Under the pieces are notes generated by a model. The model did not search any database. It was not told where the DNA came from and was given only the letters and a program-made list of their open reading frames with translations. Both the position numbers and the translations under genes were made by a program. From Squalus acanthias (taxonomy: Eukaryota), in the NCBI GenBank assembly GCA_030390025.1, contig JASTWF010000324.1, positions 248,001 through 312,000 of the forward strand: a DNA stretch of 64,000 nt, in the 5' to 3' direction. Shown here piece after piece: positions 1-64,000 of this stretch; within the stretch, counting starts at the first letter, position 1, and every line of letters begins with the position of its first letter.

Positions 1-3000
1 CTCTCTACTGGGGTACAGACACACATCACTCTCTGTACTGGGGTACAGTCACAGATCTCCCTCTGTACTGGGGTACATTCACAATTCACCCTCTGTACTG
101 GGGTACAGTCACACATCAATCTCTGTACTGGGGTACAATCACACATCGCCCTCTGTACTGGGGTACAGTCACACATCACTCTCTCTGCTGGGGTACATTC
201 ACATATCACCCTCTGTACTGGGTTAGAGTCACACATCACCCTCTGTACTGGGGTACAGTCACACATCACCCTCTGTACTGGGGTACAGTCACACATCACC
301 CTCTGTACTGGGTTACAGTCACACATCACTCTTTGTACTGGGGTACAGTCACACATCACCCTCTGTACTGGGGTACAATAACACTTCACCCCCTGTACTG
401 GGGAACAACAACACTTCACCCCCTGTACTGGGGTACAGTCACACACCACCCTCTGTACTGGGGTACAGTCACACATCACTCTCTGTTATAGGATACAGTC
501 ACACATCACTCTCTGTACTGCGGTACATTCACACATCCCTCTCTGTACTGGGATACAGTCACAAATCACTCTCTGTACTGGGGTACAGTCACACATCACT
601 CTCTGTACTCGGGTACAGTCACACATCACTCTCTGTACTGGGGTACAGTCACACATCGCTCTCTGTACTGTGGTACAGTCACACATCACCCTCTGTACTG
701 GGGTACAATAACACATCACTCTCTGTACTGGGGTACAATCACACCACCACCTTTACTGGGGTACAGTCACAAATCACTCTCTATTCAGGGGTACAGTCAC
801 ACATCAACCTCTGTATTGGGGTACAGTCACACATCACTCTCTGTACTGGGGTACAGTTACACAACACCCTCTGTACTGGCGTACAGTCACACATCACCCT
901 CTGTACTGGGGTACAGTCACACATCACCCTCTGCACTGGCGTACATTCACACATCACCCTCTGTACTGGGGTACAGTCACACTTCACTCTCTGTACTGGG
1001 GCACAGTCACACATCACTCTCTGTACTGGGGTACAGTCACACATCAGCCTCTGTACTGGGGTACATGCACACATCACTCTCTGTACTGTGGTACAGTCAC
1101 ACATCACTCTCTGTACTGGGGTACAGTCACACATCACCCCTGTACTGGGATATATTCACACATTTTCCTCTGCACTGGGGTACAGTCACACATCACTCTC
1201 TGTACAGGGGTACAGTCACACATCAATCTCTGTACTGCGGTACACTCACACATCACTCCCTGTACTGCGGTACAGTCACACATCACTCCCTGTATTGGGG
1301 TATAGTCACAATTCGCTCTCTGTACTGGGGTACAGTCGCACATCACCCTGTGTTTTGTGGTACAGTCACACATCACCCTCTCTACTGGGGTACAGACACA
1401 CATCACTCTCTGTACTGGGGTACAGTCACAGATCACCCTCTGTACTGGGGTACATTCACAATTCACCCTCTGTACTGGGGTACAGTCACACATCAACCTC
1501 TGTACTGTGGTACAATCACACATCACCCTCTGTACTGGGGTACAGTCACACATCACTCTCTCTGCTGGGGTACATTCACATATCACCCTCTGTATTGGGT
1601 TAGAATCACACATCACCCTCTGTACTGGGGTACTGTCACACATCACCCTCTGTACCGGGGTACAGTCACACATCACTCTCTGTACTGGGGCACAGTCACA
1701 CATCACTCTCTGTACTGGGGTACAGTCACACATCACTCTCTGTACTGGGGTACAGTCACACATCACCCCCTGTACCTGGATACATTCACACATTTTCCTC
1801 TGCACTCGGGTACAGTCACACATCACTCTCTGTACAGGGGTACAGGCACACATCACTCTTTGTACTGCGGTACAGTCACACATCACTCCCTGTATTGGGG
1901 TATAGTCACAATTCGCTCTCTGTACTGGGGTACAGTCACACATCACTCTCTGTACTGAGGTACAGTCACACATCACTCTCTGTACTGGGTTACAGTCACA
2001 CATCACTCTTTGTACTGGGGTACAGTCTCACATCACCCTCTGTACTGGGGTACAATAACACTTCACCCCCTGTACTGGTGTACAACAACACTTCACCCCC
2101 TGTACTGGGGTACAGTCACACATCACCCTCTGTACTGGGGTACAGTCACACATCACTCTCTGTACTGGGATACAGTCACAAATCACTCTCTGTACTGGGG
2201 TACAGTCACACATCACTCTCTGTACTGGTTTACAGTCACACATCACCCTCTGTACTGGGGTACAGTTACACTTCACCCCCTGTACTGGGGTACATTCACA
2301 CATCAACCTCTGTATTGGGGTACAGTCACACATCACTCTCTGTACTGGGGTACAGTTACACATCACCCTCTGTACTGGCGTACAGTCACACATCACCCTC
2401 TGTACGGGCGTACAGTCACACATCACCCTCTGTACTGGGGTACAGTCACACATCACCCTCTGTACTGGCGTACATTCACACATCACCCTCTGTACTGGGG
2501 TACAGGCACACATCACTCTCTGTACTGGGGCACAGTCACACATCACTCTCTGCACTGGGGTACAGTCACACATCATCCTCTGTACTGGGGTACATGCACA
2601 CATCACTCTCTGTACTGGGGTATAGTCACACATCACTCTCTGTACTGGGGTACAGTCACACATCACCCCCTGTACTGGGATACATTCACACATTTTCCTC
2701 TGCACTAGGGTACAGTCACACATCACTCTCTGTACAGGGGTACAGTCACACATCACTCTCTGTACTGCGGTACAGTCACACATCACTCCCTATATTGGGG
2801 TATAGTCACACATCGCTCTCTGTACTGGGGTACAGTCACAAATCACCCTCTCTACTGGGGAACAATAACACTACACCCCCTGTACTGGGGTACAGTCACA
2901 CATCACCATCTGTACTGGGGTACAGTCACACATCACTCTCTGTTATGGGATACAGTCACACATCACTCTCTGTATTGCGGTACAGTCACACATCATCCTC

Positions 3001-6000
3001 TGTACTGGGGTAGAGTCACACATCCCTCTCTGTACTGGGATACAGTCACACATCACTCTCTGTACTGCGGTACAGTCACACATCATCCTCTGTACTGCGG
3101 TACAGCCACACATCACTCTCTGTAATGGGATACAGTCACAAAGCACTCTCAGTACTGGGGTACAGTCACACATCACTCTCTGTACTGGGGTACAGTCACA
3201 CATCACTCTCTGTACTGGGGTACAGTCACACATCACCCTCTGTACTGGGGTACAGTCACACATCACTCTCTGTGCTGGGGTACAATCACACCACCCCCTT
3301 TACTGGGGTACAGTCACACATCACTCTCTATACAAGGGTACAGTCACACATCACCCTCTGTAGTGGGGTACAGTCACACATCACCCTCTGTACTGGGGTA
3401 CAGTCACACATCACTCTCTGTACTGGGGTACAATCACACCACGCCCTTTACTGGGGTACAGTCACACATCACTCTCTATACAGGGGTACAGTCACACATC
3501 ACCCTCTGTACTGGGGTACAGTCACACCTCACCCTCTGTACTGGGGTACAGTCACACATCACCCTTTGTACTGGGGTACAATCACACATCACCCTCTGTA
3601 CTGGGGTACAGTCACACATCACTCTCTCTGCTGGGGTACAGTCACACATCACCCTCTGTACTGGGTTAGAGTCACACATCACCCTCTGTACCGGGGTACA
3701 GTCACACATCACTCTCTGTACTGGGTTACAGTCACACATCACTCTTTGTACTGGGGTACAGTCTCACATCACCCTCTGTACTGGGTTACAATAACACTTC
3801 ACCCCCTGTACTGGGGTACAACAACACTTCACCCCCTGTACTGGGGTACAGTCACACATCACCCTCTGTACTGGGTTAGAGTCACACATCACCCTCTGTA
3901 CCGGGGTACAGTCACACATCACTCTCTGTACTGGGTTACAGTCACACATCACTCTTTGTACTGGGGTACAGTCTCACATCACCCTCTGTACTGGGTTACA
4001 ATAACACTTCACCCCCTGTACTGGGGTACAACAACACTTCACCCCCTGTACTGGGGTACAGTCACACATCACCCTCTGTACTGGGGTACAGTCACACATC
4101 ACTCTCTGTTATGGGATACAGTCACACATCACTCTCTGTACTGCGGTACATTCACACATCCCTCTCTGTACTGGGATACAGTCACAAATCACTCTCTGTA
4201 CTGGGGTACAGTCACACATCACTCTCTGTACTGGTTTACAGTCACACATCACCCTCTGTACTAGGGTACAGTTACACTTCACCCCCTGTACTGGGGTACA
4301 TTCGCACATCAACCTCTGTATTGGGGTACAGTCACACATCACTCTCTGTACTGGGGTACAGTCACACATCATCCTCTGTACTGCGGTACAGCCACACATC
4401 ACTCTCTGTAATGGGATACAGTCACAAAGCACTCTCAGTACTGGGGTACAGTCACACATCACTCTCTGTACTGGGGTACAGTCACACATCACTCTCTGTA
4501 CTGGGGTACAGTCACACATCACCCTCTGTACTGGGGTACAGTCACACATCACTCTCTGTGCTGGGGTACAATCACACCACCCCCTTTACTGGGGTACAGT
4601 CACACATCACTCTCTATACAAGGGTACAGTCACACATCACCCTCTGTAGTGGGGTACAGTCACACATCACCCTCTGTACTGGGGTACAGTCACACATCAC
4701 TCTCTGTACTGGGGTACAATCACACCACGCCCTTTACTGGGGTACAGTCACACATCACTCTCTATACAGGGGTACAGTCACACATCACCCTCTGTACTGG
4801 GATACAGTCACACCTCACCCTCTGTACTGGGGTACAGTCACACATCACCCTTTGTACTGGGGTACAATCACACATCACCCTCTGTACTGGGGTACAGTCA
4901 CACATCACTCTCTCTGCTGGGGTACAGTCACACATCACCCTCTGTACTGGGTTAGAGTCACACATCACCCTCTGTACCGGGGTACAGTCACACATCACTC
5001 TCTGTACTGGGTTACAGTCACACATCACTCTTTGTACTGGGGTACAGTCTCACATCACCCTCTGTACTGGGTTACAATAACACTTCACCCCCTGTACTGG
5101 GGTACAACAACACTTCACCCCCTGTACTGGGGTACAGTCACACATCACCCTCTGTACTGGGGTACAGTCACACATCACTCTCTGTTATGGGATACAGTCA
5201 CACATCACTCTCTGTACTGCGGTACATTCACACATCCCTCTCTGTATTGGGATACAGTCACACATCACCCTCTGTACTGGGGTACAGTTACACTTCACCC
5301 CCTGTACTGGGGTACATTCGCACATCAAACTCTGTATTGGGGTACAGTTTCACATCACCCTCTGTACTGGCGTACAGTCACACATCACCCTCTGTACGGG
5401 CGTACAGTCACACATCACCCTCTGTACTGGGGTACAGTCACACATCACCCTCTTTACTGGCGTACATTCACACATCACCCTCTGTACTGGGGTACAGGCA
5501 CACATCACTCTCTGTACTGGGGCACAGTCACACATCACTCTCTGTACTGGGGTACAGTCACACATCATCCTCTGTACTGGGGTACATGCACACATCACTC
5601 TCTGTACTGGGGTACAGTCACACATCACTCCCTATATTGGGGTATAGTCACACATCGCTCTCTGTACTGGGGTACAGTCACACATCACCCTCTCTACTGG
5701 GGAACAATAACACTACACCCCCTGTACTGGGGTACAGTCACACATCACCCTCTGTACTGGGGTACAGTCACACATCACTCTCTGTTATGGGATACAGTCA
5801 CACATCACTCTCTGTATTGCGGTACAGTCACGCATCATCCTCTGTACTGGGGTAGAGTCACACATCCCTCTCTGTACTGGGATACAGTCACACATCACTC
5901 TCTGTACTGGGGTACAGTCACACATCACTCTCTGTAATGGGATACAGTCACAAAGCACTCTCAGTACTGGGGTACAGTCACACATCACTCTCTGTACTGG

Positions 6001-9000
6001 GGTACAGTCACACATCACTCTCTGTACTGGGGTACAGTCACACATCACTCTCAGTACTGTGGTACAGTCACACATCACCCTCTGTACTGGGGTACAGTCA
6101 CACATCATCCTCTGTTATGGGATACAGTCACACATCACTCTCTGTATTGAGGTATAGTCACACATCCCTCTCTGTACTGGGATACAGTCACACATCATCC
6201 TCTGTACTGCGGTACAGTCACACATCATCCTCTGTACTGCGGTACAGTCACACATCACTCTCTGTAATGGGATACAGTCACAAAGCACTCTCAGTACTGC
6301 GGTACAGTCACACATCACCCTCTGTACTGGGGTACAGTCACACATCACTCTCTGTACTGGGGTACAGTCACACATCACTCTCAGTACTGTGGTACAGTCA
6401 CACATCACCCTCTGTACTGGGGTACAATAACACTTCACCCCCTGTACTGGGGTGCAGTCACACATCACCCTCTGTACTGGGGTACAGTCACACATCACTC
6501 TCTGTGCTGGGGTACAATCACACCACCCCCTTTACTGGGGTACAGTCACACATCACTCTCTATACAGGGGTACAGTCACACATCACCCTCTGTAGTGGGG
6601 TACAGTCACACATCACCCTCTGTACTGGGGTACAGTCACACATCACTCTCTGTACTGGGGTACAATCACACCACGCCCTTTACTGGGGTACAGTCACACA
6701 TCACTCTCTATACAGGGGTACATTCACACATCACCCTCTGTACTGGGGTACAGTCACACCTCACCCTCTGTACTGGGGTACAGTCACACATCACCCTATG
6801 TACTGGGGTACAGTCACACATCAGCCTCTGTACTGGGGTACATGCACACATCACTCTCTGTACTGGGGTACAGTCACACATCACTCTCTGTACTGGGGTA
6901 CAGTCACACATCACCCCCTGTACTGGGATATATTCACACATTTTCCTCTGCACTGGGGTACAGTCACACATCACTCTCTGTACAGGGGTACATTCTCACA
7001 TCAATCTCTGTACTGCGGCACACTCACACATCACTCCCTGTACTGCGGTACAGTCATACATCACTCCCTGTATTGGGGTATAGTCACAATTCGCTCTCTG
7101 TACTGGGGTACAGTCGCACATCACCCTCTGTTTTGTGGTACAGTCACACATCACCCTCTCTACTGGGGTACAGACACACATCACTCTGTGTACTGGGGTA
7201 CAGTCACAGATCACCCTCTGTACTGGGGTACATTCACAATTCACCCTCTGTACTGGGGTACAGTCAAACATCAACCTCTGTACTGGGGTACAATCACACA
7301 TCACCCTCTGTACTGGGGTACAGTCACACATCACCCTCTGTACTGGGGTACAGTCACACATCACCCTCTGTACCGGGGTACAGTCACACATCACCCTCTG
7401 TACTGGGTTACAGTCACACATCACTCTTTGTACTGGGGTACAGTCACACATCACCCTCTGTACTGGGGTACAATAACACTTCATCCCCTGTACTGGGGAA
7501 CAACAACACTTCACCCCCTGTACTGGGGTACAGTCACACATCACCCTCTGTACTGGGGTACAGTCACACATCACTCTCTGTTATGGGATACAGTCACACA
7601 TCACTCTCTGTACTGCGGTACAGTCACACATCATCCTCTGTACTGCGGTACAGTCACACATCACTCTCTGTAATGGGATACAGTCACAAAGCACTCTCTG
7701 TACTGGGGTAGAGTCACACATCCCTCTCTGTTCTGGGATACAGTCACACATCACTCTCTGTACTGCGGTACAGTCACACATCATCCTCTGTACTGCGGTA
7801 CAGTCACACATCACTCTCTGTAATGGGATACAGTCACAAAGCACTCTCAGTACTGCGGTACAGTCACACATCACTCTCTGTACTCGGGTACAGTCACACA
7901 TCACTCTCTGTACTGGGGTACAGTCACACATCACACTCAGTACTGTGGTACAGTCACACATCACTCTCTGTGCTGGGGTACAATCACACCACCCCCTTTA
8001 CTGGGGTACAGTCACACATCACTCTCTATACAGGGGTACAGTCACACATCACCCTCTGTAGTGGGGTACAGTCACACATCACCCTCTGTACTGGGGTACA
8101 GTCACACATCACTCTCTGTACTGGGGTACAATCACACCACGCCCTTTACTGGGGTACAGTCACACATCACTCTCTATACAGGGGTACATTCACACATCAC
8201 CCTCTGTACTGGGGTACAGTCACACCTCACCCTCTGTACTGGGGTACAGTCACACATCACCCTATGTACTGGGGTACAGTCACACATCAGCCTCTGTACT
8301 GGGGTACATGCACACATCACTCTCTGTACTGGGGTACAATCACACATCACTCTCTGTACTGGGGTACAGTCACACATCACCCCCTGTACTGGGATATATT
8401 CACACATTTTCCTCTGCACTGGGGTACAGTCACACATCACTCTCTGTACAGGGGTACATTCTCACATCAATCTCTGTACTGCGGCACACTCACACATCAC
8501 TCCCTGTACTGCGGTACAGTCGCACATCACCCTCTGTTTTGTGGTACAGTCACACATCACCCTCTCTACTGGGGTACAGACACACATCACTCTGTGTACT
8601 GGGGTACAGTCACAGATCACCCTCTGTACTGGGGTACATTCACAATTCACCCTCTGTACTGGGGTACAGTCACACATCAACCTCTGTACTGGGGTACAAT
8701 CACACATCACCCTCTGTACTGGGGTACAGTCACACATCACCCTCTGTACTGGGGTACAGTCACACATCACCCTCTGTACCGGGGTACAGTCACACATCAC
8801 CCTCTGTACTGGGTTACAGTCACACATCACTCTTTGTACTGGGGTACAGTCACACATCACCCTCTGTACTGGGGTACAATAACACTTCATCCCCTGTACT
8901 GGGGAACAACAACACTTCACCCCCTGTACTGGGGTACAGTCACACATCACCCTCTGTACTGGGGTACAGTCACACATCACTCTCTGTTATGGGATACAGT

Positions 9001-12000
9001 CACAAATCACTCTCTGTACTAGGGTACAGTCACACATCACTCTCTGTACTCGGGTACAGTCACACATCACTCTCTGTACTGGGATATAGTCACACATCGC
9101 TCTATGTACTGGGGTACAGTCACACATCACCCTCTGTACTGGGGTACAATAACACTTCACCCCCTGTACTGGGGTACAGTCACACATCACCCTCTCTACT
9201 GGGGTACAGTCACACATCACTCTCTGTACTGGGGTACAATCACACCACCCCCTTTACTTGGGTACAGTCACACATCACTCTCTGTACTGGGTTACAGTCA
9301 CACATCACCCTCTGTACTGGGGTACATTCACACTTCACCCCATGTACTGGGGTACATTCACACATCAACCTCTGTATTGGGGTACAGTCACACATCACTC
9401 TCTGTACTGGGGTACAGTTACACAACACCCTCTGTACTGGCGTACAGTCACACATCACCCTCTGTACTGGGGTACAGTCACACATCACCCTCTGCACTGG
9501 CGTACATTCACACATCACCCTCTGTACTGGGGTACAGTCACACATCACTCTCTGTACTGGGGCACAGTCACACATCACTCTCTGTACTGGGGTACAGTCA
9601 CACATCAGCCTCTGTACTGGGGTACATGCACACATCACTCTCTGTACTGGGGTACAGTCACACATCACTCTCTGTACTGGGGTACAGTCACACATCAATC
9701 TCTGTACTGGGATATATTCACACATTTTCCTCTGCACTGGGGTACAGTCACACATCACTCTCTGTACAGGGGTACAGTCACACATCAATCTCTGTACTGC
9801 GGTACACTCACACATCACTCCCTGTACTGCGGTACAGTCACACATCACTCCCTGTATTGGGGTATAGTCACAATTCGCTCTCTGTACTGGGGTACAGTCG
9901 CACATCACCCTCTGTTTTGTGGTACAGTCACACATCACCCTCTCTACTGGGGTACAGACACACATCACTCTCTGTACTGGGGTACAGTCACAGATCACCC
10001 TCTGTACTGGGGTACATTCACAATTCACCCTCTGTACTGGGGTCCAGTCACACATCAACCTCTGTACTGGGGTACAATCACACATCACCCTCTGTACTGG
10101 GGTACAGTCACACATCACTCTCTCTGCTGGGGTACATTCACATATCACCCTCTGTACTGGGTTAGAATCACACATCACCCTCTGTACTGGGGTACTGTCA
10201 CACATCACCCTCTGTACCGGGGTACAGTCACACATCACTCTCTGTACTGGGGCACAGTCACACATCACTCTCTGTACTGGGGTACAGTCACAAATCACCC
10301 CCTGTACCTGGATACATTCACACATTTTCCTCTGCACTGGGGTACAGTCACACATCACTCTCTGTACTGGGGTACAGTCACAGATCACCCTCTGTACTGG
10401 GGTACATTCACAATTCACCCTCTGTACTGGTGTACAGTCACACATCAACCTCTGTACTGGGGTACAATCACACATCACCCTCTGTACTGGGGTACAGTCA
10501 CACATCACTCTCTCTGCTGGGGTACATTCACATATCACCCTCTGTACTGGGTTAGAGCCACACATCACCCTCTGTACTGGGGTACAGTCACACATCACCC
10601 TCTGTACTGGGGTACAGTCACACATCACCCTCTGTACTGGGTTACAGTCACACATCACTCTTTGTACTGGGGTACAGTCACACATCACCCTCTGTACTGG
10701 GGTACAGTCACACATCACTCTCTGTACTGGGGTACAATCACACCACGCCCTTTACTGGGGTACAGTCACACATCACTCTCTATACAGGGGTACAGTCACA
10801 CATCACCCTCTGTACTGGGGTACAGTCACACCTCACCCTCTGTACTGGGGTACAGTCACACATCACCCTATGTACTGGGGTACATGCACACATCACTCTC
10901 TGTACTGGGGTACAGTCACACATCACTCTCTGTACTGGGGTACAGTCACACATCACCCCCTGTACTGGGATGTATTCACACATTTTCCTCTGCACTGGGG
11001 TACAGTCACACATCACTCTCTGTACAGGGGTACAGTCACACATCAATCTCTGTACTGCGGTACACTCACAGATCACTCCCTGTACTGCGGTACAGTCACA
11101 CATCACTCCCTGTATTGGGGTATAGTCACAATTCGCTCTCTGTACTGGGGTACAGTCACACATCACCCTCTGTTTTGTGGTACAGTCACACATCACCCTC
11201 TCTACTGGGGTACTGTCACACATCACTCTCTGTACTGGGGTACAGTCACAGATCACCCTCTGTACTGGGGTACATTCACAATTCACCCTCTGTACTGGGG
11301 TACAATCACACATCACCCTCTGTACTGGGGTACTGTCACACATCACTCTCTCTGCTGGGGTACAGTCACACATCACCCTCTGTGCTGGGGTACAGTCACA
11401 CATCACTCTCTGTACTGGGGTACAATCACACATCACTCTCTGTACTGGGGCACAGTCACACATCACTCTCTGTACTGGGGTACAGTCACAAATCAGCCTC
11501 TGTACTGGGGTACATGCACACATCACTCTCTGTACTGGGGTACAGTCACACATCACTGTCTGTACTGGGGTACAGTCACACATCACCCCCTGTACCTGGA
11601 TACATTCACACATTTTCCTCTGCACTGGGGTACAGTCACACATCACTCTCTGTACAGGGGTACAGGCACACATCACTCTCTGTACTGCGGTACAGTCACA
11701 CATCACTCCCTGTATTGGGGTATAGTCACAATTCGCTCTCTGTACTGGGTTACAGTCGCACATCACCCTCTGTTTTGGGGTACAGTCACACATCACCCTC
11801 TCTACTGGGGTACAGTCACACATCACTCTCTGTACTGGGGTACAGTCACACATCAACCTCTGTACTGGGGTACAATCACACATCACCCTCTGTACTGGGG
11901 TACAGTCACACATCACTCTCTCTGCTGGGGTACATTCACATATCACCCTCTGTACTGGGTTAGAGTCACACATCACCCTCTGTACTGGGGTACAGTCACA

Positions 12001-15000
12001 CATCACCCTCTGTACTGGGTTACAGTCACACATCACTCTTTGTACTGGGGTACAGTCACACATCACCCTCTGTACTGGGGTACAATAACACTTCACCCTC
12101 TGTACTGGGGTACAACAACACTTCACCCCCTGTACTGGGGTACAGTCACACATCACCCTCTGTACTGGGGTACAGTCACACATCACTCTCTGTTATGGGA
12201 TGCAGTCACACATCACTCTCTGTACTGCGGTACATTCACACATCCCTCTCTGTACTGGGATACAGTCACAAATCACTCTCTGTACTGGGGTACAGTCACA
12301 CATCACTCTCTGTACTGGTTTACAGTCACACATCACCCTCTGTACTGGGGTACATTCGCACATCAACCTCTGTATTGGGGTACAGTCACACATCACTCTC
12401 TGTACTGGGGTACAGTCACACATCACCCTCTGTACTGGGGTACAGTCACACATCACCCTCTTTACTGGCGTATATTCACATATCACCCTCTGTACTGGGG
12501 TACAGGCACACATCACTCTCTGTACTGGGGCACAGTCACACATCACTCTCTGCACTGGGGTACAGTCACACATCAACCTCTGTACTGGGGTACATGCACA
12601 CATCACTCTCTGTACTGCGGTACAGTCACACATCACTCTCTGTAATGGGATACAGTCACACATCACTCTCTGTACTGGGGTACAGTCACACATCACTCTC
12701 TGTACTGTGGTACAGTCACACATCACCCTCTGTACTGGGGTACATTAACACTTCACCCCCTGTACTGGGGTACAGTCACACATCACCCTCTGTACTGGGG
12801 TACAGTCACACATCACTCTCTGTGCTGGGGTACAATCACACCACCCCCTTTACTGGGGTACAGTCACACATCACTCTCTATACAGGGGTACAGTCACACA
12901 TCACCCTCTGTACTGGGGTACAGTCACACATCACCCTCTGTACTGGGGTACAGTCACACATCACTCTCTGTACTGGGGTACAATCACACCACGCCCTTTA
13001 CTGGGGTACAGTCACACATCACTCTCTATACAGGGGTACAGTCACACATCACCCTCTGTACTGGGGTACAGTCACACCTCACCCTCTGTACTGGGGTACA
13101 GTCACACATCACCCTATGTACTGGGGTACAGTCAAACATCACCCTCTGTACAGGGGTACAGTCATACATCACTCTCTCTGCTGGGGTACAGTCACACATC
13201 CCCCGCTCTACTGGGGTACAGTCACACTTCAACCTCTGTACTGGGTTACAGTCACACTTCACCCCCTGTACTGGGGTACAGTCACACATCATCCTCTGTA
13301 CTGGGGTACAGTCACACATCACTCTCTGTACTGGGATACAGTCACACATCAAACTCTGTACTGCGGTACAGGCACACATCACTCTCTGTAGTGGGGTACA
13401 GTCACACATCACCCTCTGTACTGGAGTACAATCACACATCACCCTCTGTACTGGGGTACAGTCACACATCACTCTCTGCACTGGGATACTGTCACACATC
13501 ACTCTCTGTACTGGGGTACAGTCACACATCACTCTCTGTACTGGGGTACAGTCACAAATCACTCTCTGTACTGGGGTACAGTCACGCATCACCCTCTGTA
13601 CTGGGGTACAGTCACACATCACTCTCTGTACTGGGGTACAGTCACACATCACTCTCTGTACTGGGGTACAGTCACAAATCACTCTCTGTACTGGGGTACA
13701 GTCACGCATCACCCTCTGTACTGGTGTACAGTCACACATCAAACTCTGTACTGCGGTACAGGCACACATCACTCTCTGTAGTGGGGTACAGTCATACATC
13801 ACACTATGTACTGGGTTACAGTCACACATCACTCTCTGTACTGGGGTACAGTCACACATCACTCTCTGTACTGGGGTACAGTCACAAATCACTCTCTGTA
13901 CTGGGGTACAGTCACGCATCACCCTCTGTACTGGGGTACAGTCACAAATCACTCTCTGTACTGGGGTACAGTCACGCATCACCCTCTGTACTGCGGTACA
14001 GTCACACATCACTCTCTGTAGTGGGGTACAGTCATACATCACACTATGTACTGGGTCACAGTCACACATCACCCTCTGTACTGGGATACTGTCACACATC
14101 ACTCTCTGTACTGGGATACAGTCACACATCACTCTCTGTACTGGGGTACAGTCACACATCACCCTCTGTACTGGGGTACAGTCACAGATCACCCTCTGTA
14201 CTGGGGTACAGTCACACATCACCCTCTGGAGCGGGGTACAGTCACACATCACCCTCTTTACTGGGGTACAGTCACACATCACTCTCTGTACTGGGATACA
14301 GTCACACATCACACTCTGTACTGGGCTACAGTCACCCAGCACACTATTTTTTGGGGTACATTCACACATCACTCTTTGTACTGGGGTACAGTCACACATC
14401 ACCCTCTGTGCTGGGGTACAGTCACACTTCACCCCCTGTACTGGGGTACAGTCACACGTCTCTCTCTGTACTGGGGTACAATCACACATCACCCCCTTTA
14501 CTGGGGTACATTCACACATCATTCTGTCTGCTGGGGTACAATTACACATCTCCCTCTGTACTGGGGTACAGTCACACTTCACCCTCTGTACTGGGGTACA
14601 GTCACACATCACCCTCTGTACTGGCGTACAGTCACACATCACCCTCTGTAGTGGGGTACAGTCACACATCACTCTCTGTACTGGGGCACAGTCACGCGTC
14701 TCTCTCTGTACTGGGGTACAGTCACATATCATCCTCTGTACTGGGGTAGATGCACACATCACTCTCTGTACTGGGGTTCAGTCACACATCACTCTCTGTA
14801 CTGGGGAACAGTCGCACATCACTCTCTGTACTGGGGAACAGTCGCACATCACTCTCTGTACTGCGGCACACTTACACATCACTCCCTGTGCTGGGGTACA
14901 GTCACACATCAGTCTCTGTACTGCGGTACTGTCAAACATCACTCCCTGTATTGGGGTATAGTCACACATCGCTCTCTGTACTGGGGTACATTCGCACATC

Positions 15001-16113
15001 ACCCTCTGTTTTGGGGTACAGTCACACATCACCCTATCTACTGGGGTACAGTCATACATCACCCTCTGTACTGGGGTACAGACACACATCACTCTCTGTA
15101 CTGGGGTAGATTCACACTTCAACCTCTGTACTGGGCTACAGTCACACATCACTCTCAGTACTGGGGAACAGTCACACATCACTCTCTGTACTGGGGTACT
15201 GTCACACATCACTCGCTGTACTGGGGTACAGTCACACATCACTCTCTGTACTGGGTTACAGTCACACATCACCCTATGTACTGGGGTTCAGTCACACATC
15301 ACTCTCTGTACTGGGGTACTGTCACACACAATCTCTGTACTGGGGTACAGTCACACATCACTCTCTGTACTTGGGTACAGTCACACATCACCCTCTGTAC
15401 TTGGGTACATTCACACATCATTCTCTGTACTGGGGTACAGTCACACATCACCCTCTGTACTGGGGTACAGTCACACATCACTCTCTGTACTGTCTTACAG
15501 TCACACATCACCCTCTGTACTGGGGTACAGTCACACATCACCCTCTGTACTGGGGTACAGTCACACATCACTCTCTGTACTGGGGTACAGTCACACATCA
15601 CCCTCTGTACTGGGGTACAGTCACACATCACCCTCTGTACTGGGGTACAGTCACACATCACCCTCTGTTTTGGGGTACAGTCACCCATCACTCTCTGTAC
15701 TGGGGAACAGTCACACATCACTCTCTGTACTTGGGTACAGTCACACATCACCCTCTGTACTGGGGTACAGTCACACATCACTCTCTGTACTGGGGCACAG
15801 TCACACATCACTCTCTGCACTGGGGTACAGTCACACATCACCCTCTGTACTTGGGTACAGTCACACATCACCCTCTGTACTGGGGTACAGTCACACATCA
15901 CTCTCTGTACTGGGTTACAGTCACATATCACCCTATGCACTGGGGTACAGTCACACATCACCCCCTGTACTGGGGTACAGTCACACATCACTCTCTGTAC
16001 TGGGTTACAGTCACACATCACTCTCTGTACTGTGGTACAGTCGCACATCACCCTCTGTCCTGGGGTATAGTCACACATCACTTTCTGTACTGGGGTACAG
16101 TCACACATCACCC
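1..16113. repeat. 30-bp tandem satellite (consensus CACACATCACYCTCTGTACTGGGGTACAGT), runs off the left edge
   Basis: Over 500 diverged copies, with occasional 28-bp variants (…CACCACGCCCTTTACTGGGG…). It ends abruptly at about 16113, where L2 sequence starts. The 10-aa periodic ORFs in several frames simply reflect the 30-bp unit. Confidence 0.98.
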
Positions 16114-16119
16114 TGTTGT

Positions 16120-17590
16120 TCCATTCCTGCTCTCTCTGCTAGCTGCTATTGTAAAGGTTCCCTCTCCTCTGGTTTCCTCTTCCTCCATTACGAACTTCCA
16201 TCATCACCCCTCTCCTCAAAAAGCAAACCCTTGACCCCTCCGCCCCTGCAAACTACCACCCCAATCTCCAACCTCCCTTTCCTCTCCAAAGTCCTTGAAC
16301 GTGTTGTCGCCTCCCAAAATCCGTGCCCATCTTTCCCTGAACTCCATGTTTGAATCCCTCCAATCAGGTTGCCGCCCTTGCCACAGTACCGAAACGGCTC
16401 TCATCAAAGTTACAAATGACATCCTTTGTGACTGTGACAAAGATAAACTATCCCTCCTCATCCTTCTTGACTTGTCTGCAGCCTTTGACACGGTTGACCA
16501 CTCCATCCTCCACCAAAGCCTCTCCACCGTCGTCCAGCTGGGTGGGACTGCACTCACCTGGTTCCATTTTTATCTATCTAATTGTAGCCAGAGAATCACC
16601 TGCAACAGCTTCTCTTCCCGCTCCCACATCGTTACCTCTGGTGTCCCCCAAGGATCTATCCTTGACCTCCTCCTATTTCTCATCTACATGTTGCCCCTTG
16701 GTGACATCATCCGAAAACACAGCGTCAGTTTCCACATGTACACTGACGACACCCAGCTCTACCTCACCACCTCTTCTCTCGACCCCTCCACGGTCTCTAA
16801 ATTGTCAGACTGCTTGTCCGACATACAGTTCTGATGAGCAGAAATTTCCTCCACTTAAATATGGGGAAGACCGAAGCCATTGTCTTTGGCCCCGCCACAA
16901 ACTCCGTTCCCTGGCCACTGACTCCATCCCTCTCCCTAACATCGGTCTGAGGCTGAACCAGACTGTTCGCAATCCTGGTGACCCTGAGATGACCTTCCAA
17001 CCACATATCTGCTCCATCACAAGACCGCCTATTTCCACCTCCGTAACATCGCCCGTCTCCGCCTCTGCCTCAGCTCATCCGCTGCTGAAACCCTCATCCA
17101 TGCCTTTGTTACCTCTAGACTTGACTATTCCAACACACCCCTGGCCGGCCTCCCACATTCTACCCTCTTTAAACTTGAGGTCATCCAAAACTCGGCTGCC
17201 TGTGTCCTAACTCACACCAAGTCCCATTCACCCATCACCCCCTGTGCTCGCTGACCTACACTGGCTCCCGGTCCACCAACACCTCGATTTCAAAATTCTC
17301 ATCCTTGTTTTCAAATCCCACACTAACCTCGCCCCTCCCCTATCTCTGTAACCTCCTGCAACCCCAAAACCCTCCGAGATCTCTGCACTCCTCCCATTTT
17401 GGCCTCTTGATTATCCCCAATTTTAATCGCTCCACCATTGGCGGCCGTGCCTTCAGTTGCCTGGGCCCCAAGCTCTGGAATTCCCTCCCTAAACCTCTCC
17501 ACCTCTTTCCCCTCCTTTTTTACTCCTTAACACCTCCCTCTTTGACCAAGCATTTGGTCACCTGTCCGAATATCTCCTTATGTGTCTCAG
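16120..17590 (+). mobile_element. L2-clade LINE, 5'-truncated degenerate ORF2 (RT) and 3' region
   Basis: ORF 16295-16834 has LDLSAAFDTVDH, GVPQGSIL and YTDDTQLY RT motifs. Frameshifts and stops are present. It is closely similar to the copy at 23165-24812. Confidence 0.9.
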
Positions 17591-17736
17591 TGCCATTCGC
17601 CTCCACCACATTGCGCTCCGTGAGATGGAAAATATCTTGAGCAACATCGACCTTCCCATTCACGGAGACTTGAAAAACCCACCACGAAAACCCTTAAAAT
17701 CGCGCCGGCCATTCTGAGAAACAGCAGCCAATATAA

Positions 17737-17812
17737 AAAGAAAGACTTGCATTTCTATATCGCCTTTCATGACCACCAGATGTCCCAAAGCGCTTTACAG
17801 CCAATGAAGTAC
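17737..17812 (-). mobile_element. 3' tail fragment of a DeuSINE/L2-type element
   Basis: Reverse complement matches the SINE tail seen at 19798-19835 and 29178-29250 (…tacttcattggctgtaaagcgctttgggac…gcgctatagaaatgcaagtc). Confidence 0.75.
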
Positions 17813-17814
17813 AA

Positions 17815-18180
17815 TGAAGGATGTTCCTGCAGCTGGTATTGACCCACTGTCCAGATGGAGGGAATCGTGGGACACATGCAACATAAAGAACCAACAGCTC
17901 ATCACTGAGCCAACAGCAGAGGTCCCTGGCTCCGACCTCCCTCGGAGACAGTGGACAGCGCTCAACCCAATCCACACAGAGCACGGACGATGCGGCCACC
18001 TGCCCCACCAGTGGAAGATGAGGGCCGACCCGGAGTGTGACTATCCACGAGTCCCAGACCATGGAACACATCACACCAACCTGCCCACTGAGATCTGTTG
18101 CGGGAGGCACCTCATTTCACCACTCGGCATCTCGGGAGGCCGTCGAATGGAGAGCCGAACTAGACATCCCATTAGAAGCT
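17815..18180 (+). mobile_element. Degenerate non-LTR retrotransposon C-terminal fragment (Ingi/Vingi-like)
   Basis: Translation WTALNPIHTEHGRCGHLPHQWKMRADPECD resembles the W..LNR.RTG.GRC....W.....P.CDCG C-terminal motif. The family call is from recall only. Confidence 0.45.
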
Positions 18181-18469
18181 TTTCCTGTCATTCATAGGTA
18201 GTAATAGTGTGAAATTTTGTCTGATCAAGCTTCTACAAAGCGCCTTTGGATATTTTACTACAGTAAAGACACTATTTAAATGCAAGTTGTTGTTGTGTTC
18301 CAGAGCGTGAAACTGATCCATTGCAGGGACTGTTTACTTTTGCTCAGAGGGCCGGGGATTTTACATTGCAATCCGCAAATCAAACAAATCCACCTACCCT
18401 TCAATAACGCCTGTTATATTGAATGAATATAGTCAATTTGGTAAAGGTTTCACTTAAAGATTGAAGGGC

Positions 18470-19041
18470 TCTCACCCTCAGGACTCCTGTGAAAGAGGGA
18501 GTCTCACCCTCAGGACCCCTGTTAAAGAGGGAGTCTCACCCCCAGGACCCCTGTTAAAGAGGGAGTCTCACCCCCAAGATCCCTGTTAAAGAGGGAGTCT
18601 CACCCTCAGGACCCCTGTTAAAGAGGGAGTCTCACTGTCAGGACCCCTGTTAAAGAGGGAGTCTCACCATTGGACCCCTGTTAAAGAGGGAGTCTCACTG
18701 TCAGGACCCCTGTTAAAGAGGGAGTCTCACTGTCAGGACCCCTGTTAAAGAGGGAGCCTCACCCCCAGGACCCCTGTTAAAGAGGGAGTCTCACTGTCAG
18801 GACCCCTGTTAAAGAGGGAGTCTCACCCCCAAGACCCCTGTTAAAGAGGGAGTCTCACTGTCAGGACCCCTGTTAAAGAGGGAGTCTCACTGTCAGGACC
18901 CCTGTTAAAGAGGGAGTCTCACCCCCAAGACCCCTGTTAAAGAGGGAGTCTCACTGTCAGGACCCCTGTTAAAGAGGGAGTCTCACTGTCAGGACCCCTG
19001 TTAAAGAGGGAGTCTCACCATTGGATCCCTGTTAAAGAGGG
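18470..19041. repeat. 32-bp minisatellite (GGACCCCTGTTAAAGAGGGAGTCTCACTGTCA), about 17-18 copies
   Basis: Directly visible tandem units with a 32-bp period (18481, 18513, and so on). Confidence 0.95.
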
Positions 19042-19195
19042 AATTAGTGTAAGACTTTATAAACGGTCCAACAGTACCATGGTGCAGGGCAGTGCCAACT
19101 GTTAGTAGAATATGGCTTGTACCGACGGAGATCCCGATCTCAGCCATACTCACTGGGGCCAGGCACAGACTGGGGATCAGTCACTACCTGTGTGT

Positions 19196-19840
19196 TAGTT
19201 GTGGCTCACTGGCTGGCACTCTCACATCTGTGTCAGAAGATCATGTGTTCAATCCCCATTGAGAGGTCGCACAATACCAGGTTATAGTCCAACAGTTTTA
19301 TTTGAAATCACGAGCTTTCGGAGCTATCGATCGCCCCTTCCTGAGGAAGGGGCGATCGATAGCTCCGAAAGCTTGTGATTTCAAATAAAACTGTTGGACT
19401 ATAACCTGGTGTTGTGCGACCTCTCAATTTTGTCCACCCCAGTCCAACACCGGCATCTCCGCTTCAATCCCCATTCCAGAGACTGAAACAAATAATCCAG
19501 GCTGACACTCCCAGTGCAGTGCTGAGGGAGTGCTGCACTGTCGGAGGTGTCGCCTTTCGGGTGAGCCATTAAACCGAGGCCCCCTCTGCTCTCTCAGGTG
19601 AACATAAAAGATCCCATGGCACGATTTCAAAGAAGAGCAGGGGAGTTCTCCCCGGTGTCCTGACCAATAGTTATCCTTCAACCAACATCACTGAAACAGA
19701 TTATTGGATCATTTACATCATGCCAGTTTGTGGGACCTTGCTGTGCACAATTTGGCAACTGCATTTCCTACATTACAACAGTGACTACACTTCAAAAGTA
19801 CTTCATTGGCTGTAAAGCGCTTTGGGACGTCCTGAGATTG
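19196..19840 (+). mobile_element. DeuSINE (SacSINE1/AmnSINE1-like), tRNA-like head, interrupted by a palindromic insertion
   Basis: Head with A/B-box-like TGGCTCACTGG…GTTCAATCC, then CAGTGCAGTGCTGAGGGAGTGCTGCACTGTCGGAGGTG…AAAAGATCCCATGGCAC…GAAGAGCAGGGGAGTTCTCCCC and the tail. A second copy is at 26685-29250. The family name is from recall of the Deu-domain consensus. Confidence 0.8.
19261..19462 (+). mobile_element. Penelope-like (pseudo-LTR) palindromic insertion with a 13-bp TSD
   Basis: Near-perfect inverted repeat 19258-19428 centred on 19343. It is flanked by the direct repeat TTCAATCCCCATT (19248-19260 and 19463-19475) and contains a CTGAGGA…GAAAGCTT hammerhead-like core. Confidence 0.7.
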
Positions 19841-20500
19841 CAGGGCAGGTACAGCACGGGTTAGATACAGAGTAAAGCTCCCTCTACACTGTCCCATCAA
19901 ACACTCCCAGGGCAGGTACAGCACGGGTTAGATACAGAGTAAAGCTCCCTCTACACTGTCGCATCAAACACTCCCAGGGCAGGTACAGCACGGGTTAGAT
20001 ACAGAGTAAAGCTCCCTCTACACTGTCCCCATCAAACATTCCCAGGCCAGGTACAGCACGGGGTAGATACAGAGTAAAGCTCCCTCTACACTGTCCCATC
20101 AAACACTCCCAGGGCAGGTACAGCATGGGTTAGATACAGAGTAAAGCTCCCTCTACACTGTCCCATCAAACACTCCCAGGCCAGGTACAGCACGGGTTAG
20201 ATACAGAGTGAAGCTCCCTCTACACTGTCCCATCAAACACTCCCAGGGCAGGTACAGCACGGGTTAGATACAGAGTAAAGCTCCCTCTACACTGTCCCAT
20301 CAAACACTCCCAGGCCAGGTACAGCACGGGTTAGATACAGAGTGAAGCTCCCTCTACACTGTCCCATCAAACACTCCCAGGGCAGGTACAGCACGGGTTA
20401 GATACAGAGTAAAGCTCACTCTACACTGTCCCATCAAACACTCCCAGGGCAGGTACAACACGGGGTAGATACAGAGTAAAGCTCACTCTACACTGTCCCA
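19841..20500. repeat. 67-bp satellite (CAGGGCAGGTACAGCACGGGTTAGATACAGAGTAAAGCTCCCTCTACACTGTCCCATCAAACACTCC), left part
   Basis: About 10 tandem units with a 67-bp period (19841, 19908, and so on), interrupted by a CR1. Confidence 0.95.
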
Positions 20501-21755
20501 TTTTTTGAGGATGCTTCCAATAGGGTGGACGGGGGGGAACCAGTAGATGTGGTATATTTGGACTTTCAGAAGGCCTTCGACAAGGTCCCACACAAGAGAT
20601 TGGTGTGCAAAGTTAAAGCACATGGGATTGGGGGTAATGTGTTGACGTGGATTGAGAACTGGTTGGCACACAGGAAACAAAGAGTAGGAGTAAATGGGTA
20701 CTTTTCAGAATGGCAGGCAGTGACCAGCGGGGTACCGCAGGGTTCGGTGCTGGGGCCCCAGCTGTTTACATTATATATTAATGATTTGGACGAAGGGATT
20801 AATTGTAATATCTCCAAATTTGCGGATGACACTAAATTGGGAGGCAGTGTGAACAATGAGGAGGATGCTAGGAGGCTACAGAGTGACTTGGACAGGTTGG
20901 GTGAATGGGCAAATGTATGGCAGATGAAGTACAATGTGGATAAATGTGAGGTTATCCACTTTGGTGGTAAAAATAGGGAGGCAGACTATTACCTGAATGG
21001 TGGCAGATTAGGGAAAGGGGAGGTGCAACGAGACCTGGGCGTCATGGTACATCAGTCACTGAAGGTGGGAAGGCAAGTGCAGCAGGCAGTCAAGAAAGCA
21101 AATGGCATGATGGCCTTCATAGCAAGGGGATTTGAGTACAGGAGTAGGGAGGTGATGCTACAGTTGTACAGGGCCTTGGTGAGGCCACACCTGGAGTATT
21201 GTGTGCAGTTTTGGTCTCCTAACTTGAGGAAGGACATTCTTGCTATTGAGGGAGTGCAACGAAGGTTCACTAGATTGATTCCTGGGATGGCCAGACTGAC
21301 ATATCAAGAAAGACTGGATCAACTGAACTTGTATCCTCTGGAGTTCAGAAGAATGAGGGGGGATCTTATAGAGACGTTTAAAATCCTGACTGGTTTAGAC
21401 AAATTAGATGCGGGCAGAATGTTCCCAATGGTAGGGAAAACTAGAACCAGGGGTCACAGTCTAAGGATAAAGGGGAAGCCATTTAGGACTGAGCTGAGGA
21501 GGAACTTCTTCACCCAGAGAGTGATGAATCTGTGGAATTCTCTACCACAGAAGGTTGTTGAGGCCAGTTCGCTAAATATATTCAAAAGGGAGTTAGATAT
21601 AATACTCACAACTAGAGGGATCAAGGGGTATGGCGAGAAAGCAGGAATGGGGTACTGAGGTAGCATGTTCAGCCATGAACGCATTGAATGGCGGTGCAGG
21701 CTCGAAGGACCGAATGGTCTACTCCTGCACCTATTTTCTATGTTTCTATGTTTCT
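20501..21755 (+). mobile_element. 5'-truncated CR1 LINE with uninterrupted RT C-terminal ORF (20525-21658) and (TTTCTATG)n tail
   Basis: Motifs YLDFQKAFDKVPH, GVPQGSVLGP, KFADDTK and RPHLEYCVQFWSP are present. The 3' UTR ends in an 8-bp microsatellite. Confidence 0.95.
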
Positions 21756-22129
21756 AAACACTCCCAGGGCAGGTACAGCATGGGTTAGATACAGAGTAAA
21801 GCTCCCTCTACATTGTCCCATCAAACACTCCCAGGGCAGGTACAGCATGGGTTAGATACAGTGTAAAGCTCCCTCTACACTGTCCCATCAAACACTCCCA
21901 GGGCAGGTACAGCATGGGTTAGATACAGAGTAAAGCTCACTCTAAACTGTCCCATCAAACACTCACAGGGCGGGTACAGCACGGGTTAGATACAGAGTAA
22001 ACCTCCCTCTACACTGTCCCATCAAACACTCCCAGGGCAGGTACAGCATGGGTTAGATACAGAGTAAAGCTCCCTCTACACTGTCCCATCAAACACTCCC
22101 AGGGCAGGTACAGCACGGGTTAGATACAG
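21756..22129. repeat. 67-bp satellite, right part
   Basis: The same unit resumes almost exactly in register (AAACACTCCCAGGGC…) right after the CR1 tail. Confidence 0.95.
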
Positions 22130-22544
22130 GAGAAACCAAAGCTGTGAAGACCAATATTTTTTCTGGTATTTGTAGCTCTGCTCGGCCCAGGCAGGCTGTA
22201 AATCTCATGTGGAAACTGAGCCCTCGGAATATTTATCACTAACGTGCAGCGTAAGGTATCACTCAGGGATGTGCTGATGGAGTTATGAGGGGAAAATGAT
22301 GTTTGAAGGTGATGGCTAGTGAGCTTGGTGATGTCGCTTGCATCTCTGTGGGGTCGTGTTTCACCGCCCGCTATTTTGATGGATATGTTACTGAGTGCGC
22401 CGTTTATATTTATTGTATCCTTTTCCCTGATATCTTTACTTATTGATCAGATAAGCCCTCAAGCACAACCAAGTCTTTCTGCTACTACAGCTTAAGACTG
22501 TTAGTGTTCAGCTGTTTATCGGAGAAAAGAAGCAGCAAGGACAG

Positions 22545-22800
22545 AAATGGAGAAAGAGAAAGAGGGAGAGAGCAATAGAGAGAAAGAGAATGGGAAACTG
22601 AGAGTGAACGACAGAGAGAGTGAGAGAGAAAGAGAGGAGAGAGGGAGAGAAAGTGAGAGTGAACGATAGAGAGAAAGAGAGAGGGAGAGAGAGAGAGAAA
22701 CTGAGAGTGAGAGAAAGAGAAACTGAGAGTGAGAGAAAGAGAGAGAGTGAGAAAGAGAGAAAGAGACGGCAAAGGCAGAATGATAGGAAGCGAGAGAGAA
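22545..22800. repeat. (GA)-rich low-complexity tract
   Basis: Purine-rich GAGA/GAAA runs. Confidence 0.85.
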
Positions 22801-22849
22801 TCCAAGGTGCCCTTTAGTCGGCACGTGCTCGCTTCCAATTAGGACCTGA

Positions 22850-23075
22850 CCTTCTGACCTATAACCCTCTGAGATCTCTGCGTTCCCCCAACTCCAGCCT
22901 CTTGTCCAACCCCCACTCCCTTCGCCTCCCTCTGGCGGCCGTGCCTTCTGCCATTTGGCCCTAAGGTCTGGAAATGCCTTCCTAATCCCCTCTGCCGCTC
23001 CACCTCCGCCTTTTCCTTTAAGACCCTCCTTAAAACCTTCTTCTTTGACCAAGCTTTTAGTCACACATCCTAATC
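22850..23075 (+). mobile_element. Diverged L2 3'-end fragment
   Basis: Similar to 24475-24700 (…GGCGGCCGTGCCTTC…CCTTAAAACC…TTTGACCAAGCTTTT…). Confidence 0.7.
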
Positions 23076-23164
23076 ATAGAATCATAGAAATTTACAGCAC
23101 GGAAGGAGGCCATTCGGCCGACAAAGAGCTCTCCAGCCTAATCCCATCCCAAGGTCATCTTGTC

Positions 23165-24812
23165 CATGAGACCCACTTCCTTCTCCCTCGACCCTATTCC
23201 CACTAAACTGCTGACCACCCAACTTCCCTTCCCATGTTAGCTGATATTGTTGACGGTTCTCTCTCCTCAGGTACTGTCTCCCTCCCCTTCAAATCTGCCG
23301 TCATCACCCCTCTCCTCAAAAAAACCCTTGATCCCTCCGTCCTTGCAAACTACCGCCCCATCTCCAACCTCCCTTTCCTCTCCAAAGTCCTTGAACATGT
23401 TGTCGCCTCCCAAATCCGTGCCCATCTTTCCCGCAATTCCATGTTTGAAACCCTCCAATCAGGTATCCGCCCTTGCCACAGTACCGAAATGGCTCTCATC
23501 AGAGTCACAAATGACATCCTTTATGACTGTGACAAAGCTAAACGATCTCTCCTCATCATTCTCCACCCCTCTGCAGCCTTTGACACGGTTGACCACACCA
23601 TCCTCCTCCAATGCCTCTCCACCATCGTCCAGCTGGGTGGGACCGCACTCGCCTGGTTCCATTCTTATCTATCTAATCGTAACCATGGAATCACCTGCAA
23701 AACGGCTTCTCTTCCCGCTCCCGCATCGTTCCCTTGGTGTCCCCCAAGGATCTATCCTTGGCCCCCTCCTATTTCTCATCTACATGTTGCCCCTTGGTGA
23801 CATCATCCGAAAACACAGCGTCAGTTTCCACATGTACACTGACGACACCCAGCTCTACCTCAGCACCTCTTCTCTCGACCCCTCCACGGTCTCTAAATTG
23901 TCAGACTGCTTGTCTGACATACAGTACTGGATGAGCAGAAATTTTCTCCAACTGAATATTGGGAAGACCAAAGCCATTGCCTTCGGTCCCCACCACAAAC
24001 TCTGTTCCCTAGGCACTAACTCCATCCCTCTCCCTAACATCTGTCCGAGACTGAACCACACTGTTCGCAACCCTGGTGTCATATTTGACCCTGAAATGAG
24101 CTTCTGACCACATATCCGCGGCATAACAAAGACCGCCTACTTCCACCTCCGTAACATCGCCCGTCTCCGCCCTTGCCTCAGCTCATCTGCTGCTGAAACC
24201 CTCATCCATGCCTTTATTTCCTCTAGACTTGACTATTCCAACGCACTCCTGCCTGGCCTCCCACATTCCACCCTACGTAAACTTGAGGTCATCCAAAACT
24301 TGGCTGCCCGTGTCCTAACTCGCACCAAATCCCGTTCACCCATCACCCCCTGTGCTCGCTGACCTACATTGGCACCCAGTTAAGAAACGCCTCGATTTTA
24401 AAATTCTCATCCTTGTTTTAAAATCCCTCCCTGGTCTCGCCCCTCCCTCTCTCTGTAAACTCCTCCAGCCCCACAACCCCTCCGAGATCTCTGCGCTCCT
24501 CCAATTCTGGCCTCTTGAACATCCCCGATTTTAATCGCTCCACCATTGGTGGCCGTGCCTTCAGCTGCCTGGGCCCCAAGCGCTGGAATTCCCTCCCTAA
24601 ACTTCTCCCCCTCTCCCCCTCTCCGCCTCTCTCTCGTCCCTTAAGACGCTCCTTAAAACCTACCTCTTTGACCAAGCTTTTGGTCACCTGCCCTAATATC
24701 TCCTTATGTGGCTCAGTGTCAAATTTTGATTTTGATAATCGCTCCTGTGAAGCACCGTGGGAGGTTTTATTATGTTAAAGGCGTTATATAGATGGGGAGT
24801 TGTTGTTGTTGT
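23165..24812 (+). mobile_element. L2-clade LINE, 5'-truncated, with 3' tail ending in (GTT)n
   Basis: NYRPISNLPFLSK, AFDTVDH, GVPQGSILGP and YTDDTQLY occur across frameshifted ORFs 23234-23800 and 23247-24107. LHW.PV..R.DFKIL lies at about 24360-24420. Confidence 0.92.
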
Positions 24813-25422
24813 CTAGATGTCTGCACTCTATTGCCATCTCTGCATTGGACTGGACTTGAATAAAATGGTAAAAGGCGGCTAAATTATTCAAAGCAATCGT
24901 AATATTCAATGTTTCTGTTACTGTTAAAAAACATCAAAAACTGAAGAAAAAGTGGAAGAAGAGCAAATTGTGCAGTAGCTGGAGGAGAGAGGGGTAATTT
25001 GAAATTGTAATAGAGGGGGATGAGAAAGTAATATGTTTCTCAATGTTGTGAGATCTCTGAACAGACATATGCTAAATCTCTTATAATGAAAGAAACTGAT
25101 GATGTCAATTACACAACTTTGAAGTGGTTGGAGGCGATGTTTTAGCACATTTTTGAAATTATTGCATAAAGGCTGCCATCAACAGAACTCATAAATATGA
25201 AAAGGAAAGTGAGATTACATTATAAATTTGAACAATATGAATGTCCTTGCGAGGGAGCAAAGCCAGAATCTGAACAACATTCATCAAAGTGCCCGTATTT
25301 CAACAATTTACACAGTGATTTCACTTACAGCAGCTCACACATGCACATCCTCTTTTAGTGGGACCAATGGTCACAAGGAGAAAGGTGACCTCTTGCCTAA
25401 TGTGTACCCACTGACAGGATTC

Positions 25423-25845
25423 ATAGGAACCGGAGGCCATTCAGCCCCTCGAGCCTGCTCCGCCATTCCATTAGATCACGGCTGATCTGTATCTTAACTC
25501 CACTTACCCACCTTAGCTCCGTATCCCTTGATACCCTTACCCAACAAAAATCAATCGATTTCAGTCTTGAAAGCTTCAATTGACCCCAGCCTCAACAGCT
25601 TTTTGGGGGAGGTAGTTCCAGATTTCCACTGTCCTTTGTGTGAAGAAGTGCTTCCTGACATCACCCTGAACGGCCTGGCTCTAATTTTAAGGTTCTGCCC
25701 CCTTGTTCTGGACTCTCCCACCAGAGGAAATAGTTTCTCTCTCTCTACCCTGTCAAAACCATTTAACATTTTAAACGCCTTAATTAGATCACTTCTCAAT
25801 CTCCGAGGTTCAAGAAACTGCAAGCCACGTTAATGCAACCAGTTC
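25423..25845 (-). mobile_element. CR1 3'-end fragment
   Basis: ORF 25551-25823 (RRLRSDLI…ESRTRGQNLKIR) plus a CR1-type 3' UTR. Confidence 0.85.
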
Positions 25846-25904
25846 TCACACTCTGTGTGAAGAAGAACTGCCTGATATTAGTTGTACCTCTAACAACAGC
25901 TCTA

Positions 25905-26078
25905 CTTGTAAAGTGTAGTCACTGTTGTAATAGAGGCAAACGTGGCAATTCAATTTGTGCACAGCAAGGTCCCACAAACAGTAATGAAATAATGAGCAGA
26001 TAATCTCCATTAGTGCAATTGGCTCAGGGACACCAGCAGCACTCCCTTGCTCTTCTTCAGATAGTGTTGTGGGATCTT
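25905..26078 (-). mobile_element. DeuSINE fragment
   Basis: Reverse complement of the SINE body and tail (AAGTGTAGTCACTGTTGTAAT…GCACAGCAAGGTCCCACAAAC…GCTCTTCTTC…GGGATCTT). Confidence 0.75.
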
Positions 26079-26678
26079 CCCCCTCACCCCCACCCAGCCC
26101 CACCCCCAGCTCCAACCCCCCGACCAACCCCCACCACCACCCCAACCCCCCACCCCACCCCCACACCCCCCAAACCCCACCCCACCCCCATCCCCCCCAA
26201 CCCAGCCCCACCCCCACCTCCAACCCCCCGACCAACCCCCAACCCACCCCCACCACCACCCCAACCCCCCACCCCCCCCATCCCACCCCCACCCCCCCAA
26301 ACCCCACCCCACCCCCACCTCCAACCCCCCGACCAACCCCCGACCAACCCCCACCACCACCCCAACCCCCCACCCCCCCATCCCACCCCCACACCCACCA
26401 AACCCCACCCCACCCCCATCCCCCCCAACCCACCCCCACACCCCCCAAACCCCACCCCACCCTCATCCCCCCAACCCACCCCCACCACCACCCCAACCCC
26501 CCACCCCCCCATCCCACCCCCACACCCACCAAACCCCACCCCACCCCCATCCCCCCCAAGCCACCCCCACCTCAACCACCCCCCACCCCCACCCCACCCC
26601 CACCCACACCCACACCCCCCACCTCCACCCACCACCACCCCACACCCACCCCCCCAACCCCCACCCCCACCCCCACCT
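26079..26678. repeat. C-rich (CCCCA)n-like low-complexity tract
   Basis: Almost purely C/A. The Pro-rich and Gly/Trp-rich ORFs here are compositional artefacts. Confidence 0.9.
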
Positions 26679-26684
26679 CAGAGG

Positions 26685-29250
26685 TGTCAGCCTTGGCTAA
26701 GTGGATAGCACTCTTGCCTCTGAAGTTTGTGGGTTCAAGTCTCCACTCCAGAGACCTGAGTACAAAATCCAGGCTGACTCTCCAGTGCAGTACTGAGGGA
26801 GCACCGCACTGTCGGAGGGGCAGTACTGAGGGAGCACCGCACTGTCGGAGGGGCAGTACTGAGGGAGCGCTGTACTGTTGAAGGGTCAGTACTGAGGGAG
26901 CGCTGCACTGTTGGAGGGGCAGTACTGCGGGAGCGCTGCACTGTCGGAGGGGTAGTACTAAGGGAGCACTGCACTGTCGGAGGGGCAGTACTGAGGGAGC
27001 GCTGCACTGTCGGAGGGGCAGAACTGAGGGACCGTGCACTGTTGAAGGGTCAGTACTGAGGGAGCGGTGCACTGTCGGAGGGGCAGTACTGAGGGAGCGC
27101 TGCACTGTCGGAGGGGCAGTACTGAGGGAGTGCTGCACTGTTGAAGGGTCAGTACTGAGGGAGCCATGCACTGTCGGAGGGGCAGTACTGAGGGAGCGTC
27201 GCACTGTCGGAGGGACAGTACTAAGGGAGCGCTGCACTGCCGGAGGGTCAGTACAGAGGGAGCGCTGCACTGTCAGAGGGACAGTACTAAGGGAGCGCTG
27301 CACTGTCGGAGGGGCAGTACTGAGGGAGCGCTGCACTGTCAGAGGGGCAGTACTGAGGGAGCGCTGCACTGTCGGAGGGGCAGTACTGAGGGAGTGCTGC
27401 ACTGTCGGAGGGTCAGTACTGAGGGAGCGCTGCACTGTCGGAGGGGCAGTACTGAGGGAGCGCTGCACTGTCAGAGGGGCAGTACTGAGGGAGTGCTGCA
27501 CTGTCGGAGGGGCAGTACTGAGGGACCGTGCACTGTTGAAGGGTCAGTACTGAGGGAGCGGTGCACTGTCGGAGGGGCAGTACTGAGGGAGCGCTGCACT
27601 GTCGGAGGGTCAGTACTGAGGGAGCGCTGCACTGTCGGAGGGGCAGTACTGAGGGAGCGCTGCACTGTCAGAGGGGCAGTACTGAGGGAGTGCTGCACTG
27701 TCGGAGGGGCAGTACTGAGGGACCGTGCACTGTTGAAGGGTCAGTACTGAGGGAGCGGTGCACTGTCGGAGGGGCAGTACTGAGGGAGCGCTGCACTGTC
27801 GGAGGGGCAGTACTCAGGGAGTGCTGCACTGTTGAAGGGTCAGTACTGAGGGAGCAATGCACTGTCGGAGGGGCAGTACTGAAGGAGCGTCGCACTGTCG
27901 GAGGGACAGTACTAAGGGAGCGCTGCACTGCCGGAGGGTCAGTACAGAGGGAGCGCTGCACTGTCAGAGGGACAGTACTAAGGGAGCGCTGCACTGTCGG
28001 AGGGGCAGTACTGAGGGAGCGCTGCACTGTCAGAGGGGCAGTACTGAGGGAGCGCTGCACTGTCGGAAGGGCAGTACTGAGGGAGTGCTGCACTGTCGGA
28101 GGGTCAGTACTGAGGGAGCGCTGCACTGTCGGAGGGGCAGTACTGAGGGAGCGCTGCACTGTCAGAGGGGCAGTACTGAGGGAGTGCTGCACTGTCGGAG
28201 GGGCAGTACTGAGGGAGCGCCGCACTGTCGGAGGGGCAGTACTGAGGGAGCGCGGCACTGTCGGAGGGGCAGTACTGAGGGAGGGCTGCACTGTCGGAGG
28301 GGCAGTACTGAGGGAGCGCTGCACTGTCAGAGGGGCAGTACTGAGGGAGTGCTGCACTGTCGGAGGGGCAGTACTGAGGGAGCGCCGCACTGTCGGAGGG
28401 GCAGTACTGAGGGAGCGCTGCACTGTTGAAGGGTCAGTACTGAGGGAGCAATGCACTGTCGGAGTGGCAGTACTGAGGGAGCGTCGCACTGTCGGAGGGA
28501 CAGTACTAAGAGAGCGCTGCACTGCCGGAGGGTCAGTACAGAGGGAGCGCTGCACTGTCAGAGGGACAGTACTAAGGGAGCGCTGCACTGTCGGAGGGGC
28601 AGTACTGAGGGAGCGCTGCACTGTCAGAGGGGCAGTACTGAGGGAGCGCTGCACTGTTGGAGGGGCAGTACTGAGGGAGTGCTGCACTGTCGGAGGGTCA
28701 GTACTGAGGGAGCGCTGCACTGTCGGAGGGGCAGTACTGAGGGAGCGCTGCACTGTCAGAGGGGCAGTACTGAGGGAGTGCTGCACTGTCAGAGGGGCAG
28801 TACTGAGGGAGCGCTGCACTGTCGGAGGGTCAGTACTGAGGGAGTGCTGCACTGTCAGAGGGGCAGTACTGAGGGAGCGCTGCACTGTCGGAGGGGCAGT
28901 ACTGAGGGAGCGCCGCACTGTCGGAGGTGCCGTCTTTCAGATGAGACGTAAAACCGCGGCCACGTCTGCTCTCTCAGGTGGACATAAAAGATCCCATGGC
29001 ACTATTTTGATGAAGAGCAGGGGAGTTCTCCCCAGTGTTCTGGGCCAATATTTATCCCTCAACCACCATCACTAAATCTGATTATCTGGTCATTATCACA
29101 TTGCTGTTTTTGGGAGCTTGCTGTGCGCAAATTGGCTGCTGCATTTCCTACATTACAACAGTGACTACACTTCAAAAATACTTCATTGTCCGGAAAGGGC
29201 TTTGGGACGTCCTGAGGTTGTGAACGGCGCTATAGAAATGCAAGTCTGTC
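26685..29250 (+). mobile_element. DeuSINE containing an internal 33-bp tandem expansion
   Basis: Head (TGGCTAAGTGG…GGTTCAAGTC…AATCCAGGCTGAC) at 26685-26787, then the array, then the SINE body and tail resume at 28928 (TGCCGTCTTTCAGATGAG…GCTATAGAAATGCAAGTC). Confidence 0.85.
26788..28927. repeat. 33-bp minisatellite (CAGTACTGAGGGAGCGCTGCACTGTCGGAGGGG), about 65 copies
   Basis: Directly visible. The unit corresponds to the single-copy segment at about 19518-19548 of the other SINE. Confidence 0.95.
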
Positions 29251-29389
29251 TTATCTGTTGCCATGGATTCTCTATCTGTTAGTGCCACACTTTCTTTCTC
29301 TGTCTTTACTTCTTGTCCTGGTTGATTATTTCTCTCCTGTTGCTCTGACAATCTCTGTTAAATGCCGAGAAATTCTTTCTGTACGTGAA

Positions 29390-30511
29390 CAAAAGCAAAA
29401 TACTGTGGACGCTGGAAATCTGAAATAAAAACAGAGAATGCTGGAAAACTCAGCAGGTCAGGCAGCGTCTGCAGAGGGAGAATCATAGAATCATAGAAAC
29501 ATAGAAACATAGAAACATAGAAACATAGAATCATAGAAGATAGGAGCAGGAGTAGGCCATTCGGCCCCTCGAGCCTGCTCCGCCATTTAATGAGATCATG
29601 GCTGATTATCCAAATTCAGTACCCTGTCCCTGCTTTCTCCCCATATCCCTTGATCCCTTTAGCCTTAAGAAATATATCCAACTCATTCTTGAATCTATTT
29701 AATGAATTGGCCTCAACTACCTTCTGTGGCAGAGAATTCCACAGGTTCACCACTCTCTGGGTGAAGAAATTCCTCCTCATTTCTGTCCTAAATGGCTTAC
29801 CCCTTATCCTTAGACTGTGACCCCTGGTTCTGGACTCCCCGACCATCGGGAACATCCTTCCTGCATCTAGTTTGTCCTGTCCTGTCAGAATTTTATAAGT
29901 TTCAATGAGATCCCCTCTCATTCTTCTAAACTCCAGCGAGTATAAGCCCAATCGACCCAATCTCTCTTCATATGCCATTCCTGCCATCCCAGGTATCAGC
30001 CTTGTGAATCTTCGCTGCACTCCCTCCATGGCAAGAACATCCTTCCTCAGATAAGGCGACCAAAACTGCACACAATACTCAAGATGTGGTCTCACCAAGG
30101 CCCTGTACAACTGCAGCAAGACATCCTTGCTCCTGTACTCGAATCCTCTCGCTATGAAGGCCAACATACCATTTGCCTTCTTAACCGCCTGCTGCACGTG
30201 CATGCTTACCTTCAGCGACTGGTGCACAAGGACACCCAGGTCTCGTTGCACTTCCCCTTCTCCCAATCTATTGCCATTCAGATAATAAGCTGCCTTTCTG
30301 TTTTTGACACCAAAGTGGATAACCTCGCATTTATCCACGTTATATTGCATCTGCCACGCTTCTGCCCAATCACCCAACCTGTCCAAATCATCCTGGAGTT
30401 TCTCGGCATCTTCTGACCAAAGCTCATCGACCTGAAACGTTGACTCTGTTTCTCTCTCCACAGATGCTGCCTGACCTGCTGAGTATTACCAGCATTTTCT
30501 GTTCTTATTTC
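29390..30511. mobile_element. Inverted-repeat (Penelope-like) element split by a CR1: arms about 29390-29482 and 30412-30511
   Basis: GAAATAAAAACAGAGAATGCTGGAAAACTCAGCAGGTCAGGCAGCGTCTG is the reverse complement (with mismatches) of CAGATGCTGCCTGACCTGCTGAGTATTACCAGCATTTTCTGTTCTTATTTC. Confidence 0.6.
29483..30411 (-). mobile_element. 5'-truncated CR1 LINE with (TTTCTATG)n tail
   Basis: ORF 29616-30461 has LQDDLDRL…RPHLEYCVQFWSP…GIKGYGEKAG. Tail repeats read ATAGAAAC on the + strand at 29483-29540. Confidence 0.95.
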
Positions 30512-30609
30512 TTCCTGTACTTGTGCGATTTGCCTATCAGGTGAAGAACCTTCTGTCATCTCCCAAACTATGGTTATAATCCAGCTGGCAGATAAAACTA
30601 AAGAAGACC

Positions 30610-30987
30610 GGAAGGAGTGGACCTGGAGGGAGCACAGCGAGAGCGGAGCAGTCCCGAGCGGCAGGAGCCTGAGATCGGAAGGAGCGCACCTGGAGGGAGC
30701 ACAGCGAGAGCGGAGCAGTCCCGAGCGGCAGGAGCCTGAGACAGGAAGGAGTGGACCTGGAGGCAGCACAGCGAGAGCGGAGCAGTCCCGAGCGGCAGGA
30801 GCCTGAGATCGGAAGGAGTGGACCTGGAGGGAGCACAGCGAGAGCGGAGCAGTCCCGAGCGGCAGGAGCCTGAGACAGGAAGGAGTGGACCTGGAGGGAG
30901 CACAGCGAGAGCGGAGCAGTCCCGAGCGGCAGGAGCCTGAGACAGGAAGGAGTGGACCTGGAGGGAGCACAGCGAGAGCGGAGCAGT
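30610..30987. repeat. 67-bp GC-rich tandem repeat (about 5.6 copies) upstream of CR1 ORF1
   Basis: Units start at 30610, 30677, 30744, 30811, 30878 and 30945 (GGAAGGAGTGGACCTGGAGGGAGCACAGCGAGAGCGGAGCAGTCCCGAGCGGCAGGAGCCTGAGAYM). Confidence 0.93.
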
Positions 30988-33900
30988 TAAAAGGAGCGGC
31001 AGCAACTCAACAGAGGCAATTTTTGAAAAAGTGACGTCAGAGTAAACAAAGTGACATCGGCACAAGGGAAGGAGCTGATTGGTGATTAGCTGGTGAGTGT
31101 ATTTTGTTAAGTTTTAAGTTTATTTCTGCTGCGTTAGTTCTCAGTCTATTAAATAGAGGCATGGCAGGGCAGCTCAGTCCTGTGGAATGCACATCCTGTG
31201 CCATGTGGGAAGTCCTGGACGCTTCCCGTGGTCTGGACGACCACATGTGCAGGAAGTGTCGCCAGCTACAGCAGCTCGAACTCCGTGTTTCAGAGCTTGA
31301 GCAGCAGCTGGAGTCACTGCGGTGCATCCGCGAGGCTGAGAGCCGTGGATAGCACGTTTCAGGAGGTGGTCACCCCGCAGCTAAGAGTGTGCAGGCAGAG
31401 AGGGAATGGGTGACCGTCAGACAGAGGAGGAGGACCAGGCAGGTAGTGCAGGAGTCCCTGAGTGCATCGCGTTCGCCAACCAGTATTCTGTTCTGAGTAC
31501 TGGTGAGGGCGATGGTTCCTCTGGGGAGTGCAGCCAGAGTCAGGTCCACGGCACCACAGGTGGCTCAACTGCACGGGGGGGGAGGAAAAAGACTGGAAGG
31601 GCAATAGTGATAGGGGATACGATAATTAGGGGAGCAGACAGGCGTTTCTGCGGCTGTAAACGTGACTCCAGGATGGTAGGTTGCCTCCCTGGTGCCAGGG
31701 TCAAGATGTCACTGAGTGGCTGCAGGACACTCTAAGGGGGGAGGGTGAACAGCCAGAGGTCGTTGTCCATATCGGTACCAACGACATAGGCAGGAAGAGG
31801 GATGAGGTCCTGCAGTGAGAGTTTAGGTAGCTAGGAGAGAGATTAAAAAGCAGGACCTCAAATGTAGTAATCTCCGGATTACTCCCGGTGCCACATGCTA
31901 GTGAGTACAGGAATGGCATGGCAGGACTGTCGTATGGGATGGCAGGACTGTCGGATGAGGAGAGATTGGGTCGACTAGGCCTGTATTCACTAGAGTTTAG
32001 AAGAATGAGAGGGGATCTCATTGAAATGTATAAAATTCTGACAGGGCTAGACAGACTGGATGCAGGGAGGATGTTTCCCCTGGCTGGGGGGTCTAGAACG
32101 AGGGGTCACAGTCTCAGGATACGGGGGTAGGCCATTTAGGACTGAGATGAGGAGAAATTTCTTCACTCAGAGGGTGGTGAACCTGTGGAATTCTCTACCA
32201 CAGAAGGCTGTGGAGGCCAAGTCACTGAATATATTTAAGAAGGAGATAGATAGATTTCTAGACGCAAAAGGCATCAAGGGGTATGGGGAGAGAGCGGGAA
32301 TATGGTATTGAGATAGAGGATCAGCCATGATCATATTGAATGGCGGAGCAGGCTCGAAGGGCTGAATGGCCGACTCCTGCTCCTATTTTTCTATGTTTCT
32401 ACAGGAATAGGAGAATAGAACAGATGAATGCGTGGCTGGAGAGATGGTGCAGGAGGGAGGGATTTAGATTCCTGAGGCATTGGGACCATTTCTGGGGAAG
32501 GTGGGAGCTGTATAAGCCGGACGGGTTACACCTCAACAGAGCCGGAACCAATATTCTCACGGGGAGGTTTGTTAGTGCTGTTGGGGAGGGTTTAAACTAA
32601 CTTGGCAGGGGGATGGGGACCAGCATATAGGAGTAGAAAAGAGGAATAAGGTGCATAAAAGAGTGAGTGTGTTGGATAGTACTGGAGAAGATAGTACTAG
32701 AGGCGATAGTAGTACCATATTAGATAGAAGTAGACAAAGAAAGACTCCAAAAAATTCAAAAATGAGTTTAGAATGCATGTACGTAAACACACAACGTGTG
32801 GTGAATAAGGTTGGTGAGCTACAAGCACAATTAGCCTTGTGGCAATATGATTTTGCGGCAATAATGAAAACGTGGCTTAAAAACGGTGAGGACTGGGCAC
32901 TTAATATTCAAGGGTACAAGGTGTTCAGAAAAGATAGGGAAGGAAAAAAGGGAGGTGGGGTGGCAGTGCTGATTAAGGAAGACATTATAGTGTTGGAAAG
33001 GGAGGATGTTCTTGAGGGGATCAGGACAGAATCCATTTGGTTAGAGTTGAGCAGCAAAAAGGGTATGATCACGCTATTGGGGATATTCTATAGGCCTCCA
33101 AATAGTGAGTGGGAGGTAGAGGAGCAAATCTGCTGGAAAATCACAGAGATATGCAAGAGCTATAGAGTGGTGATATTGGGGGACTTTAATTACCCAAATA
33201 TTGATTGGGATAATGCTAGGGTAAAGGGAAAGGAGGGGGAGGAATTTCTGAAATGTGTTCAGGAGAATTTCCTTGACCAATATGTTCTTGGCCCAACTAG
33301 GAAGGAGGCATTGCTGGATCTGGTGCTGGGGAATGAGGTGGGCCAGGTCGACCAAGTGTCTGTGGGAGAACACTTGGGTACGAGTGATCATCGTATCATA
33401 AGATTTAGATTAGCAATGGAGAGGAGCAAGGAACAATCTAGAGTGGAACTTCTACACTGGAATAGGGCTAACTTCAATGGGATGTGAAAGGATCTAGCCA
33501 GAGTAAAATGGAACCAAAGACTGACAGGAAAAACTGTAATGGAACAATGGGTGATCTTTAAGGAGGAGATGTTCCAAGTACAGGCTAGGTACATTCCAAC
33601 AAGAGGGAAGGGTAAGGGAACCAAAGCAAGGGCTCCTTGGATGACGAGAGGGATAGAGAAGATGATGAAACAAAAAAGAGGGTGTATAATGAATGTCAGG
33701 TGAATTCTTCAAGGGAGAACCAGACCAAATACAATATGTTGAGAAGGGAAGGGAAGATGAAAATAAGATTGGCAAAGAGAGAATATGAGAGTAGAATGGC
33801 GAATAAGGAACCCAAAAGTCTTCTACCGGCATGTAAACAGTAAGCGGGTAGTAAGAGATGGGGTGGAGACTATTAGGGTCAAAGGAGGTGATATATGCTT

Positions 33901-34182
33901 AGAGGCGCAGGGCAAGGCTAGAAAACTCCATTAGTACTTTGTATCGGTGTTTACTAAGGAGGTGGATGCTGATAAAATATCAGCAGAAGTGGAAAAGGTG
34001 AAAATTGATAGACAGGATGTACTAGAAAGGCGGGGTCTGCTTAGAGTGGACAAGTCGACTGGTCCAGATGGCTTGCATCCCAGGTTGCTAAGGGAATTGG
34101 GGGAGGAAATAACGGAAGGGCTTGCCATAATTTTCCAATCTTCCCTAGATGCGTGGTAGGTGCCTGAAGATTGGAAAGTGGC
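30988..34182 (+). mobile_element. CR1 LINE 5' half: ORF1 (zinc finger/leucine zipper + SGNH esterase) and ORF2 endonuclease, degenerate, broken at 34182
   Basis: From 31161: MAGQLSPVECTSC…CRKC…LELRVSELEQQL, then VIGDTIIRG, CLPGARV, HIGTND and DGLHLN. ORF 32651-33487 has GGGVAV, YRPP, GDFNYP, LDLVL and SDH APE motifs. Stops and frameshifts are present. Confidence 0.9.
31915..32399 (+). mobile_element. Short CR1 3' fragment nested in ORF1 of the older CR1, with TSD
   Basis: RLGLYSLEFRRMRGDL…GIKGYG with a TTTCTATGTTTC tail. The direct repeat (T)ACAGGAAT is at 31906-31914 and 32400-32408. Confidence 0.9.
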
Positions 34183-35095
34183 TCTCTCAGTCTCGCTGAT
34201 TCTCTCTCAGTCTCTGATTCTCTCTCAGTCTCCCTGATTCTCTCTCAGTCTCTCTGATTGTCTCTCAGTCTCGCTGATTCTCTCTCAGTTTCTCTGATTC
34301 TCTCTCAGTTTCTCTGATTCTCTCTCAGTCTCTCTGATTCTCTCTCAGTCTCTCTGATTCTCTCTCAGTCTCTGATTCTCTCTCAGTCTCCCTGATTCTC
34401 TCTCAGTCTCTCTGATTCTCTCTCAGTCTCTCTGATTCTCTCTCAGTCTCTCTGATTCTCTTTCAATCTCACTCAGTCTCTGATTCTTTCTCAGTCTCTC
34501 TAATTCTCTCTCAGTCTCTGATTCTCTCTCAGTCTCTCTGATTCTCACTCTCAGTCTCTCTGATTCTCTTTCAATCTCACTCAGTCTCTGATTCTCTCTC
34601 AGTCTCTCTGATTCTCTCAGTCTCTGATAATCTCTCTCAGTCTCTCTGATTCTCTCTCAGTCTCTCTGATTCTCTCAGTCTCTCTGATTCTCTCTCCGTC
34701 TCTCTGGTTCTCTCTCAGTCTCTCTGATTCTCTCACAGTCTCTCTGATTCCCTCTCCTTCTCTCTGATTCTCTCTCAGTCTCTGATTGTCTCTCAGTCTC
34801 TGATTCTCTCTCAATCTCTCTGATTCTCTCTGTTTCTCTGAATCTCTCTCAGTCTCTCTGATTCTCTCACAGTCTCTCTGATTCTCCCCCAGTCTCTCTG
34901 AGTCTCTCAGTCTCTCTGATTCTCTCTCAGTCTCTCTGATTCTCTCCCAGTCTCTCTGATTCTCTCTCAATCTCTCTGATTCTCTCTCAGTCTCTCTGAT
35001 TCTCTCCCAGTCTCTCTGATTCTCTCTCAGTCTCTCTGATTCTCTCTCAGTCTCTCTGATTCTCTCTCAGTCTCTGTGATTCTCTCTCAATATCT
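34183..35095. repeat. 18/20-bp satellite (TCTCTCAGTCTCTCTGATTC)n
   Basis: Reverse complement of the array at 52833-64000. Confidence 0.95.
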
Positions 35096-35286
35096 CTGTG
35101 ACTCACCTCACTCTCTAATTTTCTTTGTTTTTAATTCTTGTTATAGATAACTGATGTCCTAGTTTCTCCTGTCATGGTTCAAGTATTCTATTGTGATGCT
35201 CAGTGCATGTGACAGGAAGTAAACATTGCGTGCCTTTGTGGTGAAATCTCCCACCGGCCGAAAGCCCATTACCGCCCTTTTATAGT

Positions 35287-35550
35287 GTCATAGAGTCATA
35301 ATGGCAGAGGAGGAGGCCATTCGGCCCATCGAGTCCGTGCCGGCTCTCTGTAGAGCAATCCAGTCAGTCCCATTCCCCCGCTCTATCCCCGTAGCCCTGC
35401 AAGTTTATTTCCTTCAAGTGCCTATCCAGTTTCCCCTTGAAAACATTGAGTGTCTCCGCTTCCACCACTTCCGTCGGCAGCGAGTTCCAGGTCCTCACCA
35501 CTCGCTGCGTAAAAAAGTTTTTCCTCACATCCCCCCCTGTATCTCTTGCC
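35287..35550 (-). mobile_element. CR1 3' end (host of the provirus, left piece)
   Basis: ORF 35364-35564 reads [18 protein letters not shown]. It joins seamlessly with 48217 onward once the provirus and one TGCC copy are removed. Confidence 0.9.
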
Positions 35551-37192
35551 TGTAGAATTCGCAATTATCGCGATTTCATTTTTAATAAGGAGAAAACACA
35601 AGTTTCGTTCAAAACAGCTTTTATTTCAGCGGAATGCTGTCAGGTTTAAATTGGACACAAGCAGCCTGTAAAATGGCCGCCGCACCGCGTGACAGAACAT
35701 TCGAGACTTTTCGGCAGGCAGACAAGATGGCGTTCCAATAAACATTTTTGCAGGATCGATAACGATTCAGCACAGTGAAGACAATACACAGGACATTATG
35801 GGTTTACAGTATAAACATCGATACTGGGATCGGTCTCCCAGGTACAAAGGAAAGCCATCAAGGGCCCATCCAAAGGACATTAATATGTAAACTCCCAACG
35901 GCTCTACGATGAGAGAGCCGTTAGCAGGTAGTTATACAGGACACTTGGAAGCCCCAAACCCCTCCAGGGGGAACACCGACCGATTTAACAATGGGAGAAA
36001 TATTAACAGGTACTCAAACATTCAGGAGTAGCCCCGAAACCCATTAAGGACAGAGATCACCCATACAGGACATTTTTGGGCGCCAAACCTTAAACAAAAG
36101 AATGGACATTGTAGTTGGGCGGGAAACGGAAGAACTGTGCACTATAATTGCAGGCCCAAACCGTCCATTCGCTCTCTTGCCTCGTGTTCGTGACTCTTGC
36201 TCTTTTGCTCTTGACTCTTGCCGCTTGCTGCTGTTATCATCGTGGCTGCTCCTGTGTTTTATCCGGTCGATTCGTAACCTCGTGGCTGCTCCTGTGTAAA
36301 AGACTGTTGCAAAGACCTATGTTGGTAGCTGGCAGCGGAACCAAAGGCCCGAGATGAGATGAGATGAGATGAGATGAGAGGAGAAGAGAAGAAGACCTTA
36401 TCCATCGCCACGGTCAGTAAATCCCGACCGCGCCTGTAGGTCGATCAGCCAAGTCTTCTCGACAGGAAGTTTTCTTCTTTAACAAGACATATTGCATCGA
36501 CGATAACTGGACTGTGCAAACACATCGTATCAGCGATATTGACAACGGTGCTCCACCATACCCTGTATCCAACCAACAGAGGTCTTCACTACAGCGGACG
36601 GTCCAGCCGACTGACCGAGCAGCAGAAGCAGTAAACAAGTGGGACCAGGAGATCTCCTGACCAACACGTGGGTGCTGCGGTGAAAAAAAACATCCGATCA
36701 GCTATTCGGGATTTCTCCGAGTTATTACGAGTGGTGAGCATGAGTCTCGGGATCCTACGAAGCTAGTTTTAGGATAGTTATTGATAGGGGAGGGTTTAAA
36801 GTTTAAGGATATTTGTAATGTGTGCCCTATTTACGTTGTGCTGGTCGTTCCTCGTTTCCCTAAGAGTGATTATAACTGTTTGTAAGATTGTACTGTCATT
36901 AATCTGTGCATATGACATGTATTTCATAATTTTAAGTATCATGCAATAAAGATTTTCCATTTCGTACCGTTCAAACCAAGTCTACATGAGTTTTATCTCC
37001 ATTACTGCTCTCGCATCTAAGTCCAGTGTCTAGAACCGTAAGGGAGAGTGATTCGAACCACTCACAGGGGTGTCTAGTGTTCCCAGACTGGCTGGAGACC
37101 AGGCCTAGACCCGCACTGACATACAGGCTGCACAGAGCCGCGTGAACCTCACAGGCCACGAGACACGCAGGGTCAGGAGAGTATCCCTTACA
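35551..37192 (+). repeat. 5' LTR (1642 bp)
   Basis: Direct repeat of 46570-48212 with TG…CA termini. Internal (GAGAT)n at about 36351-36378 and AATAAA at 36945-36950. Confidence 0.97.
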
Positions 37193-37196
37193 GAAA

Positions 37197-39008
37197 ATGG
37201 CGACCGCGGCAGGACACTGGCAGCGAGAGGGTAGTGTGTTAGATTTTGGAATGACTGTACGAAATGTGATGCAGGAAAAGATAGCGGATTACGTATTTGG
37301 AAAGGTTAATCTAACGAAAAAGTGGATAAGCGAACTGTTAGCGGATAAGAGCCCACTAGAGGCAGCTGAAAGGTGGACGGATAGTAAGGAGCATAAAAAG
37401 GCAGTTGAGAAAGCAGTCTGGCTTATGTGCTACAAAAGGCAGGTTCAGATTTCAAACCAGACCAATACAGCGCTAACCGCTCGAATCAAGCAGTTAGAGG
37501 AGGAAATGGAGGAGAAGGTTTCTGGAGGGGAGGCGCTCATTAAGAGTTTAAATGAGTTACGCCAGGAAAGCCAGGAAGTCTCCAGCTACCTTAAAACAAG
37601 GGTAGAGTATCTCGAGTGCCAGATCACTGAAGCAAAATTAAACGAGAGTAGGATGAAGGAAAGATGTAACCGTCAAGCTGCCCAGATAAGAACTCAAGAA
37701 GAGAGCTTAATGGGGGTTAGGTCGGCGTATAAGTTGGCCCTTGAGGATAAGTTTCAGGGAGCCGACCATAGCGCCTGCGAAAAAGAGATAGAGAGCCTCA
37801 AAAAGGCCGTGAATAATGCGAACGGCATGGTGTGCCTTATTAATCCGTCGGCACGCCAGCCGCTAGTAAATGAGAGATTTAGAAATTCCCCACCAAGTAA
37901 AGCAGAAGAGGTAGTAGCCACTGCGCCCTCCGCGCCACCCAGCTATTCAGAAACCTGGGTTAGGGAGGAAGCAACGGAAGAAACAAAAGAGCCCGTTGAA
38001 AAGGAGGTAGAAAAGGGATCGTTGTATCCAGTAACGGGGATTAAAAGGGGCCCAAGCAGAAACGGTGGGGAAGAACCGGGGGATCTCCTCGGACAGCTGG
38101 TGTTGCCTCACAGTTCACATCAGCTGAGGGCCATGATAAACCACGTAAGGAAGCTGACCGAGATAGACGACCCTTCCGTACATTTTAGGGAAGTTGAGCA
38201 AGCCGCAGCCATCAACGGCTGCGATGATGGGGAGACAGCAAAAATGCTGCTGTTCTCATTAGATAGCTCGGTCCTTCAGTGTCTCTCAGGCGATAGCAAG
38301 AGGGGTAATAAAAGTTATGAGGAATTGAAAAATGAGGTCCTAGAAGTAGTGGGAGCGAACGACGGAGGTCCGTTTGCTAGAGTGGGACAGACAGTGCAGA
38401 TGGAGGGAGAACCCCCGAAGGTTTTTGCCGACAGGCTGTGGCCAGTATATGAGCGCAGCTGTCTAGGTGCGCCCGAGCGCGAAGATGTGGAAGGCGCCGC
38501 TTTAATTCATTGGCTTAGGTGCATAATAGCCAACAGTTTACCAGCCGTTAGAGAGCAGGCAAAAGCCTGGTTCGATCCCAATGACCTCAACCTTACGGAA
38601 GAGTCGGTCTTGAATCGACTCACGTTAGGTTACCGTAACATAAGGGGTATGGCAACACGTCCCTTTAAGGGAAGAGTACATGAGGTACGACCCGCAGCCC
38701 CGGCTCAAAGAGAGTGGCATCAGGAGGGTAATCGCGCCCCACAGGCAAGTAATGCCTGTTACGGGTGTGGGAAGACAGGGCACTGGCGCAAGCACTGCAG
38801 GAACCCTTGGAAGGATTCCAAGGATAAAAATCCCGCGGTCCGAGCCCAGGCGCCTGTCCCGGCTAAGGAAGCAAAGGCACCCACCTCTCCCGAAGACCTC
38901 GAGGCAGTGTTAGGAGTCATGCGCAAGATGGTTTTGAATGCGCGTGGACAGGTGGCGGTCGCAACCGGCCCCGTAGGTGCCGCAGGACCGTCTAATAGTG
39001 CCCCATGA
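37197..39008 (+). CDS. gag: Gag polyprotein (603 aa): N-terminal coiled coil, late domain, capsid-like region, one CCHC zinc knuckle
   Basis: CYGCGKTGHWRKHC at 38757-38798 and PSAPPSY at 37926-37946. The ORF sits directly after the LTR. Confidence 0.92.
   Translation: MATAAGHWQREGSVLDFGMTVRNVMQEKIADYVFGKVNLTKKWISELLADKSPLEAAERWTDSKEHKKAVEKAVWLMCYKRQVQISNQTNTALTARIKQLEEEMEEKVSGGEALIKSLNELRQESQEVSSYLKTRVEYLECQITEAKLNESRMKERCNRQAAQIRTQEESLMGVRSAYKLALEDKFQGADHSACEKEIESLKKAVNNANGMVCLINPSARQPLVNERFRNSPPSKAEEVVATAPSAPPSYSETWVREEATEETKEPVEKEVEKGSLYPVTGIKRGPSRNGGEEPGDLLGQLVLPHSSHQLRAMINHVRKLTEIDDPSVHFREVEQAAAINGCDDGETAKMLLFSLDSSVLQCLSGDSKRGNKSYEELKNEVLEVVGANDGGPFARVGQTVQMEGEPPKVFADRLWPVYERSCLGAPEREDVEGAALIHWLRCIIANSLPAVREQAKAWFDPNDLNLTEESVLNRLTLGYRNIRGMATRPFKGRVHEVRPAAPAQREWHQEGNRAPQASNACYGCGKTGHWRKHCRNPWKDSKDKNPAVRAQAPVPAKEAKAPTSPEDLEAVLGVMRKMVLNARGQVAVATGPVGAAGPSNSAP
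37198..37215 (+). promoter_or_regulatory. Primer binding site, tRNA-Ser-like (TGGCGACCGCGGCAGGAC)
   Basis: TGG starts 5 nt after the LTR end. The TGGCG…GGCAGGA pattern resembles the complement of vertebrate tRNA-Ser 3' ends (for example TGGCGTAGTCGGCAGGAT) but is an imperfect match. Confidence 0.65.
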
Positions 39009-42000
39009 CTAGAACCAGCACAGCCCGTCTACCTGTGTCCGCTCAGCTATGATGCGTGGAGGCGACCTGTGGTGGAGATGGAGGTAGAGAAACAAAAGGG
39101 CAGTTATTTGTTGGACACGGGAGCTTCTTGCACCATAATCCATACAGATGACCCTTTTGACTCGCCGCTATCTACCAAGGTCCCATTCACGCTAGCAGGG
39201 TTCACAGGGAAAGAACAGGCTGGCACGTTTTCCCTCCCGCTATCCATTCGTTTAGGGACACTTCGCCTTAAGTGGAAGTGTATACTGATGGCATGGCAAA
39301 AGGGGGGTGGAAGAGGTATTCTCGGGTCCGATCTGCTAGCGGGACACGGGATCCTCGTGGACCTCAGAAATCACTGTCTCTGGGGGGCTAAAGGGGAAAA
39401 AGGCGAGGTAATGGTAATTCAAGGGGAGGAAGAAACAGGGGTCCTGTGTACCGTACAGCCATCCGGAGGCTACGACCTCAGGCTTATGGTCGCAGATGTC
39501 CCAACGGACATGCAAACGTACGTGACAGATAATATGCACGCGTTTGCAACCCACAAGCACGATTGTGGGAGGGTGGTCGGGTTTGAGGTCAGCGTAGATG
39601 GGGACCCCATGACCCGACCCCAAAAGCAGTATAACTTCCCCAAAGAAGCAGAACCCGATATGGAGGCAGCAATGTCTTCCTTGGTGCAGCAGGGCGTGTT
39701 GAGGCCGATAGCCACACACGTGAACTCCCCATTATGGCCGGTTAGGAAGCCGGATAATTCGTGGAGAGCCACGGTGGACTACAGAGTCCTTAACAGTAAC
39801 ATCCCCGCCTGCGCGCCCACAGTAGCAGCAGTTGCTGACCTAATAGGGAGCATCCCAGCGTCCGCGACCACGTTCACGGTGCTGGATATCTCGAACGGTT
39901 TTTGGTCCATCCCGCTGCGGCGAGAGGACCAGTACAAGTTTGCCTTTACGTTTAAAGGGCAACAGTACACGTGGAACTGCTTGCCACAAGGTTTCCACAA
40001 TAGCCCCAGTATTTTTCACCAGTGTATGGCAGGAAGTTTAAAGGAGTTTAGTCAGCCCAATCAGATAGTACAGTATGTGGATGATTTGCTCCTATTTACG
40101 GACTCAAGGGAGGAGCACGGACCACTGCTGGACGAGTTATTGGAGCTGTTAGCGAGAAAGGGTTTTAAAGTAAACCCAAAGAAAGCACGTATCGGTCAGC
40201 AGGAAGTAAAATTCCTGGGACTGACCCTACGCGCTGGGGAAAGAGCCATAGACAAAGCAAGGAGGGAGTCGGTGCAAGAATTACCGATTCCCAACAACGT
40301 AAGGGGTGTGAGGTCCTTCTTGGGACTGACCGGTTACTGCAGGGATTTTATCGAGGATTATGCGGCCACAGCGGCACCGCTCCTCCGACTCCTCCATAAG
40401 GGAGTAGAGTGGCTTTGGGACGAGGGCTGCCAAGCAGCCTTCGAGAAGTTAAAAAGGGATCTGCAGACCGCGCCAGCCTTAGGGGCCATAGATGGGGGGA
40501 AGGAGTTTTTCCTGGAGGTAGCTGCCAGCGGAGACAGCTTAAGCGCCGTGCTGCTCCAAGAGCGTCACGGCAAGCTGAGGCCGGTTGTCTATTCATCCAG
40601 GGTATTAACGGATGTGGAGAGAAGTTTTTCCAATTGCGAAAGGCACCTTTTAGCCACGCATTGGGCTGTGAAAAGATCAGCGATCTTCACAGGGCTCTCT
40701 CCCATCACTCTCCTCACACATCACACACCAACTAAGATGCTTCTGGATGGGAGGATTAAAGACGGGACCGTAAGCAGCGCACGCATTGCGCGTTGGACCC
40801 TTCTTCTCTCCCAGTTGGACATCAGAGTAAAAGGTCTTTGCGAGCCCAGGCTTGCGGCCAATTTGGTATACCCCGGTACAGCCCACCGGTGTTCGGTGGA
40901 GGGGGTGTGGGACGTCAACATAGGTTTACGGGCCGGGATACATCCCACTGGGCGCGAGATTTATGTTGATGGGTCTAGCACAGTATCTGCTGGCGAGCGA
41001 CTCACAGGGTGTGGAGTTTATGACCCTGCGGCAGACCTTGCCCTGGCGATCAAGCTCCCTAGCACCATGAGCGCGCAGCAGGCTGAGCTGTCTGCCGTGG
41101 TGTACGTGGTAACCCACCCAGACATTTTCCCAACCCCATACACGATTTGCTCGGACAGTATGTTCACCTGCAATTCGTGTACGGAATACCTGGCCATTTG
41201 GTCCCGCCGTGGATACACCTCCGCGGACGGGCGACCTTTAACGGTAAAGCCCTTGCTGGAGAAGATCTTAGCGGCAGCAGTAGGGGAGGAAGGGGAGATT
41301 TTCATCCATAAGGTGAAAGCTCACTCCTCCACAGAGCCCCGTGGGGAGGGCAACCGGCAGGCGGATGCGCTAGCCAGGGAGGGTGCCCGCGACGGTACTT
41401 TCTGGAACCCCTATAGAACCGGACCCATAGCAGCGGTCCGAGGTGGGGACGGGAATACCGGGAACACCAGGGTAGCATTGCCCCTAGACCTTAAGACCGT
41501 CCAAGCCCAGGATCCCGCCCTAAAAGCAGTCCTAAAAACGATTGCTGAGGGGAGGCAGGTAGAAGGTCCGTACAGTACGGCAACCCTCTCAGTTAAGGAA
41601 GGCATGCTGTTCCGCGAGGAGCAGTGGGTTGTGCCGCAGCAGCACAGGAGGGAATTCCTCCAGTTGGCTCACGAGGGACCAGGGGCAGGGCACCCCGGGC
41701 CCGAGGTTACCTGGCAACGGGTAGAGCAAGCGGGATGGTGGCCAGGGCTCAGGGAACAAGTCCGCGAGTTCTGTGCAAACTGTCTTGTGTGCGCTGCAAA
41801 CAACCCAGACCCCCAGAAAAGGAAGGTGCCCATGGGACACGTAAGAAGGGTAGAGGGACCATGGCAGTCGATACAGATCGACTATATAGGACCCCTGCCC
41901 ACCACCCAGGGAGGTTATAAGTACTGCCTCGTCCTGGTGGATGTGTTTTCCAAGTGGGTGGAAGCCTTCCCTTGTCGAACAGCTACGGCACTGGGTACAG

Positions 42001-43511
42001 CAAAAATCTTGGTCCGGGAAGTGTTCTCGCGGTGGGGACTCCCCCGTTTCGTGGAGTCAGACCAAGGGAGTCATTTCACCGGCCAGGTGATGCAGAACAC
42101 CCTCATGCTTTTGGGCATTGAAGGGAAGTGGCACGTAGCACACAATCCCCAGTCATCCGGGATTGTTGAACGTATGAACCGGACCCTGAAGGAGAAATTG
42201 AGGAAAGAGACTAGGAACTCGCCCCAAAAATGGGCGGAAGTTCTGCCTTTAGTCCTCATGGGGGTCCGGGCCAGTCAGTCAAAAAGTACGGGGTACTCCC
42301 CGCACGAGGTAATGACCGGCAGGCTCATGCGAACCCCCACCCATGTGCTAGCCCCGGTGCTCACTGAGGGTCAGCTTCAAGAGATCAGCAGGGACAAGTT
42401 CGCCCAAACTCTCTTGGAGCGCCTGAAGCAAGTTTATGAGCAGGCGGCTGGGAACATGGGAAGGCAGCACCAGGGCAATCGCTTGTTGCTGGAACCCCGC
42501 AAAACGCGGGAGTGGGAAGTAGGAGACCAGGTCATGGTCAGAAACTACGCCAGAGTAGGGAGTCTGGAACCACTGTATATGGGACCCTACAACATTGTAG
42601 ACAAGGCGAGTCCCATGGTTTACGCCGTAAAAGTACCTCGGCGCACTAAGTGGTTCCACATAAACCAATGTAAACTGTACCAGCCGGGTGCGCAAGGGAA
42701 AACTACAGGGGTAAATCCCGCCAATGGGAAAACACAGCCCCAGGTAGGACCACAAGGCACACAGGCAGGCGTAGCAGCTTGCATCAGGGGAAGGGACATC
42801 CCGGACGATCATGCAGCGTTTTTCTGGAGTTGGGGGTTAGATGACGAGGACCCCAGGGTACCCTGGTCAGATGAGGATAGTGCAGATGAGCATAGTGATG
42901 ATGACGGGTGGTTTCAGAGGAACGGTCTGGAAGGATTGGGGCCGCTAGGTAGAGATCCATACGGGGTGGACACACAAGCTGCAGGTCCCGACAGCAGGAG
43001 GAAGGAGCTAGAGGAGGCCGGGCCAGCCGCTATGTGGTTCCCAGAGGTGTGGCCGCCCGCTCTGAACGTCCAGTCCTCAGGGGAGGCAGAGTTCGCGAGT
43101 GAAGGGCCGCCTGCTGGGCCGAGCAGGGCGGGGCCCCGAACTGCCAGCCCCGAGGTTAGGGAGGCGGAGTCAGCGGAGGCGGGGCTGGCGCCTGTGATGG
43201 AACCCCAGGTCATCCCGTTGAAGGTCTCGGGACCCGGTCCGTCCGTCACGGAGCCCCCGCCCATAGCAATTCCCCGTAGGTCAAGCAGAGTACCCCAGCC
43301 CAGGAAGACGTGGTCAGGTCCACAGGCTGCCCCAGGGCGTAAGTTTCAGGTTAAGATAACCCGGGTAGAGACAGGCCACATCGAAGCAGTAACAGGCTGC
43401 GGCAGATCAGAGGAAAGGGTCAGCGCAGCAACAGGCTGCGGCAGATCAGAGGGAAGGGTCAGTGCCCTCCCACCGTCGGGAAGAGCTCGCAGCAGCCTTC
43501 TCAGGATTTAA
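39009..43511 (+). CDS. pol: Pol (PR-RT-tether-RNase H-IN plus C-terminal extension), in frame with gag after a single TGA
   Basis: LLDTGAS (39114), LDISNGF, LPQGFHNSP, YVDD (40074), degenerate RNase H (about 40500-40730), RNase H YVDGS…AELSA…SDS…GNRQAD (about 40960-41380), IN HHCC and D-D-35-E (IDYIG, SDQGSHF, VERMN), GPY. The frame is open from 39009; the ORF track starts it at GTG 39069. Confidence 0.96.
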   Translation, partial: LEPAQPVYLCPLSYDAWRRPVVEMEVEKQKGSYLLDTGASCTIIHTDDPFDSPLSTKVPFTLAGFTGKEQAGTFSLPLSIRLGTLRLKWKCILMAWQKGGGRGILGSDLLAGHGILVDLRNHCLWGAKGEKGEVMVIQGEEETGVLCTVQPSGGYDLRLMVADVPTDMQTYVTDNMHAFATHKHDCGRVVGFEVSVDGDPMTRPQKQYNFPKEAEPDMEAAMSSLVQQGVLRPIATHVNSPLWPVRKPDNSWRATVDYRVLNSNIPACAPTVAAVADLIGSIPASATTFTVLDISNGFWSIPLRREDQYKFAFTFKGQQYTWNCLPQGFHNSPSIFHQCMAGSLKEFSQPNQIVQYVDDLLLFTDSREEHGPLLDELLELLARKGFKVNPKKARIGQQEVKFLGLTLRAGERAIDKARRESVQELPIPNNVRGVRSFLGLTGYCRDFIEDYAATAAPLLRLLHKGVEWLWDEGCQAAFEKLKRDLQTAPALGAIDGGKEFFLEVAASGDSLSAVLLQERHGKLRPVVYSSRVLTDVERSFSNCERHLLATHWAVKRSAIFTGLSPITLLTHHTPTKMLLDGRIKDGTVSSARIARWTLLLSQLDIRVKGLCEPRLAANLVYPGTAHRCSVEGVWDVNIGLRAGIHPTGREIYVDGSSTVSAGERLTGCGVYDPAADLALAIKLPSTMSAQQAELSAVVYVVTHPDIFPTPYTICSDSMFTCNSCTEYLAIWSRRGYTSADGRPLTVKPLLEKILAAAVGEEGEIFIHKVKAHSSTEPRGEGNRQADALAREGARDGTFWNPYRTGPIAAVRGGDGNTGNTRVALPLDLKTVQAQDPALKAVLKTIAEGRQVEGPYSTATLSVKEGMLFREEQWVVPQQHRREFLQLAHEGPGAGHPGPEVTWQRVEQAGWWPGLREQVREFCANCLVCAANNPDPQKRKVPMGHVRRVEGPWQSIQIDYIGPLPTTQGGYKYCLVLVDVFSKWVEAFPCRTATALGTAKILVREVFSRWGLPRFVESDQGSHFTGQVMQNTLMLLGIEGKWHVAHNPQSSGIVERMNRTLKEKLRKETRNSPQKWAEVLPLVLMGVRASQSKSTGYSPHEVMTGRLMRTPTHVLAPVLTEGQLQEISRDKFAQTLLERLKQVYEQAAGNMGRQHQGNRLLLEPRKTREWEVGDQVMVRNYARVGSLEPLYMGPYNIVDKASPMVYAVKVPRRTKWFHINQCKLYQPGAQGKTTGVNPANGKTQPQVGPQGTQAGVAACIRGRDIPDDHAAFFWSWGLDDEDPRVPWSDEDSADEHSDDDGWFQRNGLEGLGPLGRDPYGVDTQAAGPDSRRKELEEAGPAAMWFPEVWPPALNVQSSGEAEFASEGPPAGPSRAGPRTASPEVREAESAEAGLAPVMEPQVIPLKVSGPGPSVTEPPPIAIPRRSSRVPQPRKTWSGPQAAPGRKFQVKITRVETGHIEAVTGCGRSEERVSAATGCGRSEGRVSALPPSGRARSSLLRI

Positions 43512-43794
43512 AGGGGCCGCCCTGAGAACGGGCGGCATTGTAAAGTTATTAGTTTAAGGTTTTAAGTTTTAGTTTAAAGTTTTAAGTAGTTTTAATAAGG
43601 TTAAGTTTGTAGTGTTTTAACAGATAACGATAAAATGATGGGAGTTTTAAGGATAGGTTTAGAGGAAGTCTATTTAGCAAACGTTGAAGTTTACGTGAGG
43701 CGAGGTCAGGGGACCCGCTCACCCTTCACAAAAGCCAGAGACTTTTTGCGAGGCTGGCTACCTCATTCTATCTGATCACAGGAACCAAGGAAGG

Positions 43795-46143
43795 ATGGAA
43801 CGACTTCTGGTTTTGCTCGTGGCAATCGGATGTGGATTGGCCTATCGGGGCCTCACCAAGGATGTCGTGGTGTTTGGATGTTCCGGGGACACGGCCCCCA
43901 TCGCGGTGGATGGGACCGGAAGACGGAAGGAAGGGACCAGCACCTACTTCCACAAGGGAAGGTGGCCAGGATGGCTGGGAACGAACTCAACGGAGTATTC
44001 CAGCACATCGGGGTTCGCCTACAAAGAGACTTCTTTAATGTGCCCCAAAGTACGGATCATCGCACCCAGGATCAGCGTCACCGTCGGCAAACGGATTTGT
44101 TTGACCTGCAGTGGGAATGTCCCATTGAGCCGATGGTGGTGGCTGCGAAAGCTGAGCAAAACTATGAGGAACTCTTCGGTTGAGTGGGAGCGACTGGGTA
44201 ATAATACCCATCGGACAATTACGGGGACAGATGGACAAGTGAAAGTCTGTTGGGACAAATGGTGGGAACCAGATGAGGGGATTTATGTTTGTATGTGGGG
44301 GTCAAAGTACGTTTGCCCCAAAGGCATCTCCATATTCTTTATTAACCAGTGGCAGGATAACGGACAGGGGATGAGGTGGGATGCGAGCACCAGGGGGTGC
44401 GGAGCCCCATACTCTCCGATCCCAGTAAATGCCACTGAGCTCATTACGCGCCCACGCAAAGCCCCGCCCACGATTCCGGTAGTTCTAACTGAGGAAGAAG
44501 GGTGCCCTAAAACTAGTAAGGGACCCGGGAACGGTTTGGTACTGGTCCCCACAGACCAGATACTATTTCAGGGGGTACATTACGCGGTGGCCTCGGTGAT
44601 TTTAAATCTCACTGAGGTACGGTTACCAGAGTGGTGCCCCAAAAAGACGGAACAGTTGTACCAGATCCTGTTGACCAAGATGTTCAGGCAATTTTACGAG
44701 TTTGATTTTGCAGAAATCGATAAGACAAGTTTATACACCGCACCGCAGGAAGTTTTGGGCCAAGTAGGGAGGCAAAGAAGGGGTTTGGTGAACGATGCGT
44801 TCACTGCTTTTAACACAGGGACATCTGTGGTCAACGCTCTAGACAGTGTGGAGCTGCAGACCCAGATTAATGGTTTAAAAACACAGTTAAAGGATATTCT
44901 TACAGATGAGAATAAAGTGGTAGGGTCGGGTCTGCACGAGGACCAAGCCATGACACTACACTTAAAAGAGATTATAGCAGAGCTGGAGAAACATGCGCGT
45001 ACGGTAAATGCCCTGATTAGGGAAGATCGGAATGCATCCGATCAAGCTGCGCAGAACGAGGTGTGCGTGCTTTACGGGGCGTGGTTACTGGGCGAGGGCC
45101 GCAGTAATTTGGAGGATTTAAAACAAGGTTTGGTCCCGTCCTGGATAAGTAACAAACACCTGCGGGCGCTCCACCCTTTTCAGAATGCATTAAGTCCGTG
45201 CCAGCTCAGGCTAGCTTCAGAAGCTTACCCAGTCCCCGTGGACTGCGGACGTTCAAACCATACTATTATGGGAATAGTATTACGCATGCCGGTTTTGGGC
45301 AACACAGCAAAGCCCGCCCCGGTGTATCGGGTAGAGAACATCGGTGTCATTCAGGGGGGAGCCCACATTCGTTATGCAGCGGTTCCACCTTACGTCATCC
45401 GCTGGGAGCAAACGATGACAGGTACAGATCTCTCTGGTTGTCGTGGCAGGGGAGCACACATAATACTGTGCCCCCAGCACTTGAATGCCTTTTTAACACC
45501 ACAGTGCGGGTTCAGAACGGCTGGCGCCAAGTCCATGAATTGCACCATGGAGGCAATGGCACAAGATCATGTGCCTCCGCAGGTAGCATACATCGGGGGT
45601 GGAACATATTGTGTTACCACTGCAGCGCAACACTACCAGCATGGAAACCGTAGCCGGTGTCCGGTGAGTGACAGCAGTTTCTGTTTTAAACCCAGGGCTG
45701 AAGTTCAAGTAGCACAACAGCGAATTATCCCAATCCCTGAACCATCCACTGTTCATCTCACAGTAAAAGAGAATTTTACCGACTTGCAGCGATTTGTCGC
45801 ACATTTTGGGTACCTCATTCCCCCTCTCCCCGAGCATTTAACCAAACTTCTGAAAGCCGTCGCGGTGTCACAAAAGCATTTCTATACATTAGAACAGAAA
45901 ACCGTCGAGATAGGTACAGACATTTTGGACATAGTGGTTCCACCGTGGTGGAATCTGTTCACGAATATTGAAGTGCCCTCATGGGTCAGAATAGCCTCCC
46001 ACATTTTAGTCGTCTGTCAAGTGTTTATTGTAGTATACCTTTTGTTCATACATTGTAAAAGAGACAAGCGCCTCACCAAGCATGAGAACACGGGAGAGTG
46101 GCGAGAACGTTACGTGCGCGTGCACGATGAGAGCGCAGTGTAA
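43795..46143 (+). CDS. env: Envelope glycoprotein (782 aa), class I fusion protein
   Basis: Signal peptide MERLLVLLVAIGCGLA, several NxS/T sequons, furin site RQRR (44770-44781), following peptide GLVNDAFTAFNTGTSVVNAL, heptad repeat, Cys-rich region, TM ILVVCQVFIVVYLLFI and a short tail. Confidence 0.9.
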   Translation: MERLLVLLVAIGCGLAYRGLTKDVVVFGCSGDTAPIAVDGTGRRKEGTSTYFHKGRWPGWLGTNSTEYSSTSGFAYKETSLMCPKVRIIAPRISVTVGKRICLTCSGNVPLSRWWWLRKLSKTMRNSSVEWERLGNNTHRTITGTDGQVKVCWDKWWEPDEGIYVCMWGSKYVCPKGISIFFINQWQDNGQGMRWDASTRGCGAPYSPIPVNATELITRPRKAPPTIPVVLTEEEGCPKTSKGPGNGLVLVPTDQILFQGVHYAVASVILNLTEVRLPEWCPKKTEQLYQILLTKMFRQFYEFDFAEIDKTSLYTAPQEVLGQVGRQRRGLVNDAFTAFNTGTSVVNALDSVELQTQINGLKTQLKDILTDENKVVGSGLHEDQAMTLHLKEIIAELEKHARTVNALIREDRNASDQAAQNEVCVLYGAWLLGEGRSNLEDLKQGLVPSWISNKHLRALHPFQNALSPCQLRLASEAYPVPVDCGRSNHTIMGIVLRMPVLGNTAKPAPVYRVENIGVIQGGAHIRYAAVPPYVIRWEQTMTGTDLSGCRGRGAHIILCPQHLNAFLTPQCGFRTAGAKSMNCTMEAMAQDHVPPQVAYIGGGTYCVTTAAQHYQHGNRSRCPVSDSSFCFKPRAEVQVAQQRIIPIPEPSTVHLTVKENFTDLQRFVAHFGYLIPPLPEHLTKLLKAVAVSQKHFYTLEQKTVEIGTDILDIVVPPWWNLFTNIEVPSWVRIASHILVVCQVFIVVYLLFIHCKRDKRLTKHENTGEWRERYVRVHDESAV

Positions 46144-46560
46144 TGGGAAAACGGCGTCACTCCCGCTCGCCACGTGCGCCGCGGAAGTTTGTACTCAGTG
46201 TAAATACGTTGGAAACTCGACATGTTTAAGAGTCGGGATTTGTTTATTTTGGTGATGGTGTTGATTGTTTGGTTTTTTGGGTTTTGTTTTTCCTTCCCTT
46301 GAATAAAAGATAAATATACAGGTGATGCGTGAGGTATCGGCCTGGTTACGCCGGGAAGGAAAACAAGTGGTGTAAGTTTAAGGGCAAATGATGCCTATGG
46401 TGATATAAAGTGTGATTTTCTTGGGAAATAAGGACGACACAGAGACCCTAGTGAAGTTAAAATTTTTATGGGATTAATTTACTGGATTCGGAGTGAAATC
46501 GAGATAAGATTGCTCACCACTGAGATTTTTGATACGATAAGCGGAGTTATTCGCATCAAC

Positions 46561-46568
46561 AGGAGGGA
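46561..46568 (+). promoter_or_regulatory. Short polypurine tract (AGGAGGGA)
   Basis: Purine run ending 1 nt before the 3' LTR. Confidence 0.7.
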
Positions 46569-46569
46569 C

Positions 46570-48212
46570 TGTAGAATTCGCAATTATCGCGATTTCATTT
46601 TTAATAAGGAGAAAACACAAGTTTCGTTCAAAACAGCTTTTATTTCAGCGGAATGCTGTCAGGTTTAAATTGGACACAAGCAGCCTGTAAAATGGCCGCC
46701 GCACCGCGTGACAGAACATTCGAGACTTTTCGGCAGGCAGACAAGATGGCGTTCCAATAAACATTTTTGCAGGATCGATAACGATTCAGCACAGTGAAGA
46801 CAATACACAGGACATTATGGGTTTACAGTATAAACATCGATACTGGGATCGGTCTCCCAGGTACAAAGGAAAGCCATCAAGGGCCCATCCAAAGGACATT
46901 AATATGTAAACTCCCAACGGCTCTACGATGAGAGAGCCGTTAGCAGGTAGTTATACAGGACACTTGGAAGCCCCAAACCCCTCCAGGGGGAACACCGACC
47001 GATTTAACAATGGGAGAAATATTAACAGGTACTCAAACATTCAGGAGTAGCCCCGAAACCCATTAAGGACAGAGATCACCCATACAGGACATTTTTGGGC
47101 GCCAAACCTTAAACAAAAGAATGGACATTGTAGTTGGGCGGGAAACGGAAGAACTGTGCACTATAATTGCAGGCCCAAACCGTCCATTCGCTCTCTTGCC
47201 TCGTGTTCGTGACTCTTGCTCTTTTGCTCTTGACTCTTGCCGCTTGCTGCTGTTATCATCGTGGCTGCTCCTGTGTTTTATCCGGTCGATTCGTAACCTC
47301 GTGGCTGCTCCTGTGTAAAAGACTGTTGCAAAGACCTATGTTGGTAGCTGGCAGCGGAACCAAAGGCCCGAGATGAGATGAGATGAGATGAGATGAGAGG
47401 AGAAGAGAAGAAGACCTTATCCATCGCCACGGTCAGTAAATCCCGACCGCGCCTGTAGGTCGATCAGCCAAGTCTTCTCGACAGGAAGTTTTCTTCTTTA
47501 ACAAGACATATTGCATCGACGATAACTGGACTGTGCAAACACATCGTATCAGCGATATTGACAACGGTGCTCCACCATACCCTGTATCCAACCAACAGAG
47601 GTCTTCACTACAGCGGACGGTCCAGCCGACTGACCGAGCAGCAGAAGCAGTAAACAAGTGGGACCAGGAGATCTCCTGACCAACACGTGGGTGCTGCGGT
47701 GAAAAAAAAACATCCGATCAGCTATTCGGGATTTCTCCGAGTTATTACGAGTGGTGAGCATGAGTCTCGGGATCCTACGAAGCTAGTTTTAGGATAGTTA
47801 TTGATAGGGGAGGGTTTAAAGTTTAAGGATATTTGTAATGTGTGCCCTATTTACGTTGTGCTGGTCGTTCCTCGTTTCCCTAAGAGTGATTATAACTGTT
47901 TGTAAGATTGTACTGTCATTAATCTGTGCATATGACATGTATTTCATAATTTTAAGTATCATGCAATAAAGATTTTCCATTTCGTACCGTTCAAACCAAG
48001 TCTACATGAGTTTTATCTCCATTACTGCTCTCGCATCTAAGTCCAGTGTCTAGAACCGTAAGGGAGAGTGATTCGAACCACTCACAGGGGTGTCTAGTGT
48101 TCCCAGACTGGCTGGAGACCAGGCCTAGACCCGCACTGACATACAGGCTGCACAGAGCCGCGTGAACCTCACAGGCCACGAGACACGCAGGGTCAGGAGA
48201 GTATCCCTTACA
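46570..48212 (+). repeat. 3' LTR (1643 bp)
   Basis: Copy of the 5' LTR. The only difference I could see is A9 (47702-47710) versus A8 (36683-36690). Confidence 0.97.
47965..47970 (+). terminator. Candidate polyadenylation signal AATAAA in the 3' LTR
   Basis: AATAAA about 240 nt before the LTR end. Another AATAAA occurs near the LTR 5' end, so the usage is inferred. Confidence 0.5.
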
Positions 48213-51182
48213 TGCCCAAAACCTTAAATCTGTGTCCCCTAGTCCTTGTACCATCAAGTAGTGGGAACAGCCTTTCCTCGTCTAGCCTATCCAAACCCGT
48301 CATAATCTTGTACACCTCTATCAAATCACCCCTCAACCTCCTTTGCTCTAATGAAATCAAATCCAGCTTCTCCAACCAGTCCTTGTAGCTAAGATCCCCA
48401 TCCCCGGAACCATTCTGGTAAATCTCCTCTGCACCCTCTCAAGGGCCTTCACATCCTTCCTAAAGTGTGGTGACCAGAACTGGACGCAATATTCCAGTTG
48501 TGGCCTAACCAGCGCTTTATAAAGATTCAGCATAACTTCTCTACTTTTGTACTCAATACCTCTATTTATGAAGCCCAAGATCCCATATGCTTTGTTAAAC
48601 GCTCTCTCATTGGCCCAAAAATTCGGCCGTTCCCGGGTGAGTACGCATTGTGTACTCACCCGTATTAATTCCCGAAGTGCCGGTTTCCTGCATGCACTGC
48701 GCATGCACGGGAAACCCGAACTTCCGGTATGGTGAAGGGGGCGGTTCCTAGGTGAACCGTGTGCTTGGTAGAGGCTGCGCGCACGCAGCACACTTAGATA
48801 TTTTTTCAGGTTTCAACGCGAGGGTAAGTTTTGAAGATTCTACGCTAATAAAAAGGAGGCGTAAGACCACTTTTGAACAAGGTAAGTAGTAAATTAAATT
48901 TAATTTTAAATTTTTTTCAACAGGTTTATCTTTTTTAGATACTTTAAAGAAAGGTAAGTTTATTTTTATAACTTTTAAAAATTATTTTAATTTTTTCAAA
49001 AATTTAAATTTTTGTTTAAAGTGGTTAATTTATTTAACTATAGTTATTTTATAAATGTGATGTTTTTTTAAAATTTATTTGAAGTTTAGCTGTTCTTTTG
49101 GGGCCGATTTCAATTCACAGATTTGACAGGTCTCATGTCAAATCTATGAATGAAAGATGGTCTGCTGCCATTGGCTCTCCATGGCCCACGTGATCCCAGG
49201 GTTCGCATCGCACTAACTGCGCCCCTGGGACACGCAAGCACTGCGCGCCGGCACTAGGGAGAGGCCCAGGACCCGAAGTTCCTGTGGGCCCGAAACACAA
49301 CGGCAGGCGCGGTGGGTAAGAGCGCGCGCGATCCTTACCCCCGCGGCAAGCCGGCCACCCGAATTTCTAGGCCAATATGTCCCGCCACCTTCAGGAACCT
49401 ATGCACATTAACTCCCAGGTCCCTCTGTCCCTGCACACTCTTTAAAACTGTACCATTAAGTGTATGTTGCCTCTCCCTGTTCCTTCTGCCAAATGCATCA
49501 CCTCACACTTCTCTGTATTAAATTCCATCTGCCACTTGTCTGCCATTCTGCTAGCCTTTCTATGTCCTGTTGCAGTCAATTGATATCATCATCAGTGTTT
49601 GCCACACCCCCAAGTTTGGAGTCATTGGCAAATTTAGAAATTCTACTCTGTGTTCCAATATCCAGGTCATTTATATATATCAAAAAAGCAGTGGCCCCAG
49701 CACTGACCCTTGGGGCACACCACTGTCTACCATCCTCCAGTCTGAAAAACAGCCATTTACCACAACTCGCTGTTCTCTGTCCTTAAGCCAATTCCTTATG
49801 TAAGCTGCCACTGACCCACCTATTCCATGAGCCTCAATTTTGTTAACCAGCCTTCTATGTGGTACTTTGTCAAACGCCTTTCTAAAATCCATGCAGACAA
49901 CATCCATTGCATTCCCTTCATCAATCCTCCTGTTACTTCATCAAAAAATTCAATTAGGTTCGTCAAACATGATCTGCCTTTTACAAATCCGTGTTGACTC
50001 TCCTTAATTAGTTTAAACCTCTCCAAATGCCCGTTAATTTTTTCCTTGATTATTGTTTCTAAAACTTTACCCAAGACTGATGTTAAACTGACCGGCCTGT
50101 AGTTACTAGGATTGTCCTTACACCCTTTCTTGAACAATGGTGTCACATTTGCCACTTTTCAATCCTCAGGCACTTCCTACGCATCTAGGGAAGATTGAAA
50201 AATTATGGCAAGCCCTTCCGCTATCTCCTCCCGCAATTCTCTTAGCAACCTGGGATGCAAGCCATCTGGACCAGGCGACTTATCCACTCTAAGCATACCC
50301 AACCTTTCGAGTAAAACCTGTCTATCAATTTGCACCACTTCCATTGCTTCTACCTTTTCCACATCTACCGATATTTTGTCAGCATCCACCTCCTTAGTAA
50401 ACACAGATACAAAGTACTCATTGCGTATTCTAGCCTTGCCCTGCGCCTCTAAGCATATAACACCCCGCCTCTTACTACCCGCTTACTGTTTACATGCTGG
50501 CAGAAGATTTTTGGGTTCCCTTTTATGTTAACCGCCATTCTACTCTCATATTCCTCTTTGCCAATCTGATTTTCATCTTCACTTCCCCTCTCAACTTATT
50601 TTATTTGGTCTGGTTCTTCCTTGAAGAATTCACCTGACATGCATCATACGCCCTCTTTTTTTGTTTCATCATCTTCTTACTCTCCCTCGTCATCCAAGGA
50701 GCCCTAGCTTTGGTTCCCTTACCCTTCCCTCTTGTTGGAATGTACCTAGCCTGTACTTGCAACATCTCCTCCTTAAAGATCACCCATTGTTCCGTTACAG
50801 TTTTTCCTGTCAGTCTTTGGTTCCATTTTACCCTGGCCAGATCCTTTCGCATCCCATTGAAGTTAGCCCTATTCCAGTTTAGAAGTTCCACTCTAGATTG
50901 TTCCTTGCTCCTCTCCATTGCTAATCTAAATCTTATGATACGATGATCACTCGTACCCAAGTGTTCTCCCACAGACACTTGGTCGACCTGGCCCACCTCA
51001 TTCCCCAGCACCAGATCCAGCAATGCCTCTTTCCTAGTTGGGCCAAGAACATACTGGTCAAGGAAATTCTCCTGAACACATTTCAGAAATTCCTCCCCCT
51101 CCTTTCCCTTTACCCTAGCATTATCCCAGTCGATATTTGGGTAATTAAAGTCCCCCAATATCACCAATCTATAGCTCTTGCA
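48213..51182 (-). mobile_element. CR1 ORF2 (EN C-terminal part + RT), degenerate; right piece of the provirus host, itself interrupted by a MITE
   Basis: Minus-strand ORFs carry GDFNYP/LDLVL/SDH (50601-51203), KSPGPDG, NYRPVSLTS, DFRKAFDKVPH, GVPQGSVLGP and RPQLEYCVQFWSP. Confidence 0.92.
48612..49373. mobile_element. Non-autonomous DNA transposon (MITE), possibly PIF/Harbinger-type
   Basis: Imperfect TIRs GGCCCAAAAATTCGG / CCGAATTTCTAGGCC, flanks ATT and AAT, AT-rich core. The CR1 reading frame is continuous across it (…VAGHIERAFNKA…). Confidence 0.75.
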
Positions 51183-52530
51183 AGGCCAGCATTTATTGCC
51201 CATCCCTAATTGCCCTTGAGAAGGTGGTGGTGAGCCGCCTTCTTGAAACGCTGCAGTCCGTTTGGTGAAGGTACTCCCACAGTGCTGCTAGGGAGGGAGT
51301 TCCAGGATTTTGACACAGTGACAATGAAGGAACGGTGATATACTTCTAAGTCAGCATGGTGTGTGACTTGGAGGGGAACTTGGAGGTGGTGGTGTTCCCA
51401 TGTGCCTGCTGCCCTTGTCCTTCTAGAGGTTGCGGGTTTGGGAGGTGCTGCTGAAGAAGCCTTGGCGAGTTGCTGCAGTGCATCTTGTAGAGGGTACACA
51501 CTGCAGCCACGGTACGCCGGTGGTGGAGGGAGTGAATGTTTAAAGTGGTGGATGGGGTGTCAATCAAACGGGCTGCTTTGTCTTGGATGGTGTCGAGCAT
51601 CTTGAGTGTTGTTGCAGCTGCACTCATCCAGGCAAGTGGAGAGTATTCCATCACACTCCTGACTTGTGCCTTGTAGATGGTGGAAAGGCTTTGGGGAGTC
51701 AGGAGGTAAGACACTCGCTGCAGAATACCCAGCCTGTGACCTGCTCTTGTTGCCACAGTATTTATGTGGCTGGTCCAGTTAAGTTTCTGGTCAATGGTGA
51801 CCCCCAGGATGTTGATGGTGGGGGATTCGGCGATGGTAATGCCGTTGAATGTCATGGGGAGGTGGTTAGATTCTCACTTGTTGGAGATAGTCATTGCCTG
51901 GCACTTCTGTGGTGCGAATGTTACCTGCCACTTATCAGCCCAAGCCTGAACGTCGTCCAGGTCTTGTTGCATGCGGGCATGGACTGCTTCATTATCTGAG
52001 GAGTTGCGAATGGCACTGAACACTGTGCAGTCATCAGCAAACATCCCCATTTCTGACCTTATGTTGGAGGGAAGGTCATTGATGAAACAGCTAAAGATGG
52101 TTGGGCCTAGGACACTGCCCTGAGAAACTCCTGCAGCGAAGTCCCGGGGTTGAGATGATTGACTTTCAATCACCACAACCATCTTCCTTTGTGCTAGGTA
52201 TGACTCCAGCCAGTGGAGCGTTTTCCCCCTGATTCCCATTGACTTCAGTTTTATTAGGGCTCCTTGATGCCACACTCGGTCAAATGCTGCCTTGATGTCA
52301 AGGGCAGTCACTCTCATCTCATGTCTGGAATTCAGCTTCTTTGTCCATGTTTGGACCAAGGCTGTAATGAGGTCGGGAGCCGAGTGGTCTTGGCGGAACC
52401 CAAACTGGGCATCAGTGAGCAGGTTATTGGTGAGTAAGTGCCGCTTGATAGCACTGTCGACAACACCTTCCATCACTTTGCTGATGATTGAGATTAGACT
52501 GATGGGGCGGTAATTGGCCAGATTGGATAT
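51183..52530 (-). mobile_element. 5'-truncated LINE of a different family (RT and 3' end)
   Basis: NYRPISLIS, ALDIKAAFDRVWH, QGSVLGP and FADD in ORF 51874-52635, continuing in 51346-51855. Confidence 0.88.
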
Positions 52531-52534
52531 GTCC

Positions 52535-52832
52535 TGCTCTTCCACTCTTCTTCCCCCCACCCTGTGCAGCTGAGCCACCTGTGGTGCCGTGGCCTTGGCT
52601 CTGGTTGCTCTCCCCAGAGGAGGCATCAACGTCACCAGTTTCCAGAACTGTGAACCGGTTAGCGAGCGAGATGCACTCTGGAGATTCCTGCCTGATCCTC
52701 CTTCTCTGTCTGGTGGTCACCCATTCCCTCTCTGCCTGCACATTCTGAGGCTGCGGGGTGACCACTTCTAGAAACATGCTTTCAAAGTATATCGCAGCCT
52801 CGCGGATGCACTGTAGTGACTCCAGCTGCCGC
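52535..52832 (-). mobile_element. CR1 ORF1 fragment
   Basis: FLEVVTP…EREWVT…HGTTGGSAAQGG is homologous to 31310-31600 on the + strand. Confidence 0.85.
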
Positions 52833-55800
52833 TGAGACTGAGAGAGAATCAGAGAGACTGAGAGAGAATCAGAGAGACTGAGAGAGAATCAGAGAGACTG
52901 AGAGAGAATCAGAGAGACTGAGAGAAAATCAGAGACTGAGGGAGAATCAGAGACTGAGAGAGAATGAGAGACTGAGAGAGAATCAGAGAGACTGAGAGAG
53001 AATCAGAGAGACTAAGAGAGAATCAGAGAGACTGAGAGAGAATCAGAGAGACTGAGAGAGAAACAGAGACTGAGAGAGAATCAGAGACTGAGAGAGAATC
53101 AGAGACTGAGAGAGAATCAGAGACTGAGAGAGAATCAGAGAGACTGAGAGAGAATCAGAGAGACTGAGAGAGAATCAGAGAGACTGAGAGAGAATCAGAG
53201 ACTGATAGAGAATCAGAGACTGAGAGAGAATCAGAGAGACTAAGAGAGAATCAGAGAGACTGAGAGAGAATCAGAGAGACTGAGAGAGAATCAGAGAGAC
53301 TGAGAGAGAATCAGAGACTGAGAGAGAATCAGAGAGACTGAGAGAGAATCAGAGAGACTGAGAGAGAATCAGAGACTGAGAGAGAAACAGAGAGACTGAG
53401 AGAGAATCAGAGAGACTGAGAGACAATCAGAGAGACTGAGAGAGAATCAGAGAGAATGAGAGAGAATCAGAGAGACTGAGAGAGAATCAGAGAGACTGAG
53501 AGAGAATCAGAGAGACTGAGAGAAAATCAGAGACTGAGGGAGAATCAGAGACTGAGAGAGAATGAGAGACGGAGAGAGAATCAGAGAGACTGGGAGAGAA
53601 TCAGAGATACTGAGAATGAATCAGACAGACTGAGAGAGAATCAGAGACACTGAGAGAGAATCAGAGAGACTGAGAGAGAATCAGAGACTGAGAGAGAATC
53701 AGAGAGACTGAGAGAGAATCAGAGAGACTGAGAGAGAATCAGAGAGACTGAGAGAGAATCAGAGACTGAGAGAGAATCAGAGAGACTGAGAGAGAATCAG
53801 AGAGACTGAGAGAGAATCAGAGAGACTGAGAGAGAATCAGAGAGACAGAGAGAGAATCAGAGAGACTGAGAGAGAATCAGAGAGACTGAGAGAGTATCAG
53901 AGACTGAGAGAGAATCAGAGACTGAGAGAGAATCAGAGAGACTGAGAGAGAATCAGAGAGACTGAGAGAGTATCAGAGACTGAGAGAGAATCAGAGACTG
54001 AGAGAGAATCAGAGAGACTGAGAGAGAATCAGAGACTGAGAGAGAATCAGAGAGACTGAGAGAGAATCAGAGAGACTGAGAGAGAATCAGAGACTGAGAG
54101 AGAATCAGAGAGACTGAGAGAGAATCAGAGACTGAGAGAGAATCAGAGAGACTGAGAGAGAATCAGAGAGACTGAGAGAGAATCAGAGACTGAGAGAGAA
54201 TCAGAGAGACTGAGAGAGAATCAGAGACTGAGAGAGAATCAGAGAGACTGAGAGAGAATCAGAGACTGAGAGAGAATCAGAGAGACTGAGAGAGAATCAG
54301 AGACTGAGAGAGAATCAGAGAGACTGAGAGAGAATCAGAGAGACTGAGAGAGAATCAGAGAGACTGAGAGAGAGTCAGAGAGACTGAGAGAGAATCAGAG
54401 AGACTGAGAGAGAATCAGAGAGACTGAGAGAGAATCAGAGAGACTGAGAGAGAATCAGAGAGACTGAGAGAGAATCAGAGACTGAGAGAGAATCAGAGAG
54501 ACTGAGAGAGAATCAGAGAGACTGAGAGAGAATCAGAGACTGAGACAGAATCAGAGAGACTGAGAGAGAATCAGAGAGACTGAGAGAGATTCAGAGACTG
54601 AGAGAGAATCAGAGACTGAGAGAGAATCAGAGAGACTGAGAGAGAATCAGAGAGACTGAGAGAGAATCAGAGAGACTGAGAGAGAATCAGAGAGACTGAG
54701 AGAGAATCAGAGAGACTGAGAGAGAATCAGAGAGACTGAGAGAGAATCAGAGAGACTGAGAGAGAATCAGAGAGACTGAGAGAGAATCAGAGAGACTGAG
54801 AGAGAATCAGAGAGACTCAGAGAGAATCAGAGAGACTGAGAGAGAATCAGAGACTGAGAGAGAATCAGAGAGACTGAGAGAGAATCAGAGAGACTGAGAG
54901 AGAATCAGAGACTGAGAGAGAATCAGAGAGACTGAGAGAGAATCAGAGAGACTGAGAGAGAATCAGAGACTGAGAGAGAATCAGAGAGACTGAGAGAGAA
55001 TCAGAGAGACTGAGAGAGAATCAGAGAGACTGAGAGAGAATCAGAGAGACTGAGATAGAATCAGAGAGACTGAGAGAGAATCAGAGAGACTGAGAGAGAA
55101 TCAGAGAGACTGAGAGAGAATCAGAGACTGAGAGAGAATCAGAGAGACTGAGAGAGAATCAGAGAGACTGAGAGAGAATCAGAGAGACTGAGAGAGAATC
55201 AGAGAGACTGAGAGAGAATCAGAGACTGAGAGAGAATCAGAGAGACTGAGAGAGAATCAGAGACTGAGAGAGAGTCAGAGACTGAGAGAGAATCAGAGAC
55301 TGAGAGAGAATCAGAGAGACTGAGAGAGAATCAGAGACTGAGAGAGAATCAGAGAGACTGTGAGAGAATCAGAGAGACTGAGAGAGAATCAGAGAGACTG
55401 AGAGAGAATCAGAGAGACTGAGAGAGAATCAGAGAGACTGAGAGAGAAACATTGACTGAGAGAGAATCAGAGACTGAGAGAGAATCAGAGACTGAGAGAG
55501 AATCAGAGACTGAGAGAGAATCAGAGAGACTGAGAGAGAATCAGAGAGACTGAGAGAGAATCAGAGAGACTGAGAGAGAATCAGAGACTGAGAGAGAATC
55601 AGAGACTGAGAGAGAATCAGAGACTGAGAGAGAATCAGAGAGACTGAGAGAGAATCAGAGAGACTGAGAGAGAATCAGAGAGACTGAGAGAGTATCAGAG
55701 ACTGAGAGAGAATCAGAGACTGAGAGAGAATCAGAGAGACTGAGAGAGAATCAGAGACTGAGAGAGAATCAGAGAGACTGAGAGAGAATCAGAGAGACTG

Positions 55801-58800
55801 AGAGAGAATCAGAGACTGAGAGAGAATCAGAGAGACTGAGAGAGAATCAGAGAGACTGAGAGAGAATCAGAGACTGAGAGAGAATCAGAGAGACTGAGAG
55901 AGAATCAGAGAGACTGAGAGAGAATCAGAGAGACTGAGAGAGAATCAGAGAGACTGAGATAGAATCAGAGAGACTGAGAGAGAATCAGAGAGACTGAGAG
56001 AGAATCAGAGAGACTGAGAGAGAATCAGAGACTGAGAGAGAATCAGAGAGACTGAGAGAGAATCAGAGAGACTGAGAGAGAATCAGAGAGACTGAGAGAG
56101 AATCAGAGAGACTGAGAGAGAATCAGAGACTGAGAGAGAATCAGAGAGACTGAGAGAGAATCAGAGACTGAGAGAGAGTCAGAGACTGAGAGAGAATCAG
56201 AGACTGAGAGAGAATCAGAGAGACTGAGAGAGAATCAGAGACTGAGAGAGAATCAGAGAGACTGTGAGAGAATCAGAGAGACTGAGAGAGAATCAGAGAG
56301 ACTGAGAGAGAATCAGAGAGACTGAGAGAGAATCAGAGAGACTGAGAGAGAAACAGAGACTGAGAGAGAATCAGAGACTGAGAGAGAATCAGAGACTGAG
56401 AGAGAATCAGAGACTGAGAGAGAATCAGAGAGACTGAGAGAGAATCAGAGAGACTGAGAGAGAATCAGAGAGACTGAGAGAGAATCAGAGACTGAGAGAG
56501 AATCAGAGACTGAGAGAGAATCAGAGACTGAGAGAGAATCAGAGAGACTGAGAGAGAATCAGAGAGACTGAGAGAGAATCAGAGAGACTGAGAGAGAATC
56601 AGAGAGACTGAGAGAGAATCAGAGACTGAGAGAGAATCAGAGACTGAGAGAGAATCAGAGAGACTGAGAGAGAATAAGAGACTGAGAGAATCAGAGAGAC
56701 TGAGAGAGAATCAGAGAGACTGAGAGAGAATCAGAGAGACTGAGAGAGAATCAGAGAGACTGAGAGAGAATCAGAGAGACTGAGAGAGAATCAGAGAGAC
56801 TGAGAGAGAATCAGAGAGACTGAGAGAGAATCAGAGAGACTGAGAGAGAATCAGAGAGACTGAGAGAGAATCAGAGAGACTGAGAGAGAATCAGAGAGAC
56901 TGAGAGAGAATCAGAGAGACTGAGAGAGAATCAGAGAGACTGAGAGAGAATCAGAGAGACTGAGATAGAATCAGAGAGACTGAGAGAGAATCAGAGAGAC
57001 TGAGAGAGAATCAGAGAGACTGAGAGAGAATCAGAGACTGAGAGAGAATCAGAGAGACTGAGAGAGAATCAGAGAGACTGAGAGAGAATCAGAGACTGAG
57101 AGAGAATCAGAGAGACTGAGAGAGAATCAGAGAGACTGAGAGAGAATCAGAGACTGAGAGAGAATCAGAGAGACTGAGAGAGAATCAGAGACTGAGAGAG
57201 AGTCAGAGACTGAGAGAGAATCAGAGACTGAGAGAGAATCAGAGAGACTGAGAGAGAATCAGAGACTGAGAGAGAATCAGAGAGACTGTGAGAGAATCAG
57301 AGAGACTGAGAGAGAATCAGAGAGACTGAGAGAGAATCAGAGAGACTGAGAGAGAATCAGAGAGACTGAGAGAGAAACAGAGACTGAGAGAGAATCAGAG
57401 ACTGAGAGAGAATCAGAGACTGAGAGAGAATCAGAGACTGAGAGAGAATCAGAGAGACTGAGAGAGAATCAGAGAGACTGAGAGAGAATCAGAGAGACTG
57501 AGAGAGAATCAGAGACTGAGAGAGAATCAGAGACTGAGAGAGAATCAGAGACTGAGAGAGAATCAGAGAGACTGAGAGAGAATCAGAGAGACTGAGAGAG
57601 AATCAGAGAGACTGAGAGAGAATCAGAGAGACTGAGAGAGAATCAGAGACTGAGAGAGAATCAGAGACTGAGAGAGAATCAGAGAGACTGAGAGAGAATA
57701 AGAGACTGAGAGAGAATCAGAGAGACTGAGAGAGAATCAGAGAGACTGAGAGAGAATCAGAGAGACTGAGAGAGAATCAGAGAGACTGAGAGAGAATCAG
57801 AGAGACTGAGAGAGAATCAGAGAGACTGAGAGAGAATCAGAGAGACTGAGAGAGAATCAGAGAGACTGAGAGAGAATCAGAGAGACTGAGAGTGAATCAG
57901 AGAGACTGAGAGAGAATCAAAGAGACTGAGAGAGAATCAGAGAGACTGAGAGAGAATCAGAGGGACTGAGAGAGAATCAGAGAGACTGAGAGAGAATCAG
58001 AGACTGAGAGAGAATCAGAGAGCCTGAGAGAGAATCAGAGAGACTGAGAGAGAATCAGAGAGACTGAGAGAGAATCAGAGAGACTGAGAGAGAATCAGAG
58101 AGACTGAGAGAGAATGAGAGACTGAGAGAGTATCAGAGAGACTGAGAGAGAATCAGAGAGACTGAGAGAGAATCAGAGACTGAGAGAGAATCAGAGAGAC
58201 TGAGAGAGAATCAGAGAGACTGAGAGAGAATCAGAGAGACTGAGAGAGAATCAGAGAGACTGAGAGAGAATCAGAGACTGAGAGAGAATCAGAGAGACTG
58301 AGAGAGAATCAGAGAGACTGAGAGTGAATCAGAGTATGAGAGAGAATCAGAGAGACTGAGAGAGAATCAGAGAGACTGAGAGAGAATCAGAGAGACTGAG
58401 AGAGAATCAGAGAGACTGAAAGAGAATCAGAGACTGAGAGAGAATCAGAGACTGAGAGAGAATCAGAGAGACTGAGAGAGAATCAGAGAGACTGAGAGAG
58501 AATCAGAGAGACTGAGAGAGAATCAGAGAGACTGAGAGAGAAGCAGAGAGACTGAGAGAGAATCAGAGAGACTGAGAGAGAATCAGAGAGACTGAGAGAG
58601 AATCAGAGAGACTGAGAGAGAATCAGAGAGACTGAGAGAGAATCAGAGAGACTGAGAGTGAATCAGAGACTGAGAGAGAATCAGAGAGACTGAGAGTGAA
58701 TCAGAGAGACTGAGAGTGAATCAGAGACTGAGAGAGAATCAGAGAGACTGAGAGAGAATCAGAGAGACTGAGAGTGAATCAGAGACTGAGAGAGAATCAG

Positions 58801-61800
58801 AGAGACTGAGAGAGAATCATAGAGACTGAGAGTGAATCAGAGAGACTGAGAGAGAATCAGAGAGACTGAGAGAGAATCAGAGAGACTGAGAGAGAATCAG
58901 AGAGACTGAGAGAGAATCGGAGAGACTGAGAGAGAATCAGAGAGACTGAAAGAGAATCAGAGACTGAGAGAGAATCAGAGACTGAGAGAGAATCAGAGAG
59001 ACTGAGAGAGAATCAGAGACTGAGAGAGAATCAGAGAGACTGAGAGAGAATCAGAGAGACTGAGAGAGAATCAGAGACTGAGAGAGAATCAGAGAGACTG
59101 AGAGAGAATCAGAGAGACTGAGAGAGAATCAGGGAGACTGAGAGAGAATCAGAGACTGAGCGAGAATCAGAGAGACTGAGAGAGAATCAGAGAGACTGAG
59201 AGAGAATCAAAGAGACTGAGAGAGAATCAGAGAGACTGAGAGAGAATCAGAGAGACTGAGAGAGAATCAGGGAGACTGAGAGAGAATCAGAGACTGAGAG
59301 AGTATCAGAGAGACTGAGAGAGAATCAGAGAGAATGAGAGACAATCAGAGAGACTGAGAGAGAATCAGAGAGACTGAGAGAGAATCAGAGACTGAGGAGA
59401 ATCAGAGAGCCTGAGAGAGAATCAGAGACTGAGAGAGAATCAGAGAGACTGTGAGAGAATCAGGGAGACTGAGAGAGAATCAGAGACTGAGAGAGAATCA
59501 GAGAGACTGAGAGAGAATCAGAGACTGAGGGAGAATCAAATACTGAGAGAGAATCAGAGACTGAGAGAGAATCAGAGAGACTGAGAGAGAATCAGAGACT
59601 GAGAGAGAATCAGAGACTGAGAGAGAATCAGAGAGACTGAGAGAGAATCAGAGAGACTGAGAGAGAATCAGAGAGACTGAGAGAGAATCAGAGAGACTGA
59701 GAGAGAATCAGAGACTGAGAGAGAATCAGAGAGACTGAGAGAGAATCAGAGACTGAGGGAGAATCAGATACTGAGAGAGAATCAGAGACTGAGAGAGAAT
59801 CAGAGAGACTGAGAGAGAATCAGAGACTGAGAGAGAATCAGAGACTGAGAGAGAATCAGAGAGACTGAGAGAGAATCAGAGAGACTGAGAGAGAATCAGA
59901 GAGACTGAGAGAGAATCAGAGAGACTGAGAGAGAATCAGAGAGACTGAGAGAGAATCAGAGAGACTGAGAGAGAATCAGAGACTGAGAGAGAATCAGAGA
60001 GACTGAGAGAGAATCAGAGAATGCGAGAGAATCAGAGAGACTGAGAGAGAATCAGAGACTGAGAGAGAATCAGAGAGACTGAGAGAGAATCAGAGAGACT
60101 GAGAGAGAATCAGAGACTGCGAGAGAATCAGAGACTGAGAGAGAATCAGAGACTGAGAGAAAATCAGAGACTGAGAGAGAATCAGAGACTGAGAGAGAAT
60201 CAGAGACTGAGAGAGAATCAGAGAGACTGAGAGAGAATCAGAGACTGAGAGAGAATCAGAGACTGAGAGAGAATCAGAGACTGAGAGAGAATCAGAGAGA
60301 CTGAGAGAGAATCAGAGAGACTGAGAGAGAATCAGAGACTGAGAGAGAATCAGAGACTGAGAGAATCAGAGACTGAGAGAGAATCAGAGAGACTGAGAGA
60401 GAATCAGAGAGACTGAGAGAGAATCAGAGAGACTGAGAGAGAATCAGAGAGACTGAGAGAGAATCAGAGACTGAGAGAGAATCAGAGACTGAGAGAGGAT
60501 CAGAGAGACTGAGAGAGAATCAGAGAGACTGAGAGAGAATCAGAGAGACTGAGAGAGAATCAGAGAGACTGAGAGAGAATCAGAGAGACTGAGAGAGAAT
60601 CAGAGAGACTGAGAGAGAATCAGAGAGACTGAGAGAGAATCAGAGAGACTGAGAGAGAATCAGAGACTGAGAGAGAATCAGAGAGACTGAGAGAGAATCA
60701 GAGAGACTGAGAGAGAATCAGAGAGACAGAGAGAGAATCAGAGACTGAGAGAGAATCAGAGACTGAGAGAGAATCAGAGACTGAGAGAGAATCACAGACT
60801 GAGAGAGAATCAGAGAGACTGAGAGAGAATCAGAGAGACTGAGAGAGAATCAGAGAGACTGAGAGAGAATCAGAGACTGAGAGAGAATCAGAGACTGAGA
60901 GAGAATCAGAGACTGAGAGAGAATCAGAGAGACTGAGAGAGAATCAGAGAGACTGAGAGAGAATCAGAGACTGAGAGAGAATCAGAGAGACTGAGAGAGA
61001 ATCAGAGAGACTAAGAGAGAATCAGAGAGACTGAGAGAGAATCAGAGAGACTGAGAGAGAATCAGAGAGACTGAGAGAGAATCAGAGAGACTGAGAGAGA
61101 ATCAGAGAGACTCAGAGAGAATCAGAGACTGAGAGAGAATCAGAGAGACTGAGAGAGAATCAGAGAGACTGAGAGAGAATCAGAGACTGAGAGAGAATCA
61201 ATAGAGACTGAGAGAGAATCAGAGAGACAGAGAGAATCAGAGACTGAGAGAGAATCAGAGAGACTGAGAGAGAATCAGAGAGACTGAGAGAGAATCAGAG
61301 AGACTGAGATAGAATCAGAGAGACTGAGAGAGAATCAGAGAGACTGAGAGAGAATCAGAGAGACTGAGAGAGAATCAGAGACTGAGAGAGAATCAGAGAG
61401 ACTGAGAGAGAATCAGAGAGACTGAGAGAGAATCAGAGACTGAGAGAGAATCAGAGAGACTGAGAGAGAATCAGAGACTGAGAGAGAGTCAGAGACTGAG
61501 AGAGAATCAGAGACTGAGAGAGAATCAGAGAGACTGAGAGAGAATCAGAGACTGAGAGAGAATCAGAGAGACTGAGAGAGAATCAGAGACTGAGAGAGAA
61601 TCAGAGAGACTGTGAGAGAATCAGAGAGACTGAGAGAGAATCAGAGAGACTGAGAGAGAATCAGGGAGACTGAGAGAGAATCAGAGACTGAGAGAGTATC
61701 AGAGAGACTGAGAGAGAATCAGAGAGAATGAGAGACAATCAGAGAGACTGAGAGAGAATCAGAGAGACTGAGAGAGAATCAGAGACTGAGGGAGAATCAG

Positions 61801-64000
61801 AGAGCCTGAGAGAGAATCAGAGACTGAGAGAGAATCAGAGAGACTGTGAGAGAATCAGGGAGACTGAGAGAGAATCAGAGACTGAGAGAGAATCAGAGAG
61901 ACTGAGAGAGAATCAGAGACTGAGGGAGAATCAAATACTGAGAGAGAATCAGAGACTGAGAGAGAATCAGAGAGACTGAGAGAGAATCAGAGACTGAGAG
62001 AGAATCAGAGACTGAGAGAGAATCAGAGAGACTGAGAGAGAATCAGAGAGACTGAGAGAGAATCAGAGAGACTGAGAGAGAATCAGAGAGACTGAGAGAG
62101 AATCAGAGACTGAGAGAGAATCAGAGAGACTGAGAGAGAATCAGAGACTGAGGGAGAATCAGATACTGAGAGAGAATCAGAGACTGAGAGAGAATCAGAG
62201 AGACTGAGAGAGAATCAGAGACTGAGAGAGAATCAGAGACTGAGAGAGAATCAGAGAGACTGGGAGAGAATCAGAGAGACTGAGAGAGAATCAGAGAGAC
62301 TGAGAGAGAATCAGAGAGACTGAGAGAGAATCAGAGAGACTGAGAGAGAATCAGAGAGACTGAGAGAGAATCAGAGACTGAGAGAGAATCAGAGAGACTG
62401 AGAGAGAATCAGAGAATGCGAGAGAATCAGAGAGACTGAGAGAGAATCAGAGACTGAGAGAGAATCAGAGAGACTGAGAGAGAATCAGAGAGACTGAGAG
62501 AGAATCAGAGACTGCGAGAGAATCAGAGACTGAGAGAGAATCAGAGACTGAGAGAAAATCAGAGACTGAGAGAGAATCAGAGACTGAGAGAGAATCAGAG
62601 ACTGAGAGAGAATCAGAGAGACTGAGAGAGAATCAGAGACTGAGAGAGAATCAGAGACTGAGAGAGAATCAGAGACTGAGAGAGAATCAGAGAGACTGAG
62701 AGAGAATCAGAGAGACTGAGAGAGAATCAGAGACTGAGAGAGAATCAGAGACTGAGAGAATCAGAGACTGAGAGAGAATCAGAGAGACTGAGAGAGAATC
62801 AGAGAGACTGAGAGAGAATCAGAGAGACTGAGAGAGAATCAGAGAGACTGAGAGAGAATCAGAGACTGAGAGAGAATCAGAGACTGAGAGAGGATCAGAG
62901 AGACTGAGAGAGAATCAGAGAGACTGAGAGAGAATCAGAGAGACTGAGAGAGAATCAGAGAGACTGAGAGAGAATCAGAGAGACTGAGAGAGAATCAGAG
63001 AGACTGAGAGAGAATCAGAGAGACTGAGAGAGAATCAGAGAGACTGAGAGAGAATCAGAGACTGAGAGAGAATCAGAGAGACTGAGAGAGAATCAGAGAG
63101 ACTGAGAGAGAATCAGAGAGACAGAGAGAGAATCAGAGACTGAGAGAGAATCAGAGACTGAGAGAGAATCAGAGACTGAGAGAGAATCACAGACTGAGAG
63201 AGAATCAGAGAGACTGAGAGAGAATCAGAGAGACTGAGAGAGAATCAGAGAGACTGAGAGAGAATCAGAGACTGAGAGAGAATCAGAGACTGAGAGAGAA
63301 TCAGAGACTGAGAGAGAATCAGAGAGACTGAGAGAGAATCAGAGAGACTGAGAGAGAATCAGAGACTGAGAGAGAATCAGAGAGACTGAGAGAGAATCAG
63401 AGAGACTAAGAGAGAATCAGAGAGACTGAGAGAGAATCAGAGAGACTGAGAGAGAATCAGAGAGACTGAGAGAGAATCAGAGAGACTGAGAGAGAATCAG
63501 AGAGACTCAGAGAGAATCAGAGACTGAGAGAGAATCAGAGAGACTGAGAGAGAATCAGAGAGACTGAGAGAGAATCAGAGACTGAGAGAGAATCAAATAG
63601 AGACTGAGAGAGAATCAGAGAGACAGAGAGAATCAGAGACTGAGAGAGAATCAGAGAGACTGAGAGAGAATCAGAGAGACTGAGAGAGAATCAGAGAGAC
63701 TGAGATAGAATCAGAGAGACTGAGAGAGAATCAGAGAGACTGAGAGAGAATCAGAGAGACTGAGAGAGAATCAGAGACTGAGAGAGAATCAGAGAGACTG
63801 AGAGAGAATCAGAGAGACTGAGAGAGAATCAGAGACTGAGAGAGAATCAGAGAGACTGAGAGAGAATCAGAGACTGAGAGAGAGTCAGAGACTGAGAGAG
63901 AATCAGAGACTGAGAGAGAATCAGAGAGACTGAGAGAGAATCAGAGACTGAGAGAGAATCAGAGAGACTGAGAGAGAATCAGAGACTGAGAGAGAATCAG
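52833..64000. repeat. 18/20-bp GA-rich satellite (CTGAGAGAGAATCAGAGA[GA])n, runs off the right edge
   Basis: More than 11 kb of mixed 18-bp and 20-bp units. Confidence 0.98.

Follow-up and report, generated by a model that had tools for sequence, protein, structure and literature searches.

Production of Gag-Pol by reading through the stop codon of gag is a textbook retroviral strategy. In the gammaretrovirus MLV the signal is of type III and consists of UAG-G, a G-rich spacer and a compact pseudoknot. A single in-frame UGA, assumed to be read through, lies between gag and pro-pol in SSSV (UGA-AGA), ZFERV (UGA-CGA) and RMERV (UGA-AGU) (PMC13517186, section 4.1.2), as well as in XtERV-S (TGA; PMC8278194). 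Retroviral readthrough and the presence of UGA at gag-pol in fish and frog retroviruses are already known. The 2026 review that covers them (PMC13517186) regards the cis-elements outside the gammaretroviruses as unclear and lists no UGA-CUA retrovirus. Type II readthrough, as defined by Beier and Grimm, is marked by a stop hexanucleotide of the form UGA-CUA or UGA-CGG and by a coding region that continues in frame beyond it and lacks any other way of being expressed; an extended 3' stem-loop after a spacer of 8-12 nt is frequent and not obligatory. Alphaviruses make their polymerase as a readthrough fusion at the nsP3/nsP4 junction, with UGA-CUA in SINV and UGA-CGG in VEEV, and their stimulators have a spacer of 8-12 nt and a loop of 101-154 nt (Firth et al. 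2011, PMC3159437); these 3' stems increase the level of readthrough up to 10-fold. UGACUAG is read through in human genes at a level of at least about 1.3%, and UGACUA contexts depend on RNA structure only conditionally. An earlier note on this DNA had invoked both the leakiness of UGA-CUAG in vertebrate genes and the alphavirus signals, and had set them against the UAG of gamma- and epsilonretroviruses. That contrast was overstated, since SSSV, ZFERV, RMERV and XtERV-S have UGA, but the form that combines CUAG with a stem was not found described.

An intact provirus with gag and pol in one frame

The window, i.e. the whole 64-kb stretch of Squalus acanthias DNA analysed, includes a provirus with the following features.

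35547-35550, + strand: target-site duplication TGCC, left copy (sequence)
35551-37192, + strand: 5' LTR, 1642 nt, TG...CA, one 1-nt indel relative to the 3' LTR
37198-37215, + strand: PBS-like 18-mer starting with TGG, 5 nt past the LTR, overlapping the gag ATG
37197-39008, + strand: gag ORF, 603 aa, ending in TGA, with one CCHC knuckle near 38754-38801
39006-39012, + strand: UGA-CUAG readthrough context, type II (sequence)
39012-39044, + strand: 5' arm of the extended stem (fold prediction), firm helices from about 10 nt after the stop
39045-39197, + strand: inner stem-loop, predicted unbranched rod, containing the protease DTG codons (39114)
39198-39230, + strand: 3' arm of the extended stem (fold prediction), also encoding the putative protease flap
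39009-43511, + strand: pol frame, 1500 aa, with protease, RT (YVDD), tether RNase H, active RNase H, integrase and a long low-complexity tail
43795-46143, + strand: env-like ORF, 782 aa, with signal peptide, RQRR site and hydrophobic C-terminal stretch (read from the sequence)
46558-46569, + strand: short purine-rich tract preceding the 3' LTR (sequence)
46570-48212, + strand: 3' LTR, 1643 nt (LTR comparison)
48213-48216, + strand: target-site duplication TGCC, right copy (sequence)

The provirus is intact and very young: the LTR pair differs by one 1-nt indel, which over 1642 nt puts the divergence since insertion at about 3e-4 changes per site, and the TGCC duplication is preserved. It is common to at least eight organisms. 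The PBS-like site, a putative match to an arginine tRNA, shares 13 of 18 positions with its counterpart in snakehead retrovirus; no tRNA gene was found within the 64-kb window. The CCHC knuckle of Gag matches zf-CCHC with E=0.0088, a match that falls short of the curated cut-off, and the dual RNase H of pol (PF17919/PF17917, then PF00075) is common to all retroviruses. The env-like ORF has no Pfam or PDB support, including no Pfam match to paramyxovirus F (PF00523); its fold model is unusable (pLDDT 33), and the Atlas gave nothing usable, with one unnamed cluster at 0.84. By eye, the TM part of this ORF may resemble the Env of Loki.

The gag frame is open from stop to stop between 37146 and 39008, and from the ATG at 37197 it encodes 603 amino acids ending in CCA-TGA-CTAG, with the stop at 39006. 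The sequence TGACTAG at 39006-39012 occurs only once in the window, on either strand. The pol frame is identical to that of gag, as the distances from 37197 to 39006, 39009 and 39069 are all divisible by 3, and the two genes together are interrupted by this one in-frame stop and no other. The earlier reading of the gag end, with the frame staying open into the protease, is thus accurate, and the Gag-Pol frame has 2104 codons, stop position included. CTAG occurs in frame at 12 of these 2104 codon starts (0.6%), which is the chance level. The pol frame has no Met codon before codon 24 after the stop, no slippery heptamer lies within 140 nt of the stop, and both other frames hold several stops across the junction. 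The protease Asp is encoded 36 codons downstream of the gag stop; at known junctions this distance is 27 codons in gammaretroviruses, 32 in SnRV and 41 in L080. The similarity to known readthrough stops (27-41) makes it unlikely that the stop is the result of damage. With UGA-CUA-G at 39006 the junction has the type II hexanucleotide, and the downstream coding region is in frame with no other evident route of expression, splicing being an unlikely alternative.

A predicted stem downstream of the stop

The earlier note had proposed folding the RNA downstream of the stop as a check. When this was done, the region 39011-39231 was predicted to form one long, unbranched stem of about 220 nt, of the extended kind seen in type II signals; this is a second element that the note had not identified. 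The fold of 39006-39240 has an energy of -97.1 kcal/mol (z -5.33), which was equalled by 0 of 200 shuffles, and its long-range pairs have probabilities of 0.87-1.0 in five of five sequence contexts. This segment has the best z among 39 non-overlapping ones, in a register picked after the fold was seen; by raw energy it ranks 16 of 305, and good folds are also predicted elsewhere in the provirus (z -6.0 and -4.6). The duplex formed by the two arms alone is unexceptional, ranking 182-574 of 2000. Another stem candidate, a local hairpin spanning 39015-39074 with z -1.8 to -2.6, was dropped: it did not rank among the top 10 of 126 segments, and its probability fell to 0 when the 3' arm was included. 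The signal had been placed at 39006-39068; its start stands, while the predicted signal extends farther, to about 39231.

Comparison with related elements

Two clusters of related Gag proteins (38-52% identical) were found in which six of the seven members share the stop column, counted as Gag ends and not as stop-codon letters. This conserved end also makes damage an unlikely origin of the gag stop. The DNA of relatives was compared as contigs from four runs, representing four organisms. None of the best-supported 40 of 389 contig differences lies in 38934-39256, and hence none at 39006-39012; 27 of these 40 are synonymous, versus about 30% expected. Among 24 of 213 loose ends listed, five are at 39004/39005 or 39038/39040, and one contig, flagged weak (depth 3.45, a 26-nt side), matches up to 39038 and resumes at 39198. 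On this thin evidence, similarity to the relatives at the DNA level seems to be confined to the stem arms. Viral and metagenome collections yielded no close-relative DNA; the 69 and 12 distant loci recovered, mostly gammaretrovirus-like, served as controls. The coelacanth gene model P0005 (45% identical) crosses the junction with a Gln in register with the stop.

In-frame TGA-CTA was found by eye at the junction of six published lokiretrovirus consensus sequences (PMC7947760), as TGA-CTA-G in Ofa, Cne, Pyo and Sau and as TGA-CTA-A in Dcl and Lro; in one lokiretrovirus consensus the corresponding codon is a sense codon. Readthrough is unmentioned in the main text of that paper (Wang and Han 2020), which found no lokiretroviruses in three cartilaginous-fish genomes. 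UGA-CUAG at a retroviral gag-pol junction was not found in print, and the lokiretrovirus sequences seem to carry TGA-CTA unremarked. The element resembles lokiretroviruses in this stop context, in its gag-pol-env organization and in its dual RNase H, but it lies outside their separate RT clade: P0168, which was matched to a Loki RT row in the supplement of PMC7947760, forms with P0170 and P0194 a clade (support 100) without it.

Assignment to the gamma- or epsilonretroviruses was rejected because the RT falls outside their clade (95-100) and the stop context is UGA-C instead of UAG-G. The foamy viruses were rejected as well, because four mammalian foamy RTs form a clade (100) that does not include the RT of the element, Gag has a CCHC knuckle and pol is in the gag frame. 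The best-scoring known virus in the RT region is SnRV, with 258 bits versus 230 for gamma and 194 for foamy RTs; the grouping with SnRV in the RT tree is without support (backbone 27-46). SnRV-related class III ERVs considered were clade Huo and CmiERV lineage I. SnRV has a similar PBS, an in-frame stop ahead of the protease and a Gag of comparable length that is weakly similar in sequence, but its stop is UAG-GGC (type III), it has no strong 3' rod (z -1.68) and its Pol is only 32% identical. MLV shares the purpose of the stop and its position relative to the protease, and differs in its type III signal and distant RT lineage. SSSV, ZFERV, RMERV and XtERV-S also belong to different RT lineages, and none of the three contexts of SSSV, ZFERV and RMERV is UGA-CUA. 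A shark-frog pairing of foamy-like ERVs (CmiFLERV and XtrFLERV) has been described (PMC5512871), and the RT-tree neighbours of the element resemble that pairing.

The closest parallel to the junction is alphavirus nsP3/nsP4 (PMC3159437), with UGA-CUA, a polymerase made as a readthrough fusion, a 3' stem that is set off from the stop by a short spacer and encloses a loop of 100-155 nt, and relatives that have switched between a stop and a sense codon. Here the setting is a retroviral gag-pol junction, and the stem, predicted from sequence, is longer and unbranched.

Probable readthrough and its alternatives

With an in-frame UGA-CUAG between gag and pol and a long stem predicted downstream of it, the enzymes are most likely made by stop-codon readthrough. 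We consider it highly probable that the junction is a programmed type II signal (UGA-CUA plus a 3' stem) yielding a 2104-codon Gag-Pol. The claim of a Gag-Pol of about 2100 aa made by UGA readthrough is supported by the geometry of the frames, the youth of the provirus, the conserved Gag end, the distance to the protease, the stop context and the predicted stem. Most ribosomes would halt at the UGA and release free Gag (603 aa), and a few percent would insert an amino acid and continue into Gag-Pol; the rarity of this product would set a low enzyme-to-capsid ratio. The signal would be bipartite: the leaky UGA-CUAG would be followed by the stem-loop that pairs 39012-39044 with 39198-39230, and the firm helices of this stem-loop would begin about 10 nt past the stop, a spacing like that of alphaviruses. 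Readthrough itself, its level and a stimulating role of the stem are what we infer from these features.

It is possible, although we doubt it, that UGA-CUAG acts alone and that the stem either fails to form or serves genome packaging, RNA stability or evasion of nonsense-mediated decay. The conditional need of UGACUA for structure, the other well-folding segments of the provirus and the lack of a comparable rod in SnRV are in line with this; the onset of the stem at the spacing of alphavirus stimulators and the apparent restriction of the relatives' DNA likeness to the two arms speak for a stem that takes part. An origin of the stop as a recent nonsense mutation in a formerly continuous frame would agree with the coelacanth model that spans the junction, with the lokiretrovirus consensus that has a sense codon, and with the gag-pol label of 8 of 22 lokiretrovirus headers. 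At so low an LTR divergence (about 3e-4 per site), a chance hit on exactly the stop codon is unlikely; the shared Gag end and the absence of differences at 39006-39012 among the best 40 of 389, across four organisms, also argue against it, as does the failure of a weak search to find a fused long homologue. We regard this origin as very improbable.

If pol were instead translated, as it is in foamy viruses, from an mRNA in which splicing removes the stop, the conserved block would be a branch point and acceptor region. Branch points have a TGAC-like consensus motif, which the junction resembles, and the AG at 39045 has 15 pyrimidines in the 20 positions upstream, whereas the best AG ahead of env has 14; splicing at 39045 would leave 22 residues ahead of the protease Asp. 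Among solved structures, those of foamy RTs also score highest for the RT core, with 185 vs 165 bits. However, three AGs (39011, 39017 and 39022) lie between the TGAC motif and 39045, the relatives' matches stop at 39038-39040, short of that AG, and none of the 7 joints listed, all from contigs, bypasses the stop with GT..AG borders. A pol in the gag frame without its own AUG and a Gag with a zinc knuckle are both unlike foamy viruses, and the RT tree places the element outside the mammalian foamy clade, so that splicing is unlikely. Strong 3' structures are also typical of frameshift sites and UGA is the selenocysteine codon, but gag and pol share one frame while the others are closed by stops, the region 38700-39200 contains a single slippery heptamer, which lies within the protease at 39152, and neither SECIS nor any other Rfam match was found; frameshifting near the stop or selenocysteine insertion is scarcely credible. 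Programmed readthrough accounts best for the junction.

Implications for retroviral recoding

The element can be considered a compact cassette, a stop context plus a two-armed stem, within a very young provirus. As TGA-CTA is found in six lokiretrovirus consensus sequences, in-frame stops of this kind should not be counted as inactivating in ERV annotation. A more speculative proposal, which we put forward tentatively and think rather improbable as it stands, is that UGA-CUA(G) with an alphavirus-like stem is an overlooked and widespread route to Gag-Pol in deep-branching aquatic retroviruses. The signal occurs both in an element of the shark/frog group and in lokiretroviruses, which are sister to the remaining retroviruses, and for this reason the ancestral recoding signal may have been of this kind; whether such signals are ancestral or convergent becomes a question for a genome survey. 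If ancestral, UAG-plus-pseudoknot, frameshifting and spliced pol would have arisen from a UGA-CUA(G) signal.

Organization of the provirus

The stop codon lies in a complete provirus whose 5' LTR (35551-37192) and 3' LTR (46570-48212) differ by one 1-nt indel alone, and a TGCC target duplication is present at either flank. Its coding regions are:

ATG at 37197, 603 aa: gag, in the same frame as pol
39009-43511, 1500 aa: pol frame, with protease, RT, tether RNase H, active RNase H and integrase
downstream of pol, 782 aa: env-like ORF

The integrase is followed by a Pol tail of about 270 residues (42700-43511), acidic and then Pro/Arg-rich with a short repeat at its end, which is missing from its homologs in frog and coelacanth (P0003-P0005, P0007). 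The N-terminal part of the env-like ORF (43795-44460) has a Cys/Trp pattern that by eye resembles an immunoglobulin domain, with no match in Pfam; an env-like stretch at the end of the frog homolog P0002 gave a weak Ig match (Ig_3, E=0.012). A putative TM subunit (44700-45990) includes RQRR, a hydrophobic peptide, a helix and a Cys-rich region, and by eye is like the F-like Env of lokiretroviruses (Loki), although the RT is not of the Loki type. Within 37193-37215 the start codon of gag runs into the beginning of a PBS-like site, so that Gag would start within it. All three Gag clusters start with M-A-T, which is consistent with the PBS itself being translated, and in the protein match P0126 the Gag frame is extended by an upstream Met. 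The PBS (37198-37215) would match a tRNA for arginine whose anticodon is UCG; this tRNA is itself a near-cognate reader of UGA, which may be a coincidence.

The provirus is located inside a repeat element, and it is flanked by two arrays, a satellite with a 30-nt unit and a purine-rich repeat of 10 nt, together with LINE-like fragments (1-16000, 52700-64000, 32576-33900, 48213-51200). In 20 of the 24 runs listed, spanning 11 studies and 8 coded organisms, between 0.66 and 0.79 of the sampled provirus words were present; such a near-identical family across several hosts (sampled region 37200-43500) points to recent descent or cross-species spread.

The gag-pol junction

Nucleotides 39003-39014 read CCA-TGA-CTA-GAA and the gag frame (ATG at 37197) is that of the following ORF (39009-43511), which bears out the earlier note's account of a gag ending in TGA-CTAG followed by an open same-frame pol; the Gag-Pol of about 2100 aa proposed there agrees with the 2104 codons that a fusion would span. 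TGACTAG occurs once in the whole 64-kb window, and CTAG begins at just 12 of the 2104 gag-pol codons. The stop is 36 codons upstream of the protease Asp, the same distance being 27 in gammaretroviruses, 32 in snakehead retrovirus (SnRV) and 41 in the DNA match L080, used as controls. No Met is found upstream of pol codon 24, and that Met is just 12 residues ahead of the protease Asp.

It is very probable that UGA-CUAG is a programmed readthrough signal giving Gag-Pol. The UGA would occasionally be read by a near-cognate tRNA, its decoding promoted by the CUAG context and a predicted 3' stem, and the outcome would be abundant Gag and scarce Gag-Pol. The available part of the review PMC13517186 describes UGA-CUA as the type II readthrough motif, for which structure is conditionally required, and gives readthrough of at least about 1.3% at UGACUAG in human genes.

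Expression of pol from a spliced mRNA is improbable: the AG at 39045 has 15 pyrimidines in the 20 nucleotides before it, but it is preceded by three other AGs and lies downstream of the end of the block shared with relatives. That the stop is a nonsense mutation is very improbable, since the LTR comparison gives about 3e-4 changes per site after insertion, which makes a recent mutation at precisely this codon unlikely. Related Gags formed two clusters with 52% and 38% identity to the window Gag, the closest named one being a skate protein (52%), which makes a cartilaginous fish the probable host. At the protein level six of seven cluster members end at the alignment column where the window Gag ends (the seventh terminates early in unrelated sequence). 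Speaking against a programmed stop, the coelacanth gene model P0005 spans the junction with a Gln, counted by eye, in register with the stop. A weak search found no fused Gag-Pol homologs. Frameshifting or selenocysteine insertion is scarcely credible, as the lone slippery heptamer of 38700-39200 is at 39152 and there was no SECIS or other Rfam match.

Predicted structure and relatives at the DNA level

When 152 nt were folded, about the length of downstream RNA proposed in the earlier note, the result was a local hairpin of modest strength (z -2.6), outside the 10 best of 126 windows. With more context, 39012-39044 paired with 39198-39230 instead, and 39006-39240 folded as a single unbranched rod of -97.1 kcal/mol (z -5.33, equalled by 0 of 200 shuffles); the stop context first described thus stands within a larger cassette that adds this predicted long 3' stem. 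Long-range pair probability was 0.87-1.0 in five of five contexts. The local hairpin was rejected as stimulator, being displaced, with pair probability down to 0, once long-range pairing was possible. By z the rod came first among 39 non-overlapping windows (20 shuffles each, register chosen post hoc); elsewhere in the comparison another window reached -6.0, the rod window ranked 16 of 305 by raw energy, and the arm-arm duplex alone ranked 182-574 of 2000. The gag window 38536-38770, directly before the zinc knuckle, also folds strongly (z about -6.0, 20 shuffles). Firm helices of the rod begin about 10 nt 3' of the stop, the first short helix presumably being too near it to persist on a ribosome. 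In alphaviruses, according to the available part of PMC3159437, a stem that follows a spacer of 8-12 nt encloses a 101-154 nt loop and increases readthrough by as much as 10-fold. The SnRV control had no comparable rod (z -1.68). That readthrough occurs with the stem playing no part is possible, though unlikely.

Contigs from 4 of the 20 runs that contain the family were aligned to 38200-40200 at 80% likeness, and those of all four covered the junction bin. Among the 40 differences listed of 389, none fell within 38934-39256, the longest gap among those listed (the next is 250 nt), none created a stop, and 27 were synonymous (gag 9/16, pol 18/24) versus about 30% expected. Five of the 24 loose ends listed (of 213), from three runs, were at 39004/39005 or 39038/39040, which suggests diverged families alike only in a 35-nt block starting at the stop; by eye, the letters beyond that block in these relatives can pair with the 5' arm. 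One of seven joints connects the two arms at their inner ends (39038 and 39198), and is weak alone because it is a single contig of depth 3.45 with a 26-nt side. No DNA of close relatives, as needed for pair counts, was found in the collections searched. The cassette is real and probably serves readthrough.

Family placement and other junctions

In an RT-plus-connection tree (31 rows hand-picked from search matches, 391 columns) the window joined unnamed, frog, coelacanth and turtle elements (support 79), outside lokiretroviruses (100), mammalian foamy viruses (100) and gamma/epsilon types (95-100), with backbone support of 27-46. A 50-row FastTree concurs in placing it outside Loki and gamma/epsilon, and a lokiretrovirus identity is ruled out by the RT tree (Loki clade support 100). 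The top-scoring known virus was SnRV (P0163/L082, recognised from an RT row in a paper's supplement). In the available parts of the sources, the elephant shark is reported to carry both foamy-like ERVs and ERVs related to SnRV (PMC4422223, PMC5512871), and clade III ERVs predominate in cartilaginous fish (PMC11089739).

The readthrough strategy and a gag-pol UGA are already known: the available part of PMC13517186 gives UGA-AGA for SSSV, UGA-CGA for ZFERV and UGA-AGU for RMERV, all unlike the UGA-CUA of the window, and UAG-GGC for SnRV, and calls the cis-elements at these junctions unclear; that of PMC8278194 gives TGA for XtERV-S. Metagenome non-gamma loci have the in-frame junction stops TAG-GGA (L029:1079) and TGA-GGA (L066:1065), the latter a further UGA whose context is not CUA. 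No retrovirus with UGA-CUA, nor UGA-CUAG plus a predicted long 3' stem, was found described in the open-access literature searched, and term searches found readthrough unmentioned in the main text of the lokiretrovirus paper PMC7947760 and in PMC9040795.

The part of the PMC7947760 supplement available has, by eye, in-frame TGA-CTA-G in the consensus sequences Ofa, Cne, Pyo and Sau and TGA-CTA-A in Dcl and Lro. Its headers, 22 of 24, give 8 fused gag-pol and 14 separate pol. The reading covered all of the 14 but Bsp, Bpe, Tfu and Rca, and 6 have in-frame TGA-CTA. Aro, Ape and Lch begin at or near pol, Lch with a TGACTAG out of the pol frame, and the motif is absent from the passage of Lca examined. 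In Pfl, one of the fused forms, CTA-A follows an Arg codon at the same spacing as the TGA-CTA of Ofa, Cne, Pyo and Sau, an echo of the stop/sense flux of alphaviruses. At least the UGA-CUA hexamer is common to the window and Loki, the sister group of all other retroviruses. It is doubtful that UGA-CUA is an ancestral retroviral Gag-Pol recoding signal; it is more likely that the lineages converged on a stop context that is generally leaky in vertebrates.
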